In this document: in pieces, positions 1-56,462 of the stretch
Position numbering within the stretch: the first letter of the stretch is position 1
Layout of the letters: every line of letters begins with the position of its first letter
IMG/VR virus record: IMGVR_UViG_3300021139_000017
Direction: 5' to 3' (one strand)
DNA length: 56,462 nt
From: a virus
The notes under the pieces: generated by a model
What the model was told of the DNA's origin: nothing
Seen by the model: the letters and a program-made list of their open reading frames with translations, nothing else
Database searches by the model: none
Translations under genes and position numbers: made by a program

Positions 1-157
1 CCAAGTCAGCGACCAAGTCCGCGCCCAAGTCCGCAACCAAGTCAGCGACCAAGTCCGCGCCCAAGTCCGCAACCAAGTCAGCGACCAAGTCAGCGACCAA
101 GTCAGCGACCAAGTCAGCGACCAAGTCAGCGACCAAGTCAGCGACCAAGTCAGCGAC
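1..157 (+). repeat. 12-bp tandem repeat GACCAAGTC(A/C)GC and variants; continuation of the array at 56323-56462
   Basis: Direct reading shows about 13 consecutive 12-nt units. The last seven are identical (GACCAAGTCAGC). Confidence 0.95.
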
Positions 158-790
158 GTTATTCGCTACGGATTTTGGTATGACTTTGGCCAGTTCGATT
201 CATGGTGGTTGTCCTGGTATTACTTCATGGGCAAATGCGGCGTGGATGCTTCCAAACTCCAACCGTCATTTGACATGGCCAAGAACGCTGGATGGACGAT
301 TCTTTTTTGGGATTGGGCATTTGTGTCTGAAAAGCCGCAGTGCATTCACCGCGACGAACAGGGCCGGTTGCATTGTGAATCCGGCCCGTCCATTCACTAC
401 GAAGGCTTTGACGTGTTCGCCATTCACGGTGTTCGCGTGCCCGAAAAGGTGATTGTCGCACCGCAGACGCTGACGACTGCCGAGATTGACGCCGAGCAAA
501 ACGCGGAAGTTCGCCGGGTGATGATCGAACGCTACGGGCAGGATCACTACTTGATGGAATCCAAGGCGGCGAAAATCCATGAGGACGAGTTCGGCACACT
601 TTACCGCAAGGAAATCGTCGGCGACGAACCTCTCGTCATGGTCAAGGTCATTAATTCCACGCCGGAAAAGGACGGCTCATTCAAAGAATACTTCTTGCGC
701 GTTCCACCCACCATGCAGCGTGCCCGGCAGGCCGTGGCGTGGACGTTCGGCAAGGATGAAGCGGATTATCAGCCGGCGGCGCAATCCTGA
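1..790 (+). CDS. 3' portion of a junction-spanning gene: (Q-V-x-x)n repeat linker plus a conserved C-terminal domain of unknown function (recalled as DUF6745-like, unverified)
   Basis: Frame 2 is open from nt 2 to the stop at 788-790. It has the same codon phase (CAA GTC AGC GAC) as the ORF that starts at 56101 and runs off the window end. After removing the 54-nt overlap the joined gene is 1098 nt (365 aa). The C-terminal part (WDWAFVSEKP...DEQGRLHCESGPSIHYEGFDVFAIHGVRVP) looks like a widespread uncharacterised domain. Confidence 0.6.
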   Translation, partial: QVSDQVRAQVRNQVSDQVRAQVRNQVSDQVSDQVSDQVSDQVSDQVSDQVSDVIRYGFWYDFGQFDSWWLSWYYFMGKCGVDASKLQPSFDMAKNAGWTILFWDWAFVSEKPQCIHRDEQGRLHCESGPSIHYEGFDVFAIHGVRVPEKVIVAPQTLTTAEIDAEQNAEVRRVMIERYGQDHYLMESKAAKIHEDEFGTLYRKEIVGDEPLVMVKVINSTPEKDGSFKEYFLRVPPTMQRARQAVAWTFGKDEADYQPAAQS

Positions 791-793
791 TTT

Positions 794-1642
794 ATGCACG
801 CCCGCCCGATCCTATTCACCGGCGAGATGGTGCGCGCCATCCTTGCCGGCCGCAAGACGCAGACGCGGCGCACCATCACACCGCAGCCATCATCTGTTGA
901 ATACTGGGCAAAAGGCAAGCCAAGTGATCGGTTTAATGGCATGGCCGTGCTGCGCGATGCGGATGGCAGAGGCTGGTCCAGTTGTGGCGCGTTTCGCTGC
1001 AAATTTATCGCCGATGGAATGTGCGCCTTGCTCGGTGGAAAATTGGGGAACTCGAACCTTGAAGACAGGACCGAACGCAAATCGCTGCTCTGGGTGCGTG
1101 AGACATTCTGCAAGCCTGATAAACAGAATCCTCGTTATGCTGGAATGGTTGGAGATTATGTTTATCGGGCGGACTACGAATATCGGGAGCCTGCCAGAAG
1201 CGTATTGGTAGATTGCAAATGGAAGCCATCCATCTTCATGCCGCGCGCGGCTAGCCGCATCACACTGGAAATCGTCGCGGTGCGCGTGGAACGGTTGCAG
1301 GACATTAGTGAAAAGGATGCGAAGGCGGAAGGCGTCCAAGCCAGAGGCTTCAAGATTGAAATCTCGCCAAAAGACCTTTTGGAAATCTACATCAACCAAG
1401 GCCTCAAGTGTGCGCTCACCGGCTTGCCGATAGACTTCAAGGCGAAGAAGTGGTTTCACGGAACGGCATCAATAGACCGCATTGATAGCAAGAAAGGTTA
1501 TATCGCTGGCAATGTTCAATGGGTTCACACTGACATCAACAAAATGAAACTGGATTTTCAGCAAGATTATTTCATCCAAATGTGCCGCCGTGTGGCGAAC
1601 ATTGGCGGTATCTGGCTGGACGAAAACAAAGGAAAGGTATGA
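794..1642 (+). CDS. ASCH-like (PUA-fold) domain fused to an HNH-like nuclease module
   Basis: ATG at 794, 3 nt after the upstream stop. The N-terminus (PILFTGEMVRAILAGRKTQTRR ... LWVRETF ... WKPSIFMPRAASRITLEI) matches the phage ASCH-like family. The C-terminus (ASIDRIDSKKGYIAGNVQWVHTDINKMK) matches the phage HNH/homing-endonuclease-type motif. Confidence 0.6.
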   Translation: MHARPILFTGEMVRAILAGRKTQTRRTITPQPSSVEYWAKGKPSDRFNGMAVLRDADGRGWSSCGAFRCKFIADGMCALLGGKLGNSNLEDRTERKSLLWVRETFCKPDKQNPRYAGMVGDYVYRADYEYREPARSVLVDCKWKPSIFMPRAASRITLEIVAVRVERLQDISEKDAKAEGVQARGFKIEISPKDLLEIYINQGLKCALTGLPIDFKAKKWFHGTASIDRIDSKKGYIAGNVQWVHTDINKMKLDFQQDYFIQMCRRVANIGGIWLDENKGKV

Positions 1643-2304
1643 GTTACCACAGGAGACGGACCTTCTCTTTGAGCCTTGGCGATTGGCTGGATGACGAAGT
1701 GCCGATTGAATGGCTGGCAGAAATGTTGGACACCATCCGGCAATGCGCCGATGTGACGTGGATTCTCTGCACCAAGCGGCCGGAGAATTTTAAGGAGCGC
1801 CTGACGCGGGTGATGATGTGGTTTGAGAATACGCCCTGCACCAAACAAGGCACTGCTACATGGAACTGGGTTTTGAACTGGGTCACCGACATCACCGGGG
1901 TTTGCGCTCCAAAAAACATCATCCTGCTCACCAGCGTCGAGAATCAGGAGCAGGCCGACAAGCGCATCCCTGAACTACTCAAGATACCCGCCGTGTGCCG
2001 AGGCTTGAGCCTTGAGCCGCTGCTTGGGCCGGTGGATTTGGTTTCCAAAAAAGGAACAGCGGCTAACCGCTCAAGCTGGATAGCAAAACAATCGAACGAA
2101 CCAAATATCCATTGGCTCATCATCGGCGGCGAGTCAGGCCCAAATGCCCGCGAAATGGGACTTGGTTGGATTCATTCATTGGTCGCACAAGCTGATGCGG
2201 CTGGTGTTCCAGTGTTCGTCAAACAGGACAGCGGCAAAAAGTCTGGATTGCAAGGTTGCATACCTGATGAAATTTGGAACAGAAAGGAGTTTCCAAAACT
2301 ATGA
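1639..2304 (+). CDS. Gp37/Gp68 (DUF5131) family protein, apparently lacking the N-terminal Cys-rich segment
   Basis: ATGA start/stop overlap with the upstream gene. Motifs seen: FSLSLGDWLDDEVP, WILCTKRPENF, LLTSVENQ, RGLSLEPLLGP, WLIIGGESGPNAR, PVFVKQ. The family's usual first ~60 aa (IEWT...GC..CYA) are absent. Confidence 0.65.
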   Translation: MSYHRRRTFSLSLGDWLDDEVPIEWLAEMLDTIRQCADVTWILCTKRPENFKERLTRVMMWFENTPCTKQGTATWNWVLNWVTDITGVCAPKNIILLTSVENQEQADKRIPELLKIPAVCRGLSLEPLLGPVDLVSKKGTAANRSSWIAKQSNEPNIHWLIIGGESGPNAREMGLGWIHSLVAQADAAGVPVFVKQDSGKKSGLQGCIPDEIWNRKEFPKL

Positions 2305-3473
2305 ACCCGCAACCGACACTTTGGGAAGGGGAGAGGAAAACGCTGGCCGACTCGCTGGACATGACAGCGCAGAGTCTCAACGCTTACGGCGCGGATTACG
2401 ACCATTGGGCAATCGCATTCAGCGGCGGCAAAGACTCATCTGCGACCGTCGCCGCCGTGGTCTATCTCATCGAGCAAGGCAAAGTAAAAGCGCCGAAATC
2501 TCTAACGGTCATCATGTCTGATACTCGCATGGAATTGCCGCCGCTGTTCTCAACAGCCATGAAGATCATGGGCGAACTCAAGGCGCGCGGCGTCAAAACT
2601 CAAGTGGTCATGCCGAAAATGGATGACCGCTTTTTCGTCTATATGTTCGGGCGCGGTGTTCCGCCGCCGTCGAACACTTTCCGTTGGTGCACCGCGCAAC
2701 TCAAGATCGAGCCAATGGTGGATGCGTTCAAGGCGCTGCGGGATGAATACGGCCAAAAATTCTTGATGCTTACAGGCGTCCGCATTGGCGAAAGCGCAGC
2801 GCGTGACGCTCGCATCGCTGTTTCCTGTGGCAAGAATAATTCCGAGTGCGGGCAAGGCTGGTTTCAGGAAGCCACACCGGAAGCCGTCGCCGACACGCTC
2901 GCGCCGTTGCTGCATTGGCGTCTTTGCCATGTCTGGGACTGGCTGACCGGGCAGCATGAACTTGAACCACACGGATTTTCAACTTCACTTATTGCCGCTG
3001 TTTATGGGCAGGATGAAAACCTAGAGACACACGCCCGCACCGGCTGCGTTGGATGCAACCTAGCAAGCCGCGACTTCGCGCTTGAATCCATCATCCAGCG
3101 GCCACAGTGGAAGCATTATCACCCGCTGATGGAACTGCGGCTACTGTATGCCGAGCTAAAGCGTCCGCATTGCCGCCTACGCAAGGACGGCAGCGAAACC
3201 CGCCAAGATGGCTCGCTCGTCGCCAATCCGTGCCGCATGGGGCCGCTGACGTTCGACGCTCGCAGGTTCGGTCTGGCTCGCATCAAAGACATTCAGACCC
3301 GCGCTGGTGTTGACCTGATTAACGCCGACGAGGAAGCGCGCATCTTGGAATTGATCGAGTCGCAGACTTGGCCGCGTGGCTGGGATGGCAGCGAACCGAT
3401 GGCGTCGGACATCTTCGACAACGTGAACCCCGACGGCAGCGTCCAACCCATCATGCGCGAGTTGATGACATGA
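2301..3473 (+). CDS. DndC/SspD-like PP-loop ATP pyrophosphatase (PAPS-reductase superfamily)
   Basis: ATGA overlap with the upstream gene and an AAAGGAG Shine-Dalgarno site. SGGKDS P-loop, MSDTRMELPP, FGRGVPPPSNTFRWCTAQLKIEP and GVRIGESAARD are typical of DndC. GCVGC lies near the C-terminus. Confidence 0.75.
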   Translation: MNPQPTLWEGERKTLADSLDMTAQSLNAYGADYDHWAIAFSGGKDSSATVAAVVYLIEQGKVKAPKSLTVIMSDTRMELPPLFSTAMKIMGELKARGVKTQVVMPKMDDRFFVYMFGRGVPPPSNTFRWCTAQLKIEPMVDAFKALRDEYGQKFLMLTGVRIGESAARDARIAVSCGKNNSECGQGWFQEATPEAVADTLAPLLHWRLCHVWDWLTGQHELEPHGFSTSLIAAVYGQDENLETHARTGCVGCNLASRDFALESIIQRPQWKHYHPLMELRLLYAELKRPHCRLRKDGSETRQDGSLVANPCRMGPLTFDARRFGLARIKDIQTRAGVDLINADEEARILELIESQTWPRGWDGSEPMASDIFDNVNPDGSVQPIMRELMT

Positions 3474-3670
3474 ATTTGACTTTTGATTTTACCGGGTTAA
3501 AACCAAAATATCCCACCGCGCATAAATCGTCGGTGGATGGTCGTTCAATTTGCTGTGCTGTATGCAAACTGTTTTTTAACAGTTATGGTATTCCACAGCG
3601 CGTTTGGAACCGAATGAGTGAATGTCAGCGCGCGGATTATTCGAAAAATGAAACGCGAAACCACGTTTAG
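3470..3670 (+). CDS. hypothetical 66-aa protein
   Basis: ATGA overlap with the DndC-like stop. No recognisable motif. Overlaps the next gene by 23 nt. Confidence 0.35.
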   Translation: MNLTFDFTGLKPKYPTAHKSSVDGRSICCAVCKLFFNSYGIPQRVWNRMSECQRADYSKNETRNHV

Positions 3671-4121
3671 CCATTGCCGCAAATATCGCTACACCCTATG
3701 GCGCGAATTTGAATGCGATGATATTTTTCAGCCGGCACAGTTTTTTAATAGCTTTGCACAATTTATTTGTCTGAATCCTTCGACTGCTGACGAAAACAAT
3801 GATGATCCAACCGTGAGGCGATGCATTCAATTTTCAAAAGATTGGGGATATGGCGCTTTCTGCATGACAAACATTTTTGGATTTCGAGCGACTGATCCCA
3901 ACGTGATGAAGGCGCAGGATGACCCTATCGGCTGCGACAACACCAACCAGATTCGGGAAATTGCTGAACATGCTGGAATTATAATTGCCGCCTGGGGACG
4001 ACATGGATTTCATCTTTATCGCCAAGCTCAAGTTTTAGACGCACTTCAGCCATGGAAAGAAAAGGTCCATTGTCTTGGGTTGGATGGAATGGAAACAGGA
4101 TTGCACCCGCCATTCGGCTAG
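3648..4121 (+). CDS. DUF1643 family protein
   Basis: ATG at 3648. Motifs CRKYRYTLWREF, FICLNPSTADENNDDPTVRRC, GYGAFCMTNIFGFRATDP, IIAAWG and a C-terminal HPPF(G) match the DUF1643 pattern. Confidence 0.6.
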   Translation: MKRETTFSHCRKYRYTLWREFECDDIFQPAQFFNSFAQFICLNPSTADENNDDPTVRRCIQFSKDWGYGAFCMTNIFGFRATDPNVMKAQDDPIGCDNTNQIREIAEHAGIIIAAWGRHGFHLYRQAQVLDALQPWKEKVHCLGLDGMETGLHPPFG

Positions 4122-4269
4122 CAGTTATTGGCTGGCGAAGACTGGCGAAGCGGCGAAGATTGCAACTGCCCTGGCGCATTCTGAATCGGTCATGCGTAAA
4201 AATTATATGGCGCTCGTTACCCAGGCAGACGCAGAAAAGTTCTGGCTTTTGAAACCAAGCCTCATTTGA
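4075..4269 (+). pseudogene. C-terminal remnant of a tyrosine recombinase (integrase)
   Basis: The frame reads QDCTRHSASSYWLAKTGEAAKIATALAHSESVMRKNYMALVTQADAEKFWLLKP. This matches the conserved integrase C-terminus (HDLRHSFASywLa ... LGHS.s.m...hY ... A..fW), including the catalytic-Tyr position. The upstream ~300 aa of an integrase are absent, and the 5' end overlaps the DUF1643 gene. Confidence 0.5.
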
Positions 4270-4603
4270 CGATTTCCGCTTTCACTTCGCAAAGGCCGAG
4301 GGGCAACCCATTGAGTTTTGAAAATGCGGCCGGCGACAGATCAATGCGGCCGGCGAATCTCCGAGCAGGCCGGTCCGTGACGCGAACAATAACCCAGCAT
4401 CCATTGTGGGAATCAGTTATTCGCAACAATGTTCCCAACGGCCATTGCCACGTTGCACAGGTCATCGCAGACGGATCGAAATGGGATCCGGAAGACGCCA
4501 ACCTTCCTTCGTCGTCGAAACGCTCCCATGAAGCAATATCGCCGCACGCGCGCCAAAGCACGAATAACGCGGCAATGATCAAAATTGCGAGTTGTCGCCT
4601 CAT
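4262..4603 (-). CDS. RlpA-like double-psi beta-barrel lytic transglycosylase with an N-terminal signal/anchor (candidate endolysin)
   Basis: ATG at 4603. N-terminal hydrophobic segment AILIIAALFVLW. ASW...GRLASSG..FDPSAMTCA...PLGTLLRITDSHNGCWVIVRVTDRPARRFAGRIDLSPAAFSKL matches the RlpA/DPBB pattern. Confidence 0.65.
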   Translation of the reverse strand: MRRQLAILIIAALFVLWRACGDIASWERFDDEGRLASSGSHFDPSAMTCATWQWPLGTLLRITDSHNGCWVIVRVTDRPARRFAGRIDLSPAAFSKLNGLPLGLCEVKAEIVK

Positions 4604-4605
4604 GT

Positions 4606-5457
4606 TTATTGGGCCGATGCTGATTGTGCGGCAGAAGTCATTACTGCCAAAGAATTGGCATTGGCATCATCAATTTCGAAGGCAGGTATCACAGGATTGA
4701 TTCGGGTATGAGCGGCGCCCATTTCTTCAGCGGCAAGCCAAACCATTGAGTTTTCTGGGCCGCTATAGGCAATGTCGAACGTGACGGCCGCAACGGTGGC
4801 AATTGGTGGGTTGGTGAGGTCGGTTTTTGCCCAAGCCCACGGCGTATTTCCATTGCCGAGCGATAGCATTGTGTGGCTTTCATCGGGAGCCAGACGCCGC
4901 GCCTCTGATAATGCCAGCATGTCCGGCGCATTGAATCCGGTAGATCCACCATCCCAAAAGACATTATTTCCGATTTTGTGTGCTGGAAAATAGCTTTGTG
5001 CCGCACTGGATGCCATCATCACATCCACCATCAGCATTCCGCTATCAGGACCAATCACAATCTCGTCGCCGTCGAAACGACTTTCTCCATAACTCTGAAA
5101 ATAGGTTCTTCGGCCAGTTGTCATTTCATCGGCTGTGGCTATGAACTTGGTTTTGCAATCTGCCAGGGTTGCATTTCCAACCACCGACAGCAGCGCGTTA
5201 CGCAGATTGTCCGATGAATACTTTGCGGACGCAAAAATCCGGTTAATTGGAATCCACCATGCGCCTGAAAAAATGGTCGGGGCTGACTTGGTGAAGAATG
5301 ACGAAACATCCTTGATCCCGAGCGCGTAGCATCCCCCGACAATGCTGCCAACAGAAGTCCCGGCAATCAGGTCAAAATCCGGATGTCCTTTGGCGTTTAG
5401 AATCGCGCAATGCATAATCCCGCGAGTTCCACCGCCTTGGAGAGCCAGAATTTTCAT
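4606..5457 (-). CDS. patatin-like phospholipase
   Basis: Oxyanion motif LQGGGTRG, nucleophile elbow GTSVG and the catalytic Asp motif WDGG are all present in the expected order. No signal peptide. The stop is 2 nt from the RlpA-like start. Confidence 0.85.
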   Translation of the reverse strand: MKILALQGGGTRGIMHCAILNAKGHPDFDLIAGTSVGSIVGGCYALGIKDVSSFFTKSAPTIFSGAWWIPINRIFASAKYSSDNLRNALLSVVGNATLADCKTKFIATADEMTTGRRTYFQSYGESRFDGDEIVIGPDSGMLMVDVMMASSAAQSYFPAHKIGNNVFWDGGSTGFNAPDMLALSEARRLAPDESHTMLSLGNGNTPWAWAKTDLTNPPIATVAAVTFDIAYSGPENSMVWLAAEEMGAAHTRINPVIPAFEIDDANANSLAVMTSAAQSASAQ

Positions 5458-5664
5458 TTAGCAGACTTCTTGGCTGTTCGCCAGTTTCTTGCAGTTGCCC
5501 ACGATGGCCACGTCGCCATCGGCGAGCTTGATGTCTGCGCCGTCGCCGGGCGGCAGGAAGGCGACGATGCGCGAGATGTGCGTGTCACCGTCTGCCGAGC
5601 AGTAAAGCACCGTGTCGCCGATTTGCGCGACAGTCGAGCCGTTGGAATAGAATTTTTCACCCAT
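5458..5664 (-). CDS. hypothetical 68-aa protein, abutting the patatin gene
   Basis: ATG at 5664. Its stop codon sits directly against the patatin start codon. Composition looks beta-rich. Confidence 0.5.
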   Translation of the reverse strand: MGEKFYSNGSTVAQIGDTVLYCSADGDTHISRIVAFLPPGDGADIKLADGDVAIVGNCKKLANSQEVC

Positions 5665-5668
5665 AAAG

Positions 5669-6118
5669 TTATTGGGTTGCTTTTAATCCAGATGCTGTTC
5701 CGGCCAATATTGCTTCCAATGCAGCGGTCAATTGCGCATTTTGGTTCAGCGCGCCTTTGACCGTTCCCTGTCCGGCATACTGACTAAATTTCGTTGTAAT
5801 GGCATCCACCAGCACGGCGTAAAGAGCCTTGTCGCCTTGCACGTTTGCGGCCACCAGCGCATCCTTCACAGCGGCAGGATCCACAGTTCCGGTGGAAATG
5901 AGTTGACCAAGCACGGTGTCCACCAGCGCAATGTCAGTCTTGGCCGCAGGGTTCTGGGTGACATATTGCTCGGTGGCGACTTCCGCAGCCAATCGCAGGT
6001 TGCTTGGGTCGGTGATGGTTTGAACGATGACGTTGCCGTTGCTCGGCGCGGTTGAGCATCCGGTGAAAGCCAGTGCCGCAACGGCGGCAAGGCAGAGAGT
6101 CCATTTGTTGAATTTCAT
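5669..6118 (-). CDS. lipoprotein
   Basis: N-terminus MKFNKWTLCLAAVAALAFTGCS is a signal peptide with an FTGC lipobox. Confidence 0.7.
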   Translation of the reverse strand: MKFNKWTLCLAAVAALAFTGCSTAPSNGNVIVQTITDPSNLRLAAEVATEQYVTQNPAAKTDIALVDTVLGQLISTGTVDPAAVKDALVAANVQGDKALYAVLVDAITTKFSQYAGQGTVKGALNQNAQLTAALEAILAGTASGLKATQ

Positions 6119-6142
6119 ATTTGCGTTTTTTTTGGTTGATGA

Positions 6143-6625
6143 TTAAAAGCTGATTGTGGCTTGCACCGCTCCGAGCAACCCAGCTTTGTCAGTTGCACAG
6201 AATTTGTCTCCGGCCTCCGTCTCGATCCCCATATTTTTGGTAAGCCGAAATTCCAATGTGGCGTCAACGACGGTGTAATTGGAGCCATCGGTAAAATCTT
6301 TTCCCGCGCCCAATCTGCCACCAATAGCAAAACGCCAGAAAGGCCAGCGCACGTTGTAATCAACCTGGCTGTAATCAAACAAAAGCGCGTTGAGATGTGA
6401 AAAGCTGGTCACGCCGGCGCGGATGCCGCCGCCGTAGTGGATGGATTGCCAATATGTCCCGCCTAGTTCCGTTCCCGTGGACATGCGCGTAACAGGATGC
6501 GCGAATGAAAATGCCGGACCTGCCATAATTTCAATCTCGCTGGCAGCATAAAAATTCGTGCAAGATTGAGCTTTAGCACCGATGCAAATTACAAAAAACG
6601 CGATGAGTGTATAAAATATTTTCAT
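6143..6625 (-). CDS. small outer-membrane beta-barrel protein (OmpX/Ail/Lom size class)
   Basis: ATG at 6625 gives MKIFYTLIAFFVICIGAKAQ (signal peptide). The mature part is about 140 aa with alternating hydrophobic strands, Gly/aromatic girdles and a C-terminal ...ATISF (terminal Phe, BAM-type signal). Confidence 0.6.
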   Translation of the reverse strand: MKIFYTLIAFFVICIGAKAQSCTNFYAASEIEIMAGPAFSFAHPVTRMSTGTELGGTYWQSIHYGGGIRAGVTSFSHLNALLFDYSQVDYNVRWPFWRFAIGGRLGAGKDFTDGSNYTVVDATLEFRLTKNMGIETEAGDKFCATDKAGLLGAVQATISF

Positions 6626-6735
6626 AAAGTTAGGCTTTTCGACCTGCGCCTCACGCTCAACTCCTGATTCAATTCCATGAAATGGGTTGAGCCAGCCGGG
6701 TGAATTGGCAGTGTCTAACGCAGGACGAAAATTTT

Positions 6736-7053
6736 TCATGCTTTTGGTAAATTGCTTGGCGGCATTTCTGCCAAAATGCCTTTTATGTCATCCGCCGATA
6801 GCGAACCATTTTTTTGAATCGTCGTCATGGAGTTGTCCAGAAACGCAATAATTGTAGTGGCAATCGCCAAGACAATATTGGCGTGCATCTTTTGAATTTG
6901 CAGCGGTGTCATGGCGGAAACATCGTCAAAACCTTCAACGGATGCCATCCAGGCGTTGTGTGCCACGACGTAGAGGTAAATGGTCAGCCGCACGGTGGCT
7001 ATCCGCCAATAAAGCGGCAGCGATTCAAAGAAGTTTTTAAGCGGGACTGGCAT
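6736..7053 (-). CDS. two-TM membrane protein (holin candidate)
   Basis: Hydrophobic segments WRIATVRLTIYLYVVAHNAWMA and ANIVLAIATTIIAFL, with a charged C-tail. Lies between the fibre genes and the lysis enzymes. Confidence 0.45.
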   Translation of the reverse strand: MPVPLKNFFESLPLYWRIATVRLTIYLYVVAHNAWMASVEGFDDVSAMTPLQIQKMHANIVLAIATTIIAFLDNSMTTIQKNGSLSADDIKGILAEMPPSNLPKA

Positions 7054-7054
7054 A

Positions 7055-7378
7055 TTAATGAGAATGAATAAAGTAATGAATGGTTTCGACGGCGGCCGCA
7101 GTCAACGTGGCCGTGCCTACGATGATTGTTCCAAGCGTCGTAACTGCTTTAGCCATGCCCATGCCATTGTTTTTAACGTCTTCCAGCGCCCGCACCCTAG
7201 GCTCTAATGTGCCGCACGATCCCGGTGATGAGCATGGAGGATTTGCGTTAATATAAGCCTCTATTCTTGCAAACCGTTGAAGCAGTTCCTTGGTATCGCT
7301 ATGGATTTCTACCAAAGCAGGTTCGGCAACGCCGCGCCACGCTTTTAAGTTTGCCACCTCTTGCTGCATATCTTGCAT
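7055..7378 (-). CDS. coiled-coil protein with a C-terminal TM anchor (holin/antiholin/spanin-like candidate)
   Basis: The N-terminal part looks helical/coiled-coil. The C-terminus AVTTLGTIIVGTATLTAAAV is a single TM segment. Confidence 0.45.
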   Translation of the reverse strand: MQDMQQEVANLKAWRGVAEPALVEIHSDTKELLQRFARIEAYINANPPCSSPGSCGTLEPRVRALEDVKNNGMGMAKAVTTLGTIIVGTATLTAAAVETIHYFIHSH

Positions 7379-7382
7379 AGAT

Positions 7383-7739
7383 TTATTTCTGATTTACACC
7401 TAGCCCCGTCGGTGCAGGAAATTGAATTATTGGCATCATAAATTGGTTTGTATCAAACAAAATTGGGGTCGCCATGCTCGAGGCTTCTGCCCCATTCCCC
7501 CAAGTTGAGCAGATCGTCAACCAACTCCCATTAGGCACCTGCTGGATTGGGATGTTTGTTGTCCCGGTATTGCACGAACCAAACCAGTGATTTGTGGCTG
7601 TGTTGTTTGTTGGACACCAATAAGCAGCATAGCCATTAACTCCATTCGTCGCATCAGACTGCGATGGAACGAATCCAAGCGAAAAGCTTTGCCCCATTGT
7701 TTGAGCAGCGATTAGGATAAATAACAAAATGAATTTCAT
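7383..7739 (-). CDS. small secreted Cys-containing protein
   Basis: ATG at 7739 overlaps the upstream stop (ATGA). MKFILLFILIAAQTMGQS is a signal peptide. The mature part has 3 Cys and is N/T/G rich. Confidence 0.55.
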   Translation of the reverse strand: MKFILLFILIAAQTMGQSFSLGFVPSQSDATNGVNGYAAYWCPTNNTATNHWFGSCNTGTTNIPIQQVPNGSWLTICSTWGNGAEASSMATPILFDTNQFMMPIIQFPAPTGLGVNQK

Positions 7740-9400
7740 TGAATTTGAAGTAGCGCATTGGTTTTCCAAGGCGTAACCGTGAAAAGCCAATTATTCGAGC
7801 AAACAATTTTAACGACCCCAGGAACAGGTATAAAGTTGCTAGCGTTGTAGTTTGTCGCCAGTAAAGTTGTGGTGTTAGTTAATCCGCCACCATTTCCAAA
7901 GAATTGTTCACCGGCAGGTAATTGAAAGCCGTTTGTGGTTAAGGTTGCCACCAGATTGGTGGGAGTGGCCGCTGTGGCAATGAACCATTGCTCGCCGCTG
8001 TTGGTGTTGAAAATGTAGTTGCGCACCCAGCCTGGCGAGCTACCGATCGGCGTGTAAATGTAGCCCACGTCATTCGCATAACCGCCGGCATTGAAGTTGG
8101 TGTAGTTGGCCGAATTGTAATAAAATCCGAAATAATTCTGCACATCCGACGTGCTACCGGGCTGATTCAAATACCAACCCGTCTCGGACGCGCCGTTGGT
8201 GTTCAGGTTTTGAATGACCACCTGGACATAGGTGTTGGTATTCCCAAGAACCGTGAGCGCATTCTGAAAATTGTTGCTGATGGTGTTGAGAGCAATATTA
8301 GTCAGTCCGGCTCCGTTGCCGATGATTATACTGCCAGTGGCAATGACGAGATTTGAATTTATGGTGACGTTGTTCGTCGTAATATTGATTGATCCGAGCG
8401 GAGAATAGCCAAGATTGACGATATCTTGATTCTGGTCAGCTTGGAAAATGGAATTACCGCGCACGTCATTAACCAGCGTCAAACCCGTCCCGCTGAACTC
8501 AAGCGACGGTGGCTGTGCATTAATTCCAAGGATTGCGCCAAAATAGCCCGACACCGTGGAGTGATGGACATACATGACGTTTGTGTCTGCCAGAAAGAAA
8601 TTAGCCTCTGGAAAAATTACGGGTGTGCTATTGGACTGAACCAACCCCAGTGTTGTCGAGTTGGTGAAATAAACATTCGCCGAATAAAGCGCGGTTTGCG
8701 AATACCCTAAATAATCCTGCTCTGCCAGTTGCGTGTAATTCGTCCCAGCGTGCGTCAGCCAGTAGTTACCGCCAATCCAGTTTGTAAATTTGATGTTTTC
8801 ACCAACAAAAAAACCTGCCCCGGCATCATAGACCTGAACCCCAATTTGGTTTGTTATCGTGTAATAAATGTTTGTGACATAAGAGTCTTGGATCGGACCT
8901 GTTGTGGCCGTTATAAAAGAATATGGCGAAGAGACACTTGTTATTAAATTATTGTAGTAAAAAACCCCATTTAAGCCCGTTCCGGCCCAATTCATTGCGG
9001 TGATGCCATTCACCGTATCAGGCAAAGTGCCTGAAGGAATAAAGTAATTGGTTGTGCTGACGCTGTATGGCGTTGCCACAGTTACGGCAAAATTAATTCC
9101 AAGATGCTGATTGGTAAAAATCACCACGCCATTCGTCAATGCTGGATAATTTGCAACATTAAATGTTTTCGAATCACCTGGATACCAAACCCCTCCAACG
9201 ACCACGGATCCTGCCGCCGGCGCCACACTTACCGAGCGCACTAACGCCGGAAAACCTCCGGACAACGATCCGAAATAAAATGCCACATTGTTGCTTTGTG
9301 CGGATGAAATGACCGCGCCGGCCAAGAAGATGGCAAACGCGGAAGTGAATAAGAAGCACGCCTTAAATCGGCGTGATAATGGAAAGCGTCTGGCAGTCAT
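7736..9400 (-). CDS. tail-fibre-like protein (554 aa) with an RR-containing signal-peptide-like N-terminus
   Basis: N-terminus MTARRFPLSRRFKACFLFTSAFAIFLAGAVISSAQS. N/T/S/G-rich beta-type composition. GNGAGLTNI and GNGGGLTN motifs resemble the G-x-G-x-GLTN repeats of phage tail fibres. Confidence 0.6.
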   Translation of the reverse strand: MTARRFPLSRRFKACFLFTSAFAIFLAGAVISSAQSNNVAFYFGSLSGGFPALVRSVSVAPAAGSVVVGGVWYPGDSKTFNVANYPALTNGVVIFTNQHLGINFAVTVATPYSVSTTNYFIPSGTLPDTVNGITAMNWAGTGLNGVFYYNNLITSVSSPYSFITATTGPIQDSYVTNIYYTITNQIGVQVYDAGAGFFVGENIKFTNWIGGNYWLTHAGTNYTQLAEQDYLGYSQTALYSANVYFTNSTTLGLVQSNSTPVIFPEANFFLADTNVMYVHHSTVSGYFGAILGINAQPPSLEFSGTGLTLVNDVRGNSIFQADQNQDIVNLGYSPLGSINITTNNVTINSNLVIATGSIIIGNGAGLTNIALNTISNNFQNALTVLGNTNTYVQVVIQNLNTNGASETGWYLNQPGSTSDVQNYFGFYYNSANYTNFNAGGYANDVGYIYTPIGSSPGWVRNYIFNTNSGEQWFIATAATPTNLVATLTTNGFQLPAGEQFFGNGGGLTNTTTLLATNYNASNFIPVPGVVKIVCSNNWLFTVTPWKTNALLQIQ

Positions 9401-9426
9401 GCTATTAAACTTAAAAAGTCAATCCG

Positions 9427-10638
9427 TCACGGCCCCATCTGTTTCGTGTAAGTCGTAGTCCCGTTCGTCGAGCCGGTCAGGTAGAAAAATCCATTGCTGC
9501 ACCACATGCGGCCCCCCTTCTGATTTCCGAGGTCGGAGATTGTCGGCGTGTTGGTCTGCACCCAAAGGCTGAAAGCGTTGCCGATGGTCAATGGCGCGTA
9601 AAGGTTGGCCGTCGGGATGGCGGCTGTGCGCGGCCAAAAGAACATCTCCGGTTGCGTCGGGTAAATCGGAATGGTGAACGTGACTACACCGGCATTGGTT
9701 GAAATCGTGTAATTCGTGTAGGTCGTCCAGCCGTTCAACAACGACAGGTTTGTGCTGGATGAAATCACAAACGCTGACGGCAAATTTGTCTGCGGAATGG
9801 CCAAGAGCAAATTCGTCCCGGTGCCGTCAAGGCTCAACGAGTTGTAGAGCGTCACCGTCGGAAAGCCGATGTCGAAAGCCGTCCCGCCGAAGTGGCTGAC
9901 GATCTGGTGAAAATAACCGTTTGTGTCCGTGTTGTTTTGCCATTGGCCGGCAACCATGTTCTGCTCGGTCATGTCAACATAGTTTTTCGTCGCGGCATCC
10001 TGTGGCACAATCGGGTCACTGAACTGCGTGAACTGCCCATAGAATCCGTTTGTGCGGTTAATATATTCAGGGTGATCGACCGTCTGAATCACGACCGAGC
10101 CAAGCCCGCCGCCAGCGCCGACGACGGCCAGCGAATAAGTGTTTGTGACATTGACGTAATTCGTCAGCACGAACCACCCGGACGTTCCGTTTGTCGAAGC
10201 CCACACCTGCTCAAACACGTTTGTTGGAAAAGCCACGCCGCCGCCCCCAGCTTGGCCCGGCGAGAAGCTTAATTTCGTCCAACCGTTCGTGAACCGGCCC
10301 ACATAATTCGACGTGCCGAACGCCCAATAGTTTGACGAGAAGATTGTGAACTGCTGACTCGACAAAACGCTGTTGGATAGCGTCAGCACGGAATTGGTTG
10401 ACCCCCCGCCGCTGGATTGCGCCAGATTTGGTGACAGTGGATTCAACATCACCGCCCCGTTGGTATAAATGAAATCCACGGGCGAGAACCACATGTCAAT
10501 CGGATGGCCGTTTGCGTTCAGCACGCCGGGCGGCGTCACCGTCAGCACGGCGGACGGATAGTTCGTCGTGACGTTGAACGATTGCGAGTGCGCCAGCGCC
10601 AGCCAGCCGCACACAATGAGGATGAGGATGTTTTTCAT
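9427..10638 (-). CDS. tail fibre protein (403 aa) with a signal-peptide-like N-terminus
   Basis: ATG at 10638 gives MKNILILIVCGWLALAHSQS. The internal motif DPIVPQDAATKNYVD is the classic tail-fibre (P..DAATK.YVD) motif. Confidence 0.65.
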   Translation of the reverse strand: MKNILILIVCGWLALAHSQSFNVTTNYPSAVLTVTPPGVLNANGHPIDMWFSPVDFIYTNGAVMLNPLSPNLAQSSGGGSTNSVLTLSNSVLSSQQFTIFSSNYWAFGTSNYVGRFTNGWTKLSFSPGQAGGGGVAFPTNVFEQVWASTNGTSGWFVLTNYVNVTNTYSLAVVGAGGGLGSVVIQTVDHPEYINRTNGFYGQFTQFSDPIVPQDAATKNYVDMTEQNMVAGQWQNNTDTNGYFHQIVSHFGGTAFDIGFPTVTLYNSLSLDGTGTNLLLAIPQTNLPSAFVISSSTNLSLLNGWTTYTNYTISTNAGVVTFTIPIYPTQPEMFFWPRTAAIPTANLYAPLTIGNAFSLWVQTNTPTISDLGNQKGGRMWCSNGFFYLTGSTNGTTTYTKQMGP

Positions 10639-10645
10639 AATAGTG

Positions 10646-12979
10646 TCAGTAAAAGGTGACGGAGCCGTAAAACGAGCGGGTCTTGCACGTTTCGCATTCG
10701 CCCTGAATCTCGGTCGAAATCCATTGCGTTGTGTCAGACCAGCCAAATGAAGTGATACAGCGGTTGTTGATGATTTCCGACACGCTGCCATCGGTGTGAA
10801 TTTCCAGACGATTCGGCGGCAACGCGGGCTTTTGGCCGATGGTTGGCGGGATGGTTGGCGGCGGCACAGTGATTTGAATTGGATTGTCATTGAACATCCG
10901 CCGCGCTTGATCCACGGCCTGCCACATGCCGTAACCGTTGGCCAAAGTTTTGCAGACACCATTCAGCGTGAAGGAAATGTAGGGAGGACAATTCGCGGGC
11001 GGCGGCACAGGCGGCGGCGGCGAGTTTGTGCCAGGCGTCGGCGTGTAAGGCGGCGGATTCGTTGCCGGAGCCTCGATGACGTAGGTGAACTGGTAGGAGC
11101 CGGGCGGCGTCCCGTAAATGGCCCCGTTCGGCCCGATATACCACCAACTCGTGTTGGTCGTGGTGAACATCACTTGCGAGTAAGGATTTCCAATTAAACC
11201 GTAGCCAATCCAGTTAGCATTGTTGGAAATTGCAAACCAAGTGTTAGATGGCGGAATCATCGTAACATTGGTTACATAGGGTGAAGCTCCAACACTGCCC
11301 GTCAATGTGATGGTTTCATTCGTCAATGGTAGAATGGTGACATTGTTGGTCAGTGCGTAATAAAACCACCACGCATTCGAGTTGTAGAGTGCCCAGCAAG
11401 TGATGTAGGAATACTGGTTCGTCAACGTGCTGTTGGTGTAAATCAGATAGGCCGTGTCAATCGGCAGAAAAACCGATGAGCGATTGCCGGTCGGATTGGT
11501 GACGATGATGGACGAAACCTGCCAGTTGTAATTCGTGGACATGGCCGCGAGCTTCAACACTTCCCCGCACGCGTTGGTGAATGAACCCAGCCCCCATTGC
11601 GGCGACGGATAAAATGGCCCGCTGTTGTTCGGACACGTCGGCCCACCCATGACGAAGCCGCAAGCGTTGGTGTAAATGAGCGAAAGAAAGTTTGTGCCAT
11701 ACTGGTTGACGACAGGCGGAATGTTCGTGTCGAGGATGTAAGGGCCGGCAATGTTTGTGCAGCCCGGCAGATAAATCGCGTTGCTGTAATTGATGAAGCC
11801 GCACGCATTCGTGTAGGCATTCGCGGCAATGTTCGTGTTCAAATAATACGGCGGTGCCATGTTGGTGCAGCCGGGATTGAACACCTTGTTGGACACGCTC
11901 ACGAAACCACACGCATTCGTGTAGAGGTTGTTCGTCCAAAGCAGATACGGCGGCAGACCGTTCGTGCAAGCCGGATTCGTGCTGGTGAGGATGAAGCCGC
12001 ACGCATTGGTGAACAACCCCGTGCCAAGATTCGTCGCCGCGAAATACGGTGGCCCGGCGTTCGTGCAAATCGTCGGGTAAGGATTCGTGAACGTCGTCAC
12101 CGTCATGTTGCTCGACAGAACGAATCCGCAAGCGTTCGTGTAGAGATTATTCGTCCAGAACCAAAACGGCCCGGCAGAGTTCGTGCAAGTTACCGGGAAA
12201 AAATTCGTGTAGCCCGCAATGCCGTTGGTCAACATCGCCATGCCGTTCGCGTTGGTCACAACACCCGCGCCGATGCCGGGCGCGGCGAAATACGGCCCCG
12301 CCGTGTTCGTGCTCGATGCCGGATTCAGAATCAGCGCGGACTGCCCGCAATCGTTCGTGAAATGAAAACCGTCCACCGAATACCAGCCATCCGGGCAGTT
12401 GGTCGGCGCGGGAAAGCTGATGCCGCCAAGACTGGTGATCGGATAAAACGGATTCGTGCTGGTGAGCGTGAACGTGTTGGAGATCGTCAAGTTGCTGCCG
12501 ACGCCGTTCGTGATGGTCAGATAATTCGTGCCCGCACTTCCACCCGGCCCGCCCACCGTCGCGGCGATGTTTGTCATCAGCGTCAGCAACGTCGAGTTCG
12601 TCGGTGCGTTGGCGCTGACGATTGAGCCGATGGCCGCAGAACCAGCCGAGGAAAATGTGTTCGCTGCCGACAGCCCAATGACGACGCCATTGAGCCAGAA
12701 GTTTGTCAGGCCGGACGGCGGCGGGTTGGTGGCAATCCAGTTGTTGAGCCAAGCCCAGTTGCCATTAATGTCCAACTGCGTTTGGTGCAACGATTCGCCC
12801 ACCGTAACCGAATTGGTCTTGGTGTTCGTCGCCGCGCCGTTGGTGACTACGCCGGGAATGGTGATGCTCGACGTGGTGACATTCGTTGTGGTGTAGATCG
12901 TCGTCGTGTCGAGGTTGGTGAGTTGGGCGCGAGCCGTCATCACCAGCATCAAGAGTGTCAGGATGGATTTTGTTTTCAT
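10646..12979 (-). CDS. fibre-like protein (777 aa) with a signal peptide and about 8 Cys-pair repeats
   Basis: ATG at 12979, 4 nt after the upstream stop, gives MKTKSILTLLMLVMTARAQ. Internal repeats end in (Y/F)TNACGF. A Pro-rich stretch PPPYTPTPGTNSPPPPVPPP lies near the C-terminus. The upstream 115 codons of the track ORF overlap the previous gene and are rejected. Confidence 0.65.
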   Translation of the reverse strand: MKTKSILTLLMLVMTARAQLTNLDTTTIYTTTNVTTSSITIPGVVTNGAATNTKTNSVTVGESLHQTQLDINGNWAWLNNWIATNPPPSGLTNFWLNGVVIGLSAANTFSSAGSAAIGSIVSANAPTNSTLLTLMTNIAATVGGPGGSAGTNYLTITNGVGSNLTISNTFTLTSTNPFYPITSLGGISFPAPTNCPDGWYSVDGFHFTNDCGQSALILNPASSTNTAGPYFAAPGIGAGVVTNANGMAMLTNGIAGYTNFFPVTCTNSAGPFWFWTNNLYTNACGFVLSSNMTVTTFTNPYPTICTNAGPPYFAATNLGTGLFTNACGFILTSTNPACTNGLPPYLLWTNNLYTNACGFVSVSNKVFNPGCTNMAPPYYLNTNIAANAYTNACGFINYSNAIYLPGCTNIAGPYILDTNIPPVVNQYGTNFLSLIYTNACGFVMGGPTCPNNSGPFYPSPQWGLGSFTNACGEVLKLAAMSTNYNWQVSSIIVTNPTGNRSSVFLPIDTAYLIYTNSTLTNQYSYITCWALYNSNAWWFYYALTNNVTILPLTNETITLTGSVGASPYVTNVTMIPPSNTWFAISNNANWIGYGLIGNPYSQVMFTTTNTSWWYIGPNGAIYGTPPGSYQFTYVIEAPATNPPPYTPTPGTNSPPPPVPPPANCPPYISFTLNGVCKTLANGYGMWQAVDQARRMFNDNPIQITVPPPTIPPTIGQKPALPPNRLEIHTDGSVSEIINNRCITSFGWSDTTQWISTEIQGECETCKTRSFYGSVTFY

Positions 12980-12983
12980 AATT

Positions 12984-15695
12984 TTAGGAGCCGTCGGGAA
13001 CGCCGAGCAGCAAGAGCGAGTTTTCCAGATCGTTGAAGATTTCAACGGACATCGGGAATTGAGTTTTGGAAACCACCATTTGCCCCGGATACGACAGGCT
13101 GTTGAATGGATAGTTGGCCAGATGGCGGCTGAAAAAGTTGACGAACGCGCCGCAGTATTCAAACGCCGTCGGACTGTAACCGCCGTTGCCGAAGCCGTAT
13201 TGTTGCGCGTGGAAAAGCGGTTGCCAGTTCGCCAGCACTTCCAGAATGATTTGCGTGTTTGCCTGATAAACGATTTCCGTCCCGGCCAACACCGGCCAGA
13301 ACACCGAGACGTTTCCCGTGTCACGGCCCGCTGCCGGAATGGTAATGGTGAACGGACTCACGCCATCGGCCTTGAAGAATGGTTCAAACACCAGCGAGCC
13401 GTCCCACGCCAGCCGGTTCTGCCCCACGGTGACGACGATGGCCGCGCCGCTGGTTGGCGTTACCATGATTCCGTCCGTGTTCGCCACGGGCAGACGCCGG
13501 GCGCACAGATTGAAAATGCAGTAGCCGTTTTGCGGGATTGGCTTCTGCCCCCCGGTTAGTGCCGTGTAGCCGATGTCCACCCGCGCATTCCCCGTCAGGC
13601 AATTACTGAAAGGCTCATTCGCCAGCGGGAAGTATTGCCGCGCCGGAGCCGCCGAAAAATCCATCTCGACGACGATGGCAAACGACACCGCCACGCCGTT
13701 CGTGTTCTGGATCGTGAATCGGAAATCACCAAGCCCATTGATGATGTTTTGCAGATAGTTCGCGCCGCCCGCGTTCGGAATGACCACGGAGTTACCCGCC
13801 GCAATCACGAAATCGTAAGTCGCCGGGTTCGCCGGATTCGGCCACCCAGCTTTCGTGCTGACAAAGATTTTCAGATTGGATGCCAGCGCGGTGCCCGCGC
13901 TTAACTGGCCATTAACCCAGCCGAGTCCTGGCGTTCCGGGTTGAACCAACGTCAGCTTGATCCCCACGCAAGTAGATGCGGCCACAAAACCGAAGTCCGA
14001 AAACGAATAGTTGTTGGATGCCCCGGCCAAAAGCGTCTGGCTGGCACTGGTGTTGAGGCGCGACTGATAGTTTGAACCGAGATTGAACGGGACAAAATCC
14101 GTATCCCGCAACACCGCCCACGTCGCCGCCTGTGTCTGGCACGACTGATTGATGATGTTGAAATAATGCTCGCCCGAATCGTAAGCCACGCCGCCGATGG
14201 TGAGGTAGTATTCGCCACGGTCGAACAGCGTCATTTGCCGCATCGAGCTTGCTTGAATCGGAAAGAACGCCGGAACTGGATTGTCGAGATAGTCCGGCAA
14301 CAGATTGAACAGACCCGGCGAGCCTGCCACACCGCCGCCGCTGCTACCGTAGCCGCTGACGTATGGCGGAATGTCGTTGTCGAGAAAAACATTCAGCCCC
14401 GGCGTCGGCAACGTCATCGCCACCCAGACGCCTTTGACGGTCGCGTCCGACAACTGCCAGAATGAGCCGTGCGCCGTGCCGTTGAGCGTGAACGCCGCGC
14501 CGACACCCGGCCCCGTGATGGCGTAGCCGTTTGAGCCGGGATGCACCACGTTGACAGGTTTGAACGCCGCCGTGCTGCCAAAGCTCAATGACGAGGTGTA
14601 GGCGGCATAAACTCCCACCAATGGATAGGGATTTGAATTGAGCGTGTAACCCGCCGCTGGATTGGCAGTCAGCGTGATTGTGCCGCTGCCCGGCGCAATG
14701 ACCGTCGTGAAGCTCGCCACCAAAAGAAAGTTGCCCGGTGAAACGGTCTGCGTCGTCCAGACTGGCGCGACTCCGATTGCCGACGGAGTGAACGCCGCCG
14801 CCGCGGGCAATGCCGCGCCCGTGAAGCCCCACGACACTGTAACCGTCCAAGTGCCTTCCGTGTCGGCAACGTAATTCAACGTCGCCGTCTGCGCCACCCC
14901 AGCCGTTGCGCCGGTCAAAAGTTGGCCGCTGGCATTTCTGCCGGCTGAAACCGAGAACCCTGGCTTGGCATCCGCCGCCGCGTAATAAAACTGCACGTTC
15001 TTGAAAACCGTCATGCCGCCGTAATCGCCGAGCAACTGCCCTTGGACGGTCTGCGGGAATGTCACCGGATCGTTGACGCCGACACACCAAGGCCCGCTCA
15101 AAACCGCCGCTGGCGTCAAATACAGCCCGGCATTGATTGGCACACCGGCATTCGCCCCAAAGAGCAGCGTCCAGTAATCGCCCCGGATGCGGTTCAATTC
15201 CTGCCGCCAGTTTTTCAGGTTGAGTTGCACCGAAGCCGTCACCGGCAGGTAAGGCGTCCCGTGCAGAATCGCCGACGTGCAACCGTAGGACTGGATAAAT
15301 TCGCCGCCCGGATTGGCGTCCGCGTTGTTGTAATAAAACGAATTGCCGGATGATGTCGGAAACGTAATGCCCGAACCCGCCGCCGCTTCGTTCGCTCCCG
15401 CCGTCCAGTTGTAAAACCGCTGTGCGAGAACGGCCAGCGTGTAATTGCCGCTGCCGTCATACGTCGCACCGGGCGGAACGAGATTGATGCTCAACGTGCC
15501 GTTGCCGAAGTTATAGGCCGGTTGCGGATAAACCAGCGTCGTCTGGTTGGCGTCAACGAAGTAGTCGAACGACTGCGAAATCGGCCAAGTTCCGGCCCAG
15601 ATAGCCGCATCCACAAGCGGTTTCAAAACCTGATTGGCCAAGGCCGCGAGTCCGGCAAAGTCGTTTTGCGAGATGATGGCTCCGCGCGTTGGCAT
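12984..15695 (-). CDS. large baseplate/central-fibre (Tal-position) structural protein, 903 aa
   Basis: Long ORF in the tail module downstream of the tape measure and the Dit-position gene. No signal peptide. No specific motif recognised. Confidence 0.55.
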   Translation of the reverse strand: MPTRGAIISQNDFAGLAALANQVLKPLVDAAIWAGTWPISQSFDYFVDANQTTLVYPQPAYNFGNGTLSINLVPPGATYDGSGNYTLAVLAQRFYNWTAGANEAAAGSGITFPTSSGNSFYYNNADANPGGEFIQSYGCTSAILHGTPYLPVTASVQLNLKNWRQELNRIRGDYWTLLFGANAGVPINAGLYLTPAAVLSGPWCVGVNDPVTFPQTVQGQLLGDYGGMTVFKNVQFYYAAADAKPGFSVSAGRNASGQLLTGATAGVAQTATLNYVADTEGTWTVTVSWGFTGAALPAAAAFTPSAIGVAPVWTTQTVSPGNFLLVASFTTVIAPGSGTITLTANPAAGYTLNSNPYPLVGVYAAYTSSLSFGSTAAFKPVNVVHPGSNGYAITGPGVGAAFTLNGTAHGSFWQLSDATVKGVWVAMTLPTPGLNVFLDNDIPPYVSGYGSSGGGVAGSPGLFNLLPDYLDNPVPAFFPIQASSMRQMTLFDRGEYYLTIGGVAYDSGEHYFNIINQSCQTQAATWAVLRDTDFVPFNLGSNYQSRLNTSASQTLLAGASNNYSFSDFGFVAASTCVGIKLTLVQPGTPGLGWVNGQLSAGTALASNLKIFVSTKAGWPNPANPATYDFVIAAGNSVVIPNAGGANYLQNIINGLGDFRFTIQNTNGVAVSFAIVVEMDFSAAPARQYFPLANEPFSNCLTGNARVDIGYTALTGGQKPIPQNGYCIFNLCARRLPVANTDGIMVTPTSGAAIVVTVGQNRLAWDGSLVFEPFFKADGVSPFTITIPAAGRDTGNVSVFWPVLAGTEIVYQANTQIILEVLANWQPLFHAQQYGFGNGGYSPTAFEYCGAFVNFFSRHLANYPFNSLSYPGQMVVSKTQFPMSVEIFNDLENSLLLLGVPDGS

Positions 15696-15698
15696 GGG

Positions 15699-16073
15699 TC
15701 ACATCCAGACGCCGGTTGTGGTTCCCATCGGCAACTGCATCCAGAAATTATTGCCCACCCACGGCGGCTGATTCGGCGTCGTCACGCTGGTAATCCGAAC
15801 GTATGTGCCCGCGTTCGCACCCAAACTGACGATGCAGATGTCCCCAAGATTGTAGTTTTTGGTGGGATTGTATTCGCCGGTGATTGGAAGCGACAAATGC
15901 TGTGAAATATTCGGGCTTTTAACGTGGAATCTTGTTCCGCGAGTCGTCTGTTCAACTTTGACTGTCTGAGAATCAAAAAACTGCAATTCATCCAGCCGGC
16001 CCAAATTGCGATTAATAAAATCGCTCATTGCATCGTTTCCTGAAGCATCTTTGCTGTTATTTTTCGATCTCAT
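15699..16073 (-). CDS. tail/baseplate-module hypothetical protein (124 aa)
   Basis: ATG at 16073, 1 nt after the upstream stop. The longer track ORF would overlap the upstream gene. Confidence 0.45.
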   Translation of the reverse strand: MRSKNNSKDASGNDAMSDFINRNLGRLDELQFFDSQTVKVEQTTRGTRFHVKSPNISQHLSLPITGEYNPTKNYNLGDICIVSLGANAGTYVRITSVTTPNQPPWVGNNFWMQLPMGTTTGVWM

Positions 16074-16074
16074 A

Positions 16075-16941
16075 TTAACGCGGCTGGTAACGGATATTCG
16101 ACCAAAGCCCGAGAGCATATTCGACCGTTCGCTCAATCATGAAGTTGGCCATGCAAGGTTCGCGGCCAATGGTTTTTTTCCAGCCCCATTGGTAGTAGGG
16201 AGCTTCGCTCGTTGGGGCATATTGAAAAGGCTGTGCCGAAATTTCCGAATATAGCCTTGGAGGCAAATTGTAAGTCCATCCGCTTCCGACTTCGGTTAGC
16301 AACTGCGCTGGCGTGTAAATGCAATTTTCATAAGCAATACCGGAATTGTAAGTGGCCCCAGGACTGCAATAACTCGTGTGCCGCAAAACTTTTGACGGCC
16401 GCTCAAATTCAACCTGTCCTTTTAAAATTTCCAAAACCAATTGGAGCGATCGACCGTCTGTCGGAATCGCGTGCGGAGCATTTGCAGGAATGTTTGCGTC
16501 AGCATATGCAACCGCCCCCGAAAGACTGCCGCCTTGAGTGGCTAAAACGCTCAACACATCCTTGTCATTGGTTGTCATCCAGCCGGTAGATCCCACAATG
16601 AGTGGGTTATTAAAAATTGTGTCCGTGGTTTCATTCGACAAAAGCTCCCAAGAATCAAAGTAAAGCTCGGTTAAAATGGATCCAAGGCTATTAACCAACC
16701 CTGGCACAGATACCTCGAGACTTTTTACCTCTGCGCTGGTTACACCGTCAATGCCCACATCACAGCCGAGAAACGATCCTGATGCGCCAAACTGAATGAT
16801 GTAATTGTAATAATTAACGAGCGGATCCAGCGTCAGGCATGACACGGTAAAATGCGTCGTTGTTCCCTTTGGTCCGTAATCAATTTTTAACGGCCCAAAA
16901 GTAAGCCCTGCGTATCCAATACCTTGTTTTTGTCCTGCCAT
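16075..16941 (-). CDS. distal-tail (Dit-position) protein, 288 aa
   Basis: Sits immediately downstream of the tape-measure gene (3-nt gap). The call rests on position and size only. Confidence 0.45.
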   Translation of the reverse strand: MAGQKQGIGYAGLTFGPLKIDYGPKGTTTHFTVSCLTLDPLVNYYNYIIQFGASGSFLGCDVGIDGVTSAEVKSLEVSVPGLVNSLGSILTELYFDSWELLSNETTDTIFNNPLIVGSTGWMTTNDKDVLSVLATQGGSLSGAVAYADANIPANAPHAIPTDGRSLQLVLEILKGQVEFERPSKVLRHTSYCSPGATYNSGIAYENCIYTPAQLLTEVGSGWTYNLPPRLYSEISAQPFQYAPTSEAPYYQWGWKKTIGREPCMANFMIERTVEYALGLWSNIRYQPR

Positions 16942-16944
16942 AAA

Positions 16945-18636
16945 TTAAGGTCGGTTATCGCGTGTGTTGTGAACTGGGAATTGTTGTGGCCGCGTTCCAA
17001 GCTGCGGTTTGCGTTCCCCTGGTGGATGATTTGATGGCGGATGCACTGGCGTTATTTTATGGTCAATGGACCGAAGCGTGGCCAGTTGCTGCAATTCAAT
17101 TGGCGCGGTAGCTGCATATGCCCCAATGCGCTGATTGCTGTTTAGGGAATAACTGCGATTTTCACCTTTATCACCTTTTTTTTCTGCCAAATCACGCGCC
17201 TTTTCTTCTGCAAGTTTTGCCGCAGACTCTTCAGCCGAATCGGTGTTTTTAGCTGCATTCGATTTTACGATGTTTGGAATCTCCAATCCGATTTGAGCAG
17301 CATCACCGGCTGCTTTAGCAGCATCTTTATTTAACTGCTCTTTGGTTTTACGGGTTTGATCATTGATTTCAACCTTATCAGCATAGGCGTTACGCTGGGC
17401 TATCATCTTTTGAGCAAGGTCTTGCCCCCCTTCTTCCGTTTGGCTGATCAGTTGCTGGCTAGCGCCGCCCAAATCCATGGCAGCTTGTTTCTTAAATTCC
17501 TCCCAAACACCGCCTCCCTTCAAAAACTTTTCAGCGGCTTCGGCATTCTGATTCAATTGGCCAAGATTTTTCTGATCCTCTTCCTTGGTATTAACCTTGA
17601 TACTGTTCGCCTGCTTCAATTTATTTTGAGACTCAATTTCCAAATTGGTCTTTTCGGTTAGTTTGTTTGCGAGTTCAGATTTTTGCTGGTCTTTTTCAAG
17701 CTGCAACTCTTGGCCGGCGTATTTTGCATTGATGGCTTCTTTTTCCTCCGGAGTTTTAGCCGCAACGAGTTCGGTGGCTTTTTTAATTTCCAGCATTTTT
17801 TTCAAATGGTCGTAATGCTCCTTGATTGTGTCCAATTCTCGTTTCGCCGCCGCTGCTGCCGAATTGTAAGCGGCAGTTGTCTTTTGAACCTCATCAGTGA
17901 TTTCCTTTTGAGCATTGCGCGCGTCATTGAGATGGCGCTTTAGAAGCGGGATGTAATCATCTTTTAGATCGGACGACCCGCTGAATGTCAGCGAATCAAG
18001 CAAGCTTTTAACACCCCACACACGCTCATAAAATACACCCGCCGCCAATGCAATTACTCCAAAGATTGCCGTGACGCCAAGCATGGATAGCCCTGCGCCC
18101 CTCGTTGACGCCGCCAATGCTTCCTGAGCAACGGCGTCCGCTTCTGCGGCGGATGCTTTACGACCCAAGGCTGCTGCGGTAGCATTTGCTGCCATTGCTT
18201 CCGCAGCATCGGCATCGGCTGCAACCAGCGTAGATTCGATTTCAAAGCCTTCAGCTTCGGCTTCGGCCGCTGTCGCTTCTGCCTTGCGCATGGCTGCCGT
18301 CGCCGCCATGTTCGCATTTAAAGCCGCTTCCGCGTAGCCATCCGCCAGCATTCGCGCTGCTGACGCTCCTTGCTGTGCTGCTCGAGATGCGCTGCTTATG
18401 TATTGAATCAAGAGTGACAACGAACCAAGGATTCGCCCAACGCCGCGCCCCATCATAATCTCGCGTCCGATAACGGTTGTTTCTCGAATCATTCCTGTCA
18501 TGCCAACCGTATGCCCACTGGCAGCGCTGGCAGACATTCGGCGCGCAGCGATCGTGGTCATGGTCTGCATCCGCGCAAGTTCCGCTTGAAACTGCGTCGA
18601 GTTTGCCCCAAAAATTACTGTGACAGCGCTGGCCAT
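16945..18636 (-). CDS. tape measure protein (563 aa)
   Basis: An Ala-rich helical N-terminal third, hydrophobic segments (GLSMLGVTAIFGVIALAAGVF), then a long K/E/Q/A coiled-coil. Lies downstream of the tube and chaperone-position genes. At about 0.15 nm per residue this predicts a tail of about 85 nm. Confidence 0.7.
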   Translation of the reverse strand: MASAVTVIFGANSTQFQAELARMQTMTTIAARRMSASAASGHTVGMTGMIRETTVIGREIMMGRGVGRILGSLSLLIQYISSASRAAQQGASAARMLADGYAEAALNANMAATAAMRKAEATAAEAEAEGFEIESTLVAADADAAEAMAANATAAALGRKASAAEADAVAQEALAASTRGAGLSMLGVTAIFGVIALAAGVFYERVWGVKSLLDSLTFSGSSDLKDDYIPLLKRHLNDARNAQKEITDEVQKTTAAYNSAAAAAKRELDTIKEHYDHLKKMLEIKKATELVAAKTPEEKEAINAKYAGQELQLEKDQQKSELANKLTEKTNLEIESQNKLKQANSIKVNTKEEDQKNLGQLNQNAEAAEKFLKGGGVWEEFKKQAAMDLGGASQQLISQTEEGGQDLAQKMIAQRNAYADKVEINDQTRKTKEQLNKDAAKAAGDAAQIGLEIPNIVKSNAAKNTDSAEESAAKLAEEKARDLAEKKGDKGENRSYSLNSNQRIGAYAATAPIELQQLATLRSIDHKITPVHPPSNHPPGERKPQLGTRPQQFPVHNTRDNRP

Positions 18637-18637
18637 G

Positions 18638-19309
18638 TTATTTTATTCCTTTATTTGCGTTGGCTGCGGCTTCGGCAAAGGCTTTTTCAGCCTCTTCTCC
18701 GACTAAAATTTTTTCATTCAAGCCCGGCGCAGGTGTCCCAGGCTTACGCGGAGCCTCGCGGTCTATTTCCTGCTGATTTTTTACCCAAATTGACCCGGTA
18801 GCTTCCAAATGTGTTGAGTAAAGAATTTGAGCCAACCCAAGCGGAAAGTTCAGAGGGGATCCTCCAAAATGGGACTGAATCAATAGTGAGTGATTCGAGG
18901 CAACATAATTTATCAGACTTGCAAGCCCAGGTGCTCCGAAATATCGAAATGGAACGCCTTGCTGTCTTGGCATCTTGGTTTGCGGCAAATCCTGACTACC
19001 GGCAGAGCGATAAGCTCGAAAACTTTCAATACCCTTGTCCAGTTCTGCCGCTTTTGCTTGAGATGCCGCCAACGTGAAGCGAAATTTTGCCAAGAATTTA
19101 CCTTTGCCGCAAATTTCCATCGCCATTATCAATGAGAGCCGCTTGGCATCTTCTGAAAGCTCTTCGAAAGATATTTTGCCGTAAGTTGCCAAGGGGTTGC
19201 CTTCACGAATCAATGCCATTTCGTGACCAATGGCGTAATTTTCAAGCGCCAGCCCGAACACTTTTACGGATGGCGGCTGAAATGCATTACTAAACAATTC
19301 TTCGTGCAT
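18638..19309 (-). CDS. tail assembly chaperone-position protein (223 aa)
   Basis: Its stop is 1 nt from the tape-measure start. The call is by position only, and no frameshift partner ORF was seen. Confidence 0.4.
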   Translation of the reverse strand: MHEELFSNAFQPPSVKVFGLALENYAIGHEMALIREGNPLATYGKISFEELSEDAKRLSLIMAMEICGKGKFLAKFRFTLAASQAKAAELDKGIESFRAYRSAGSQDLPQTKMPRQQGVPFRYFGAPGLASLINYVASNHSLLIQSHFGGSPLNFPLGLAQILYSTHLEATGSIWVKNQQEIDREAPRKPGTPAPGLNEKILVGEEAEKAFAEAAANANKGIK

Positions 19310-19312
19310 ATT

Positions 19313-19350
19313 GTAATAAAAAAGACGGCTTCGGATTTCTCCGGAGCCGC
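19313..19350 (-). terminator. rho-independent terminator after the tube-candidate gene
   Basis: The minus-strand transcript reads CGGCGGCUCCGGA-GAAA-UCCGAAGCCGUC followed by UUUUUUAUU. This is a GC-rich stem of about 12 bp (with G-U pairs/mismatch) plus a U-run. Confidence 0.6.
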
Positions 19351-19373
19351 CGTATTAAATTGTTCGACCGAAA

Positions 19374-19841
19374 TTATCCGACAATCGGAGCGCCAGTCAG
19401 TGCAGTGTTCTGCGCCGCGTTGGTGTAGCGTTCCATGTTGAAATCAATGCTCGCGTTGTCATCCATCTTCAGATTGATCTTGGTTCCACTCTTGACGCGC
19501 CAGGTTCCGTTAAAAGCCGCAACCTTGTAATTCGCAATAACCACTGAGAAAAGCGTGATTGCTTCTCCGCACACTGTTGCCGCCCCAGCGCGAGTCGCCG
19601 CCGATGGAAAGATTTTCAACGCTCTTTCGTAGCGGAAATTTGTCTGTGTAAAGTTCTGATTGTTGCCGGTCGTGTCTTTATTGGCTTTTTCATCCCACGT
19701 CAGCGTCAATTCATCAGAATCAAACTCAAACGAATCCAAACCGGCAATGGTAACAGCCGCACCGTTGTTGGTGATGCCATACAGGTAAGCAACTGCGCCG
19801 ATCTGCTGCTCGGCAATATTAAGAGGTGATGGTCCTGGCAT
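19374..19841 (-). CDS. major tail tube protein candidate (155 aa)
   Basis: The size, the position upstream of the chaperone-position/tape-measure genes, and a strong terminator directly downstream suggest an abundant structural protein. Confidence 0.45.
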   Translation of the reverse strand: MPGPSPLNIAEQQIGAVAYLYGITNNGAAVTIAGLDSFEFDSDELTLTWDEKANKDTTGNNQNFTQTNFRYERALKIFPSAATRAGAATVCGEAITLFSVVIANYKVAAFNGTWRVKSGTKINLKMDDNASIDFNMERYTNAAQNTALTGAPIVG

Positions 19842-19844
19842 AAA

Positions 19845-20018
19845 TTAGGTGGTTTCGGGTTTTTGTTCCGGTTTGGGATAGTGAACACCGCCGTAAATTT
19901 TACCAAGATGCGGATAGTTCTTTGGATCATGCAAAAACTCACACCTTTCGGCGTGCGTTTTGATTTGCTGAAACTTTTTTATCAGATCCGGAAGCGGGTC
20001 TTGTGATTCTACGGACAT
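19845..20018 (-). CDS. hypothetical 57-aa protein (below the ORF-track cutoff)
   Basis: Hand translation gives MSVESQDPLPDLIKKFQQIKTHAERCEFLHDPKNYPHLGKIYGGVHYPKPEQKPETT. It exactly fills the gap between neighbouring genes, with its stop 3 nt from the next ATG. Confidence 0.4.
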   Translation of the reverse strand: MSVESQDPLPDLIKKFQQIKTHAERCEFLHDPKNYPHLGKIYGGVHYPKPEQKPETT

Positions 20019-20029
20019 AAAATAATAAA

Positions 20030-20461
20030 TTAGGGGACGTAAACTGAATTTGTGGTAGCCGCTGGCGAAATACCGATACCTAGAACAACCGGGCAGGATA
20101 CAGTTTGACCTGTTCCGTTAAAAGTCGTTGACCATGACCCGCCGTTTGTGCCGGCCGCGAACGAGTTACTAAAAGAACCAACGATGAAATAACCAGGATA
20201 GCCCGGCGCCGGCGTCAATCCGTTGGTAGGATTTACCGCATACCAACCTTGAACAACCTCGTTGGTGTTGGCAATATTGCCAATGGTGATGGTTTTATAC
20301 GCCCCGGCTTGAAAAACAAAATTTGTTTGAAAAACACCAGGCGAAGTCAGCACTTGTGCCCAATTCGTCCCGGTCAGATTCGTAACGCTGCCATAAGTCT
20401 GTGCGTTAGCGGAAAACGCCATTAAAATTGCGAGTCCAACGAGTAAAATTAGTTTTTTCAT
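20030..20461 (-). CDS. secreted N/T/G-rich protein (143 aa)
   Basis: MKKLILLVGLAILMAFSANAQ is a signal peptide. The mature part looks beta-rich, like the fibre-like proteins. Confidence 0.55.
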   Translation of the reverse strand: MKKLILLVGLAILMAFSANAQTYGSVTNLTGTNWAQVLTSPGVFQTNFVFQAGAYKTITIGNIANTNEVVQGWYAVNPTNGLTPAPGYPGYFIVGSFSNSFAAGTNGGSWSTTFNGTGQTVSCPVVLGIGISPAATTNSVYVP

Positions 20462-20493
20462 AAATGCTGTCCCGTTCGTAAATCAAAATAAAG

Positions 20494-20823
20494 TCAACCA
20501 AGTTGGATTGGCTTAATGTGTGCCTGAATGGAAATGTCTCCATTGGCATGGTCCACCACATGAAGGTCAATTTCTGCCGCATTACTTTTCAAATTGTTAA
20601 GCTCGGCATGGATAACCGCCTTATAGTGGTCCGGAATTTCAGCAATCCCTGTCACCAAATCTTTTAAATTTGAAACCATGTGCTTTTTTCCGTTGATGGC
20701 GAAACGTAGCGGGTGCTTAATTGGAGCGAACTGAGGAATATGCGCTTCAAAAGTAGGCTGCGGCTTTGTGGTTGTGGCCGGCACAGAAGCAGGAACGGAT
20801 GATGTGGCAATGGATTCAGTCAT
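20494..20823 (-). CDS. neck/tail-module hypothetical protein (109 aa)
   Basis: ATG-started ORF in the co-directional structural operon. No motif recognised. Confidence 0.45.
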   Translation of the reverse strand: MTESIATSSVPASVPATTTKPQPTFEAHIPQFAPIKHPLRFAINGKKHMVSNLKDLVTGIAEIPDHYKAVIHAELNNLKSNAAEIDLHVVDHANGDISIQAHIKPIQLG

Positions 20824-20828
20824 AAAAA

Positions 20829-21416
20829 TCAGTTTGGAAGTGCAGCATTCGAATAGCTGACGAAAGCTGATAAATGGATGATCTCAACCCAATTAGTCGT
20901 TCCTGCGTCATTTCCGCGCGTGATGAGGGGTGTTGAGAATTTTACCCAGTCGCAACGAAAATTCACCATGTCAGCATTATCCTGGGCAATCTGGTTCCCA
21001 ATCGGCGTGTTATCCGTGGCTGCAAGCCATCGACCGCATTTCGTGATCGCATCAGCCAAAGCCTTCATATCGGTGGCTTCTGACTGGCCACCGAGATTCA
21101 AGGTGTCAAATGTATCACCCAAATAGGTATCCAGATTTACACCCGGAAGCGCAACGTCCGTGTTGGGTTGTGCTACTCCATCAAAATGGTGCTGAATCTG
21201 CATCTGACAAACGCCCTCCGGACGATATGGCCGGGTTGGGCTGAAGCTGGTCACAACAAATGAACGATTGGGAAGCGGCCTGATTCTTGATTCATTCGAG
21301 ATAAAGGAATCATTAGGTGTCCCCTTTCCTTGTAAAATCAATAACGCACGCATTGCGCGTTCTAATTTCGTAGCGGGACTGATGAAAAATGCCATTCTGC
21401 AATGGCTTGAAGTCAA
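20829..21416 (-). CDS. neck-module hypothetical protein
   Basis: The track start at 21416 is TTG. The first ATG is at 21395 (MAFFISP...). No motif recognised. Confidence 0.45.
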   Translation of the reverse strand: MTSSHCRMAFFISPATKLERAMRALLILQGKGTPNDSFISNESRIRPLPNRSFVVTSFSPTRPYRPEGVCQMQIQHHFDGVAQPNTDVALPGVNLDTYLGDTFDTLNLGGQSEATDMKALADAITKCGRWLAATDNTPIGNQIAQDNADMVNFRCDWVKFSTPLITRGNDAGTTNWVEIIHLSAFVSYSNAALPN

Positions 21417-21423
21417 ATTTGCT

Positions 21424-22281
21424 TTAAGGCGAAACTTGCAGCCCGAGCAGCTTTAATTCCGGCTCATCGTTCACCCATTCTTGTTTCGCCGCAAGCGCCA
21501 TTTTCTTATTAAACTCTCGATTAATCGCTAACTGGATCCGTGGCTCCGCAATATCATGGTTTGCCTGGTTGTATTTCTCCGAAAGCTCCTTCGTGGTTTT
21601 TTTCCCAACGCCAAGATTATTCGAAACGCGGCAGACCGCCAGCGCGTATCCTTCTTTTGCCGGATCGACTTCTGAATAGTCAGTTGAAATTAAAGCGGAG
21701 GACTGACTTTTACCGAGCGCAAAAGGCAAAATTGACACTTTCAAATCAATCCACGACTTTTTTAAGAACCCTGTGGAAGAATGCCGGGCGCGAATCATGC
21801 GTTCTGCGACTTGCTTAACCCAGCCCCAAAACATCGCGGCTGAATCTGTCACCGAGCCTCCAAATTTACGGCTAGTGCTGCGGCCTCGTCCGAAATCAGG
21901 TGGAGTGATTCCCCATCTATTGCCCGTCTCGATGCTGAATCTTGATGTCGGGTGCATCCGCGCCAAAACAATTCGCATGGCAGTATTCACTGCCGACACG
22001 TCTTCTGCATCTGGCGTTCGGTTATCAAACGTGATGGTTTCATGCTGACGATTTTTAGCCGTGGAAAGCTTCCCTGATGAAAGCACGGCCGGCGACGTTA
22101 TGACGTTCATGTCCGTATCAATTGTGCTCTGATCAACAACCGGAAAACCGTCCGCAACATCTTTTATTACATGGTAAGCCGTTGAATTAATACACCTGGC
22201 CGGTGCTCGCTTTGTATGCCGCAAAAGGATTTTCTGAGCAGCATTCAGCTTCGTCGCATCAACGGTGCATGTCAGATTCAT
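21424..22281 (-). CDS. first gene of the neck/tail operon, hypothetical (285 aa)
   Basis: ATG at 22281, directly downstream of the repeat-rich divergent control region. No motif recognised. Confidence 0.5.
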   Translation of the reverse strand: MNLTCTVDATKLNAAQKILLRHTKRAPARCINSTAYHVIKDVADGFPVVDQSTIDTDMNVITSPAVLSSGKLSTAKNRQHETITFDNRTPDAEDVSAVNTAMRIVLARMHPTSRFSIETGNRWGITPPDFGRGRSTSRKFGGSVTDSAAMFWGWVKQVAERMIRARHSSTGFLKKSWIDLKVSILPFALGKSQSSALISTDYSEVDPAKEGYALAVCRVSNNLGVGKKTTKELSEKYNQANHDIAEPRIQLAINREFNKKMALAAKQEWVNDEPELKLLGLQVSP

Positions 22282-22442
22282 TCAAAACACGTCCTCAGTC
22301 AAAACCTGCCTGATCACCCCATAACCCCATAACCCGCTATCGGGCAATTAGTCGGTAGAATTGTGCCTAAAAACAATACACATGAGAGATTGTCGAAGTT
22401 CCGTAACTAGGCCCATGCGATTATCCCTCCATAAGAATCCTT

Positions 22443-22513
22443 ACGGTAACGCTAATCGAACGGTAACGGTAACTGCCACTTTATCGTCATCTGCGCGGTA
22501 ACGGTAACTGCCA
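22443..22513. repeat. iteron-like GGTAAC repeats, including an 18-bp exact direct repeat
   Basis: CGGTAACGGTAACTGCCA occurs at 22461-22478 and again at 22496-22513. ACGGTAAC also occurs at 22443-22450. That gives five GGTAAC hexamers in 71 bp. Confidence 0.8.
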
Positions 22514-22620
22514 GCTTTACGTTTTCGGCGTATGTGGCTTAAACTTCGTGATGGCGCAATGTTTCCAATGCCCACCGCGCGATATAAGGCGCTCCGATAT
22601 AAAGCCGGATGTTCTGTCTC

Positions 22621-22649
22621 TTGCCTAGCGCAAGCGCTTGGTTTAAGTT
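22621..22649 (+). promoter_or_regulatory. sigma70-like promoter candidate abutting a start codon
   Basis: TTGCCT - 17 nt - TAAGTT, with the ATG at 22655 only 5 nt after the -10 box. The architecture matches the promoter candidates at 54047-54074 and 55372-55400. Confidence 0.4.
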
Positions 22650-22654
22650 GTGGC

Positions 22655-22831
22655 ATGTCATCTTTAAAACAAAAAAATGCGGCCGCTGTGGCGCTCGGTA
22701 GGTTAGGCGGATCGGCTGGCACTGGTAACGCCAAAGCCAGGACGCCAGAGCAAGCGCGCAAAGCTGGAAAAATTGGTGCGTCTGTGCGATGGGCTAACCA
22801 TGTCAAAAAGACAGAGCCAGCGAAAAAATAA
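22655..22831 (+). CDS. small basic protein (58 aa), a family common in phages/plasmids
   Basis: MSSLKQKNAAAVALGRLGGSAGTGNAKARTPEQARKAGKIGASVRWA resembles the recurrent (A)ALGR.GGKA...K.R..E.ARKAA..RW small-protein pattern. The longer track ORF starts upstream of the promoter candidate. Confidence 0.4.
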   Translation: MSSLKQKNAAAVALGRLGGSAGTGNAKARTPEQARKAGKIGASVRWANHVKKTEPAKK

Positions 22832-22980
22832 ACCAGCGTTTTTCAAATTCTGCTAGAATCACCTTGTTTTCATTGGCGAAAATAATTTTATTTTTTTGTT
22901 GTATGGCGCAAGCGGTTGCGTTATATTCTTACCAGTTCAAACGAACTAACCGAAACAGCCCGGCAAAATTGGCTGAAAAA

Positions 22981-23877
22981 ATGAAAGACCGAAATATGTA
23001 TTCCTTCACACACACAATGAACAGCCGCATTAACCGTTTTGGCGCATCCGCGCGTGCGCTTCGTTCCAACTCGCCTTTGACCGATGAACAAATCCGCAAC
23101 GTGGCGCCATCCGTTTTCGCGGACGCGGCGCACAGTTCGCGCTCGGCTCGTTATTCTACCATCCCCACCAGCGAAGTTTTGACCAGCTTGCGCCGTGAAG
23201 GGTTTCAACCCTTTGCCGTGACGCAAGGCGGATCGCGCGATGAAGAAAAGCGCGGTTTTACCAAGCACATGCTCCGCTTGCGCCACGAATCGAACATGGC
23301 CGCGCAAGTGGGCGACTCGTTTCAAGAAATTGTTTTGGTCAATTCGCATGATGGCACGTCGAGTTATCAACTCATGGCCGGCATGTTCCGGCTTGTTTGC
23401 TCAAATGGTATGGTGGCGGGCACGGGCAATGGCTTTGATGAAGTCCGCATCAAACATCAGGGCAATGTTATTCCAGCCGTGATTGATGGCTGCATTGAGA
23501 TTTTAGGACGCTTGCCGGCGGTATCGGGTGAAGTGGAAAATTTCAACCGGCTTCAGCTTACCCAGGGTGAGCAAAACGCTTTTGCGGCTGCCGCGCTGGC
23601 TGTGCGTTACGATGAACAGACCGCGCCATTTGAAGCGGCGAAACTTTTAACCGTGCATCGTCGGGATGATGCCGCGCCCACCCTTTGGAACACCTTAAAC
23701 ACCGTGCAAGAAAATGTGATTCGCGGCGGGGTGGGTTACGTTTTGCGGGATGAACAGGGCCGGCGAAAACAATATCGCCGCACGCGCGAAGTCGCTGGAA
23801 TTGACCAAAACGTGAAACTGAATCGCGGCTTGTGGGTTCTGGCGCAAGAAATGGCCAAACTGAAGGGAGCGAACTAA
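22981..23877 (+). CDS. DUF932 (DUF945-like) family protein
   Basis: NSRINRFG...PLTDEQIRNVAPSVFADAAHSSRSARYSTIPTSEVLTSLRREGFQPFAVTQ...FTKHMLRLRH...LVNSHDGTSSYQLMAGMFRLVCSNGMV is a close match to the family pattern seen on ICEs, prophages and plasmids. The start is uncertain: ATGs lie at 22981, 22996 and 23017, and the track start is TTG. Confidence 0.75.
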   Translation: MKDRNMYSFTHTMNSRINRFGASARALRSNSPLTDEQIRNVAPSVFADAAHSSRSARYSTIPTSEVLTSLRREGFQPFAVTQGGSRDEEKRGFTKHMLRLRHESNMAAQVGDSFQEIVLVNSHDGTSSYQLMAGMFRLVCSNGMVAGTGNGFDEVRIKHQGNVIPAVIDGCIEILGRLPAVSGEVENFNRLQLTQGEQNAFAAAALAVRYDEQTAPFEAAKLLTVHRRDDAAPTLWNTLNTVQENVIRGGVGYVLRDEQGRRKQYRRTREVAGIDQNVKLNRGLWVLAQEMAKLKGAN

Positions 23878-23988
23878 ACCGCGCAGTTATTCGCGGTCTT
23901 GGCTTGTCATGCCAGCGAGCCAAGCACGCGGAAAACACCGCAACCCAAACGGCGGGGAAATTACGCCGAATTTAAACAAACTGAAAAC

Positions 23989-26316
23989 ATGAAAACATTG
24001 ATTGCAATTAACAAAAATTCACGCGCGGCGATTAAATTTGCGGCGCTCGGCGTCAAACGGTCTAACCTGCCGATTTTGGGTAACGTCCATCTTTACGCGA
24101 ACGGATCACTTGAAATGGTTGGGACTGATTTAGACGTTTTTACGGTTTCACGCTGCGCGTGCGCTTCCGAAATCGACGGCAAAGTGACATTTCCGGCCGC
24201 AGCTTTGAAAGATGTCGCGGCGATTAAAGCCGATGGCAATATTTCGCTTTCGGCAGATGCTAAAAGCATCGTCACCATTTCGGCCAATGGTAACGAGCGA
24301 AAAATTTACGGCTTGCCCGCTACAGATTTTCCAGCCCTGCCCGAACTTGGGGAAAAGATTTACACCGCTTCATTTCCTGCCGCGAAATTCATTTCGGCTT
24401 TAAAATCTGTTTCGCTGGCGATGTCCACAGACGCAAGCCGATATGTTCTGAATGGCGTTTGTGTTGAGATTAGCGCGGATAACGTGCGCTTGGTTGCCAC
24501 CGATGGCCGCCGGCTGCAATTTGTGGACATTGCACGGGGGGAATCAGATGCGGAAATGATGGCCGCAATCTCTGCCGCGAAAACTGAATTTTCAATTGCC
24601 CAACTGGCGCGGGATGCGGCGCAAACGGTTTTGGCCGAAACAGAAAAGCAATTTCCAGCCAAGCCAATTGAAATTGAACACCGTCGCGGCCGCAAATCTT
24701 CACGGTTTGAAGATTCAGAGCAAACCAAGCTGGCGCGGGAAAACTATGCGCAAGCTTGCCAAAAGCTATCTGAAGCCAGCCAGGCGCTGTCAGCTATTGA
24801 ACATGGGGAATCGTTTATCATCCCCGCCAAAGCCGTCAGCCTGATTCAAAAATTCCCGCTAGATAAAAAGGCGGATCAGACAATCAAAATTGAACTTTGG
24901 CAGGAACTTAAAGGCGTTGCGGCCGGATCGCGCTTCACGCTGGGGGAATTTTCCATCTATTCGCGGCTGGTCGAGGGGAATTTTCCGAACTGCCGCCAAG
25001 TCATTCCGGGGGATTGCAAGGAGCGGATCACTGTGCTGGCCAAAGAGTTTCAAGCCGTTTTGGAAGCCGCTGAAAAAGGAACATCTGAAAAACATAACGC
25101 TGTCGGCTTGTTTTTTGATAAAAATGGTTTGACCGTCAAAGCCAATGCGCCTGAGATTGGGGAAACGGTTGTCAAAATGCCGGGCAATTTCGCGCTGCAA
25201 AATCCGTTTTGCATCTCGTTTAATCCGCGCTATTTAATTGAAGCTTGCCAATCCTTCGCGGTGAATCATGCGGAAATGGTTTTGGAATTTGTGGATGAAC
25301 TTTCACCCGTCAAAATTCTTTCGACCGATGGCGCGCTTCAAGTTGTCATTATGCCAATGCGGATGGCTGGATCATCGCCGGTTACTGTCACGGATGAAGT
25401 TGCGCCAAGCAATGAAGAAAAGGCAAAGGCTGTTTGCGCCGAAATAAAAGGCGAAACTGCCACAGAACAAAAGCCGGTGATTTTGAATTGCGTGGCGAAC
25501 AACCAGCCAGAGCCAGTCGTTGCCGTGCCGGCCGTGCCCATTGCGGAGCCGGTCGCGGTTGCCGCTGTGGAAACACCTTGCCCGATAGAATACGACGCCA
25601 CAATCAACACCGCTAAGTTTATCGGGCATTGCCAAGCCGGCGAACGCTATAATAATTCCATCATCACAGGCAATTTTAACCGCAAAAAAAAGGCAATTGA
25701 ATTTGCGGCCGATAACGGGGGGAAAATCGCCGGATATTTGCACGGCAAATATGTTCGCGGTTGGGTTGTATCCGTGCCGATTGAAAAGCCGGCTGAATCG
25801 GTCGCGGCGAAATTGGAAAACGTCAAACCCTTATCACCAGAATTGCCAGAGCCGGAGACGCCGTTTGAAGTAACTACCCAGCCCGACGTGCGCGTGACGG
25901 TCGCGGGGGGAATTGTCACCCATTACGAGGTTTTAAGTCGTGCGGGGGGAATTTATTCGCGGGGAATCATCCTGATTGGCACCAAGATTGAAGCGTTGCG
26001 CGCGGTATTTGAGGATTTGACGTTTGAAGTTATCCAGGCGGAACCGATGAAGATTGAAACCACCTTTGCCGAATCGCCAGCCGAGGCGGTGGTTATCAAG
26101 CAAGCCGCGCCTTTGGTCATGGCCATTCGCCGCGACGAACGCGGGCAAATCATTAACGGCAATTTTCCCATGCGTGAAGCATCTGGTCCGGTGAAGTTGC
26201 CGCCAATCCCGCCGCGCAAAGGTGGCGCACTGGCAACCATGCTCGAGGCGGGGGAAAAATTGGCCGCTCTGATGATGACTAAACCTGTGCCGGCATTCAT
26301 CGGCGCGGAAATCTGA
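23989..26316 (+). CDS. DNA polymerase III beta sliding-clamp (DnaN) homologue with an internal insertion and a long C-terminal extension (775 aa)
   Basis: ATG at 23989. Clamp hallmarks appear in order: NLPILGNVHL, RLVATDGRRL, EGNFPNCRQVIP, ISFNPRYLIEACQ and VIMPMRM. An ~85-aa helical insert follows RLVATDGRRLQFVDIA. About 310 further residues follow the clamp end. Confidence 0.75.
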   Translation: MKTLIAINKNSRAAIKFAALGVKRSNLPILGNVHLYANGSLEMVGTDLDVFTVSRCACASEIDGKVTFPAAALKDVAAIKADGNISLSADAKSIVTISANGNERKIYGLPATDFPALPELGEKIYTASFPAAKFISALKSVSLAMSTDASRYVLNGVCVEISADNVRLVATDGRRLQFVDIARGESDAEMMAAISAAKTEFSIAQLARDAAQTVLAETEKQFPAKPIEIEHRRGRKSSRFEDSEQTKLARENYAQACQKLSEASQALSAIEHGESFIIPAKAVSLIQKFPLDKKADQTIKIELWQELKGVAAGSRFTLGEFSIYSRLVEGNFPNCRQVIPGDCKERITVLAKEFQAVLEAAEKGTSEKHNAVGLFFDKNGLTVKANAPEIGETVVKMPGNFALQNPFCISFNPRYLIEACQSFAVNHAEMVLEFVDELSPVKILSTDGALQVVIMPMRMAGSSPVTVTDEVAPSNEEKAKAVCAEIKGETATEQKPVILNCVANNQPEPVVAVPAVPIAEPVAVAAVETPCPIEYDATINTAKFIGHCQAGERYNNSIITGNFNRKKKAIEFAADNGGKIAGYLHGKYVRGWVVSVPIEKPAESVAAKLENVKPLSPELPEPETPFEVTTQPDVRVTVAGGIVTHYEVLSRAGGIYSRGIILIGTKIEALRAVFEDLTFEVIQAEPMKIETTFAESPAEAVVIKQAAPLVMAIRRDERGQIINGNFPMREASGPVKLPPIPPRKGGALATMLEAGEKLAALMMTKPVPAFIGAEI

Positions 26317-26345
26317 AACCGACGAAACTTTAACCACTGCTTTTT

Positions 26346-26795
26346 ATGACTACTGAAATTTTCGGAAAACCGATTTTTACTTATAGCCGCGCCCAGGCGA
26401 TTGAAGATGGTTTTTTGGTGGATATTTCCAAGGCTGTCACGCCCTGCCCGTTCAAATACCCGGTGGCAATGACGCGCACAGCCTATGAATCCACCCTTGG
26501 CGCCGGTGGCTTTTGGGATGAAAAACCGGATGGCACGGCGGATTTGATTCTGCCCGGCGGTCAGGATTGCTCGGGCCGCGCTTGGGACGTTTTCCAAATG
26601 CTGCTGGCTACCATGCGTAACCCGCGACTTGATCCGCTGCAAATGCGGAACAGTGACAACACGCGCGTTTATTTCAGCGTGTTGATTGATACGCACGACA
26701 ACGGGCGCAAAACGCGCGTAGAATTGAAAAGCATATGCGGACCGGGCGACGATGCGGCGCCGGTCATCACCATTCTTTTGCGGGGGGAAGATTAA
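26346..26795 (+). CDS. ICE/plasmid-associated hypothetical protein (recalled as DUF6573-like, unverified)
   Basis: N-terminal YSRAQAIEDGFLVDIS and C-terminal GPGDDAAPVITILLRGED match a pattern I associate with conjugative-element proteins. Confidence 0.5.
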   Translation: MTTEIFGKPIFTYSRAQAIEDGFLVDISKAVTPCPFKYPVAMTRTAYESTLGAGGFWDEKPDGTADLILPGGQDCSGRAWDVFQMLLATMRNPRLDPLQMRNSDNTRVYFSVLIDTHDNGRKTRVELKSICGPGDDAAPVITILLRGED

Positions 26796-26817
26796 CCAAT
26801 AAAATGAAAGAAATTCT

Positions 26818-27123
26818 ATGAATAAAACACCACATACTCCCGGACCTTGGAAATCAGAAGATGCAAAAACACCACATGGTCGGCCGGTAATACAAAAGGA
26901 AATCGTCGCTGGCATTCGACACATTGCCGATGTCCGGCTTTACGAGGACGCGGATTTAGCCAATGCGCGATTGATTGCCGCCGCGCCAGAATTGCTTTCC
27001 GCTCTTGAAACAATTGTTCGCAAATCATATCTGCGACCGGGAAAGCATGAGGATTGCCAGATTCACCCCGCATTGATTGCTGACGCCCGTGCCGCCATCG
27101 CCAAAGCGAAAGGAAATCTGTGA
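26818..27123 (+). CDS. conserved phage hypothetical protein (101 aa)
   Basis: TPGPW near the N-terminus and ANARLIAAAPELLSALE form a recurrent small phage-protein motif. Confidence 0.5.
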   Translation: MNKTPHTPGPWKSEDAKTPHGRPVIQKEIVAGIRHIADVRLYEDADLANARLIAAAPELLSALETIVRKSYLRPGKHEDCQIHPALIADARAAIAKAKGNL

Positions 27124-27283
27124 AAACATTAAAAACTTTTCGTTGTCTTTTCATGTTTGGAAATGCTCAATGCGCAGATGAATCAGTTCAATGTGATTCC
27201 AAGACTGCCGCCGAAAAATGGGGACGCCAAACAGCCAAGCAACGAGGATGGCGCTTTTTGGAAGCTCGCCAGGGGGAGGCCGC

Positions 27284-28207
27284 ATGAAATCCATAACCCT
27301 ATTTTATCGCAATCTAGCCGAGAATGCCGACAAGGTTTATCAAGCCGAGATCGTCCCTAGCGCGGGGGGATTTGAAGTCGTTTGCCGATATGGCAAGCGG
27401 GGGGCAAAGCTGTCCTACGTTACCAAGACACGCCAGCCAGTGCCATTGGATGAAGCGCAAAAGATTTTCACTGGGCTTATCCGTGAGAAAACCGCGAAGG
27501 GTTACACCGATGACGCGGGGGGAATCCCTTTTAACGGGGACACGGTGAAACTTGGGGAAATTTTACCCCATCCCCGCAAAACACTTGTGACGTTAGCCGA
27601 GGCGCGCGAGTGGTCAACGTCTCAATTCCTCATTCAGCGCAAGCTGGACGGCAGCTTGGCTCGTCGGGAAGTCGCGGGGGCTGTCTTGCTTGGGGAACTG
27701 GTCACGGCGCGCTCTGGCGCGTTCCTGACGCCGGCTGATAGGGCTTTAATCGCCAAGCATGGCTCGTTTTTTGCCGCCTTTACCGTCGAATCGGTGCATG
27801 GGGAAAAAATGCTCACCAAATCCACGCGGGAACGCTGGGGGATCCTATGCAGTTTCGCTCCATACTTCCCGGCGGATGTCGTCCTGGTTGAATCCGCAAC
27901 CGTGCCGGACATGCTGACGGGGGAAGAAGGCTACGTCGCGCACAAATGGTCGGATGGCTGGGGGGAAATGTTATGCCACAAAGCCGAGGACATTTTCACC
28001 TGCCGCGTGACCGCTACGGGAGGGACGCAAGCCGCGCAAATCTGCGATGCCGCCACCGGCCAGGCACGCGGGGCTTGCAAGTTCGGCGGTGGAGCCATTG
28101 ATCGCGTGCGGATTGGATCGGTCGTGCGGATCGCTGGCATGGGGCTTACCGACGCGGGGAAAATCAGACAGCCAACCTTGTGCCGGGAATGGCTGGTTAA
28201 ATTCTAA
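27284..28207 (+). CDS. WGR domain fused to a minimal ATP-dependent DNA ligase
   Basis: GGGGGAGG Shine-Dalgarno site before the ATG at 27284. The N-terminus (FYRNLAENADKVYQAEIV...VVCRYGKRGAKL...GLIREKTAKGY) is WGR-like. This is followed by ligase motif I (QRKLDGS), motif IV-like EGYVAHK and an OB-like C-terminus. Confidence 0.7.
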   Translation: MKSITLFYRNLAENADKVYQAEIVPSAGGFEVVCRYGKRGAKLSYVTKTRQPVPLDEAQKIFTGLIREKTAKGYTDDAGGIPFNGDTVKLGEILPHPRKTLVTLAEAREWSTSQFLIQRKLDGSLARREVAGAVLLGELVTARSGAFLTPADRALIAKHGSFFAAFTVESVHGEKMLTKSTRERWGILCSFAPYFPADVVLVESATVPDMLTGEEGYVAHKWSDGWGEMLCHKAEDIFTCRVTATGGTQAAQICDAATGQARGACKFGGGAIDRVRIGSVVRIAGMGLTDAGKIRQPTLCREWLVKF

Positions 28208-28211
28208 AATT

Positions 28212-28430
28212 ATGAATCCAAACGATACAAGGGTGCTTTACGCTCTAAAAACGGATTTGGCAGCTTCACTACGCCTGCGTCAGACATCTTTTCGATGCTG
28301 CGGCTTGAATGAACTTGATTCTGCCACGCGCTCGCCGTCGGAATTTTTCTGGCGCGAATATGCGGCAGTCGAGCAGTTCATCGCCGAAAACTTTTGCGGT
28401 TGCGATAAGACGTTTAACCCGCAAATTTGA
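28212..28430 (+). CDS. hypothetical 72-aa protein
   Basis: ATG at 28212, 4 nt after the ligase stop. Cys-containing; no motif recognised. Confidence 0.4.
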   Translation: MNPNDTRVLYALKTDLAASLRLRQTSFRCCGLNELDSATRSPSEFFWREYAAVEQFIAENFCGCDKTFNPQI

Positions 28431-28503
28431 ACCACCTATTGAAACTGACTCGACTAAAACCCGGTAAAATGTCCAGACTCAGCCGCAAGAAAAAATCCAC
28501 TAT

Positions 28504-28728
28504 ATGAAAACTGCCAACCAAGTCCGCGAATATGTCCGTCGCCGGTCCTTGATCGAGCGGGGAAAATATGTAGCCAGCCAAGTCGCGTTTTATCCCGACC
28601 AAGCGCATCCTGATTTGCGGCCAATCCTGGCGCGTGAACGGGAATTGCTGTTAATCGAAATTTTGAACGCTTTCGACACGCCTCATAAAACCAAGTTGAA
28701 AATACCGAAGGGGAAAATCCATGAATGA
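28504..28728 (+). CDS. hypothetical 74-aa protein
   Basis: ATG-started ORF. Overlaps the next ORF by 8 nt. Confidence 0.4.
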   Translation: MKTANQVREYVRRRSLIERGKYVASQVAFYPDQAHPDLRPILARERELLLIEILNAFDTPHKTKLKIPKGKIHE

Positions 28729-29056
28729 CAAGCCTGCCGCGCGTGGGGAACCTTTCCCGCAACATTACGCCCTTAAATGGCCGGAGCCAATCCCGCTTTG
28801 GAAGTGGGCCGCGCGTAACTCCCGCCGCGCCGATGGCAAGCCGCTGGCGATGGTGGATTTTTTCAAGCGGTCGGTGCGCGGGGATGACAGGAAGCCGGGG
28901 GAAACCCATGAATCATTTGTGCGCCGGTCGCTCTTTGAAGCCTTGCGCGAACTGGTGATTAGTCGGCAGCGTGCGGGGGGAACTGTGCCCGAGTGGGTGT
29001 CGGAACATCTTGCCAACGAAATCGCCCAAGGTGAAAATTCAAGGCGTGTGTCGTGA
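28721..29056 (+). CDS. hypothetical 111-aa protein
   Basis: ATG preceded by GAAGGGGAAAA. Last gene of the plus-strand island. Confidence 0.4.
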   Translation: MNDKPAARGEPFPQHYALKWPEPIPLWKWAARNSRRADGKPLAMVDFFKRSVRGDDRKPGETHESFVRRSLFEALRELVISRQRAGGTVPEWVSEHLANEIAQGENSRRVS

Positions 29057-29158
29057 CTGATTCGTGTAAACATGGCAGTCCTGCAACCACGCAACATCAG
29101 TCCTAAAGAGCCACACGCTACCCTTCATTAGACTTGCGGACTCTGGCCAAAACAAAAA

Positions 29159-29188
29159 CCTCTGCCGTGAAACCAAACACGGCAGAGG
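29159..29188. terminator. bidirectional hairpin between convergent operons
   Basis: A perfect 11-bp inverted repeat, CCTCTGCCGTG (29159-29169) / CACGGCAGAGG (29178-29188), with an 8-nt loop. It lies between the plus-strand island end (29056) and the head-operon end (29219). Confidence 0.65.
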
Positions 29189-29218
29189 CCAATGAAACCG
29201 CCCAACTCCAAACCAAAT

Positions 29219-29611
29219 TTAAGAAGCGCCTTTTTTGGCATTCACAGCCGCCGCGATCATGGCCGGCAATGCTGCCAAGACTTCGGAAATGCTTGGTTCT
29301 TCGGCCGCTTTTGCCGCTTTCGCATCCGATTCGGCAAGCTTGTTGTCGGCTTCGACTTCCGCATTGATCCGCTTTACCGTGGCTTCGCTCGCTTCGGCGA
29401 TCTTGCCAGAGACAACCAAGTGAGCCACAAGCTCCTTTTCGGACGGTGAAAGCTGGGCGTATTCTGTCGCGCTGCCAATGTTGAACACGGCGCCTTTGTG
29501 GATATGTGCCTTGCATTCCTTGCCGCCAACCAAGAGATGCTTTTGGCCGTCACCCAGGACGATCGGATTGCCTTGGGGATTCGGAAAATCAGTGGTGCAG
29601 ATATATTTCAT
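29219..29611 (-). CDS. head-module hypothetical protein (130 aa)
   Basis: Last gene of the leftward operon. The C-terminal half is Ala/Glu/Lys-rich and helical. Confidence 0.45.
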   Translation of the reverse strand: MKYICTTDFPNPQGNPIVLGDGQKHLLVGGKECKAHIHKGAVFNIGSATEYAQLSPSEKELVAHLVVSGKIAEASEATVKRINAEVEADNKLAESDAKAAKAAEEPSISEVLAALPAMIAAAVNAKKGAS

Positions 29612-29648
29612 GGATTTTTCAGTTATTGGTTGATTTTTAGGCTGACGA

Positions 29649-30296
29649 TTAATATTGCGGCGTTGAAAATCCAGTCTGACCAGTCAGGACTGCGCCAACC
29701 GTGAGGTTAGTAGCCGCGCCGCTCGGCAGCACAATCAAGCGCAAGTAGCGAGGGACATCGTTGACGTTGAACCCAAGCGTGACTAGACCATTGTTTGGAC
29801 CCGGAATGGATACGCCGGTTGCCGTGATGTTGTTGGTCGGCAAAGCTTTTGCCAGATAGGGCGTTGCATAGCCGCCCAAAGCCACGTTCGGATAAGTCAC
29901 CGTGCCAGGAACATAAAAGATATTCGTGGCAATCAGGTTGGTGCTGCCGTAAATCAGATTCGTGTAATTGAGCGTGAGAGACGATGCCAGCGCCGCCGTT
30001 GTAATGGCGGTAATGTTGGTCTGATCGGCGGAACCTTGGATGATAAAGGTCGCTGCCGAGTTGCCGACATTGGTTACGGCCATCACATCGATTTTGACCG
30101 TGCCATAAAACACACGCATATCGACCCAGTTGTTGGTGCCGCTGGTGTAAGCCGAACCACCGCTATACAGGGTCGGGGTGGCAAGTTGCAGCGTGCGGAC
30201 CGCTTGGAATGTATCGAAGCCGATTTGCGCGCTGGCATTCGTGGCCAGCAAAGAGCCAATCGCCGCCAGTCCGAGGATGATTTTATTAAATTTCAT
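29649..30296 (-). CDS. signal-peptide-bearing N/T/G-rich protein (215 aa) in the decoration-protein slot
   Basis: The first ATG (30296) gives MKFNKIILGLAAIGSLLATNASAQ. The track start at 30329 is TTG. Lies immediately downstream of the capsid gene. Confidence 0.55.
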   Translation of the reverse strand: MKFNKIILGLAAIGSLLATNASAQIGFDTFQAVRTLQLATPTLYSGGSAYTSGTNNWVDMRVFYGTVKIDVMAVTNVGNSAATFIIQGSADQTNITAITTAALASSLTLNYTNLIYGSTNLIATNIFYVPGTVTYPNVALGGYATPYLAKALPTNNITATGVSIPGPNNGLVTLGFNVNDVPRYLRLIVLPSGAATNLTVGAVLTGQTGFSTPQY

Positions 30297-30329
30297 GTTC
30301 TTTTTGGTTAAAATTTCAGTATCCGTCAA

Positions 30330-32996
30330 TTATTGGTTGCAGGAATCAGCGCTGCGGGTGAACGCCTGAGCATGCCGGACAGCCACGTCGAAATAGTTGT
30401 TGAACGTGATGGCGATTTCGTCGCGGTCGGCGCGAGTCCAGTTGTCCACCACCGAAACCACCCCACCGAAGATGCCGATCATCAGGTTTTCAAACACGCC
30501 CGCCAAAAGGATGTCGCCGGGGATCTGTTGCGTGGCAATCGCTTTTTGGTCAAGGATGGTGCCGTCCAGTTCGTCACCTTTCCAGATGGCTTCATCGGAA
30601 TTGCTGACGACTGTTGCGCCAACCAGCGTCTTGGGCAAAACAGCCAGGCGACCTTGGCCAACACTGGTCGTGGCGAAAGCGAGCGGACCAGGCACATTGA
30701 ATTTCCGAATCAGCGTGCGAAGGCTTACGATCTGCGAATAAGACGGCGTGCCGCCGAAAATGATTTGATTGATGCCGGGCTGATTCAAGATGCCAAGCGG
30801 CTGGTCGGCCGCGCCGGAACCGTTGATGCCCATCGCGTCGATGTAACGGGCGCGGACCTGCGCATGATCATTCCAAATCAGCGATTCCACATCGTAAGAC
30901 GGCTGCAACACTGCGAGCCGGCTGTAATACTGGCGGGAACCGACGCGGTGCGGCTCCATCTTGATCTGACCAAGCACCTGGTCATACGCATTAAGCTGCG
31001 CACCTTCCGGCAGCGATTGCGCCACCGTGGACGCTTCCAAGCGCGGGAACACCAGCGGGCCGGTCAAACCGGAAAGAAACGTCGCGCCGAGTTCGGCAAG
31101 CGCGATGCGGTTGCGGAGCAAATCAATCCACGGCATGAACTGAGGCGCAACGAGCGCGCCGCCAGTGGCGAAGTCATTCGCCAAGAAATCACGCTTCATG
31201 CGACCGCCGGACAGGTCTTTGCGCTGCACGCGTGAACGGGCATTGTGCGGCATGATGAATCCGCCCTGCTCGGTAATGCGCTGGCATCCGGGAATTTCGG
31301 CCAACTGGGCGCGAATGCCTTCGTCCGCTTCTTTTTCGGCGCCGTCAAACGGCTTCAAGCCGGTGGAAGCATAGCCGCGCTTTTTGGCCTCCTTGACCAT
31401 CGAGCGAATGGCCCCAAACAAATCGCAGGCGTTCGCCACTTCATCCGGAGCATTGACCGCTTCGATGAGATTCGGCTCGGCCGAGGAATCGCGCTTCAGA
31501 TCATCGACCTTGCTGCGGAAAATCTGGCGCACTTCGGCATCCGGCTTGGAATCGTCCATCGCCTGCGCTTCCAGGGCGGCGATGTTGATTTTGTCACGGA
31601 GATAAAACGGCTGTTTTTTGCCGTCGCGGGTTTCGCGGCCAACACGATTGCCAAATTCCTTGGTAAACTCGGTGGCGAGGGTGGCAATTTCCGTATTGCG
31701 CGCTTTGAAACGGTCGCTGCGCGTTTTGGTTTCGGCCTCGACGGTTTTCCGCTGAATGAAGCCTTTTTCCGCCAAAGCTTTTTGGACGGCAGGCGTTTCC
31801 AGACTGTCAATGACGAGTTCCGGTGTCAGGGTCTTGATTTCTTCGGGCATAAATTTTCGAGTTAAAATGTTTGGTGCGGTTTTAGCCGCTTCTGTATTTT
31901 TATTTGAGTCAACCGAACGGGATTTTTCCGCGCGCGATTTCGCGCTATCGACGGGCTGATAAGATCCCACCCATTTAACTTCGGTCGCCTCGCCGAGCGT
32001 TACCGCTTCATCCTCATATTCAAAAACAACCTCCCAATAGGTTGAATCCATCCAGTTGTAGATGATTGCCATCCATTCGCCCGCATCCTGATCCAAAATA
32101 ATGTCCTGGACAAAGAATGCGCTGAACACGTCGCCATTCTCGCGCTTGGATTTGAAACGCTTGTCAGAATCTGCCGCTACGGAAACCATTTGGCTTAGTT
32201 CGCCAAACGAGACTTCATCCGCGGCATCGCGGGTAAATTTAAAATCGGACTTCTTGGCGGCTTTGCGGGTTTTAATAGCCTCACGTTTCGCGCGAATCTC
32301 GGCCTCGCAGCCGCATTCAAAGTTTTCATCGAGCATGGCGCGGTCAAACATATTGCCGCAACACAAGCAGGCCCATTGGCCTTCAGCGCTACGGCGCACA
32401 CCTGCGCGATTGGAGTCGGCCGGCGTCCGAACGGAACTGATTTCGTCTGCCGCCCAGGCGAGGCGTTTGATCGGGTAGCCGTCCTTTTCGCCTTCGTCGG
32501 CAATAAATGCCGTGTGCCAATAGCCGGTGGAAATGCCGGTGCGCTCACCACGCTTCATCTGTTCGTAGCGGGTATTGGAGAGTTCGGAGAGTCCATCGAA
32601 TTTCAGCACTGCCCGGCTGACGTTATCCTTGCTGCGTTTGGCGCGCGGCACTTTGCCGATTTGCAGGGAATTTTCATGTTCGTCGAGCACCGTGCCTTTT
32701 CCGCCGTCAAGCTCGGAAAAATCCACATCCTCTTTGCGATGGCTTAAAAGCTCCCAATACTTCGTGCCTTTCGTGGCAATGCCCAAATCCTCATCAAATT
32801 GGGTGGCCTTGCGCAAAACCAATTCCTCGCTGGCGAAGCAAACCTGGATGGTCTTCTCATCATCATCCGCACTGTCAGTCTCCACGGTGGAATAGCGGAA
32901 AAGATGTTCAGCCTTTGCGCCGCGCGTGTTTGACTTAGCCGGAAGTTTGACAGCCGGCGTTCCCGTCGGCTTTTTCTCGTTTTCAGTTTTCGCCAT
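30330..32996 (-). CDS. fused HK97-family prohead protease / scaffold-like region / HK97-family major capsid protein (888 aa)
   Basis: The N-terminal third (...LDEHENSLQIGKV...GISTGYWH...ADEISSVRTPADSNRAGV) resembles peptidase S78/U35. A CLCC...CGC knuckle follows. The central region is a charged coiled-coil. The C-terminal ~300 aa (GGALVAPQF...LPEGAQL...GINGSGAADQPLGILN...) matches the Phage_capsid (HK97) family. Confidence 0.8.
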   Translation of the reverse strand: MAKTENEKKPTGTPAVKLPAKSNTRGAKAEHLFRYSTVETDSADDDEKTIQVCFASEELVLRKATQFDEDLGIATKGTKYWELLSHRKEDVDFSELDGGKGTVLDEHENSLQIGKVPRAKRSKDNVSRAVLKFDGLSELSNTRYEQMKRGERTGISTGYWHTAFIADEGEKDGYPIKRLAWAADEISSVRTPADSNRAGVRRSAEGQWACLCCGNMFDRAMLDENFECGCEAEIRAKREAIKTRKAAKKSDFKFTRDAADEVSFGELSQMVSVAADSDKRFKSKRENGDVFSAFFVQDIILDQDAGEWMAIIYNWMDSTYWEVVFEYEDEAVTLGEATEVKWVGSYQPVDSAKSRAEKSRSVDSNKNTEAAKTAPNILTRKFMPEEIKTLTPELVIDSLETPAVQKALAEKGFIQRKTVEAETKTRSDRFKARNTEIATLATEFTKEFGNRVGRETRDGKKQPFYLRDKINIAALEAQAMDDSKPDAEVRQIFRSKVDDLKRDSSAEPNLIEAVNAPDEVANACDLFGAIRSMVKEAKKRGYASTGLKPFDGAEKEADEGIRAQLAEIPGCQRITEQGGFIMPHNARSRVQRKDLSGGRMKRDFLANDFATGGALVAPQFMPWIDLLRNRIALAELGATFLSGLTGPLVFPRLEASTVAQSLPEGAQLNAYDQVLGQIKMEPHRVGSRQYYSRLAVLQPSYDVESLIWNDHAQVRARYIDAMGINGSGAADQPLGILNQPGINQIIFGGTPSYSQIVSLRTLIRKFNVPGPLAFATTSVGQGRLAVLPKTLVGATVVSNSDEAIWKGDELDGTILDQKAIATQQIPGDILLAGVFENLMIGIFGGVVSVVDNWTRADRDEIAITFNNYFDVAVRHAQAFTRSADSCNQ

Positions 32997-33097
32997 ATCC
33001 TTTCGGATAAGTCAAACTTGAAGCGGCAAGGGCGGATGTTTCACGCAGCAATTCAACCGATTGCAACATAGCCACACCCGCCCCGCCAAAATAACTG

Positions 33098-33463
33098 CTA
33101 CGCTTTGTAGTTCGCATCTACCGCCATAAATCGCCAGATAAGTCCTCCCTGCTGCAAGCCACCGTGCCAAAGCCTCATGGGAATGGCCGGAGCACTTGGG
33201 TTCATTTTCAAAGAAAATAAAATGCCCTTTTTAGGCGTGAAGTTTGCCGGCAAATCGGAATCGAGAAAAACCAATCGCTCGATGAACGTCGTTGGCGACT
33301 GACCGCCCGGCACAAGGTTGAAATCGCCCACCATCTCCGAGTGCGTGCAGGGAATGGCCGCGCCTTGAATTGTCATCATCGCGCCGCCGGATCCATCTTC
33401 GCCGCGCAACATCCCTTGGTAGTCAGCGAAGTTTTGCGCATGTTCAGCAAATGGATTGCTCAT
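33098..33463 (-). CDS. head-module hypothetical protein (121 aa)
   Basis: Lies between the portal and protease-capsid genes. No motif recognised. Confidence 0.45.
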   Translation of the reverse strand: MSNPFAEHAQNFADYQGMLRGEDGSGGAMMTIQGAAIPCTHSEMVGDFNLVPGGQSPTTFIERLVFLDSDLPANFTPKKGILFSLKMNPSAPAIPMRLWHGGLQQGGLIWRFMAVDANYKA

Positions 33464-33465
33464 GT

Positions 33466-35316
33466 TTAATGAAGTTCACCATTGTTGGACATTTTTAACA
33501 ACGCCTCCATTGAAATCCTTGACCGGCTGCGTGCTTTTTTTCGGACTGGATTGGATGTTTTGGTTTTGGATGGTGCATTTCCTTCTTCTCCCACATCCGG
33601 CAAGGTTTGCCCGGGCTGGCCTTTGCTAATATCGGGGCGCGTCACATCAACCTCATCGAAATTAAGCCCGTTGTTATCGAGAATGGATTTCTCGTTTTTA
33701 AGCAGTTGTGCCAGTTTTTCAAAGCTCATGCCTTCCGGCAACTGATCTTGAACCTGTTGGCGCGTAAGGTGCCCAGCTTCGTTCAAGATGACCAAAGCCT
33801 GAGCTTGGACTAGCGGATTTACAAACGGCCAACGACGCCCTTTAAAATGAGCGGCATCAATATATTTTTCATATTCCGACAAGAAGATTGGCTCGCCACG
33901 CTTGTCAAAGTAACCTTTCTTAATGGCCTCTTTCAGCCATACAGCAAAAATCTCATCAACCCCACCATCGACCATGTTTTTCTGCCTGACTTTGCAATGA
34001 TCCTGAAATGGAATCTGGCACATCAAGCCGGCAATGAATCCAAGGTTTTGGAAATCACCGCTCGTATGCTGATAAGTGATGCCGGCGCCGACGGCAATTT
34101 CGCGCAAGTTGTCTTGGCGGAACTCGTGGGCGGCTTCAATCGGAAACTTTGGATCCAGAATCTTTGCTTCCACACCGTATGGCAATTCACGTTCCATGCC
34201 CGGTTTCATGGTCTGCGTCGGAACACCGTTCCCCTGTTGCAATTTTGCGGGGTCGCTCGTGACACCGACGCCGGGCATACCACCTTCAGCGTTGGCTATT
34301 TGCTCGGCCATTTCTGGCGTAATGCCAATGCCCGTCGGAAATTTCTTTTCCAGGACGAATGGCTTCATGGTGCTGGCCAGCGCCGCGATTGTAAGCGACT
34401 TTGAGTATTGTTGGTTGCGCCAGACAGGTTGCGTCACCGCATCCAATTCCGTCATGCCAATATCCTGCTCGGCGCGGTCCCGGAGATTGTTGAAATGAAC
34501 AATGTCTGAAGCCGGCACCTGCTCGCGCCATTGATCGCCTCCGTCCTGCCGGCTTTGGCCGGTAGGATTTACCAATTCGCCAGGATGACGACGCAAAAGC
34601 CAATAAGCCAAAGCGAAGTTGAATCGCGGCTCAAACTCAATGGAAAAGCGAATCGGATTGCCGCCTCCAAATTTACCACTGGCCGGAGACACTCCCATGT
34701 AATTTTCTTGCAAATGATCTTCTTCCAGAAAATCAACCGCATAACCAAATTCATTGTATTGAAAATCGCGGTAGTGGCGGCAAATAACGGAGCCAGCCTC
34801 GACTAGCTCGGCCTCTATCATGCGGCCGGCTTCCATGGCCGACATGTTTTTGCGCACCGTGAAATTTTTCTTTTTGTGGAATTTCTTCCATGCCTCCTCA
34901 ATGGCGCGGCTCTTAACCTGGTCTTTGGTGAAATTCCCCTCGCCGTCGAACTCACCCAGCATCATTTCCAATTCAAAAAATTTGTGTCCGACTACGTTAT
35001 TTTGAAAGGTTCGCTTAATGGCTTTGCCGTGCGCAGTATCCTTGCCCAGCGTTCGTGTGCGGCTCCGGACTTTGTGCTTCGATTGGAGCACTTCGGTATT
35101 GGGCGAGCCGTAAGTTGAACGCAGATCGGAATTGTAATTGTCCGTGTTGGCCGCATCGTAGGATCGCTTTTGCCGCTCATTCAAAGTCTCAATTTCGCGC
35201 ATGGCGCGGATAAACTCCGGTCGCATCACCGGCATGGGCGATATAAGCTGCGAGCCATGCTTCACACCTTCAACGGGGGCCGACGCAGAACGGACTAATT
35301 CAAATGAAAGTTTCAT
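33466..35316 (-). CDS. portal protein, lambda (gpB) family
   Basis: ATG at 35316 overlaps the upstream stop (ATGA). YDAANTDNYNSDL...KVRSRTRTLGKDTAHGKAIKRTFQNNVVG and the overall length fit the Phage_portal_2 pattern. Sits two small genes downstream of the GpA-type terminase. Confidence 0.75.
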   Translation of the reverse strand: MKLSFELVRSASAPVEGVKHGSQLISPMPVMRPEFIRAMREIETLNERQKRSYDAANTDNYNSDLRSTYGSPNTEVLQSKHKVRSRTRTLGKDTAHGKAIKRTFQNNVVGHKFFELEMMLGEFDGEGNFTKDQVKSRAIEEAWKKFHKKKNFTVRKNMSAMEAGRMIEAELVEAGSVICRHYRDFQYNEFGYAVDFLEEDHLQENYMGVSPASGKFGGGNPIRFSIEFEPRFNFALAYWLLRRHPGELVNPTGQSRQDGGDQWREQVPASDIVHFNNLRDRAEQDIGMTELDAVTQPVWRNQQYSKSLTIAALASTMKPFVLEKKFPTGIGITPEMAEQIANAEGGMPGVGVTSDPAKLQQGNGVPTQTMKPGMERELPYGVEAKILDPKFPIEAAHEFRQDNLREIAVGAGITYQHTSGDFQNLGFIAGLMCQIPFQDHCKVRQKNMVDGGVDEIFAVWLKEAIKKGYFDKRGEPIFLSEYEKYIDAAHFKGRRWPFVNPLVQAQALVILNEAGHLTRQQVQDQLPEGMSFEKLAQLLKNEKSILDNNGLNFDEVDVTRPDISKGQPGQTLPDVGEEGNAPSKTKTSNPVRKKARSRSRISMEALLKMSNNGELH

Positions 35317-35531
35317 TTTTGGATTTCCATGCGGAACTCTTGGGGTGACGGAATGGCTCCTGACGGCCTTGGCGGTGCTTCCACCTGCACCCAAAATTCG
35401 TTTTTTGTCGAGTCATAGCCCGACCGAATAATTTTTGCGTTCGCCGGCAAGTCAGAACTCAATTTGCGCAGGCTTCCGCCAGCGGCAAATTTGAGCATCG
35501 TTTCCGGTGTAATGGTGATGTTTTTCGCCAT
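35313..35531 (-). CDS. hypothetical 72-aa protein (gpW-position)
   Basis: Small ORF between terminase and portal, ATGA-coupled to the portal gene. Confidence 0.4.
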   Translation of the reverse strand: MAKNITITPETMLKFAAGGSLRKLSSDLPANAKIIRSGYDSTKNEFWVQVEAPPRPSGAIPSPQEFRMEIQK

Positions 35532-35534
35532 ACG

Positions 35535-36110
35535 TCAGCCGATGCTGAAAACTGGCACGGTAAAATTGCGCGGATGTTGACCGTTGCGTGCGCGCTCCTG
35601 TTGGATTTCGCTGGCACGGACTTCTTTCCAATACCTCAAATCTTCCAGCACTTTGGTCTGATCTTGAATTTTAAACCGGCTGCGCAAATCCTCTGTCTCG
35701 GCAAATTTCAATTTGTAGAGTTGCCGGAGCGTGTCCTTTAACAGTGAAATCATTTCCTGCGCTTCGGTCTGGATTTCGCCGGCTGAAGCTCCGGCGGCGA
35801 GATCGCCTTGAAGCGAGAGTGTGCCGTAATAGATTTGATGCTTCTCGGCTCCGTTGACTGCCTGACCCGTCAAGACGTAATCGCCCGCATCCAACGCTGC
35901 GGCAAAACCGTCTATATCCACAAAATGGGCATCAATCAGGGTTGCGGATGCGATACTGACAAACGCGGTTTTTTCCACACCAAGCAGATCCGTTAGGACA
36001 TAATGCAACGCCCATCCGCCGCTCGATGGATAAGCTGGCAGATAACGCTGGAATATCAGGCTATCACCGGCGGCAAAAATTTCAGGTTCTCTGGTTGCAA
36101 TGTCGGCCAT
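35535..36110 (-). CDS. hypothetical 191-aa protein
   Basis: ATG-started ORF between the terminase and portal genes. No motif recognised. Confidence 0.45.
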   Translation of the reverse strand: MADIATREPEIFAAGDSLIFQRYLPAYPSSGGWALHYVLTDLLGVEKTAFVSIASATLIDAHFVDIDGFAAALDAGDYVLTGQAVNGAEKHQIYYGTLSLQGDLAAGASAGEIQTEAQEMISLLKDTLRQLYKLKFAETEDLRSRFKIQDQTKVLEDLRYWKEVRASEIQQERARNGQHPRNFTVPVFSIG

Positions 36111-36131
36111 TAACCTTTGGCCTTAGTCAAA

Positions 36132-38282
36132 CTAGGAAGCTTCCGATTCTTGCACCGTCTCGGGCGTGCTCACGGCCGCGCTTCCGTCAATCGCATTGCC
36201 GAGCATGTTGTCCATAAGCTTGCGCACGAGCAGCATCTTGCGGCAGTCAAGATAATGGTTGTCGGGCCGCTTCTTTTCCCAATACGCCTTGCCGCGCCGT
36301 TCGGTGCGGTATTCGGCGTTGATTTGCCGTTCATAAGTCAGGTCGCCCACCTCGCGCGCCTTCGTTTTGTCATCGAGTTGGGATCGGTCAAGCGTGTGGA
36401 TTTTTGGCTTTCCGTCGCCGCCGGTCATCAATTCATGCAACTGATCACTGATGGCAATGTTACTCCACTGGGTCGTATAAACACGCACCGCCTGGGTGTG
36501 GCCATTGACCGAAATAAATTTTTCATGCGAATGCGGCATCGAATAAGGCTTCAACACCGTCCGATTGCTGTTAGGCGTCCCCCATTTGAAATAAGCTGCG
36601 TCATCACCCAGCAGGATTTTCCAGCATTGCCGGTATTTTTTTAGCCACGGCTGGAACTTTCTCAATAGCGGATCGGTCACGTCCACCAGTTCGGAATAGT
36701 CTGCCGCTTTTTGCAAAATGTCCGGCGTCCATTTCCGCCCGTCAATCACCACCCGCGCATTCGGAATCTGCCAGCGTTTCTGGATGGCAACGACTTCTTC
36801 CCATGCCGTGCAAAAGTGGCGAGCCAAATCCCATGAATTGCCGCGCTTATCCACCACTTCCACCAACACCCAGAACGAACCCGGCACATCCTCATCGGCG
36901 GCGGCGTCAATTTTCTTCTGCACGTCCACGGACATATTGCGGCTATGTTCGTCGGCAATCAGACTGTTGGGGTCATAACTGCCGATGGTCGGTGAAAGTT
37001 CCATGCCGGCCGTCTGGCCCTTTTCGTAGAACACAGACCGCTCCGCACAAAACCAATCTTGCAGCGGAATCTCATTCCCCTGGCTCTTGGCATGTTTTGC
37101 AATCAAAAAACTCGCCACCGTTTTTTCAAAACGATTATCCTTGTTTGCCTCGAATGGCAGCACGAAACAAACCTGCTTGGGCGGCATCTTGATTCCGTTA
37201 ATGACGGTTCTATAATCCTGCGTGTAGGTTTCCGCGATGGCTTCACGCTCCGCCTTGGTGTCGTTGATATGGTGTCCGCAATGCAAGCATTCCCAGTAAG
37301 CCATGCGCGCCCTTTGCGCAACGTCACGCTTACCCTCGTCATCGTCGGGTATGATCATGCCCGCGTAAGTCCCCGGCTTTGGCGTGGTTTCTAGCAACGC
37401 CGTTTCGCCGCCAATGGTCACGGTTGCAATCTTCAAAGATGGTCGAGGCTTGAAATCATCCGGCCGCTTGAATGACCAATGGCGCCACTCGAAGCTCTGC
37501 TCGCCATTGCACGCTGGACAGCGCCAGACCAAAGGCACTTGCAGCACATCTTTTACGGCTCGGTGTAAATCTGTTCCGGCAATTGACGCCTGCGACTCGT
37601 TGAGAATTTTACAGGTGTTTTCAAACCGATCTGCGCGCTTAAAAGCTTTGAACAACAAACCGTCTTTCGGGTGCTGCCACGCTTCCGAAATCCATAGGTA
37701 TTGCCATGAGAGCGATGATGTATGTCCGTCATTCAATCCAGCCACAAGCAGCGAACTGTAAGGCGTCTTGATTCGTGTCCCGGTTGTTCCAAATCTATTT
37801 TCCTCCATCGCCACGGCAATCATCCTGGCCAAAACGGGATGCTTTTTGACCGTCTCAATGGCGCGATGCTGGCAATACAAATCCGCCTTGGGATCATCTT
37901 CAAACAACACCAGCATTGCCGCACAAAGATGTTCCAGAAGATAAACCGCCCAAATGTCACCGCAAAGCGACTTCATAACTTGTGTCGCGCCTATAACGTG
38001 GACAAATCGCACAAAACCGTCCAACAAGGCCAGCAGGGGGCCGTTCAAATGGCGGGCAGACTCAATGCAAAAATGTCCGTCCTGTTCCGCCGGCATGGAC
38101 CGATATCCATCGCCCACCAACTTGAACCTTTTACAATTGTCGGCAATGGAACCTCGAAAGCTACGGGCGATACCATTCCACAATGAACGCTGCAAATGCA
38201 ATGCGGCACGTTCATTCGCCAGAAATTGATTATCCGAACTCACTTTGATTTTAAGTTCAATTTTTGACCATCTCGCTTCCAA
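36132..38282 (-). CDS. terL: terminase large subunit, GpA (lambda A) family
   Basis: FVHVIGATQVMKSLCGDIWAVYLLEH parallels lambda gpA VNVVKSARVGYSKMLLGVYAYFIEH. The central VWRCPACNGEQSFEW parallels HVACPHCGEEQYLKF. The track start is TTG, and there is no ATG in the first 62 codons. Confidence 0.75.
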   Translation of the reverse strand: MEARWSKIELKIKVSSDNQFLANERAALHLQRSLWNGIARSFRGSIADNCKRFKLVGDGYRSMPAEQDGHFCIESARHLNGPLLALLDGFVRFVHVIGATQVMKSLCGDIWAVYLLEHLCAAMLVLFEDDPKADLYCQHRAIETVKKHPVLARMIAVAMEENRFGTTGTRIKTPYSSLLVAGLNDGHTSSLSWQYLWISEAWQHPKDGLLFKAFKRADRFENTCKILNESQASIAGTDLHRAVKDVLQVPLVWRCPACNGEQSFEWRHWSFKRPDDFKPRPSLKIATVTIGGETALLETTPKPGTYAGMIIPDDDEGKRDVAQRARMAYWECLHCGHHINDTKAEREAIAETYTQDYRTVINGIKMPPKQVCFVLPFEANKDNRFEKTVASFLIAKHAKSQGNEIPLQDWFCAERSVFYEKGQTAGMELSPTIGSYDPNSLIADEHSRNMSVDVQKKIDAAADEDVPGSFWVLVEVVDKRGNSWDLARHFCTAWEEVVAIQKRWQIPNARVVIDGRKWTPDILQKAADYSELVDVTDPLLRKFQPWLKKYRQCWKILLGDDAAYFKWGTPNSNRTVLKPYSMPHSHEKFISVNGHTQAVRVYTTQWSNIAISDQLHELMTGGDGKPKIHTLDRSQLDDKTKAREVGDLTYERQINAEYRTERRGKAYWEKKRPDNHYLDCRKMLLVRKLMDNMLGNAIDGSAAVSTPETVQESEAS

Positions 38283-38402
38283 GATTTTAACGAGCGCCGC
38301 GCCGGATGTGCGGTGATGCCGCGTTGCTCAAAAGCCAGATCAAAGGCATCTGCGATGGCTTCCAGTTTTTTAAGCCGGTGCCGGAGTTTTAAATTTTGGC
38401 AG

Positions 38403-38729
38403 CTATTCATTTTTTTCTCCTTCGTTGATAAGGTTCACCAGTTGCTTGACGGTTTTAATTGCGCGCAACTTTTTATCATAGCCCGCTTTCATTTCCTTTT
38501 TCCCGCAATTGTTTTCCCATATAAACCAGCAAAGCCATTCTGCGTTAGTGTCACCAGTTAATTGCGCCACGACTTTGACATAATGGTCAAATGTTTGCCA
38601 AAAAGGATTCATCGCCGGGCTGTCCACGCGAACACCAAGCAATGAGTTCAATTGGTCGCTGATAGCATCCATTGCCTGATAATCTGTTATGAGCTTTTTA
38701 ATAAGTGCAATTTTCTCTTTTGTTTTCAT
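38403..38729 (-). CDS. hypothetical 108-aa protein (small-terminase position, unsupported by motifs)
   Basis: Nearest upstream gene to the terminase large subunit (120-nt gap). No motif recognised. Confidence 0.4.
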   Translation of the reverse strand: MKTKEKIALIKKLITDYQAMDAISDQLNSLLGVRVDSPAMNPFWQTFDHYVKVVAQLTGDTNAEWLCWFIWENNCGKKEMKAGYDKKLRAIKTVKQLVNLINEGEKNE

Positions 38730-39121
38730 ACCTTCGACCCCTTCACGCGCTCGACGAATAGTTGTTTGGCAAACAGGCAGATTTGTAATTCAAGTTTTCC
38801 AAACCCCTCACTTGCGCCGCGAATCATTGAGCCTGTGGTGTAGGCATCTTTTTCAATACACTTCTTCAAAACATCCATCGCTGCGGCGGGGTCGGTGGTG
38901 TAAGACTTAAACGGTATTGGGACAGCTTTGCATCCTTCCGCCTTTGATTCGTCGTCGGCAATCTGTTTATTGCATCGCCAAGCTTCGTTTATGTCTCGCG
39001 TGTAGCCTCTGGCCTCTGGGCGATAATAATGACCATATTTCAAGATTGCGTAATCTTGGGTTAAGCCCATGACATTCTCCGCAATCCAAGCATCCAATTC
39101 GCGTAGTTCAGTTGTGGTCAT
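38726..39121 (-). CDS. hypothetical protein, possibly phage ABA-sandwich-domain-like
   Basis: ATG at 39121, 1 nt after the upstream stop. N-terminal ELDAWIAENVMG resembles the LD.LVAEKVMG opening of that family. Confidence 0.4.
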   Translation of the reverse strand: MTTTELRELDAWIAENVMGLTQDYAILKYGHYYRPEARGYTRDINEAWRCNKQIADDESKAEGCKAVPIPFKSYTTDPAAAMDVLKKCIEKDAYTTGSMIRGASEGFGKLELQICLFAKQLFVERVKGSKV

Positions 39122-39122
39122 A

Positions 39123-39413
39123 TTATATTTTTTCCATGGCTTTCCATATTTCATCGCGCCTGTCCTTAAGCATCGGCAAAAGCTCTCTGGCAATCATACA
39201 GCCCGCAATTTTGTTTGCCCCTAACAGTATTCGGTGCTCTGTGTCGGAAAATTGGATAACTATTGATTCCGCCATCCTGACTTGGCTAGTGGACATTGTG
39301 TAATGCTTATCATCAAACTGGTCTATTGCATTGCTCAACTCCACTGCGGCGGCTTTCAGTTGCGTGTAGTCCGCAATCCGTTTTTGAAGGATTATTTTTT
39401 CTTGTTCTATCAT
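39123..39413 (-). CDS. hypothetical 96-aa protein
   Basis: ATG at 39413 forms an ATGA overlap with the upstream stop. Confidence 0.4.
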   Translation of the reverse strand: MIEQEKIILQKRIADYTQLKAAAVELSNAIDQFDDKHYTMSTSQVRMAESIVIQFSDTEHRILLGANKIAGCMIARELLPMLKDRRDEIWKAMEKI

Positions 39414-40018
39414 ACTCCATTTTCCTTTCTCACCCGCTCGAACTCGGCGAGGGCTTTGCCTAGCCGTTGAACTATTGGACACAGTTCGTTGTCTTTGTGT
39501 TGGTCTATTTTAGGATGATGCAAACAGTCACAGAGCTGATTGGTTGCTATTATAGTTCCATCACTATCAATGCAGACGAGTTTGGAAGTAGGTTCCACTA
39601 ACCCCTCGGCTGCTTTGGTCATGGCGGCGAGTTGGGATTGGAGTTTTAATTCGCGTCCAGCTTCCGGCACATAGTTAGTCATCGCGTCGGCAATCTCTGT
39701 CTGCCGGTCTGCCTCTTTGCGGGCTTCCTCCAACTCCTTTTTGAGTTGGTCGCGTTCGACAATGATTCTTGCCTGATGTTGCTGGAACTGTTCAGTCCAT
39801 TCTTCGGCAATCTGTTTCGCCTTCACCGCCTCACTCAATTCCGTTTCGAGTTGGCGGATTCTGTCGTGAACGTGAATGTTCTCTTTCCCGTCCCAGAAAT
39901 AAACGCCGGGGTTGGTGAAATGGTTGTCGGCAAAATACCACTTGATACCGTTCTTATCTTCGCCGATTAAACTCATTGGAGACATCGGCATTGGCGTTGG
40001 TGTTTTTGGGTTGGTCAT
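39410..40018 (-). CDS. coiled-coil hypothetical protein (202 aa)
   Basis: The central region is E/K/Q-rich with a heptad-like pattern. ATGA-type overlaps at both ends. Confidence 0.45.
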   Translation of the reverse strand: MTNPKTPTPMPMSPMSLIGEDKNGIKWYFADNHFTNPGVYFWDGKENIHVHDRIRQLETELSEAVKAKQIAEEWTEQFQQHQARIIVERDQLKKELEEARKEADRQTEIADAMTNYVPEAGRELKLQSQLAAMTKAAEGLVEPTSKLVCIDSDGTIIATNQLCDCLHHPKIDQHKDNELCPIVQRLGKALAEFERVRKENGV

Positions 40019-40200
40019 AATTGCTTGTTGTTATTTTCGTTCAATGATTCCATCCGCCACCAGATTAGATGCAGAATTAGCATGGTAAATTGAAAGTCGC
40101 TATTACGTCCGCCGATTTGAATAATTAGAAACAGCGTTGCCCAAACTAAAGTAAAGCATCCAGCCAAAGACTTCCAGTTAGTGGTTTGTAAATTGGTCAT
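40015..40200 (-). CDS. small membrane protein (61 aa)
   Basis: Hydrophobic segments CFTLVWATLFLIIQIG and FTMLILHLIWW. Overlapping start and stop codons with both neighbours. Confidence 0.4.
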   Translation of the reverse strand: MTNLQTTNWKSLAGCFTLVWATLFLIIQIGGRNSDFQFTMLILHLIWWRMESLNENNNKQL

Positions 40201-40460
40201 AAATTTATTTTGTTCGGGCAGAATTTAATCTTCTTTCCGCAGCCGCATTTGCATGGTGCATACAGGTCTGGTTTAGTTGGAAATGGCACGCGCATCGTGT
40301 TCGCCGGTGGATACTCTTTGGCGTCCATTTTGCGAGCCGTAGTCACGCGAGAATCTTTTTCCCATGACTCCTTAACGAACCAAAGCCCGCACGTTTCGCA
40401 AAACGGGTCTTTGTGTTTCGTTGAATTGATAACTGGTTTTAGGCATTGGCATAAATCCAT
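40197..40460 (-). CDS. small Cys-rich protein with a C-terminal SEC-C-like metal-binding motif
   Basis: C-terminal PCKCGCGKKIKFC resembles the SecA C-terminal SEC-C motif (CPCGSGKKYKKCC). N-terminal CQC...CETC is also present. Confidence 0.5.
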   Translation of the reverse strand: MDLCQCLKPVINSTKHKDPFCETCGLWFVKESWEKDSRVTTARKMDAKEYPPANTMRVPFPTKPDLYAPCKCGCGKKIKFCPNKINL

Positions 40461-40639
40461 AAATCTCCTTGTTCTGCTTTGATGTTTTTTGACACTCGTT
40501 GGGGCGAATTTTCAACAACCTCATTGTCAACAATCGTCCCTCGCAAATCGTCCTCAAGGTTCGGTCCGTGTGGGTCGATCATCCCGCGCCGCAGCTTTTG
40601 CGTAAGGTCAGCAATTAAAGTTTCGAGTCGTATTTTCAT
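40439..40639 (-). CDS. hypothetical 66-aa protein
   Basis: ATGA-coupled to the upstream gene. Overlaps the downstream start by 22 nt. Confidence 0.35.
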   Translation of the reverse strand: MKIRLETLIADLTQKLRRGMIDPHGPNLEDDLRGTIVDNEVVENSPQRVSKNIKAEQGDLWIYANA

Positions 40640-41478
40640 GGTTGTTCCTGTTGGCTTTCAGATTTTAATTTTTCGGATAGCTCGCCCGCAAACTTCTCGC
40701 TGGCAATTTCGACTGCATCCGTGATTTTTTGATGTTCGATGGTTAGAAACTGTTCGAGTATGGACACTTTTTCCGGCTCAATTTTCAGCGCTTGCGCCTT
40801 GGCTACAAAAGCCTCGATAATAGTTTTCTCAATTCGCGTCTTCCATTGGTCATGGTATTGGCGGCTAAATCCGGCTGCTAGGCGTTCTGCCATTGAAACA
40901 GAAATGTAACCACCCATTTCCTTTACGATGCGCCAACGCTCATGTTCCAGACGTTCACGTTTGGCTATTTCTTCAAGTTCGCCGATCGGCATTTTGGCTG
41001 GCGAGCTACCATTGACCTGGCGAGAGTCCGCTCGATATTCGTGCCAAAGGTAAGCGTCAAACCAAGCAATCCAAGCACGCAGACTCCAACGTCTCCGCAC
41101 GCCTTCTAGCGGCTTTGGCGGCATTGGCTTTCCGTTTAATCGTTTGCCGCCGGCCCATTCTCCAATGGTATGCTTTGTGATTCCAATACGAAGCTTGCTG
41201 GATTTATCTGGATTCTGATAATGAAGCATCATCCTCGATGCAATTTCACCGTGCGTATCGCAAATGTCGTTGTCGGATTCCTTTTTTTCTCCGCGCGAGG
41301 GAGCGTCTATAAGCCCGAGGTCGGCCAGTTGCTTTTCCTGCCACTGGACCGTCGCACCGCGCTCGTAAAGCGCTAGCTTGATCAAAAGGTTTTTCCGCTT
41401 GGCCCCTGGAAAAGCTGCCAGCTTCGCCTCGATCTCGGGCGATACTGCAATTTCCTTTATGTCTGCTTTATCTGACAT
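40636..41478 (-). CDS. hypothetical 280-aa protein
   Basis: ATG-started ORF in the operon. No motif recognised. Confidence 0.45.
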   Translation of the reverse strand: MSDKADIKEIAVSPEIEAKLAAFPGAKRKNLLIKLALYERGATVQWQEKQLADLGLIDAPSRGEKKESDNDICDTHGEIASRMMLHYQNPDKSSKLRIGITKHTIGEWAGGKRLNGKPMPPKPLEGVRRRWSLRAWIAWFDAYLWHEYRADSRQVNGSSPAKMPIGELEEIAKRERLEHERWRIVKEMGGYISVSMAERLAAGFSRQYHDQWKTRIEKTIIEAFVAKAQALKIEPEKVSILEQFLTIEHQKITDAVEIASEKFAGELSEKLKSESQQEQP

Positions 41479-41658
41479 TTATCCCGTGACCGAGGATGCC
41501 ATCACCTCGATAGTCTCAACCTGGTGTTTTGCTTTCCGCGATGACCGAAGCCAATCGCCAACATATCCCCTGCCCGGCTTCCATCCGCGTTGTTGCAGCT
41601 TGCGTAATTTTGCAAGTTCTGAACCGCTCGCGCGGCTGAATCGTTTGTGTGATTTCAT
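41479..41658 (-). CDS. small basic protein (59 aa)
   Basis: The ATG at 41658 follows the upstream stop by 2 nt. The longer track ORF would overlap the upstream gene by 100 nt. Confidence 0.35.
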   Translation of the reverse strand: MKSHKRFSRASGSELAKLRKLQQRGWKPGRGYVGDWLRSSRKAKHQVETIEVMASSVTG

Positions 41659-41660
41659 TT

Positions 41661-42317
41661 TTATTCTCCTTTCTCTGCCAATAATTTTTGAACGATGGCA
41701 TGACGTTCCGCCATAGGTCTTGTCGCCAGTTCGATCTTCTGCAAAGTTTCCGTCTGGCAAGATGAATAGTAGGATTCAAGCGGAGAACCTTCCGGCTCCA
41801 TTTTTTTAAGCCATGATTCCACCGTCGCCGCTGTGCTAATGAAACCGTTAAATGGGTTAATGGGTTCGTGGGTTGTTTCGCCACCAAGTCGGCGCGTTTT
41901 TTCCATCAGCCCGGTAAGCTCAAACAGTGCGTGCATGACTGGCGTGCAATCGTCCATCTTTTCTGCCCGCGCCGGCATCGTGCGAAATACTTTTTGCGCC
42001 GCTTTTATTTTCTCGCGCCGGATGGCATCAACTTTCCAAGTCTCGATGTCCGGATGCCAGTTGCGAAACTCGAATTGCCCAATTTTTTCCGCTTCTTCAA
42101 ATTTGCGGCCGGCTTCGCGGATTTTGTTGCAGCCGCGGATAAACGCTTTTGCGCCGTCGCCGATTTCTTCCACTCCGCTATCAAAGTCGGAGATTCCCTG
42201 GGTCATCAACACTGCGACTGATTCACGTTTGGCGAGATCGGATCGTTCCGTATAACTGCGCTCGTCGCTCTTGATAAAAGCCACAGCCGATTTGGTCGCT
42301 GATTTTTTTTTGCTCAT
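41661..42317 (-). CDS. hypothetical 218-aa protein
   Basis: ATGA-coupled to the upstream gene. No motif recognised. Confidence 0.45.
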   Translation of the reverse strand: MSKKKSATKSAVAFIKSDERSYTERSDLAKRESVAVLMTQGISDFDSGVEEIGDGAKAFIRGCNKIREAGRKFEEAEKIGQFEFRNWHPDIETWKVDAIRREKIKAAQKVFRTMPARAEKMDDCTPVMHALFELTGLMEKTRRLGGETTHEPINPFNGFISTAATVESWLKKMEPEGSPLESYYSSCQTETLQKIELATRPMAERHAIVQKLLAEKGE

Positions 42318-42898
42318 AATTTGTTTTTGGATTTGATTTGGTCAAGGCGTGCTTGCGCCATGTTCTTTCGTGCCTGCTCGGTTCTTTGTGAAAGCATTGG
42401 GGCAAGCTTTAACTGTTCAAGAAAATGGGCGGCGCATTTGGAGACGGTTTGTTTGCCGCTCTGGTTGCGGGCCAGGTTCATCTTGCGCGCAATGTCGGCA
42501 AATGACTTTACCCCAGCTTCATCAGAATACCCCAAAACAAACATAGCCGTGACTATAGACATGCGAATGAATTTACGGCCGCGCTGCTGGCTGGTATAAA
42601 CGTCCAGCATTGAAAAAATTTTGCCCAGCCAAAGCACCCATTGCTTGTCTCGCTCGCGCATTGCCTCGCCCAATGCCTGAGACAACGATCCGCGCATCAT
42701 CTGATCACCGGAGTTCATTGTCTCGTCAAAATACTGGAACAACTCTTCGACCTTCTCGCGTGAAACATTGAAACGCGCGGATGCCACGTCGATTGGGTCT
42801 TCGCCGATTTCACCGTCCACCATTGCGCGGCCATTGCGCTTAGGGGCGGGAATTTCGTGAGGATTTACGCGAGTATCAATTTGATTGGAGGTTTTCAT
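42314..42898 (-). CDS. hypothetical 194-aa protein
   Basis: ATG-started, abuts the upstream small ORF. No motif recognised. Confidence 0.45.
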   Translation of the reverse strand: MKTSNQIDTRVNPHEIPAPKRNGRAMVDGEIGEDPIDVASARFNVSREKVEELFQYFDETMNSGDQMMRGSLSQALGEAMRERDKQWVLWLGKIFSMLDVYTSQQRGRKFIRMSIVTAMFVLGYSDEAGVKSFADIARKMNLARNQSGKQTVSKCAAHFLEQLKLAPMLSQRTEQARKNMAQARLDQIKSKNKL

Positions 42899-43075
42899 TT
42901 ATATTTCGACTGGTTTTAATTCCACCTTCCAAGCTTTAATCACAAATACCACCCGTTGATTGATTTTTTTTAGTTTCAATCGGTATTTGCCTTTTCGAAT
43001 GCGCGAATGAATTGAATTAGCCGCCAATCCTTGTCGCATTCCTTCCTCAATACAAAATTCTTTTAAGGTTTTCAT
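42899..43075 (-). CDS. 58-aa DNA-binding-like small protein (below the ORF-track cutoff)
   Basis: Hand translation gives MKTLKEFCIEEGMRQGLAANSIHSRIRKGKYRLKLKKINQRVVFVIKAWKVELKPVEI. It has an ATGA overlap with the upstream gene, and its stop abuts the next ATG. It resembles the excisionase/HTH-type S.(Q/H)..(Y/R)(R/K)IR.GK pattern. Confidence 0.4.
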   Translation of the reverse strand: MKTLKEFCIEEGMRQGLAANSIHSRIRKGKYRLKLKKINQRVVFVIKAWKVELKPVEI

Positions 43076-43815
43076 TTAAACTCTTTCCAGATTTGTTCAG
43101 CGTATTGCGCCGGAGTTGTTTTGATTCTCTGTTCTTTGATTGCTGATTCTACTTCAGAAATGGTTCGAACACATTTGCCATGATTTTCCTTCAACCGATT
43201 TACCCACTTCCCGGCATCATTCACCCATTGATCCGCCAGCGCTGCTTCAAATCTGGCCGCTGTTTCCCGTTCAATCATCGCCAAAGCTTTTTTGCCCTTT
43301 GTTGTAAGCTTAGACTTAGTTGTAGTTGTAATTGTAAGGGATTTGCGTGACGCGGCGCTTACGTCTTCCCTCACGCTTGGCGTCACGTCAACCGATTCGG
43401 CAGGCGTCACGGCAGGCGTCACGGCAGGCGTCACGGTGAACGTCACGCATCCCGTCACGCTATCTGGTTCTGAAAGAAACAGCTTTGCTCTTTTGTTGGC
43501 ATCTGCTGTGCGGTTATACTGCAAGGCGTATTCGCGTTTCGACTCATTTAGCGTTTTTACGGTGCCTTCGTGAAGAAAATAGGCACCTTTAATTTTCCAA
43601 CCCTTCGACATCAATTCTATTTTCACCTTGGGCCACGCCTTGGAAGTGCAACTTGAAAGCTCTCTCAGGGTAAAATCATCATTGAGCGGCGGACCATCAT
43701 TTAAAATAGTCATGTCGAACAACTGACGGTGAGCCAGCTTTCCAGAGTTGGTCATCCCAAAAGTGTCAATCATCATCAGATTGGGCTTGTATTTGACAAA
43801 ATGCAGATCGTTCAT
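43072..43815 (-). CDS. replication-module protein, DUF1376-like N-terminus (tentative)
   Basis: The N-terminal ~100 aa loosely fit the DUF1376 pattern. A central (VTPA)n linker is encoded by phased CGTCACG repeats. Sits in the position of a replication initiator. Confidence 0.4.
   Translation of the reverse strand: MNDLHFVKYKPNLMMIDTFGMTNSGKLAHRQLFDMTILNDGPPLNDDFTLRELSSCTSKAWPKVKIELMSKGWKIKGAYFLHEGTVKTLNESKREYALQYNRTADANKRAKLFLSEPDSVTGCVTFTVTPAVTPAVTPAESVDVTPSVREDVSAASRKSLTITTTTKSKLTTKGKKALAMIERETAARFEAALADQWVNDAGKWVNRLKENHGKCVRTISEVESAIKEQRIKTTPAQYAEQIWKEFK
43381..43459. repeat. phased CGTCACG repeats (12-bp register) inside the replication-module gene
   Basis: CGTCACG starts at 43381, 43405, 43417, 43429, 43441 and 43453. 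An inverted copy (CGTGACG) lies at 43346. Confidence 0.85.
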
Positions 43816-43847
43816 TTTTGTAAAAGTTTGGGTTAAAAGCTTCGATT

Positions 43848-44261
43848 TTACCCAGCGGTTGTAACGGCTAATTCTTCCGGCTCACCTGTTTCATTCACGT
43901 TGAAAATTCCCAGCATTCCGCGCATTGGAATGAACGGCAGTGGATAGGCATTTTCCAGAACAAAACCAAAAGGCCCCACAAAAAACGGCGATGGATGCTT
44001 GATCACGCAACCAGTAATCCTTGCAACGCCCACAATGCCGCCCTTGGCAAGTTTATTGAGTGCAGGGATGTTGGAAGCCAGTGCCGGGTTAAACAGCCGA
44101 ACAAAGGCAACGGCGTCGGCATATTCCAATTGTGTGCAACCCTTGGCTGCGTGAATCTGGATGTCCCCTCGATGCTTGGTTGGCCATGTCCGATTCTCGA
44201 TCGTCTTATGACCGGCAATGATTAACCATGCCCACGGCTGGCGAATTGATATAGCTTTCAT
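43848..44261 (-). CDS. ASCH domain protein
   Basis: ATG at 44261 forms an ATGA overlap with the methyltransferase stop. MKAISIRQPWAWLIIAGHKTIENRTW...IQIHAAK is the canonical ASCH opening. Confidence 0.7.
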   Translation of the reverse strand: MKAISIRQPWAWLIIAGHKTIENRTWPTKHRGDIQIHAAKGCTQLEYADAVAFVRLFNPALASNIPALNKLAKGGIVGVARITGCVIKHPSPFFVGPFGFVLENAYPLPFIPMRGMLGIFNVNETGEPEELAVTTAG

Positions 44262-46366
44262 GCGTGTAAGGCTTGCAATCGGTTGCGCTCGCCTGGCTGC
44301 CATGCCGATAGGTCAGAAGAGTTGGCCGCGACTAATGCAGCGGCGACAGGTGGTGATACCGAGTTGCCACACATCCTTACTTGCTCGGTTTTGGTTAGTT
44401 CGACGACTTTGATTTCCCCGGTCTTGGGGTGAATCAGCCACGCACGGTCAATGACGTAATCGTCTCCAAACCCCTGGGCGCGGAACAGTTCGCGGGAAGT
44501 AAGCATCCGCATTCCCAGATCCAAAATGACGAAACCGCTAACCGTGGCAAACTCGCCTTCAAACACCACGCCATGTTCGCGCAGAAACTTCGCCACGCGC
44601 CGCGCGCCGGCCAAATGCCACGGGGTAAGCGGGTAGGTGGTTCCGTCGGTCTGGACAAATCCAAAACGCTCTTTGGTGGTCACTGTCCGCAAAGGCTCGT
44701 CAACGGCCTGCCCGTCCTTGTCGTTTCCGTAGTATGCAACCAATGCGCCGGACACCACGCCGAATTTTTCCTTGGTGGTCGCGGTTCTGAATGGCTCATT
44801 GACGGATTGACCAATGTCGGATTCATTTCCGTAGAACCCAACCACAGATGCCGTGACAACCTGCTGTTGTGATCCCTTGGCGCTGATCGTGCTGGCCGGC
44901 GAGTCGGCGGCGTGGCCGGGGTTCGTGTTAAATCCGCCATTATGTTGGGCGAGGTAGGCGGAAATCAAAGATGTCTTACCACCACCAGCGGGCATGATGG
45001 TAGGTGCTGGATCTGAAACCGATTGGCCTACGCTCTGGCCAAACTCACGACAAATGGAGGCAGCCACAATTCCGTGGTGTTTGCCGCCGGCGCTGATGGC
45101 ATGTAACGGATCAGATATGTCGGGCGCATTTCCGTGCGTTTCAAAGTTTCCACGAAGTTTCACCAGATTAGCCGCTGCCAGCGAAAAATGACCACCTTTT
45201 ACAGATGCGCAAATCGTCCGCAGTGGTTCGTTTGCCGGCATCGTGCGCTGATTGGATGAATTTGCCTGTTCTTCAATAAACGGTGCCAGCGAGGCATCAA
45301 CAAAGGCTTTCTCTCCGCGATTGGCCCCTGTGATAGTGGTGGCGGGTTCATCCACAGACTCAACACGGTTGTCACCTCCTTGATGCGTCAGGCTGACAAT
45401 GAATGGACGCGCTGCTTTCAAGACATATCTGTCAACACCCTTTGCAATGCGCCGGAGCGTGGCAGGCGCCAATGGTCGTTTGCATCGGACCTTCTTTGCA
45501 TCCTGCCTGGATAGGAAAATTGAATTGCAAGGAGTAGACCAATCAATGCACTCGGCCACCGTGCGCCACGGCTTGAGCTTGAGTTTCCGCGCTGCTTCTG
45601 GCGCAGCGTGCGTCGGCGCCGGCCAAACGATCGGCAGTCCATCACACCGCCAGATGCCAAATAGTCGTTTGCGAATGGTCGGTGCCCCATAATCGCAGGC
45701 GTGCAATTCTTTGGCCTCGCCATAATATCCAAAGCCTTGGATCAACTGTTCGCGGGTGATGTTATTCGACGGACAGGATTCATCTTTCAAGACTTCAACC
45801 ATTTGGTCTAAATCAGGATGATTAGGCTCGATGCCTGCCCCAAGCGCATCATTAAAAGCCCGCCAGGTGCGGCCGCGATGTTCCGGCACTGGTTTTCCGT
45901 GGTGGCAATCCTTTTTGCATTTCCGTCCACCGGAGCAGCCATTGCTATGCGTCTCAAACAATGGTCCCCAAGTCTGGATTTCCTCGACGTTTTCCATGTA
46001 AATTACCCGCGTTCTGATTGCCGCCCAACGAAAAATAACGAACGCCAGCCCGCGAATTTTTTTGCTCAACGGCTTGCCGCCTTTGGCCTTCGAAAAGTGT
46101 TTGCAGTCCGGAGAAAACCAACCCATACCGACACGTCGGCCTTCGGTCAACAGTCCGGGATTAATTGCAAAGATGTCCTCGCAATGGTGAATGGTCTGCG
46201 GATGATTATTGCGGTGCATTCCGAGCGCCTTGTCATCGTGATTCATCGCGTGGTCAACATGCCGGCCTAACGCCTGCTCGATGCCGGTAAAAGCCCCTCC
46301 TCCGCCGGCAAATCCGTCCACGACCAGTTCACTGTTGATGTCTAAAATTAATTGTTGGCGTATCAT
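44258..46366 (-). CDS. DNA (cytosine-5) methyltransferase, 702 aa, with a repeated TRD-like region
   Basis: Motif I DGFAGGGG, motif IV SPDCKHFS, motif VI MENVEE, motif VIII DYGAPTIRKRLF, motif IX MLTSRELFRAQGFGDDY and motif X CGNSVSPPV. Seven xxP-x-x-T-I/V modules lie between motifs VIII and IX. Confidence 0.85.
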   Translation of the reverse strand: MIRQQLILDINSELVVDGFAGGGGAFTGIEQALGRHVDHAMNHDDKALGMHRNNHPQTIHHCEDIFAINPGLLTEGRRVGMGWFSPDCKHFSKAKGGKPLSKKIRGLAFVIFRWAAIRTRVIYMENVEEIQTWGPLFETHSNGCSGGRKCKKDCHHGKPVPEHRGRTWRAFNDALGAGIEPNHPDLDQMVEVLKDESCPSNNITREQLIQGFGYYGEAKELHACDYGAPTIRKRLFGIWRCDGLPIVWPAPTHAAPEAARKLKLKPWRTVAECIDWSTPCNSIFLSRQDAKKVRCKRPLAPATLRRIAKGVDRYVLKAARPFIVSLTHQGGDNRVESVDEPATTITGANRGEKAFVDASLAPFIEEQANSSNQRTMPANEPLRTICASVKGGHFSLAAANLVKLRGNFETHGNAPDISDPLHAISAGGKHHGIVAASICREFGQSVGQSVSDPAPTIMPAGGGKTSLISAYLAQHNGGFNTNPGHAADSPASTISAKGSQQQVVTASVVGFYGNESDIGQSVNEPFRTATTKEKFGVVSGALVAYYGNDKDGQAVDEPLRTVTTKERFGFVQTDGTTYPLTPWHLAGARRVAKFLREHGVVFEGEFATVSGFVILDLGMRMLTSRELFRAQGFGDDYVIDRAWLIHPKTGEIKVVELTKTEQVRMCGNSVSPPVAAALVAANSSDLSAWQPGERNRLQALHA

Positions 46367-46394
46367 TTCTTTTCCTCGGTTTCCTGTTGCTGAT

Positions 46395-47483
46395 TCATGG
46401 AATCAAATCGGGATCGCCTTCCGGAGCGGCCTCGTCTGCCGGTGGCTGGTTAGCAAAGCACGGTTCAAACATCACCTGCGATCCCATCCACGGCTCGGCG
46501 CTTACCGTCGTCCAGCCGCCGGAACTTTCGTCGGAATCGTCGTAGGTGGGCCATTTCTTGTTAGCCAGACACCAGGCATAGTTCGCAAGCATCCGCCGGT
46601 ATTGCACCCGGCCCAACGTAATGAGATTGCTTTCCTCCGGCTGCTCGCCAGGTTCCACATCGCGCATCATGCGCCGGCCAATCTCGAAGGGTGAGAAATT
46701 CTCTTGAACCACAAAACACCAAGCCAGCCGTTGTTCTTTGGTCGCGCCATTGAAGATGTCCAAATCAAATGCCGCCTGAATATGATAGCCAAAATTAAAA
46801 ACATCGCGTTGAAATTTGATGATGGCTGCCGACCGGCTAGACTTCAAATCGCCAAGGCATTGTGCAAACTCCGTGTCTTGGCGAGGAGCGAGATCCAGCA
46901 GGCAACGAACTGGGATAATCAGGCCGGTGGCTTCATCGTGCCATTCGCCTTCAACCAAAACCTGCTTGTCGCTCGCGGCGATGAAAGAAGCTAGGATTTC
47001 GTCCTCGGTGATGCGCTTCGCCGCCGTCCAACCTTCCGTCAGCTTGTCCTGGGGGACAATTTCCAGCCCAGACTTGATTTGCGCCTCCGTCCATTCGGAA
47101 CAGGTCTTGGAATTGTTGTTCCACGGCTTGCTCAAGGTCACTTCCTCGCGCGCACATTTGCATTTGGAGCATGACTTTGAATCAGAAACACTGCCGCAGC
47201 CGGGACATTTCATCCCCTTGGCCTCGTAGGTTTCCGGCTGCAAAATGTAGCGCGCGTCAAAATGCTCTGGCGTCAATACCAGCGTGTCCAGCAGGTTTCC
47301 AAAATCCTTGGAAGCTGATTCCGGCCCCTCAAAACCGCGAATGTATCTCGATGGACAATGGGCGAAGTTTTTCAGTTCGGACGGCGACATTGGATTGCGG
47401 ATATCCCCGCGCTCGAATGGCCGGTTGTGATAGACGGCGGGCGCGATGTTTTTGCCCATCACTTTGCAATTCTTGAAGCTCAT
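46395..47483 (-). CDS. PD-(D/E)XK exonuclease (RecE/exonuclease VIII-like, DUF3799-type)
   Basis: LGDLKSSRSAAIIKFQRDVFNFGYHIQAAFDLD matches the D.K...F......gYhiQaA pattern. ATGA-coupled to the Erf gene. Contains an internal Cys cluster (CPGCGSVSDSKSCSKCKC). Confidence 0.65.
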   Translation of the reverse strand: MSFKNCKVMGKNIAPAVYHNRPFERGDIRNPMSPSELKNFAHCPSRYIRGFEGPESASKDFGNLLDTLVLTPEHFDARYILQPETYEAKGMKCPGCGSVSDSKSCSKCKCAREEVTLSKPWNNNSKTCSEWTEAQIKSGLEIVPQDKLTEGWTAAKRITEDEILASFIAASDKQVLVEGEWHDEATGLIIPVRCLLDLAPRQDTEFAQCLGDLKSSRSAAIIKFQRDVFNFGYHIQAAFDLDIFNGATKEQRLAWCFVVQENFSPFEIGRRMMRDVEPGEQPEESNLITLGRVQYRRMLANYAWCLANKKWPTYDDSDESSGGWTTVSAEPWMGSQVMFEPCFANQPPADEAAPEGDPDLIP

Positions 47484-48289
47484 TGGATTTCCTTCAATTT
47501 GGCTTCGGTGGCGGCGATGGCTTTTTCAAACCGAGCAACGCTTAAATCCGGTGCAGCCTCGGGGATGGCTCCATCAAGCACCTCGTTTTGCCAACACCAT
47601 TGGTTATGCCCATTCCAATTGGTGCGAACCCATGCAGGATCTTGACTGACCACAGGCTTTAATAGGTTCCAAAGCTTCGTGGCCAGTTCCTTCACGCTCA
47701 AATCCCTAGATGCAAGCGTTGATGGACCTGCTGGGCGCGGCTTATGGCCTTGATTGCCATCGTCATCCTCTCCCACGATAGTCAGGTTGAAGATCATCGC
47801 CGTGAGATAGCGCCGGCCATAGCTGAACGTCGAACCCTCTCCATGAATCTTGGTCTTGCTCGCGCTGCCCTTCATGCCCATGTCGTCAGGTGACAGGTCA
47901 ACGTGGTAATCTTCCGAATGGCCACCCATGCTAACCTTGCAGGTGACACGGATCTTTGCCGGATTGGTCGAGTCGCCCTCACTGAATTTGAGCGAGAACT
48001 TGTATTTCTCTATGACCGGCATGATGGCCTTGGCCATCGCTTCTAGCTTGGCATATTTGGAATTGGTCGAAGGGTTGGTTGACCGCTTGATTATCATTGG
48101 CATTTCCGCCTGTGCCGCCGCCATCGCTTCGTTGAACTGTAATTCAGCCTGTCGCGCACACATTTTCTGGTGCATGTCCAAAAGACGCTCCAACTTATTA
48201 ACGTCAATCTCCGGGTCTTTTGCTGCGGACATAATGGCCGTCATCAAAGATGGAGTTTGGTCTTTATCTATGGTTGCCAATTCATTCAT
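47480..48289 (-). CDS. ERF-family single-strand annealing protein
   Basis: [24 protein letters not shown] ... [31 protein letters not shown] fits the ERF superfamily signature. Confidence 0.75.
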
Positions 48290-48786
48290 GCGGTTGCCTT
48301 TTTTGTTTGGGATTGTTGGTTGCTTTTACGGCTGTTTTGAACCTGCTGTGATTGGGTTGCCCAGCGGCAATTAGATGGTTCGTAATTGCCGTTATTATCA
48401 ATTCGGTCTAGGGATTTCCCCGCTGGACGCGGCCCCATATCTGCAAAGAAATTCTCGAATGATTCTAGCCAGCGCGGACAAACCTTGATTCCACGCGCGC
48501 CGTAATACTTAAAGCTCGTGCTGTTTGGATTTAGGCAGCGAGCCTTCATCATTGACCAAATTTTATGCTCCGTGGTTTTAGTCATACCATGAACTGATCG
48601 GCGAATATTGCTCAATCCAGTTCCGCAACCACACGACCTAGAAAGCCCATGAACCACATTGTAAGAATCAACGAGCTTTGTTTTCCCGCATTCACAAAGA
48701 CAAAGAAGAACGGCTTTTCCATTCCGTTTTAATCCGGATTCTTGGACGGTAAGCCTTCCAAATTTTTGGCCGACAATAGTATTCAT
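48286..48786 (-). CDS. HNH-like/AP2-type phage nuclease-family protein
   Basis: GQKFGRLTV...[11 protein letters not shown]...SCGC...[74 protein letters not shown] is the standard pattern of this common phage family. Confidence 0.6.
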
Positions 48787-49097
48787 TGTAAGCCTCCTTT
48801 CCCCGTCTCAAGTTTGAGGTGTTTCCGGCGGTAGCGGGCGGCAATACGCCCGCGAACGTGCTTGTGCTGGCAAATGTCTTCGTTGCGCGAGTAATCCACC
48901 ACCGTTGACATCCAGTTTTCAAACTGCTCCGGGTTCGTCAGGGCAAACCACATGGCGTAGCGCGCCACGCTGGCGGTAGAACAATCTTTGTTAAAGCAAC
49001 GCGCTTTCCATTGTTCCAAAGCGGTGAGTTCCGCCATGCAAAGACCGACTACCACTTCCGACACTTCTTTTTCAATCAAGACTTCGTGAGAGTCCAT
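48783..49097 (-). CDS. hypothetical 104-aa protein
   Basis: ATG at 49097. The in-frame upstream extension (ATG 49310, or the track start 49508) is Arg/Ser/Thr-rich and looks non-coding, but a longer form cannot be excluded. Confidence 0.4.
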
Positions 49098-49332
49098 TTG
49101 ATTTTTCTTTCCTTGCCCATTGACGTGGGCAAAAAGAATGCCGTGACACGAAGGCGTCAACCTTATCACCAAGCGGGAACGACCCGCCGTGGCTATCGCA
49201 TCACGGCAAACGGTTCTGTGGATTAGGTCGCGCGTCACGTTGTTGCGCACAGAATTGACCGTCCGGTGTTGACGCACCGAACGCTGCCGAGTTGACAGAA
49301 AATATAGCATTGAGTCAATAAAATTTCTTGAA
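49098..49332. promoter_or_regulatory. internal regulatory gap with TTGAC boxes and a hairpin
   Basis: TTGAC(G/A/C) occurs at 49120, 49255, 49269 and 49291, with inverted copies at 49155-49160 and 49313-49317. An inverted repeat TTGCCCA/TGGGCAA lies at 49113-49132, adjacent to the downstream start. Confidence 0.5.
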
Positions 49333-50703
49333 TTACTCGCTGACCTTTCCGTTTTCGACGACAAACACGCCGATGTTTTCCGGCACCTTGGCGGGGCGTT
49401 CGCCGACAATGGTGGCGAGAATTGATTTCTTTTCCGCTTTGGCCTTGTCCACAAATTCAAAGATGGATTTGCCCAGCGATTCCGCCCGGTCAATGAGCGA
49501 AAGGTCAAAACCTGCGGGATATAACCCAGATAATTCGCAGGATAATTTCATAACTTGCGAATCCGAAATCATGCCGGCGGTCGTGCCGTCATAGATGAAG
49601 TTTCCGGCCTCGTCAAATTCCAGCCCCTTGATGCCGCAGGTTTCCCCGATGGATTTCAGCTTGGACTGTTTCTCGGCCTTAATTTCCCGCTGACGCTTTT
49701 CCAACGCGGCTAGTTTCTTTTCGTCATCGGCCTTGGCCTGCGCGCGCGCGAGGTTCTTTTGATACTGCTCGGCGCGGACATTGGTGGCCCCGGCCTCTTG
49801 GATTTGTTTTTCAAGCGCCGCTGTGTCTGGGGCAATCGCCAGCAGTTGCTTTTGGATTGGCGTTCGGTCTGGCGCGGCGGCCTTGGCCAGCAACGGCTTC
49901 TTGGCCTCAATGACAATCCCATCCAGTTGCGTCTGCAATTCGATGATCTTGCGTTTGTGCTCCTCAATCGCGCCAGCGATGTCCAGCTTGCGATTGGTCA
50001 GCCGGTCAACATCCGCATTGCGTGCGCGGATTTTTTCGTTTTCATCCTCGACCTTTTCGCAGGCCGCTTCCCACCCGTCTTGTAAGTTTTGCAATTCGGT
50101 TTCAAGCCCGATTTTCTTCGTGGAGTAAACTTCGCGGATTTCCGCCAGCCTGGTCTGCGCTACGCCGATGTCCACCGGATCAACCTTAGTCAGATCAATT
50201 TCACCGTAGCCGGCAATCTTCGCACGCAACGCCGTCGCGTCCCGCTGGCTATTAAATAGTTCGGAATCCAAGGCCGTCGTGTCCACGGCAAACAGTTCCG
50301 TGAAGTATTGCTTCCGTTCCAATTCGGTCTTGTTCCGCAGAAAGTCCTGGTCTAGCAGGAAGGGATTTAGCAGGCGTTTGATTTCCGCCACCGGCGACGG
50401 CACCGGCTTGCCGTTCTTGACAAACACCACGGAGCGGGCCTTCGTGCTGGAATCTTTCGCCTTGTAAAACGAGCGGCCAATCATGCCGCCGTCAAAATGC
50501 AGTTCAATTTCCGCCTCCTTTTCGCCGTGCGAAATGATGTCACCGGGAAATTCCCCGCCGCACACCCAGCGCACGCAATTTAGGATGGTGGTTTTACCCT
50601 GTTTGATTTCGCCGTAGAACAAGATCAACGGCTTGTTGATTTCGATGGTGGTTTCACCGACCAGCTTGCCGATGTTTTTGATAATTAGTTTGGTTGGTTT
50701 CAT
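49333..50703 (-). CDS. SMC/Rad50/RecF-like AAA ATPase (456 aa)
   Basis: ATG at 50703. Walker A GEIKQGKTT at the N-terminus, a long central coiled-coil, and a C-terminal ELSG signature-like motif plus Walker B/D-loop FDLSLIDRAESL. Confidence 0.65.
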   Translation of the reverse strand: MKPTKLIIKNIGKLVGETTIEINKPLILFYGEIKQGKTTILNCVRWVCGGEFPGDIISHGEKEAEIELHFDGGMIGRSFYKAKDSSTKARSVVFVKNGKPVPSPVAEIKRLLNPFLLDQDFLRNKTELERKQYFTELFAVDTTALDSELFNSQRDATALRAKIAGYGEIDLTKVDPVDIGVAQTRLAEIREVYSTKKIGLETELQNLQDGWEAACEKVEDENEKIRARNADVDRLTNRKLDIAGAIEEHKRKIIELQTQLDGIVIEAKKPLLAKAAAPDRTPIQKQLLAIAPDTAALEKQIQEAGATNVRAEQYQKNLARAQAKADDEKKLAALEKRQREIKAEKQSKLKSIGETCGIKGLEFDEAGNFIYDGTTAGMISDSQVMKLSCELSGLYPAGFDLSLIDRAESLGKSIFEFVDKAKAEKKSILATIVGERPAKVPENIGVFVVENGKVSE

Positions 50704-50716
50704 AATTGGTTTTGGT

Positions 50717-50935
50717 TCACTGTAAAACTCGTTGCTTGGTTGCTTTTGTTGCATAGCGACCACGCACAGACCGGCCTTGTGCGGCGCGCTTATTTGCCTT
50801 ACGAATCAATGTGCATTCACGGCAAACCCGCCAGCCGCCGTTAGCACATTCCGGCCCGTTGTTGATCATGCGCCAACCATCTTTTTGCAAAGCCTCGACT
50901 TCAATTGCGCCAAGTGTTTTGTGGTGCATGCTCAT
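50717..50935 (-). CDS. hypothetical 72-aa Cys-containing protein
   Basis: ATGA-coupled to the RusA gene. Contains C...CRECT. Confidence 0.4.
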   Translation of the reverse strand: MSMHHKTLGAIEVEALQKDGWRMINNGPECANGGWRVCRECTLIRKANKRAAQGRSVRGRYATKATKQRVLQ

Positions 50936-51414
50936 AAATTTAATTCAGCCGCATCGCGCAGGGTAATTTCGCATCCGGTGGTGCCAACGGCGTAACTCTT
51001 CGACACCTTCAACAAAACCACCTGGTCGTCGTCGCCCCAAACTCCGAGCGTGGACATGCGATCCATGACGCACTTTGCGAGGTTGTCAGCGTCCGGCTTT
51101 GACGCATACCATTCGGGCGCGGTGGCCTTCAAAACCCCCTTGGAATTGAAATGTGACTTGGGGCGGGGCATAGAAAAGCAAAGCGTCAGGCAAACCGGCA
51201 CGCTGATCTTAGGCATGGCTGGCGCTTCGGCGCACCATGCTTCAGCAATCGCCCGGCCCCACGTCTGCGCGGGGTGCTCCTTGCGTTTGCCAGTCTTGGC
51301 GCTCTTGATGGTTAGCGGCGTGTAGCAGCGCACAAAGCCGCCCATCGAGGACGCTTTAATGCGCGGCTGTCCGGCGGGCAGGCCGGGGACGAAGATTGTG
51401 AAGGTGGGGAACAT
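50932..51414 (-). CDS. rusA: RusA-family Holliday junction resolvase
   Basis: ATG at 51414 (MFPTFTIFVPGLPAGQPRIKA...). LTLCFSMPRPKSH...KPDADNLAKCVMDRMSTLGVWGDDDQVV...K matches the RusA pattern, including the catalytic Asp cluster. Confidence 0.75.
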   Translation of the reverse strand: MFPTFTIFVPGLPAGQPRIKASSMGGFVRCYTPLTIKSAKTGKRKEHPAQTWGRAIAEAWCAEAPAMPKISVPVCLTLCFSMPRPKSHFNSKGVLKATAPEWYASKPDADNLAKCVMDRMSTLGVWGDDDQVVLLKVSKSYAVGTTGCEITLRDAAELNL

Positions 51415-51516
51415 TTTAAAGGGCGCGGCAGGCGGGATTAAACCCGCATTTCCAAAGTCCAATCCGGCTCGAAACCGGAACTCGGGAGAATTGCTTATTC
51501 GACTGCCGCATAAGAA

Positions 51517-52209
51517 CTATTCTTCGCGTTCGGCGTGTTCTGCTTTCACAAGTTCGACGGCGTTCTTGAATCCCTTCGCTTCTTCGCGGCCAAGGTTTTC
51601 GTCCAGCCATTCGCCGAAGCGTTTGCACGCGCGCTTCACCTGGTCGGCGCGCTTCTTGGAGCACGCCTGTTCGCTGTCGAGGCGTTCGTTAATGATACGC
51701 GTGCCGATTTTGATGCGGAGCGCCGAGAACCATTTGCCACCGAGACGGCCCACCGTCAGCACGCCACTGTCTTCACCGGCAGGCTGGAACAGTTCAATGT
51801 CTTGGCGGGCATCGAACTTGGATTCAGCTTCGAGCAGCTCTGTCTGCCGATCGGCATCCGTCAGCGGTTCGGTGATGACCGGGATTGCATCATTGGGTAA
51901 CTCGCCTTTGACCAAGGCAGATTCCAGATAGAAATATTTTTTGGATTCCTTCAAATCGAGGATGACCACGCAACGCTCATTACGGAACTCGAATCCGTTG
52001 GTGATGTCGGTCGAAATTTTGTCAATGCGGGCTTCGGCCTCGGTCGTCTTGGACTTGTAAGAAGCCTTCACCTGGTCAAACTCGGCTTCGATGCCGCGCA
52101 GACCGGAAATGCAGCGCGCCAGATCGCCGCCAAGTTGACGATGTTCTTCGGTGGTGAAATCGTGTTTTACAGATTTCGTTTCGATTTTTGGTTTAATTGG
52201 AGTTGTCAT
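51517..52209 (-). CDS. hypothetical 230-aa protein
   Basis: ATG-started early-operon ORF. No motif recognised. Confidence 0.45.
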   Translation of the reverse strand: MTTPIKPKIETKSVKHDFTTEEHRQLGGDLARCISGLRGIEAEFDQVKASYKSKTTEAEARIDKISTDITNGFEFRNERCVVILDLKESKKYFYLESALVKGELPNDAIPVITEPLTDADRQTELLEAESKFDARQDIELFQPAGEDSGVLTVGRLGGKWFSALRIKIGTRIINERLDSEQACSKKRADQVKRACKRFGEWLDENLGREEAKGFKNAVELVKAEHAEREE

Positions 52210-52240
52210 TTATTTGTGTGTTTTTGGTTTGTTGTTTCTT

Positions 52241-52423
52241 TCAGGAAATCAGCCCGCGCATTTTCAATAGCGCCGCCATTAGCGGCGTCCGTGTTCCTCC
52301 GTTGTTTCCCCATTTTCCAAGGCACCGACACTTGGGATTAGCGCGCAACTGTCGCAAATCCTTTGTAATGCCCGGCATGGCATTAGCCGGCAGTTCGCCA
52401 TTCTGGGGCGCTAAATTTTTCAT
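52241..52423 (-). CDS. hypothetical 60-aa protein
   Basis: An ATGA overlap with the upstream stop suggests translational coupling. Composition is unremarkable. Confidence 0.3.
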   Translation of the reverse strand: MKNLAPQNGELPANAMPGITKDLRQLRANPKCRCLGKWGNNGGTRTPLMAALLKMRGLIS

Positions 52424-52785
52424 AAAAGCTCACCTTGCTCTTTCCGTTTTGTGGACCATACCGTGGCATTCATGCCGCTGGCGTTTTTGCGGCGTGTAAA
52501 AACCCTTTGGCCATCTACAAAATGGGTTGCCTTGAAAATAAGCTTCTGCGTGTGAAGTTCACTGACTCTTGGGCGGATGGATAAGACCGACTTGCCAATC
52601 AATTCCGCCAATTCGTCTGCGGTCAGATCCCGACTATGCAGGAGCAACAAGCATTGGCCGCGCAACTTGGCCGCATCTTCGCGCACAGCAAAAGCAGCTT
52701 CGGCGCTGGTTCCAGCCGTCTTAAATCCGGGAGCCGCAGGATAGTTTGAAATCACAGGCATAAAATATTTAGGTGTTTTCGTCAT
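52420..52785 (-). CDS. winged-helix (MarR-like) DNA-binding protein candidate
   Basis: LTADELAELIGKSVLSIRPRVSELHTQKLI looks like a wHTH recognition unit. An alternative ATG at 52761 avoids the overlap with the upstream gene. Confidence 0.45.
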   Translation of the reverse strand: MTKTPKYFMPVISNYPAAPGFKTAGTSAEAAFAVREDAAKLRGQCLLLLHSRDLTADELAELIGKSVLSIRPRVSELHTQKLIFKATHFVDGQRVFTRRKNASGMNATVWSTKRKEQGELL

Positions 52786-52987
52786 TTATCAGCACACCAC
52801 CACGAAAGTTTGATGGACGGCAGCGCGGGCAATCGTCCGCGCCACAAAAGCCATCACTGCACCGGCTATATTTTGGTTTTGATACGCGGTGCTCTTGGCG
52901 TTCGTCGTAGCTGTAAAATTTGCGTTCATCACGATCAAAGTCTTCATCGACGTTGTTGCTTCCAAATCCTGTGATTCTTAGTGGCAT
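52769..52987 (-). CDS. hypothetical 72-aa protein
   Basis: ATG shares 1 nt with the upstream stop (TAATG). Contains CSDGFCGADDCPRC. Confidence 0.35.
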   Translation of the reverse strand: MPLRITGFGSNNVDEDFDRDERKFYSYDERQEHRVSKPKYSRCSDGFCGADDCPRCRPSNFRGGVLINDENT

Positions 52988-53196
52988 TATTTTTTAATGG
53001 TTAATTCCAGAAATGTTCGCGGATGAATCAAAATCTGTTTGCGGGACCGCTTTATTACACCCTTGGTTTTAGGAAAAGCCGACCGCACAGTTGATTCGTT
53101 GATCTGCTGCCAAATAGCGAACTGCCCTGGCGTGAGCAGCGAATCCAACGTAAAGTTTTTCGGCAGGCATCCCGGTATTTGCGAAACGGTTTTCAT
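52987..53196 (-). CDS. excisionase/AlpA-like HTH protein candidate (69 aa)
   Basis: ATG at 53196 overlaps the stop of the hand-found 57-aa ORF. LLTPGQFAIWQQINESTVRSAF looks like an HTH. Confidence 0.4.
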   Translation of the reverse strand: MKTVSQIPGCLPKNFTLDSLLTPGQFAIWQQINESTVRSAFPKTKGVIKRSRKQILIHPRTFLELTIKK

Positions 53197-53366
53197 TTGA
53201 ACGCTGTAAGCCGCCCGATCCAGTAGCCGATATAGCCGCCACCCAGCGTCATCGCGCACATGGCCATAGTAAACAGCCGTTGCCGCCAGATCGCCGAGCG
53301 CTCGGCTGCGTTCAACGCCTCCATTGGGTTTTCATTGTCGGTAACAAATTCAGGGATTTGCTTCAT
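53193..53366 (-). CDS. 57-aa membrane protein (below the ORF-track cutoff)
   Basis: Hand translation gives MKQIPEFVTDNENPMEALNAAERSAIWRQRLFTMAMCAMTLGGGYIGYWIGRLTAFK. It has a C-terminal TM segment and ATGA coupling to the downstream gene. Confidence 0.4.
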   Translation of the reverse strand: MKQIPEFVTDNENPMEALNAAERSAIWRQRLFTMAMCAMTLGGGYIGYWIGRLTAFK

Positions 53367-53372
53367 AGCGAG

Positions 53373-53603
53373 TCAGGGTTTCGGGTTTAGAGTCATGGTC
53401 AAAGCCAGCACCACATGTTTGGAATCTTTGGGGTTGCTTTTGATTCCAAGCGATTCGGAATGCCCCCATACATCGCCAAGCGCATTGCAGAAACCAGCAC
53501 TCGACACTTTCAGATTACCCGCCACATCCTTATGCGTTAATGATTCGGCAAACAGGATTGCCGCAGGCACATTGTCGAGGCTGGTTGTAACAATATATTT
53601 CAT
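53373..53603 (-). CDS. hypothetical 76-aa protein
   Basis: ATG at 53603 forms an ATGA overlap with the upstream stop. The track start is TTG. Confidence 0.4.
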   Translation of the reverse strand: MKYIVTTSLDNVPAAILFAESLTHKDVAGNLKVSSAGFCNALGDVWGHSESLGIKSNPKDSKHVVLALTMTLNPKP

Positions 53604-53812
53604 ACGCAATGCGCCAAATCCACGCAGACTTCTCCAAGCGAACCTTCTTCGCCAACCGCAAACGTCTGTGCCATACGGTCAGCCGCATTCAGGCAATCCA
53701 TGATTTCTTCATAACTTCCGTTGACCTGTGGCCAATGCCAGTGAACCAATCGCCGCACTTCCAGTTCGGAGCGACATTCGCGCAACTTGGATTTGAAAGC
53801 GGATGGGGTCAT
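53600..53812 (-). CDS. hypothetical 70-aa protein
   Basis: Second gene of the leftward operon. No motif recognised. Confidence 0.4.
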   Translation of the reverse strand: MTPSAFKSKLRECRSELEVRRLVHWHWPQVNGSYEEIMDCLNAADRMAQTFAVGEEGSLGEVCVDLAHCV

Positions 53813-53844
53813 GGCTTAGTTTTTTGGCTGAAAGGTTTTCGCTG

Positions 53845-54033
53845 TTAGGATTTAATTTTGCGCCCCATTACCTTTTTGGTTTTCTCAAAATAAACCCGCC
53901 GGCTTGCGATCGGTTTAGAGAGAAAATTTTTAAATGATTGAAGCGCGTATTCTTGAAGTGTTGTCCCCATTTCAATGGCGTCTTTTTTTACTCGGGCAAG
54001 TTCCGCGTCGGGTATTTCTACGTTTAGTTGCAT
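53845..54033 (-). CDS. ribbon-helix-helix regulator (leftward)
   Basis: MQLNVEIPDAELARVKKDAIEMGTTLQEYALQSFKNFL gives a beta-strand plus two helices of an Arc/CopG-type fold. Paralogous to the divergent gene at 54166. Confidence 0.6.
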   Translation of the reverse strand: MQLNVEIPDAELARVKKDAIEMGTTLQEYALQSFKNFLSKPIASRRVYFEKTKKVMGRKIKS

Positions 54034-54046
54034 ATTCGATGCGCCT

Positions 54047-54074
54047 ATCTTCCTAGATTCCTAGTTAAACGCAA
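54047..54074 (-). promoter_or_regulatory. leftward promoter candidate with embedded TTCCTAG direct repeats
   Basis: The minus strand reads TTGCGT - 16 nt (TTAACTAGGAATCTAG) - GAAGAT, 13 nt before the ATG at 54033. TTCCTAG occurs twice on the plus strand (54050-54056 and 54058-54064). Confidence 0.45.
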
Positions 54075-54083
54075 TAAAAATCT

Positions 54084-54111
54084 TTGCACTTCCTAGGAAG
54101 TGTGCTAAGAT
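54084..54111 (+). promoter_or_regulatory. rightward promoter candidate overlapping a perfect 16-bp palindromic operator
   Basis: TTGCAC - 16 nt - TAAGAT. The spacer contains CACTTCCTAGGAAGTG (54087-54102), which is its own reverse complement. Confidence 0.5.
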
Positions 54112-54165
54112 AAGTCGTAAAACAAAGGGACAAGCCTTTTTAAAAAAATGAAGTCTGAAATCAAA

Positions 54166-54384
54166 ATGGCGCAACTAAATGTTGAAATACCTGAAGATTT
54201 GAAACGAGCAATCAAGTCCACCGCTGCTAACGATGGCGTTTCGCTTCAGAACTGGACGATTGCCGCCTTGCGTGACGCAAGCAAAACGGAAAAAGACTTT
54301 AATTCAGCCAAATCCGAGAAGATCGACAAGGCAATATCGGCGGTTGTTTTTCGCAACCACCGCAAACCTCGCAACGCAAAATGA
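54166..54384 (+). CDS. ribbon-helix-helix regulator (rightward)
   Basis: MAQLNVEIPEDLKRAIKSTAANDGVSLQNWTIAALRDA shares the QLNVEIP strand with the leftward RHH. An upstream in-frame ATG at 54148 is an alternative start. Confidence 0.55.
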   Translation: MAQLNVEIPEDLKRAIKSTAANDGVSLQNWTIAALRDASKTEKDFNSAKSEKIDKAISAVVFRNHRKPRNAK

Positions 54385-54649
54385 GGGCTTCGCGTTCAAA
54401 CTCGATTGCCAGTTCCAATTTTTCCTCGCGCGACATTTCCGCCACGACTGCCTTTAGTTCATCATTCATAAACCCACGCCTTTCCCAAAACATTGTTGAG
54501 ATTGTTGAGTCGGTTTGAGGAACCGCCGTCACTGTGAACCCGGCTTAAAACATTTTCACGCAAAAAAGCATACAACTTATTCACACGATTGCCAAAAGCC
54601 CATACCAGCATTGCGCAGTGAACATTGAATTTACCACGAAAGAGTCTTT

Positions 54650-54943
54650 ATGAAGAATAAAGCTTCCAAAACTGGACGGATTACGCCTTTGAAATTGACG
54701 GATGCTTGCCGAAACGAATTAGAATTGCGAAAAAAGGAGCGCGGAATAAATTTTATAGATTCGGTTGAAAACGCGATTCTGGGTAATGAGCGTTTCAACT
54801 CGAGGGTGGAGCGCGAAATTGCAGAATACCAAGCGCAGCATAAATGCTCTCGGGCCGACGCCATCGAGGCGATGTTAATAGAAGTGGTTGGATACCGCCT
54901 AAATCTTCCCGAACCCAAAAAAATCTATTCCGAGCACTCGTAG
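54650..54943 (+). CDS. hypothetical 97-aa protein
   Basis: ATG-started ORF with helical, charged composition. No motif recognised. Confidence 0.4.
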   Translation: MKNKASKTGRITPLKLTDACRNELELRKKERGINFIDSVENAILGNERFNSRVEREIAEYQAQHKCSRADAIEAMLIEVVGYRLNLPEPKKIYSEHS

Positions 54944-55019
54944 GGAGCCATTGTTTTAAAAAAACTTCCGAACACATCGTGCGCGAATACAAAAAACCAC
55001 AAAACTACAGAACAAACCT

Positions 55020-55250
55020 ATGGCCATGATTAAATGCCCTGAATGCAGCAAAAATATATCATCAAAAGCAGCTTCTTGCCCTGGATGCGGGACACCAATC
55101 GCAATGAAATCCGGGGCATTTGGAGGTCTTGAAAAAGGAATTACTGTGCGACAAGGGTTTTGGCACGACAGAAATGTTGGAGCGATTGGGTTTTTCATTT
55201 TTTTCATTATCATTCTGATTGCCGTCGGGATTTATATGAGAATGAATTAA
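55020..55250 (+). CDS. zinc-ribbon membrane protein (76 aa)
   Basis: The N-terminal CPEC...CPGC zinc ribbon and the C-terminal TM segment IGFFIFFIIILIAVGIY are followed by a terminator. Confidence 0.6.
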   Translation: MAMIKCPECSKNISSKAASCPGCGTPIAMKSGAFGGLEKGITVRQGFWHDRNVGAIGFFIFFIIILIAVGIYMRMN

Positions 55251-55314
55251 ATTGTCTAAACCTATGATTTTTTAGAAGCTTCCCCAGCTTGGTTCAGAAA
55301 GATTTTTTCTTCGC

Positions 55315-55342
55315 AAACGCCTTTTTTTAAAGGCGTTTTTTT
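55315..55342 (+). terminator. rho-independent terminator
   Basis: AAACGCCTT - loop - AAGGCGTTT followed by a T-run (55336-55342). Confidence 0.65.
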
Positions 55343-55371
55343 ATTTTTAAGCATAGCTGCAAAAATAATTG

Positions 55372-55408
55372 TTGCAAAATACATAGGAATCTAGGAAGAT
55401 AGGCGCAC
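55372..55408 (+). promoter_or_regulatory. promoter/operator of the rightward accessory operon; an exact inverted copy of the leftward promoter-operator
   Basis: TTGCAA - 17 nt - GAAGAT - 8 nt - ATG. The stretch 55384-55407 (TAGGAATCTAGGAAGATAGGCGCA) is the exact reverse complement of 54040-54063. Confidence 0.55.
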
Positions 55409-55699
55409 ATGAAACGCATACATTCTATGAAAACCAAAATTCTCCCCTTGATTGCCGCAGCCCTGTTGGCCGGCTGCTCCACCACTCCGCACGCCTGTCA
55501 TCTGCTGGAGTTCAACCACACGCCGTCGCCGGCCACGCAGGCCGCTCTGGCCGCCACCACGGCGGAAAATTCCACCAACGCCATCCGGCAGTGGTTCGCC
55601 GCCGGCAATGACGGCTTTGTAATCAACACCACCAACCTGGTGGCCGCTACCAACGCAATTCGAGCCGCTCTTTCTGATGGTGGAACCGAACTGCCCTAG
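55409..55699 (+). CDS. lipoprotein (96 aa)
   Basis: MKRIHSMKTKILPLIAAALLAGCS is a signal peptide with an LAGC lipobox. Confidence 0.65.
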   Translation: MKRIHSMKTKILPLIAAALLAGCSTTPHACHLLEFNHTPSPATQAALAATTAENSTNAIRQWFAAGNDGFVINTTNLVAATNAIRAALSDGGTELP

Positions 55700-55730
55700 T
55701 TTTCTGTTAAACCAACACAACAAACCAAAA

Positions 55731-56096
55731 ATGAAAAAGACACAAACACCAGTCCACTACCGTCAAGGCGACGTGCTCATTGAGCAGATCGCCAAAGTTC
55801 CGACCACTGCGGTCAAGCAGAAGAAATCCGCGAGCATCGTTCTGGCGCACGGCACGGCCACCGGCCATCACCACACGCTTGAAGCGGCCAAGCCCGCGCA
55901 ATGGTTCAAGCAGGGTGAAATTCCGGCCACCACCAAAAAGGCCAGCACGTTGGCCGGCGAAGTTTATGTGTCGCTGCCGAGCGGCGGCAAGGTGACGCAC
56001 GACGAACACGCGACTATCAAACTGCCGAAGGGCATTTATCGGGTTACGCGCCAGCTTGAGTATTCACCCACGGCCATCCGCAACGTCAACGACTAA
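55731..56096 (+). CDS. conserved phage hypothetical protein (121 aa)
   Basis: ATG at 55731. RQGDVLIEQI...LAHGTATGHHH...THDEHATIKLPKGIYRVTRQLEY matches a recurrent phage beta-barrel-like family of unknown function. Confidence 0.5.
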   Translation: MKKTQTPVHYRQGDVLIEQIAKVPTTAVKQKKSASIVLAHGTATGHHHTLEAAKPAQWFKQGEIPATTKKASTLAGEVYVSLPSGGKVTHDEHATIKLPKGIYRVTRQLEYSPTAIRNVND

Positions 56097-56100
56097 GGGT

Positions 56101-56462
56101 ATGATTACAGAACTCACGCCAGCCCAAGTCAAACAACTGCCGATTGTCCGCGATGAATGGTTGAAGATCGGATTATCAACCGAGCCAGTGGATAGGACAA
56201 AGGTGCGCGCAATTCTTGGCAGTCTTTACGCGGTGGCCAAGAAACCCGCGCCGAAGTATGTAATTCACCTTACTAGTCCGTTGCATGTGGCGATTGCCAT
56301 TGCACAGATGCGGCTGGGAGACGCCCAAGTCAGCGCCCAAGTCAGCGCCCAAGTCCGCGACCAAGTCAGCGACCAAGTCCGCGACCAAGTCAGCGACCAA
56401 GTCCGCGACCAAGTCAGCGACCAAGTCCGCGCCCAAGTCCGCAACCAAGTCAGCGACCAAGT
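56101..56462 (+). CDS. 5' portion of the junction-spanning (QVxx)n-repeat gene
   Basis: The ATG at 56101 opens MITELTPAQVKQLPIVRDEWLKIGLSTEPVDRTKVRAILGSLYAVAKKPAPKYVIHLTSPLHVAIAIAQMRLGDAQVSAQVSAQVRDQVSD.... There is no stop before the window end. It continues in phase at nt 2 of the window. Confidence 0.6.
   Translation, partial: MITELTPAQVKQLPIVRDEWLKIGLSTEPVDRTKVRAILGSLYAVAKKPAPKYVIHLTSPLHVAIAIAQMRLGDAQVSAQVSAQVRDQVSDQVRDQVSDQVRDQVSDQVRAQVRNQVSDQ
56323..56462 (+). repeat. 12-bp tandem repeat (G/A)(A/C)CCAAGTC(A/C)GC; the first part of the array continued at 1-157
   Basis: Direct reading of about 11.5 consecutive 12-nt units. The last 54 nt equal window positions 1-54. Confidence 0.95.

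Follow-up and report, generated by a model that had tools for sequence, protein, structure and literature searches.

Accessory genes are known to occupy fixed positions in phage genomes, as in the hot spots of P2-like phages, which harbour variable systems, and in the anti-CRISPR loci located within the head-gene regions of Mu-like Pseudomonas phages. The morons of lambdoid phages were reportedly described by Hendrix and colleagues. The principle is not new, since accessory hot spots and morons, like mosaic exchange, are already established. In a different group of genes, polyvalent proteins were proposed to act early in invasion, and solo LPDs were found beside phage structural genes (Iyer, Burroughs, Anand, de Souza and Aravind 2017, PMC5512222). 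The uncharacterised DUF932 family is carried by thousands of conjugative plasmids of clinical importance and ranks among the commonest such genes next to oriT in plasmids of the IncF type; in an IncF plasmid, the classical leading region reads ssb, psiB, psiA, hok/sok, DUF932, SLT, traM. A literature search for publications on DUF932 and DUF6573 was nearly empty.

The DNA analyzed in this study (referred to as the window; 56,462 nt, IMG/VR record IMGVR_UViG_3300021139_000017) represents an uncultivated, lambda-like phage family (GpA-type terminase, protease-MCP fusion), whose host phylum is probably Verrucomicrobiota. The ORF map bears out an earlier observation that a plus-strand block splits the minus-strand head and tail genes: ten contiguous plus-strand ORFs (22655–29056; the island) form a 6.5-kb block between the head operon (ORFs running from 38282 down to 29219 and encoding TerL, portal, the protease-MCP fusion and two small head genes) and the neck/tail operon (22281 down to 7383). 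We assign a probability of roughly 0.6 to the interpretation that the island is this phage's version of a long-standing accessory operon of fixed position and variable, swappable content, serving establishment, DNA sealing and counter-defence. The features of the region are given below (L numbers designate the loci used for comparison).

22443..22513, plus strand: short repeat cluster in the divergent intergenic region (tail operon leftward, island rightward)
22621..22649, plus strand: promoter-like element P1 (TTGCCT, 17-nt spacer with GCGCAAGCGCTTGG, TAAGTT)
22655..22831, plus strand: 58-aa basic protein (MSSLKQKNAAAVALGRLGG...ARKAGKIGASVRW), 74% identical in L056 and 51% in L001
22899..22927, plus strand: second promoter-like copy, P2 (TTGTAT, 17-nt spacer GGCGCAAGCGGTTGCGT, TATATT), upstream of DUF932
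22996..23877, plus strand: DUF932 protein (Pfam E 8.8e-47; phrog_12094 E 2e-88)
23989..26316, plus strand: DnaN beta sliding clamp fusion of 775 aa (P0264), three clamp domains plus extensions
26346..26795, plus strand: DUF6573 protein of 149 aa (Pfam E 2.2e-16), ending in ...GPGDDAAPVITILLRGED
26818..27123, plus strand: 101-aa protein, phrog_1273 (PHROG E 1.9e-18)
27120..27287, plus strand: 55-aa ORF, no family or locus matches
27284..28207, plus strand: WGR domain plus predicted minimal ATP-dependent DNA ligase, 307 aa, catalytic Lys in KLDG
28212..28430, plus strand: 72-aa protein, 43% identical to the L004 gene located 3′ of the ligase
28504..28728, plus strand: 74-aa protein, 46% identical to a ligase-adjacent gene in L018
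28721..29056, plus strand: 111-aa protein, last island gene, 51% identical in L022 and 57% in L056
29150..29190, minus strand: intrinsic terminator of the head operon (perfect 11-bp stem at 29160–29190, 8-nt loop, then TTTTTGTTTT)

The preliminary description listed ten genes in the island. All ten exist as ORFs and nine are backed by homologues in other contigs or by a family match; the 55-aa ORF (27120–27287) has neither, and may not be a gene. The four named members of the island (DUF932, a DnaN-like clamp, DUF6573 and a WGR-ligase) were recovered by family, profile or structure matches. Several gene starts were corrected (58-aa gene, 22655; DUF932, approximately 22996; clamp fusion, 23989; ligase, 27284; the next small gene, 28212). 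Conservation of the 58-aa gene begins at the ATG at 22655 and not at the longer ORF start (22532), while the start of DUF932 is taken to be the ATG conserved with L056 (alternatives at 22981 and 23017). Strong GGAGG-type Shine-Dalgarno sites, said to distinguish several island genes from the rest of the phage, were reduced to a single case, the ligase start (ATG at 27284, GGAGG at −4); the remaining island genes have A-rich leaders lacking such sites, as in the rest of the genome. No RNA families were found by an Rfam scan of 21.0–30.5 kb, and a near-identity DNA search against GenBank phages gave no match. IMG/VR yielded nothing when scanned with the MCP or the clamp fusion as single proteins.

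The DUF932 protein is 80% identical to a protein of a Verrucomicrobiae Mu-like prophage. Its AF2 model (pLDDT 84.6) has no solved counterpart in the PDB (best Foldseek E 0.35), the viral models matched being only other DUF932/DUF945 proteins, and a PDB sequence search gave nothing useful. Of 72,556 plasmid records, 5000 or more matched DUF932 (87% conjugative), versus 27 of 50,697 phage records. DUF6573 matched 219 plasmid records, including conjugative plasmids, and no phage records; the first 22 residues of the protein are similar to a motif found in the R subunits of type I restriction systems (HsdR). The view that the island carries plasmid-type cargo is therefore upheld, both families being overwhelmingly plasmid-borne and DUF932 belonging to the IncF leading region. 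Of the families in which leading regions are enriched, the window contains DUF932, and the blocks of relatives contain DUF3560, methyltransferases and LPD29. In five IMG/VR loci phrog_1273 relatives lie directly 3′ of DUF932, and in other viral contigs relatives of DnaN, DUF6573 or phrog_1273 are found downstream of it. The island proteins match no characterised anti-defence protein, and a PADLOC scan of the island ORFs gave domain-level matches only, with no defence system.

The clamp fusion contains PF00712, PF02767 and PF02768 in this order, all above the cut-offs, and is also matched by TIGR00663 (E 8.6e-51, 173 bits against a cut-off of 137.65) and by beta clamps in the PDB (E 2.9e-31). 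Alignment with the PDB sequences places an insertion of approximately 85 aa in domain II. Beyond the clamp, the protein comprises a low-complexity linker, a sub-domain of approximately 60 aa and a rare C-terminal domain. The sub-domain recurs inside giant polyvalent LPD-bearing proteins of 2942 and 4515 aa (P0275 and P0276 carry LPD38/SNF2 and LPD5/LPD1); the island proteins of the window contain no Pfam LPD domains. The C-terminal part has 16 representatives among 1.84 billion proteins. P0266 is a second fusion of DnaN to this C-terminus; in L022 the domain forms a protein by itself (399 aa), and in L056 (699 aa) its N-terminal partner is not a clamp.

In the ligase protein, Pfam detects the WGR domain (E 6e-8) and misses the ligase part, since the core is so divergent. 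However, K120, D122 and G123 of motif I (K-x-D-G) are invariant in 65 homologues, and ATP-dependent DNA ligases were the only matches in a profile search. The AlphaFold model (pLDDT 91.9) has a nucleotidyltransferase and an OB fold, and its nearest PDB folds are LigE (6gdr; Foldseek E 1.7e-9, probability 1.00), LigD and Chlorella virus ligase; a PDB sequence search with the whole protein gave nothing useful. By motif and modelled fold, the product of 27284–28207 is thus confirmed as a minimal ATP-dependent DNA ligase, for which nick sealing is predicted. The WGR fusion is limited to some members of the locus (the window, L022, L054 and L056), and architectures of WGR plus PF01068 of approximately 350 aa are common in public metagenomes and large cellular contigs.

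With regard to the small genes, the 58-aa protein matched nothing in Pfam, PHROG or PDB and is a possible regulator of the cassette. The homologues of the 111-aa protein in L022 and L056 are located, in both loci, at the head-proximal end of the block. Elsewhere in the window, a 147-aa candidate repressor is encoded at 53260, for which a PDB sequence search gave nothing useful.

The region flanking the island on the left had been called an iteron region. The repeats do exist: exact copies of GGTAACGGTAACTGCC are present at 22462 and 22497 (35 nt apart), accompanied by one degenerate copy, with 0.12 matches expected by chance and no copy elsewhere in the window. The term is generous for two to three copies, and the cluster is better considered a candidate regulator-binding site. 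The P1 element has a counterpart in L056 (246–275) and terminates 6 nt upstream of the ATG conserved in the 58-aa gene; the mRNA may therefore be leaderless. The spacer of P2 includes the palindrome CGCAA/TTGCG. A single exact copy of the core GCGCAAGCGGTTGC is present in the window and two are present in L056; the 58 other loci have none. P1 and P2 are likewise kept in L056 and found neither elsewhere in the window nor in the other 58 loci scanned. Both elements are conserved and show a weak resemblance to sigma-70 promoters, and were not called by a consensus promoter scan. They are probably cassette-specific promoter/operator-like elements, from which transcription of the island would start.

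On the right, a perfect 11-bp bidirectional hairpin had been proposed. The perfect stem is present, but a T-run follows it on the minus strand only, so the hairpin is the terminator of the head operon and not bidirectional. The sole strong terminator serves the strand opposite to the island, marking the convergent junction of the head operon with the island. A hairpin with a T-run is likewise located 3′ of the last head gene in L004, L022, L055 and L056.

Analysis of the same junction in relatives revealed an opposite-strand ligase block in at least 13 distinct capsid-defined relatives (MCP 34–82% identical), bounded on one side by a homologue of the 130-aa head gene and on the other by one of the 285-aa tail gene. 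Opposite-strand homologues of the ligase core were identified there in L001, L004, L005, L011/12, L016, L018, L022, L028, L033, L041, L055 and L059, always approximately 0–1.7 kb from the head-proximal end; judged from these matches, the ligase anchors the locus throughout the relatives that have the block. At least four relatives are without the ligase block, absence being scored mainly by a missing ligase match in IMG/VR loci whose gene calls are crude. Since greedy longest-ORF calling was noisy, presence of the block was scored from tblastn matches and the supplied gene calls. A 145-aa ORF difference between L006 and L007 was rejected as a gene-calling artefact, the DNA being identical. A scan of genome contigs with a narrower MCP alignment gave a single match, the 13-kb contig L059 binned as Patescibacteria, which is probably a mis-binned phage and was left out of the host assignment.

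Head and tail genes are separated by 0.4 kb in L025, L027 and L030, which have no block, and by 1.9 kb, with no ligase, in L006–8; in the at least 13 relatives with the block the separation ranges from 2.9 to more than 8.9 kb (largest in L022). The Pfam-recognisable cargo of the locus as a whole comprises the ligase, HTH regulators (in the blocks of L001 and L005), DnaN, MT-A70 and other methyltransferases, QueC, LPD29 with DUF4942, DUF2201 with AAA, DUF3560 and a NikA-like protein. In L004 and the P0054 contig, DnaN immediately precedes the ligase, and the block of L022 encodes a true polyvalent protein of 1142 aa (LPD29, methyltransferase and DUF4942). The suspected variability of the island among relatives is thus evident in gap length, in cargo and in the absence of the block from at least four of them. 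Since the ligase block occupies the same junction down to 34–42% MCP identity, the slot is old, and its distribution among relatives suggests that it was present ancestrally.

L004, the nearest structural relative of the window (MCP 80–82%), has a DnaN only 39% and a ligase only 50% identical to those of the window, and is without DUF932 and DUF6573. Conversely, L056 encodes a P22-coat-type MCP and a separate S49 protease, with no match to the head genes of the window, and its island genes are in the same order (58-aa protein 74%, DUF932 86%, DUF6573 82%, ligase 60% and last gene 57% identical), with 75–79% nucleotide identity over 2.4 kb. Recurrence of the module beside an unrelated head module indicates that it moves between phages. 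The pairwise identities of MCP and ligase are only moderately correlated (Pearson 0.60, Spearman 0.33).

The question of how the island came to lie between the head and tail genes bears on the proposal that a remnant of an ICE, plasmid or satellite was recently inserted and split the late operon. The plasmid-type families aboard and the contiguity of head and tail genes in L006–8, L025, L027 and L030 would fit such an event. However, the composition of the island matches the rest of the genome in tetranucleotide usage (distance z 0.69; 17 of 100 equal-size windows as deviant), GC content (52.4% vs 51.5%) and codon usage (RSCU correlation r 0.925; 7 of 35 equal-size gene blocks lower), and its translation-initiation signatures are also native. 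There are no direct repeats linking 22.2–22.9 kb to 29.0–29.3 kb, and the ten island ORFs contain no integrase/recombinase, relaxase or replication initiator according to Pfam, PHROGs, NCBIfam and PADLOC. Neither tra genes nor capsid-hijack genes were found at the block, whose neighbours are phage head and tail genes, and homologous ligase blocks share the junction down to 34–42% MCP identity. Recent insertion is thus largely refuted, and very improbable. Of the broader claim of lateral acquisition, exchange of the module between phages, as seen with L056, stands, and recent arrival of foreign DNA does not, given the native composition and the old slot. A maintenance module for an episomal, phage-plasmid lifestyle is also highly unlikely. 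In its favour are a 54-nt overlap between the contig ends, the proximity of a DUF932 relative to a ParB-type gene in L058, and the failure to detect an integrase among the window proteins scanned; against it, scans of the island and of approximately 40 window proteins gave no ParA/ParB, Rep or resolution system, and the overlap is sited within a 12-nt tandem array and would equally be expected of a permuted or cos-joined virion genome.

Two further interpretations retain the island as a phage module and dispense with establishment. In one of them the clamp and ligase simply serve phage DNA synthesis, as an ordinary replication/repair accessory module with no role in defence. The clamp and the ligase are genuine proteins of replication/repair, adjacent in L004 and the P0054 contig, phage clamps are known (e.g. 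in Rhizobium phage 16-3), and the island composition is native. Yet the pair is not accompanied by an initiator, and no phage polymerase, helicase or primase was found among the approximately 40 window proteins scanned; moreover, DUF932 and DUF6573 are plasmid families, the other cargo of relatives is of the DNA-modification and polyvalent-protein type, and at least four relatives manage without the block, which makes this interpretation rather unlikely. A moron-like cluster expressed from the prophage and serving the lysogen (superinfection exclusion, defence) seems similarly doubtful. It would account for an opposite-strand position inside the late region, a probable promoter of its own, the nearby terminator, presence/absence polymorphism and the HTH regulators of L001 and L005, and a preprint speculates that plasmid DUF932 alters phage susceptibility. 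Its weak points are that PADLOC yields no known defence system, that the content is DNA metabolism and modification, that lysogeny is putative (integrase was not detected among the scanned window proteins), and that, unlike in many morons, the composition is not foreign.

For the favoured interpretation, a swappable accessory operon in an old slot, architecture, conservation and mobility are shown directly by the comparisons described above; the timing of expression and the biochemical roles of the products are those we infer as follows. The island would be a separate transcription unit, diverging from the tail operon and converging on the self-terminated head operon. Its head-proximal end forms a semi-conserved core (minimal ligase and small genes) and its tail-proximal part exchangeable cargo, with recombination swapping whole block versions, even between phages with unrelated heads. 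The operon would set up incoming or replicating phage DNA: the WGR-ligase may seal nicks or cohesive ends, and the phage clamp could recruit host polymerase and repair partners, as suggested by the failure to find a phage polymerase, helicase or primase among the approximately 40 window proteins scanned. Proteins of the plasmid leading-region type (DUF932 and DUF6573 in the window; methyltransferases, QueC, LPD29 and DUF3560 in relatives) would counter host defences. A variable locus with methyltransferases, QueC and an LPD29 protein among its cargo elsewhere fits this establishment/anti-restriction reading. More tentatively, phages and conjugative plasmids might share a portable "establishment toolkit", housed here in a slot amid morphogenesis genes and traded as a unit between unrelated phages, in which DUF932 would act with the clamp and a nick-sensing ligase on incoming DNA, and DUF6573, by way of its HsdR-like N-terminal motif, would impair type I restriction. 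This idea is supported by the recurrent DUF932-DnaN, DUF932-DUF6573 and DUF932-phrog_1273 adjacencies, and we regard it as possible, with the odds against it.

The island resembles morons and accessory hot spots in its fixed site between conserved structural genes, its polymorphism of presence and content, its probable own promoter and its flanking terminator. Unlike morons, the island is a large block (nine to ten genes over 6.5 kb) on the opposite strand that splits head from tail genes, possesses a semi-conserved anchor ligase and is not foreign in composition; its cargo is DNA metabolism and modification in place of known defence or anti-CRISPR genes. The leading regions of conjugative plasmids (Samuel et al. 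2024, PMC11541004) and the phage locus have DUF932, DUF3560 and orphan methyltransferases in common, LPD29 adjoins DUF932 in pBCJ2315, and DUF6573 is carried by conjugative plasmids. In contrast to plasmid leading regions and anti-defence islands, the phage island has neither oriT, relaxase and ssDNA promoters nor ArdA, KlcA, PsiB and Acr. With packaging of the lambda type, the island would not be among the first DNA to enter, so the analogy with leading regions concerns gene content and not geometry.

The likeness to polyvalent proteins resides in the 1142-aa LPD29 protein of L022 and in the approximately 60-aa sub-domain of the clamp fusion, although the window has no Pfam LPD, and a text search of PMC5512222 for "sliding clamp" found no DnaN clamp fusion. 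The ligase has KxDG, the nucleotidyltransferase domain and the OB fold in common with LigE, the LigD ligase domain and Chlorella virus ligase. The clamp has the three-domain DnaN fold of p081 of Rhizobium phage 16-3 (approximately 30% identical) and differs from it in the approximately 85-aa insertion in domain II and the rare 285-aa C-terminal extension. The repeated occurrence of DUF932 with a clamp, a ligase, DUF6573 and DNA-modification genes reduces the range of hypotheses on this family. The island is also a clean example of the exchange of a whole module across phages with unrelated capsids, and a well-bounded case of a variable slot in a phage structural cluster whose cargo overlaps that of conjugative-plasmid leading regions.

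The window is an entire metagenomic contig of 56,462 bp. Its first 54 nt are identical to its last 54 nt, and a 12-nt tandem array (CCAAGTCAGCGA) occupies both ends (positions 1–157 and 56325–56462; 13 and 11.5 copies, respectively). Since the overlap lies inside this array, a circular assembly is probable rather than proven, and the joined ends would form an array of about 20 copies, which might serve as an origin or in packaging, or might mark a break in the assembly. The genetic organization of the window is as follows:

209–4121, plus strand: second opposite-strand accessory block, convergent on the end of the tail/lysis region (DUF6745, HNH/endonuclease VII-like protein, DUF5131, PAPS-reductase-domain protein, DUF1643)
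4606–5457, minus strand: patatin-like phospholipase adjoining this block
22281 downwards, minus strand: tail operon, beyond the island
22655–29056, plus strand: the ten ORFs of the island
Ending at 29219, minus strand: head genes (GpA-type large terminase, lambda-type portal, protease-major capsid protein (MCP) fusion, two small head genes)
43072–43815: 247-aa ORF containing a 12/24-nt tandem repeat CGGCAGGCGTCA (3.2 copies, 43379–43447)
51421–51510, minus strand: tRNA-Arg (CCG), within the early region
52987–53703: divergent pair at the start of the early region (90 aa, minus; 147 aa, plus)
Minus strand: early/recombination region (ERF, PDDEXK nuclease, RusA, HNH, C5-methyltransferase, AAA_23 protein)

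The divergent pair looks like an immunity switch; a PDB search with it returned no match. As the preliminary description had stated, a plus-strand block separates the minus-strand head and tail operons. Homologs of nine of its ten ORFs were found elsewhere, the exception being a 55-aa ORF (27120–27287), for which none was detected in the loci compared.

Scans of the island with Pfam, PHROGs and NCBIfam bore out the genes named earlier: DUF932 (E = 8.8e-47), a three-domain DnaN-like clamp (TIGR00663, E = 8.6e-51), DUF6573 (E = 2.2e-16) and a WGR-DNA ligase (WGR domain, E = 6e-8), the ligase half of which was recognized by motif, profile and AlphaFold model. This half is too divergent to give a Pfam match on the window sequence; its identity follows from a K-x-D-G motif invariant across 65 homologs, a family profile whose only PDB matches are ATP-dependent DNA ligases, and a model (pLDDT 91.9) matching the LigE, LigD, Chlorella virus and ASFV ligases (best E = 1.7e-9). 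The WGR domain (27284–27550) also matches the PADLOC model WGR_XIII, a retron type XIII-associated WGR protein (E = 4.5e-19), and WGR-ligase fusions about 350 aa in length occur widely, both in metagenomes and on large cellular contigs. The DUF932 model is confident (pLDDT 84.6, pTM 0.80), and fold searches with it found no solved structural relative. Residues 4–25 of DUF6573 (26355–26420; FGKPIFTYSRAQAIEDGFLV) correspond to a motif conserved in the R subunits of type I restriction enzymes (PRK11448, E = 1.2e-5; PDB 3h1t residues 351–372, 14/22 identical; PADLOC REase_I, E = 7e-4), a resemblance that could reflect mimicry or shared ancestry.

No DNA nearly identical to the window was found in GenBank phages or IMG/VR, and relatives were gathered from many contigs by MCP homology (34–82% identity). 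An opposite-strand block with a homolog of the ligase core was found at the same place, flanked by homologs of the 226-aa and 130-aa head genes on one side and of the 285-aa tail gene on the other, in loci L001, L004, L005, L011/L012, L016, L018, L022, L028, L033, L041, L055 and L059 and in the contigs encoding proteins P0002 (via P0042) and P0054. Locus L039 was not treated as a carrier, since its ligase match is weak (25% identity) and shares the strand of the MCP gene. The block is absent from L006–8 (one phage), L025, L027 and L030, in which head and tail genes are nearly contiguous, and L017 has a 2.4-kb head-tail gap without a ligase. The island is thus variable among relatives, the smallest head-tail gap being 0.4 kb and the largest exceeding 8.9 kb. 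The distance from the head-proximal end to the ligase is never more than about 1.7 kb, and the variable cargo is on the tail-proximal side. A Pfam survey of 77 ORFs from the blocks of ten relatives identified, besides the ligase, HTH regulators, DnaN, MT-A70 and other methyltransferases, QueC, a 1142-aa LPD29+methyltransferase+DUF4942 polyvalent protein, DUF2201 with an AAA ATPase, DUF3560 and a NikA-like protein. The island is a separate, convergently oriented unit with a ligase anchor and exchangeable cargo. The slot that it occupies between the head and tail modules is old and fixed in position.

Whole versions of the island have been exchanged between unrelated phages. The closest structural relative, L004, has an MCP 80–82% identical to that of the window, yet its DnaN and ligase are only 39% and 50% identical, and DUF932 and DUF6573 are missing. 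Conversely, the MCP of L056 is of the P22-coat type, its S49 protease is a separate protein, and tblastn with the head genes of the window found no match in it, yet its island has the same gene order. The 58-aa gene (74% identity), DUF932 (86%), DUF6573 (82%), the WGR-ligase (60%) and the last gene (57%) are all conserved, with nucleotide identity of 79% over 1.4 kb and 75% over 1.0 kb; a 699-aa protein is 54% identical to the clamp fusion, the common part being the C-terminal domain only. In L054, which has a GP7/S49-type head, the WGR-ligase is 65% identical and also convergent on the head genes. Pairwise identities of MCP and ligase correlate only moderately (Pearson 0.60, Spearman 0.33). 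Taken together, these sequence comparisons indicate that the slot is old and that its contents are exchanged. A DUF932 80% identical to that of the window was also found at the edge of a Mu-like prophage (Mu Gam, 725-aa transposase-like protein, HTH repressor) in a Verrucomicrobiae MAG (L057, 1–10873), so this accessory gene circulates among at least three phage types.

The preliminary description had also considered the island a possible remnant of a mobile element or satellite inserted into the late operon, which could support a phage-plasmid-like lifestyle. The composition comparison gave a native result on all three measures: tetranucleotide distance from the rest of the genome (z = 0.69; 17 of 100 equal-size windows at least as deviant), GC content (52.4% versus 51.5%) and codon usage (RSCU r = 0.925, compared with 0.938±0.022 for equal-size contiguous gene blocks, 7 of 35 being lower). 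Flanking direct repeats were sought and none were found, and Pfam, PHROGs, NCBIfam and PADLOC scans identified no integrase, relaxase or replication initiator within the island. The strong reading, a recently inserted ICE or satellite remnant or support for a phage-plasmid lifestyle, is not supported. The weaker reading, that the island is an establishment, repair or anti-restriction module which carries plasmid-type genes and can be exchanged laterally, is supported. Its cargo includes families shared with plasmid leading regions. DUF932 occurs in at least 5000 plasmid records (87% conjugative) versus 27 phage records, chiefly of jumbo phages; DUF6573 was matched in 219 plasmid records, with no match among the phage records. 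In the IncF plasmid pRHB34-C05_2, DUF932 lies in a classical leading region (DUF3560, methyltransferase, ssb, DUF905, ParB-like, psiB, psiA, hok/sok, DUF932, SLT, traM), and in pBCJ2315 the genes after it encode an LPD29 protein and a methyltransferase. Relatives of DUF932 were found in 266 IMG/VR viral contigs; in several of the 80 examined, DUF6573, a phrog_1273 relative or DnaN lies directly 3′ of it.

The 775-aa clamp fusion carries an insertion of about 85 aa in domain II (24625–24880; residues ~213–296 of the 805-aa ORF); the L004 clamp (465 aa) is likewise oversized. The C-terminal extension of the fusion has just 16 representatives in 1.84 billion proteins, one of which (P0266) is another DnaN fusion. 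The fusion also shares a sub-domain of about 60 aa with 2942- and 4515-aa proteins bearing LPD1/LPD5 and LPD38/SNF2 domains. LPD-type domains, including solo forms beside phage structural genes, have been proposed to function early in invasion (Iyer et al. 2017, PMC5512222). The C-terminal domain stands alone in L022 (399 aa, 9906–11105) and is joined to a different N-terminus without a Pfam match in the L056 protein (1597–3696), which looks like domain swapping in place, at the same cassette position.

The signals proposed earlier fared unevenly. GGAGG precedes the ligase gene only, not several island genes, and the remaining leaders are A-rich and SD-less, as throughout the genome. The 11-bp hairpin is real, but not bidirectional: a T-run follows it on the minus strand only, identifying it as the head-operon terminator, and both features also occur 3′ of the last head gene in L004, L022, L055 and L056. 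The supposed iteron region comprises two exact 16-mers and one degenerate copy, unique in the genome. A promoter-like element, TTGnaT, a 17-nt spacer with GCGCAAGCGGTTGC (palindrome CGCAA/TTGCG around GCGG) and TAnnTT, is present twice (P1 and P2; 22621–22649 and 22899–22927). Both copies are kept in L056 (246–275 and 523–552), in spite of its unrelated head; no further copy of the core was found in the window or in the other 58 loci scanned. The first copy stops 6 nt 5′ of the conserved start of the 58-aa gene, so its transcript may be leaderless.

The host phylum is probably Verrucomicrobiota, as judged from database annotation of relatives. DUF932 relatives 74–82% identical are assigned to Verrucomicrobiota/Verrucomicrobiae MAGs, one of them lying inside a Mu-like prophage flanked by cellular genes, and the dihydroorotase of L002, a Verrucomicrobiota chromosomal contig, belongs to a 90%-identity cluster named Verrucomicrobiota. 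L002 (10001–14155) also encodes a 704-aa MCP (N-terminal part 81%, capsid part only 34% identical to the protease-MCP fusion of the window), followed directly by a homolog of the 563-aa tail protein, and may be a chimeric or decayed prophage.

The island would be expressed early or independently from P1/P2. The WGR-ligase might then seal nicks or cohesive ends, and the clamp might recruit host polymerase and repair factors, because the window proteins scanned included no phage polymerase, helicase or primase. DUF932, DUF6573 and the methyltransferase, QueC and LPD cargo of relatives may serve in counter-defence. The island combines known kinds of organization, namely morons or accessory hot spots and mosaic module exchange. 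It is set apart by its opposite strand, its separation of head from tail genes, its ligase anchor, the cargo that it has in common with plasmid leading regions and its unusual clamp fusion.

Follow-up and report, generated by a model that had tools for sequence, protein, structure and literature searches.

What a tailed phage gains from a sliding clamp of 775 amino acids, with a helical insertion inside it and a long extension behind it, is the question raised by one gene in the window (the whole 56,462-nt stretch of virus DNA analysed, IMG/VR virus record IMGVR_UViG_3300021139_000017). Phage beta clamps are common, and their roles are mostly assumed. The gene and its parts, as delimited in this analysis, are as follows.

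23989..26316, + strand: whole gene, stop codon included, encoding the 775-aa arm-clamp with a modular C-terminal tail (ORF list, translation)
23989..24534, + strand: residues 1-182, clamp domain I plus the N-terminal half of domain II, which closes with the pocket strand ATDGRRL (PF00712, PF02767)
24535..24804, + strand: arm insertion, residues ~183-272, replacing the short E. coli loop 181-190 (PDB alignment gap, AF2)
24805..25365, + strand: residues 273-459, the C-terminal half of domain II followed by domain III; includes EGNFPNCRQVIP and, as C-terminal pocket strand, VIMPMRM (PF02768, Foldseek)
25366..25578, + strand: Pro/Ala/Val/Glu-rich linker, residues 460-530 (62% P+A+V+E; AF2 pLDDT <50)
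25579..25782, + strand: tail module M1, residues 531-598, ..IITGNFNRKKKAIEFA..GYLHGKYVRGWVV, small beta-alpha-beta-beta unit (homologous segments, AF2)
25810..25872, + strand: conserved linker motif KLxxVKPxxxELPEPExPFEV, residues 608-628 (nearly invariant in 9 tail homologues)
25885..26046, + strand: tail module M2, residues 633-686, DVRVTVAGGIVTHYEVLSRAGGIYSRGIILIG..., small alpha/beta unit (AF2 pLDDT 65-78)
26101..26313, + strand: terminal module M3, residues 705-775, IRRDERGQIINGNFPMREASGPVKLPPIPPRKGGALATMLEAGEKLAALMM..VPAFIGAEI (tail homologues, AF2)

The ORF in the program-made list spans 23899..26316, and translation from the ATG at 23989 gives the 775-aa product, whose MKT start matches that of all relatives. 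Such a gene might arise in assembly or sequencing, by a frameshift or a lost stop that fuses a normal dnaN to the gene that follows it. A single in-frame TAA does divide the clamp and tail ORFs of one relative (L014), and all other arm-clamps terminate directly past MPMRLS. However, the window ORF is uninterrupted, as an earlier note made from the sequence alone took it to be, a second clamp-tail fusion of 963 aa is known (P0055), and at least 12 independently assembled contigs, with six different samples among the matches listed, code for precisely these 775 aa. Since the same protein recurs on these contigs and in these samples, a frameshift artefact can be taken as ruled out, and we regard an artefactual fusion of any kind as extremely improbable.

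Residues 1-459 are a complete, bona fide three-domain beta sliding clamp. The three DnaN domains PF00712, PF02767 and PF02768 were matched in order (Pfam E 1e-12 to 1e-17; 48.5, 64.3 and 53.9 bits, each above its gathering score), with PF02768 covering residues 336-458. The protein scored 173.2 bits against TIGR00663, as compared with an equivalog cut-off of 137.65, and this match was split into two stretches because of the insert; the profile of phrog_947, a phage DNA polymerase processivity factor, was likewise matched in two stretches (E 5.7e-51). The best PDB match was 6deg (E 1.7e-30), in an alignment that skips query residues 183-266. The AF2 model agreed with three clamp domains in its secondary structure, had a pLDDT mostly of 75-94 over residues 1-182, and matched E. 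coli beta in Foldseek with an E of 7e-32 and a target-normalised TM of 0.89-0.90. These searches agree with the earlier note in calling the protein a sliding-clamp homologue, and the five landmark strings on which that assignment was based were all located in order in the translation: NLPILGNVHL (residues 26-35), RLVATDGRRL (167-176), EGNFPNCRQVIP (329-340), ISFNPRYLIEACQ (409-421) and VIMPMRM (453-459).

The hydrophobic pocket for peptide binding, located between domains II and III, is, judging from the alignment, conserved. Thirteen E. coli pocket residues are identical in the window protein, namely T171, G173, R175, L176, P333, V338, N412, Y415, V453, M455, P456, M457 and R458, and of the 17 aligned members of the arm-clamp family 15 or more keep them. 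In the same alignment, I272, L273 and F106 at the E. coli dimer interface are replaced with K363, G364 and R104, and the channel has lost several of the basic residues found in E. coli. Ring formation and DNA loading are thus only assumed for this clamp, because the interface residues are not kept and several channel basics are gone; the diverged interface residues would neither prove nor exclude dimerisation. In summary, the protein shares with E. coli beta (2POL/3Q4J; PF00712/PF02767/PF02768; TIGR00663) the three-domain fold and the pocket residues. In contrast to E. coli beta, it is phage-encoded within an accessory island, is only ~21% identical, lacks the dimer-interface residues and some channel basics, bears a coiled-coil arm of ~90 aa where E. 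coli beta has its 181-190 loop, and adds a 316-aa C-terminal tail. Other phage-borne beta-type clamps, the DnaN-like factors of phrog_947 (for example Rhizobium phage 16-3 p081, RR1-A and Aurantimonas phage AmM-1), differ from it in being of normal length, at 25-36% identity.

The arm is confidently modelled by AF2 as ~90 residues of antiparallel helices tipped by a beta-hairpin, placed between the halves of domain II (helix 188-221, hairpin 225-241, helix 244-271; pLDDT 81-96 over residues 191-270). The helical insertion described in the earlier note is therefore helical and does lie in domain II, as the model and the PDB alignment gap indicate, but it is not unique to this protein. Some 18 phage clamps of 430-477 aa have the arm as well. 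It was seen in P0001-16, P0031 and P0055, in which the spacing from TDGxRL to GxFP is 133-180 residues, as compared with 62-73 in clamps with no insert. The arm thus characterises a small family of phage clamps and is not peculiar to the 775-aa protein.

The C-terminal extension, previously put at ~310 aa, was found to comprise 316 aa (residues 460-775). It is predicted to be mostly disordered, with conserved peptide motifs and a pair of small domains carried on Pro/Ala/Val/Glu linkers; AF2 with a 10-sequence alignment gave a mean pLDDT of only 57.6. Comparison of homologues resolved three conserved units plus linker motifs, instead of the two globular-looking regions that had been proposed. 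Segments homologous to M1 (pLDDT ~60-77 in the same model) occur in P0052, P0054 and P0055. The same three proteins have M2, which is missing from P0051, P0053, P0056 and P0057. M3, mostly extended with a predicted amphipathic helix at 747-762, is the sole part found in every tail protein (P0051-P0057), and also in a stand-alone 77-aa protein (P0059). Neither the whole tail nor any single module matched a Pfam or PHROG family, LPD families included, up to E=10. The extension had no PDB match either: the best Foldseek match of the tail in the PDB had an E of 0.9, and M1 found no fold match there. A passing impression that M1 might be SPOR- or ferredoxin-like had no support from Foldseek and was dropped. 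The tail is also rare, with 10 proteins in a full HMMER scan of 1.84e9 (1.84 billion) representative proteins; together with the empty Pfam and PHROG searches, this speaks against a fusion that is already known to be widespread, which would have refuted the earlier note.

As a cassette, the tail moves: it was found on a non-clamp head in the same slot, alone, or as a separate gene after the clamp. Matches to it included a clamp with tail (P0055), a non-clamp head with tail (P0052, P0053, P0056 and P0057) and stand-alone pieces (P0058-60). In one near relative (L011), P0052 fills the slot between a DUF932 gene and a DUF6573 gene that are 87% and 82% identical, respectively, to those of the window. 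In L014, the clamp ends with the TAA mentioned above, and the tail gene (P0054) starts 60 nt later in the same frame. The non-clamp heads bearing the same tail show that the tail does not require a clamp. We considered whether the head of P0052/53/56 could be a degenerate clamp, and rejected this for want of evidence, since hhalign gave a Prob of 0.2% with the tails alone aligned, and a PDB profile search was empty. A tblastn search of the tail against the downstream genes of short-clamp relatives gave no match.

The phage is a tailed one whose head genes resemble those of lambda (GpA-type terminase, lambda-family portal). Its tail and head operons are on the - strand, and between them is a + strand accessory island that contains the clamp gene. 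The recombination/replication region, with ERF, exonuclease and RusA, is at 46-51 kb. In the scanned window ORFs we recognised neither a polymerase or clamp loader nor a helicase or primase, which bears out the statement in the earlier note that polymerase and clamp loader are missing. Three neighbours on the same strand are needed for what follows.

22903..23877, + strand: DUF932 gene upstream, first in the island (PF06067, 8.8e-47; kept only in L011)
26346..26795, + strand: DUF6573 gene downstream (PF20213, 2.2e-16; kept only in L011)
27284..28207, + strand: WGR domain followed by a miniature, diverged core resembling ATP-dependent ligases (Pfam WGR; distant homologues PF01068+PF05406)

The earlier note had pointed to the adjacent DUF932 gene, and proposed a survey of its co-occurrence with long DnaN homologues. 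Among the nine island types examined, DUF932 was near the clamp/tail gene only in the window and in L011, so the co-occurrence fails across islands and the DUF932/long-DnaN link is not the key to this locus. The one neighbour kept across the related islands is the ligase-like gene, a conserved companion of the clamp/tail gene. Its homologues, with or without the WGR domain, are present in 8 of 9 related islands (the window, L010, L011, L001, L002/3, L012/13, L015 and the P0057 contig), and in L001 it is the next sizeable gene past the clamp. No ligase was found within 3 kb in the divergent arm-clamp contig L017, and near ordinary phage clamps in IMG/VR the gene occurred at none of 79 loci. The earlier note had not remarked on this conserved neighbour.

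The product of 27284..28207 has a very small ligase-like core of ~213 aa, with the motifs RKLDGS (KxDG), EGYVAH and MLCHK. Its distant homologues carry PF01068+PF05406 (WGR), although PF01068 had no direct Pfam match to the window product itself. A host in the Verrucomicrobiota/Planctomycetota is no more than hinted at, by the names of these distant homologues and by PMC7470946. When the family members that lack WGR were compared by hhalign with ligase cores bearing PF01068, the two aligned over motifs I, IIIa, IV and V (Prob 96.5, E 8e-10). Searches of the PDB with phmmer and with profiles were empty, and comparison by HMM and hhalign with the PBCV-1 and T7 ligases was not significant. Ligase activity of the putative enzyme is unproven, because the motif IV lysine is absent (EGYVAH). 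Clamp-ligase partnerships are known for PCNA with Lig1 and for beta with LigA. T4 ligase, too, partners the clamp gp45 (PMC6212786), and ATP-dependent ligases of WGR-NT-OB architecture form a known, uncharacterised bacterial cluster (PMC7470946). The present locus resembles the former in having a clamp gene near an ATP-dependent ligase-type gene, and the latter in having WGR N-terminal to a small NT-OB core. It differs from both in its diverged ~213-aa core that lacks a direct PF01068 match and the motif IV Lys, and no canonical clamp-binding motif (QL[SD]LF-like) was found by eye in the tail, the ligase-like protein or neighbouring proteins.

The nearness of the clamp/tail gene to the miniature ligase-like gene in 8 of 9 islands suggested that the clamp probably serves to hold the phage's own repair or establishment factors on its DNA, and is not a plain replication clamp. 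The best reading, which we infer and hold only tentatively, is that it acts as a "toolbelt" for nick sealing and establishment of the phage. The host clamp loader would put the phage clamp on nicks or 3' junctions of phage DNA, a candidate site being the nick pair left once cohesive ends anneal. The front-face pockets, together with the tail, which exits right at the pocket strand, would concentrate the phage ligase on that DNA, and may also gather other island products or host clamp-binding proteins, resulting in fast nick sealing and establishment. The arm, from the strand topology, would project at the back face, where it does not obstruct the pockets, and may serve as a phage-specific contact; the protein would thus ride on DNA as a toolbelt and not as a simple processivity factor. 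The earlier proposal of a recruitment or hijacking factor is supported in part: conservation of the pocket makes recruitment plausible, but the DUF932 neighbour does not hold across islands (2 of 9 island types).

The accessory-island position, with neighbours of polyvalent-protein type, suits other roles equally. The protein may be a polyvalent-type counter-defence factor, in which the clamp is a DNA anchor and the tail modules bind or inhibit host defence or repair, perhaps packaged and injected with the DNA. The tail does consist of shuffled small modules on flexible linkers, so that the protein, like polyvalent proteins, strings together several unrelated modules. The island sits between structural operons, and related islands hold polyvalent or leading-region domains: LPD29+DUF4942 in a 1142-aa protein, LPD29, DUF3560, MT-A70, DUF932 and DUF6573. 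Single LPD domains encoded beside phage structural genes have also been noted, as facilitators of early invasion (Iyer et al. 2017, PMC5512222). The genomic association of polyvalent proteins is present here, with the LPD29+DUF4942 gene directly after the clamp-tail gene in L010, an LPD29 gene after the tail protein gene in L012, and tail and head genes flanking the island. However, where polyvalent proteins have at least two described conflict-related domains, the clamp is the one recognisable domain here, beside small unmatched units. No tail module equals a described polyvalent-protein domain (PMC5512222) or matches a known inhibitor in Pfam, PHROG or Foldseek; no MuF/portal-anchoring domain or processing protease was seen, and clamps go unmentioned in Iyer et al. 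2017 (PMC5512222). The island is on the strand opposite to the late structural genes, which does not speak for its expression together with virion proteins. We consider this explanation doubtful.

A plain replicative processivity factor, which replaces host beta and captures host Pol III while arm and tail merely tune specificity, would account for the conserved pocket and for the lack of a recognised phage polymerase among the scanned window ORFs, and many phages carry DnaN homologues annotated in this way (phrog_947; Rhizobium phage 16-3; 312 IMG/VR loci). It accords poorly with a gene that lies in the accessory island, outside the recombination/replication region, with a near-identical island in which a non-clamp protein with the same tail takes that slot, and with a conserved neighbour that is ligase-like and not a replication gene, and we hold it unlikely. 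The retention of the pocket while dimer interface and channel basics diverged, in a phage that lacks a recognised cognate polymerase, is what a decoy might look like, one that soaks up clamp-binding proteins (Pol III alpha, delta, Hda, MutS and LigA) or poisons host clamps through mixed dimers, shutting down host replication or repair. A peptide sponge, however, would need less than the full three-domain fold and the ring-type architecture strongly conserved in the family, and it leaves the conserved ligase neighbour and the non-clamp heads unexplained. We hold a decoy or a hijack of the replisome, with takeover of the host by such means, to be distinctly improbable.

Nick sealing and establishment by a clamp-tethered ligase remains the reading that we prefer. 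The arm, the tail starting at the pocket, the swapping of heads in a conserved slot and the ligase-like partner point the arm-clamp family outside bulk replication. If the reading is right, it would offer a model, open to test, of the way in which cos-type phages make their DNA safe as soon as it has entered, along with a natural case of adaptor modules fused to a sliding clamp, and a function for uncharacterised, very small WGR-linked ligase-like enzymes. Going further, one may speculate, with little confidence, that the clamp is a DNA-riding anchor for swappable effector or adaptor modules and a dedicated mini-ligase, an undescribed "establishment toolbelt" that seals the incoming phage DNA and shields it from host defences that nick DNA or act on its ends, with clamp and non-clamp heads as interchangeable anchors.

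GTDB genomes, scanned for patterns of the tail motif and of the clamp, yielded no relatives, INPHARED held no close phage, promoter and terminator counts did not exceed those of shuffled sequence, and Rfam gave no match. In IMG/VR, DnaN homologues were found at 312 loci, and among the best 80 of these the arm, tail or ligase-like neighbour occurred only in L024, which is the already known L010.

The clamp gene lies within a mechanical open reading frame on the + strand (23899..26316), and translation from the ATG at 23989, a start identical in all relatives, gives a 775-aa protein beginning MKT... The five beta-clamp landmarks recognised in the earlier note were located at residues 26-35, 167-176, 329-340, 409-421 and 453-459. 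Pfam matched the N-terminal, central and C-terminal DnaN domains, NCBIfam TIGR00663 scored 173 bits, above its cut-off of 137.65, and phrog_947 (processivity factor) was matched at 5.7e-51. The best match to PDB clamps was 1.7e-30, in an alignment that skips from query residue 182 to 267. We found the identical 775-aa product recorded on at least 12 contigs, with six different samples among those shown. Thus, the frameshift that the earlier note had considered as a source of the long reading frame is refuted, its observation is confirmed, and an artefactual origin of the clamp-tail frame is essentially excluded.

Residues 1-459 were modelled confidently by AF2 using 21 homologues, and Foldseek superposed the clamp model on E. 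coli beta with a TM of 0.89-0.90. The insert (the arm) is composed in this model of a helix (188-221), a beta-hairpin (225-241) and a further helix (244-271), with pLDDT of 81-96. It is a trait of a small family known from uncultivated freshwater-type phages alone, being common to the related clamps P0002-P0016 and P0031 (429-477 aa) and to P0055, and its tip is conserved as FPPxY-like. The distance from TDGxRL to GxFPxY is 133-180 residues in arm clamps, as compared with 62-73 in insert-free clamps, and 90-112 in a few other clamps with shorter inserts. When aligned with E. coli beta, the window protein has the identical residue at 13 positions of the E. coli peptide-binding pocket, and at least 15 of the 17 family members in the alignment conserve these; residues of the E. 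coli dimer interface, and several arginines of the channel, were not conserved. Since the arm takes the place of the loop after the pocket strand, it should exit from the face opposite the peptide-binding pockets, and the same strand topology suggests that the C-terminal tail begins directly at the pocket strand MPMR.

The tail (residues 460-775) had no Pfam or PHROG match even at E=10. AF2 modelling with the tail-homologue alignment gave just two small alpha/beta units (pLDDT 60-78) and a terminal helix, and Foldseek found no match to this model. A word-indexed search detected one relative, P0051, and HMMER, run in full against 1.84 billion representative proteins, detected ten; a tail pattern scan of 185,579 species genomes found none. 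The tail is very rare, one IMG/VR locus and four JGI metagenome loci having been found. P0055 is a second arm clamp with a tail, a longer one, making 963 aa. In P0052, P0053, P0056 and P0057, the same tail stands behind an unrelated N-terminal region starting MNTIxKSQILEA, which had no Pfam match; the first three share a head of ~375 aa, of which P0057 retains just the first ~20 residues. P0054 is a protein of tail alone, and P0058-60 are three small stand-alone tail pieces. When aligned, the tails form a modular string, in which the M1 position (window residues 531-598) is taken by two alternative units, the GWxxPLPxGNF motif and the M2 unit (633-686) are optional, and KLxxVKPxxxELPEPExPFEV is nearly invariant. 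The terminal unit M3 (705-775), IRRDExGxxINGNFPxREAxGPVxLPPIP... followed by an amphipathic helix and an aromatic C-terminus, was found in all tail proteins (P0051-P0057) and in the stand-alone P0059. Pro, Ala, Val and Glu together make up 50-62% of the linkers.

The window is a tailed-phage genome carrying on its - strand a GpA-type large terminase, a lambda-family portal and an 888-aa capsid fusion. It also encodes an ERF recombinase, a PDDEXK exonuclease, RusA, HNH, a C5-methyltransferase fusion and an AAA_23 ATPase. The scan of its reading frames, many of which are without assignment, recognised neither a polymerase nor a primase, helicase or clamp loader. The clamp gene sits between - strand tail and head genes, in the following island:

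~22.9-29.1 kb, + strand: genes for DUF932, the clamp, DUF6573, a Phage_P22_Y8K6/phrog_1273 protein and the WGR protein

Among the islands compared, the DUF932 and DUF6573 neighbours are common to the window and the related locus L011 alone; other islands bear instead AAA+DUF2201, LPD29, DUF4942, DUF3560 or methyltransferases. In L011 (527-4177, compared with window 22903-26795), these flanking genes share 87% and 82% identity with their window counterparts, and the gene between them encodes P0052, whose tail is 53% identical to that of the window and whose different, unrecognisable head of ~375 aa (MNTIKKSQILEADKLATIYAG...) has no detectable likeness to clamps. The two loci thus represent a head swap in a fixed gene slot. 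In another related locus, L014, the clamp frame ends ...VIMPIRMESGKPCVEKPVVSAPV-TAA, and the tail protein P0054 begins 60 nt past this stop, in frame (L014 1-240), the residues past the TAA resembling the linker of the window clamp. This arrangement is a split, or recently interrupted, form of the fusion. Clamp and tail thus occur both fused and split, a classical sign of functional linkage.

The WGR protein (27284-28207, + strand) has close homologues of ~310 aa; many others, of ~220 aa, lack WGR, and these ligase-like versions are common in related phages. Remoter homologues of ~354 aa contain both PF05406 (WGR) and PF01068 (ATP-dependent DNA ligase). The non-WGR part matched the related protein P0113 weakly in a pairwise comparison (E 0.044). 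When a profile of 34 WGR-less sequences was compared by hhalign with a profile of 62 ligase cores, WGR removed, the two aligned over 192 columns (Prob 96.5%, E 8e-10), including motifs I (KxDG), IIIa, IV and V. These data suggest that the window protein is WGR joined to a diverged, miniature ATP-dependent ligase-like core of ~213 aa; KxDG is kept but the lysine of motif IV is absent, which leaves its ligase activity putative. A homologue of the core was found in eight of nine informative island types, with WGR in the window, L010 and L011, and also in L002/3, L012/13, L015 and the P0057 contig; in L001 it is the next sizeable gene 3' of the clamp. No such homologue lies within the 5-kb contig L017. 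As a control, the best 80 IMG/VR phage clamp loci were checked for the arm, the tail, WGR and the ligase-like gene; L024 (the same as L010) was alone in having any of these.

The structural and comparative findings, on the fold, the family and the linkage of clamp, tail and ligase-like gene, are solid, whereas mechanism and function are inferred: we tentatively favour the hypothesis that the clamp may be a DNA-riding "toolbelt" for the phage ligase-like enzyme. The host loader would load the phage clamp onto phage DNA, and the pockets, with the pocket-adjacent tail, would keep the enzyme at nicks, perhaps together with other factors. Given the lambda-type terminase and portal, the benefit might be greatest at annealed cohesive ends or at host-defence damage. 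Clamp-ligase cooperation has a precedent in T4 ligase with gp45 (PMC6212786), and WGR-NT-OB ligases form a known but uncharacterised group (PMC7470946).

The clamp could alternatively be a polyvalent-type counter-defence protein, possibly injected, a reading for which the survey of polyvalent proteins (PMC5512222) provides the context; however, clamps are absent from that survey, and we consider it rather unlikely. Somewhat less probable is a plain processivity factor for host Pol III. A decoy for host clamp-binding proteins seems improbable. Phage beta clamps are already known. In the literature searched, we found no description of the arm-bearing family, of the fusion of an arm clamp to a rare, shuffled tail that non-clamp heads also bear, or of the specific linkage of arm clamps to a mini-ligase.

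Several further features of these genomes were observed. In L010, a 1142-aa protein (10998-14426) containing LPD29 and DUF4942, domains characteristic of polyvalent proteins, lies directly 3' of the 963-aa clamp-tail gene and is followed by the WGR ligase-like gene. Residues 2-28 of the window DUF6573 protein (26346-26429; ..YSRAQAIEDGFLVD..) match a short segment of the HsdR models NF008521 and NF046051, HsdR being a protein of type I restriction, and likewise a short segment of the 1010-aa phrog_16694; this could be a shared short motif. The two ends of the window (1-157 and 56325-56462) consist of one 12-nt tandem repeat, CCAAGTCAGCGA, in 13 and 11.5 copies, so that the window probably represents a complete phage genome, circular or permuted, in which the assembly break fell within a repeat array. 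It also encodes a PAPS-reductase-domain protein (2274-3473), a patatin-like phospholipase (4606-5457) and a 701-aa protein with a C-terminal C5 cytosine methyltransferase domain (44258-46366). The Phage_capsid domain (residues 611-879) lies at the end of the 888-aa protein (30330-32996), the ~600 residues upstream of it may be a protease/scaffold fusion, and the arrangement recurs in relatives, in proteins of 892-917 aa.
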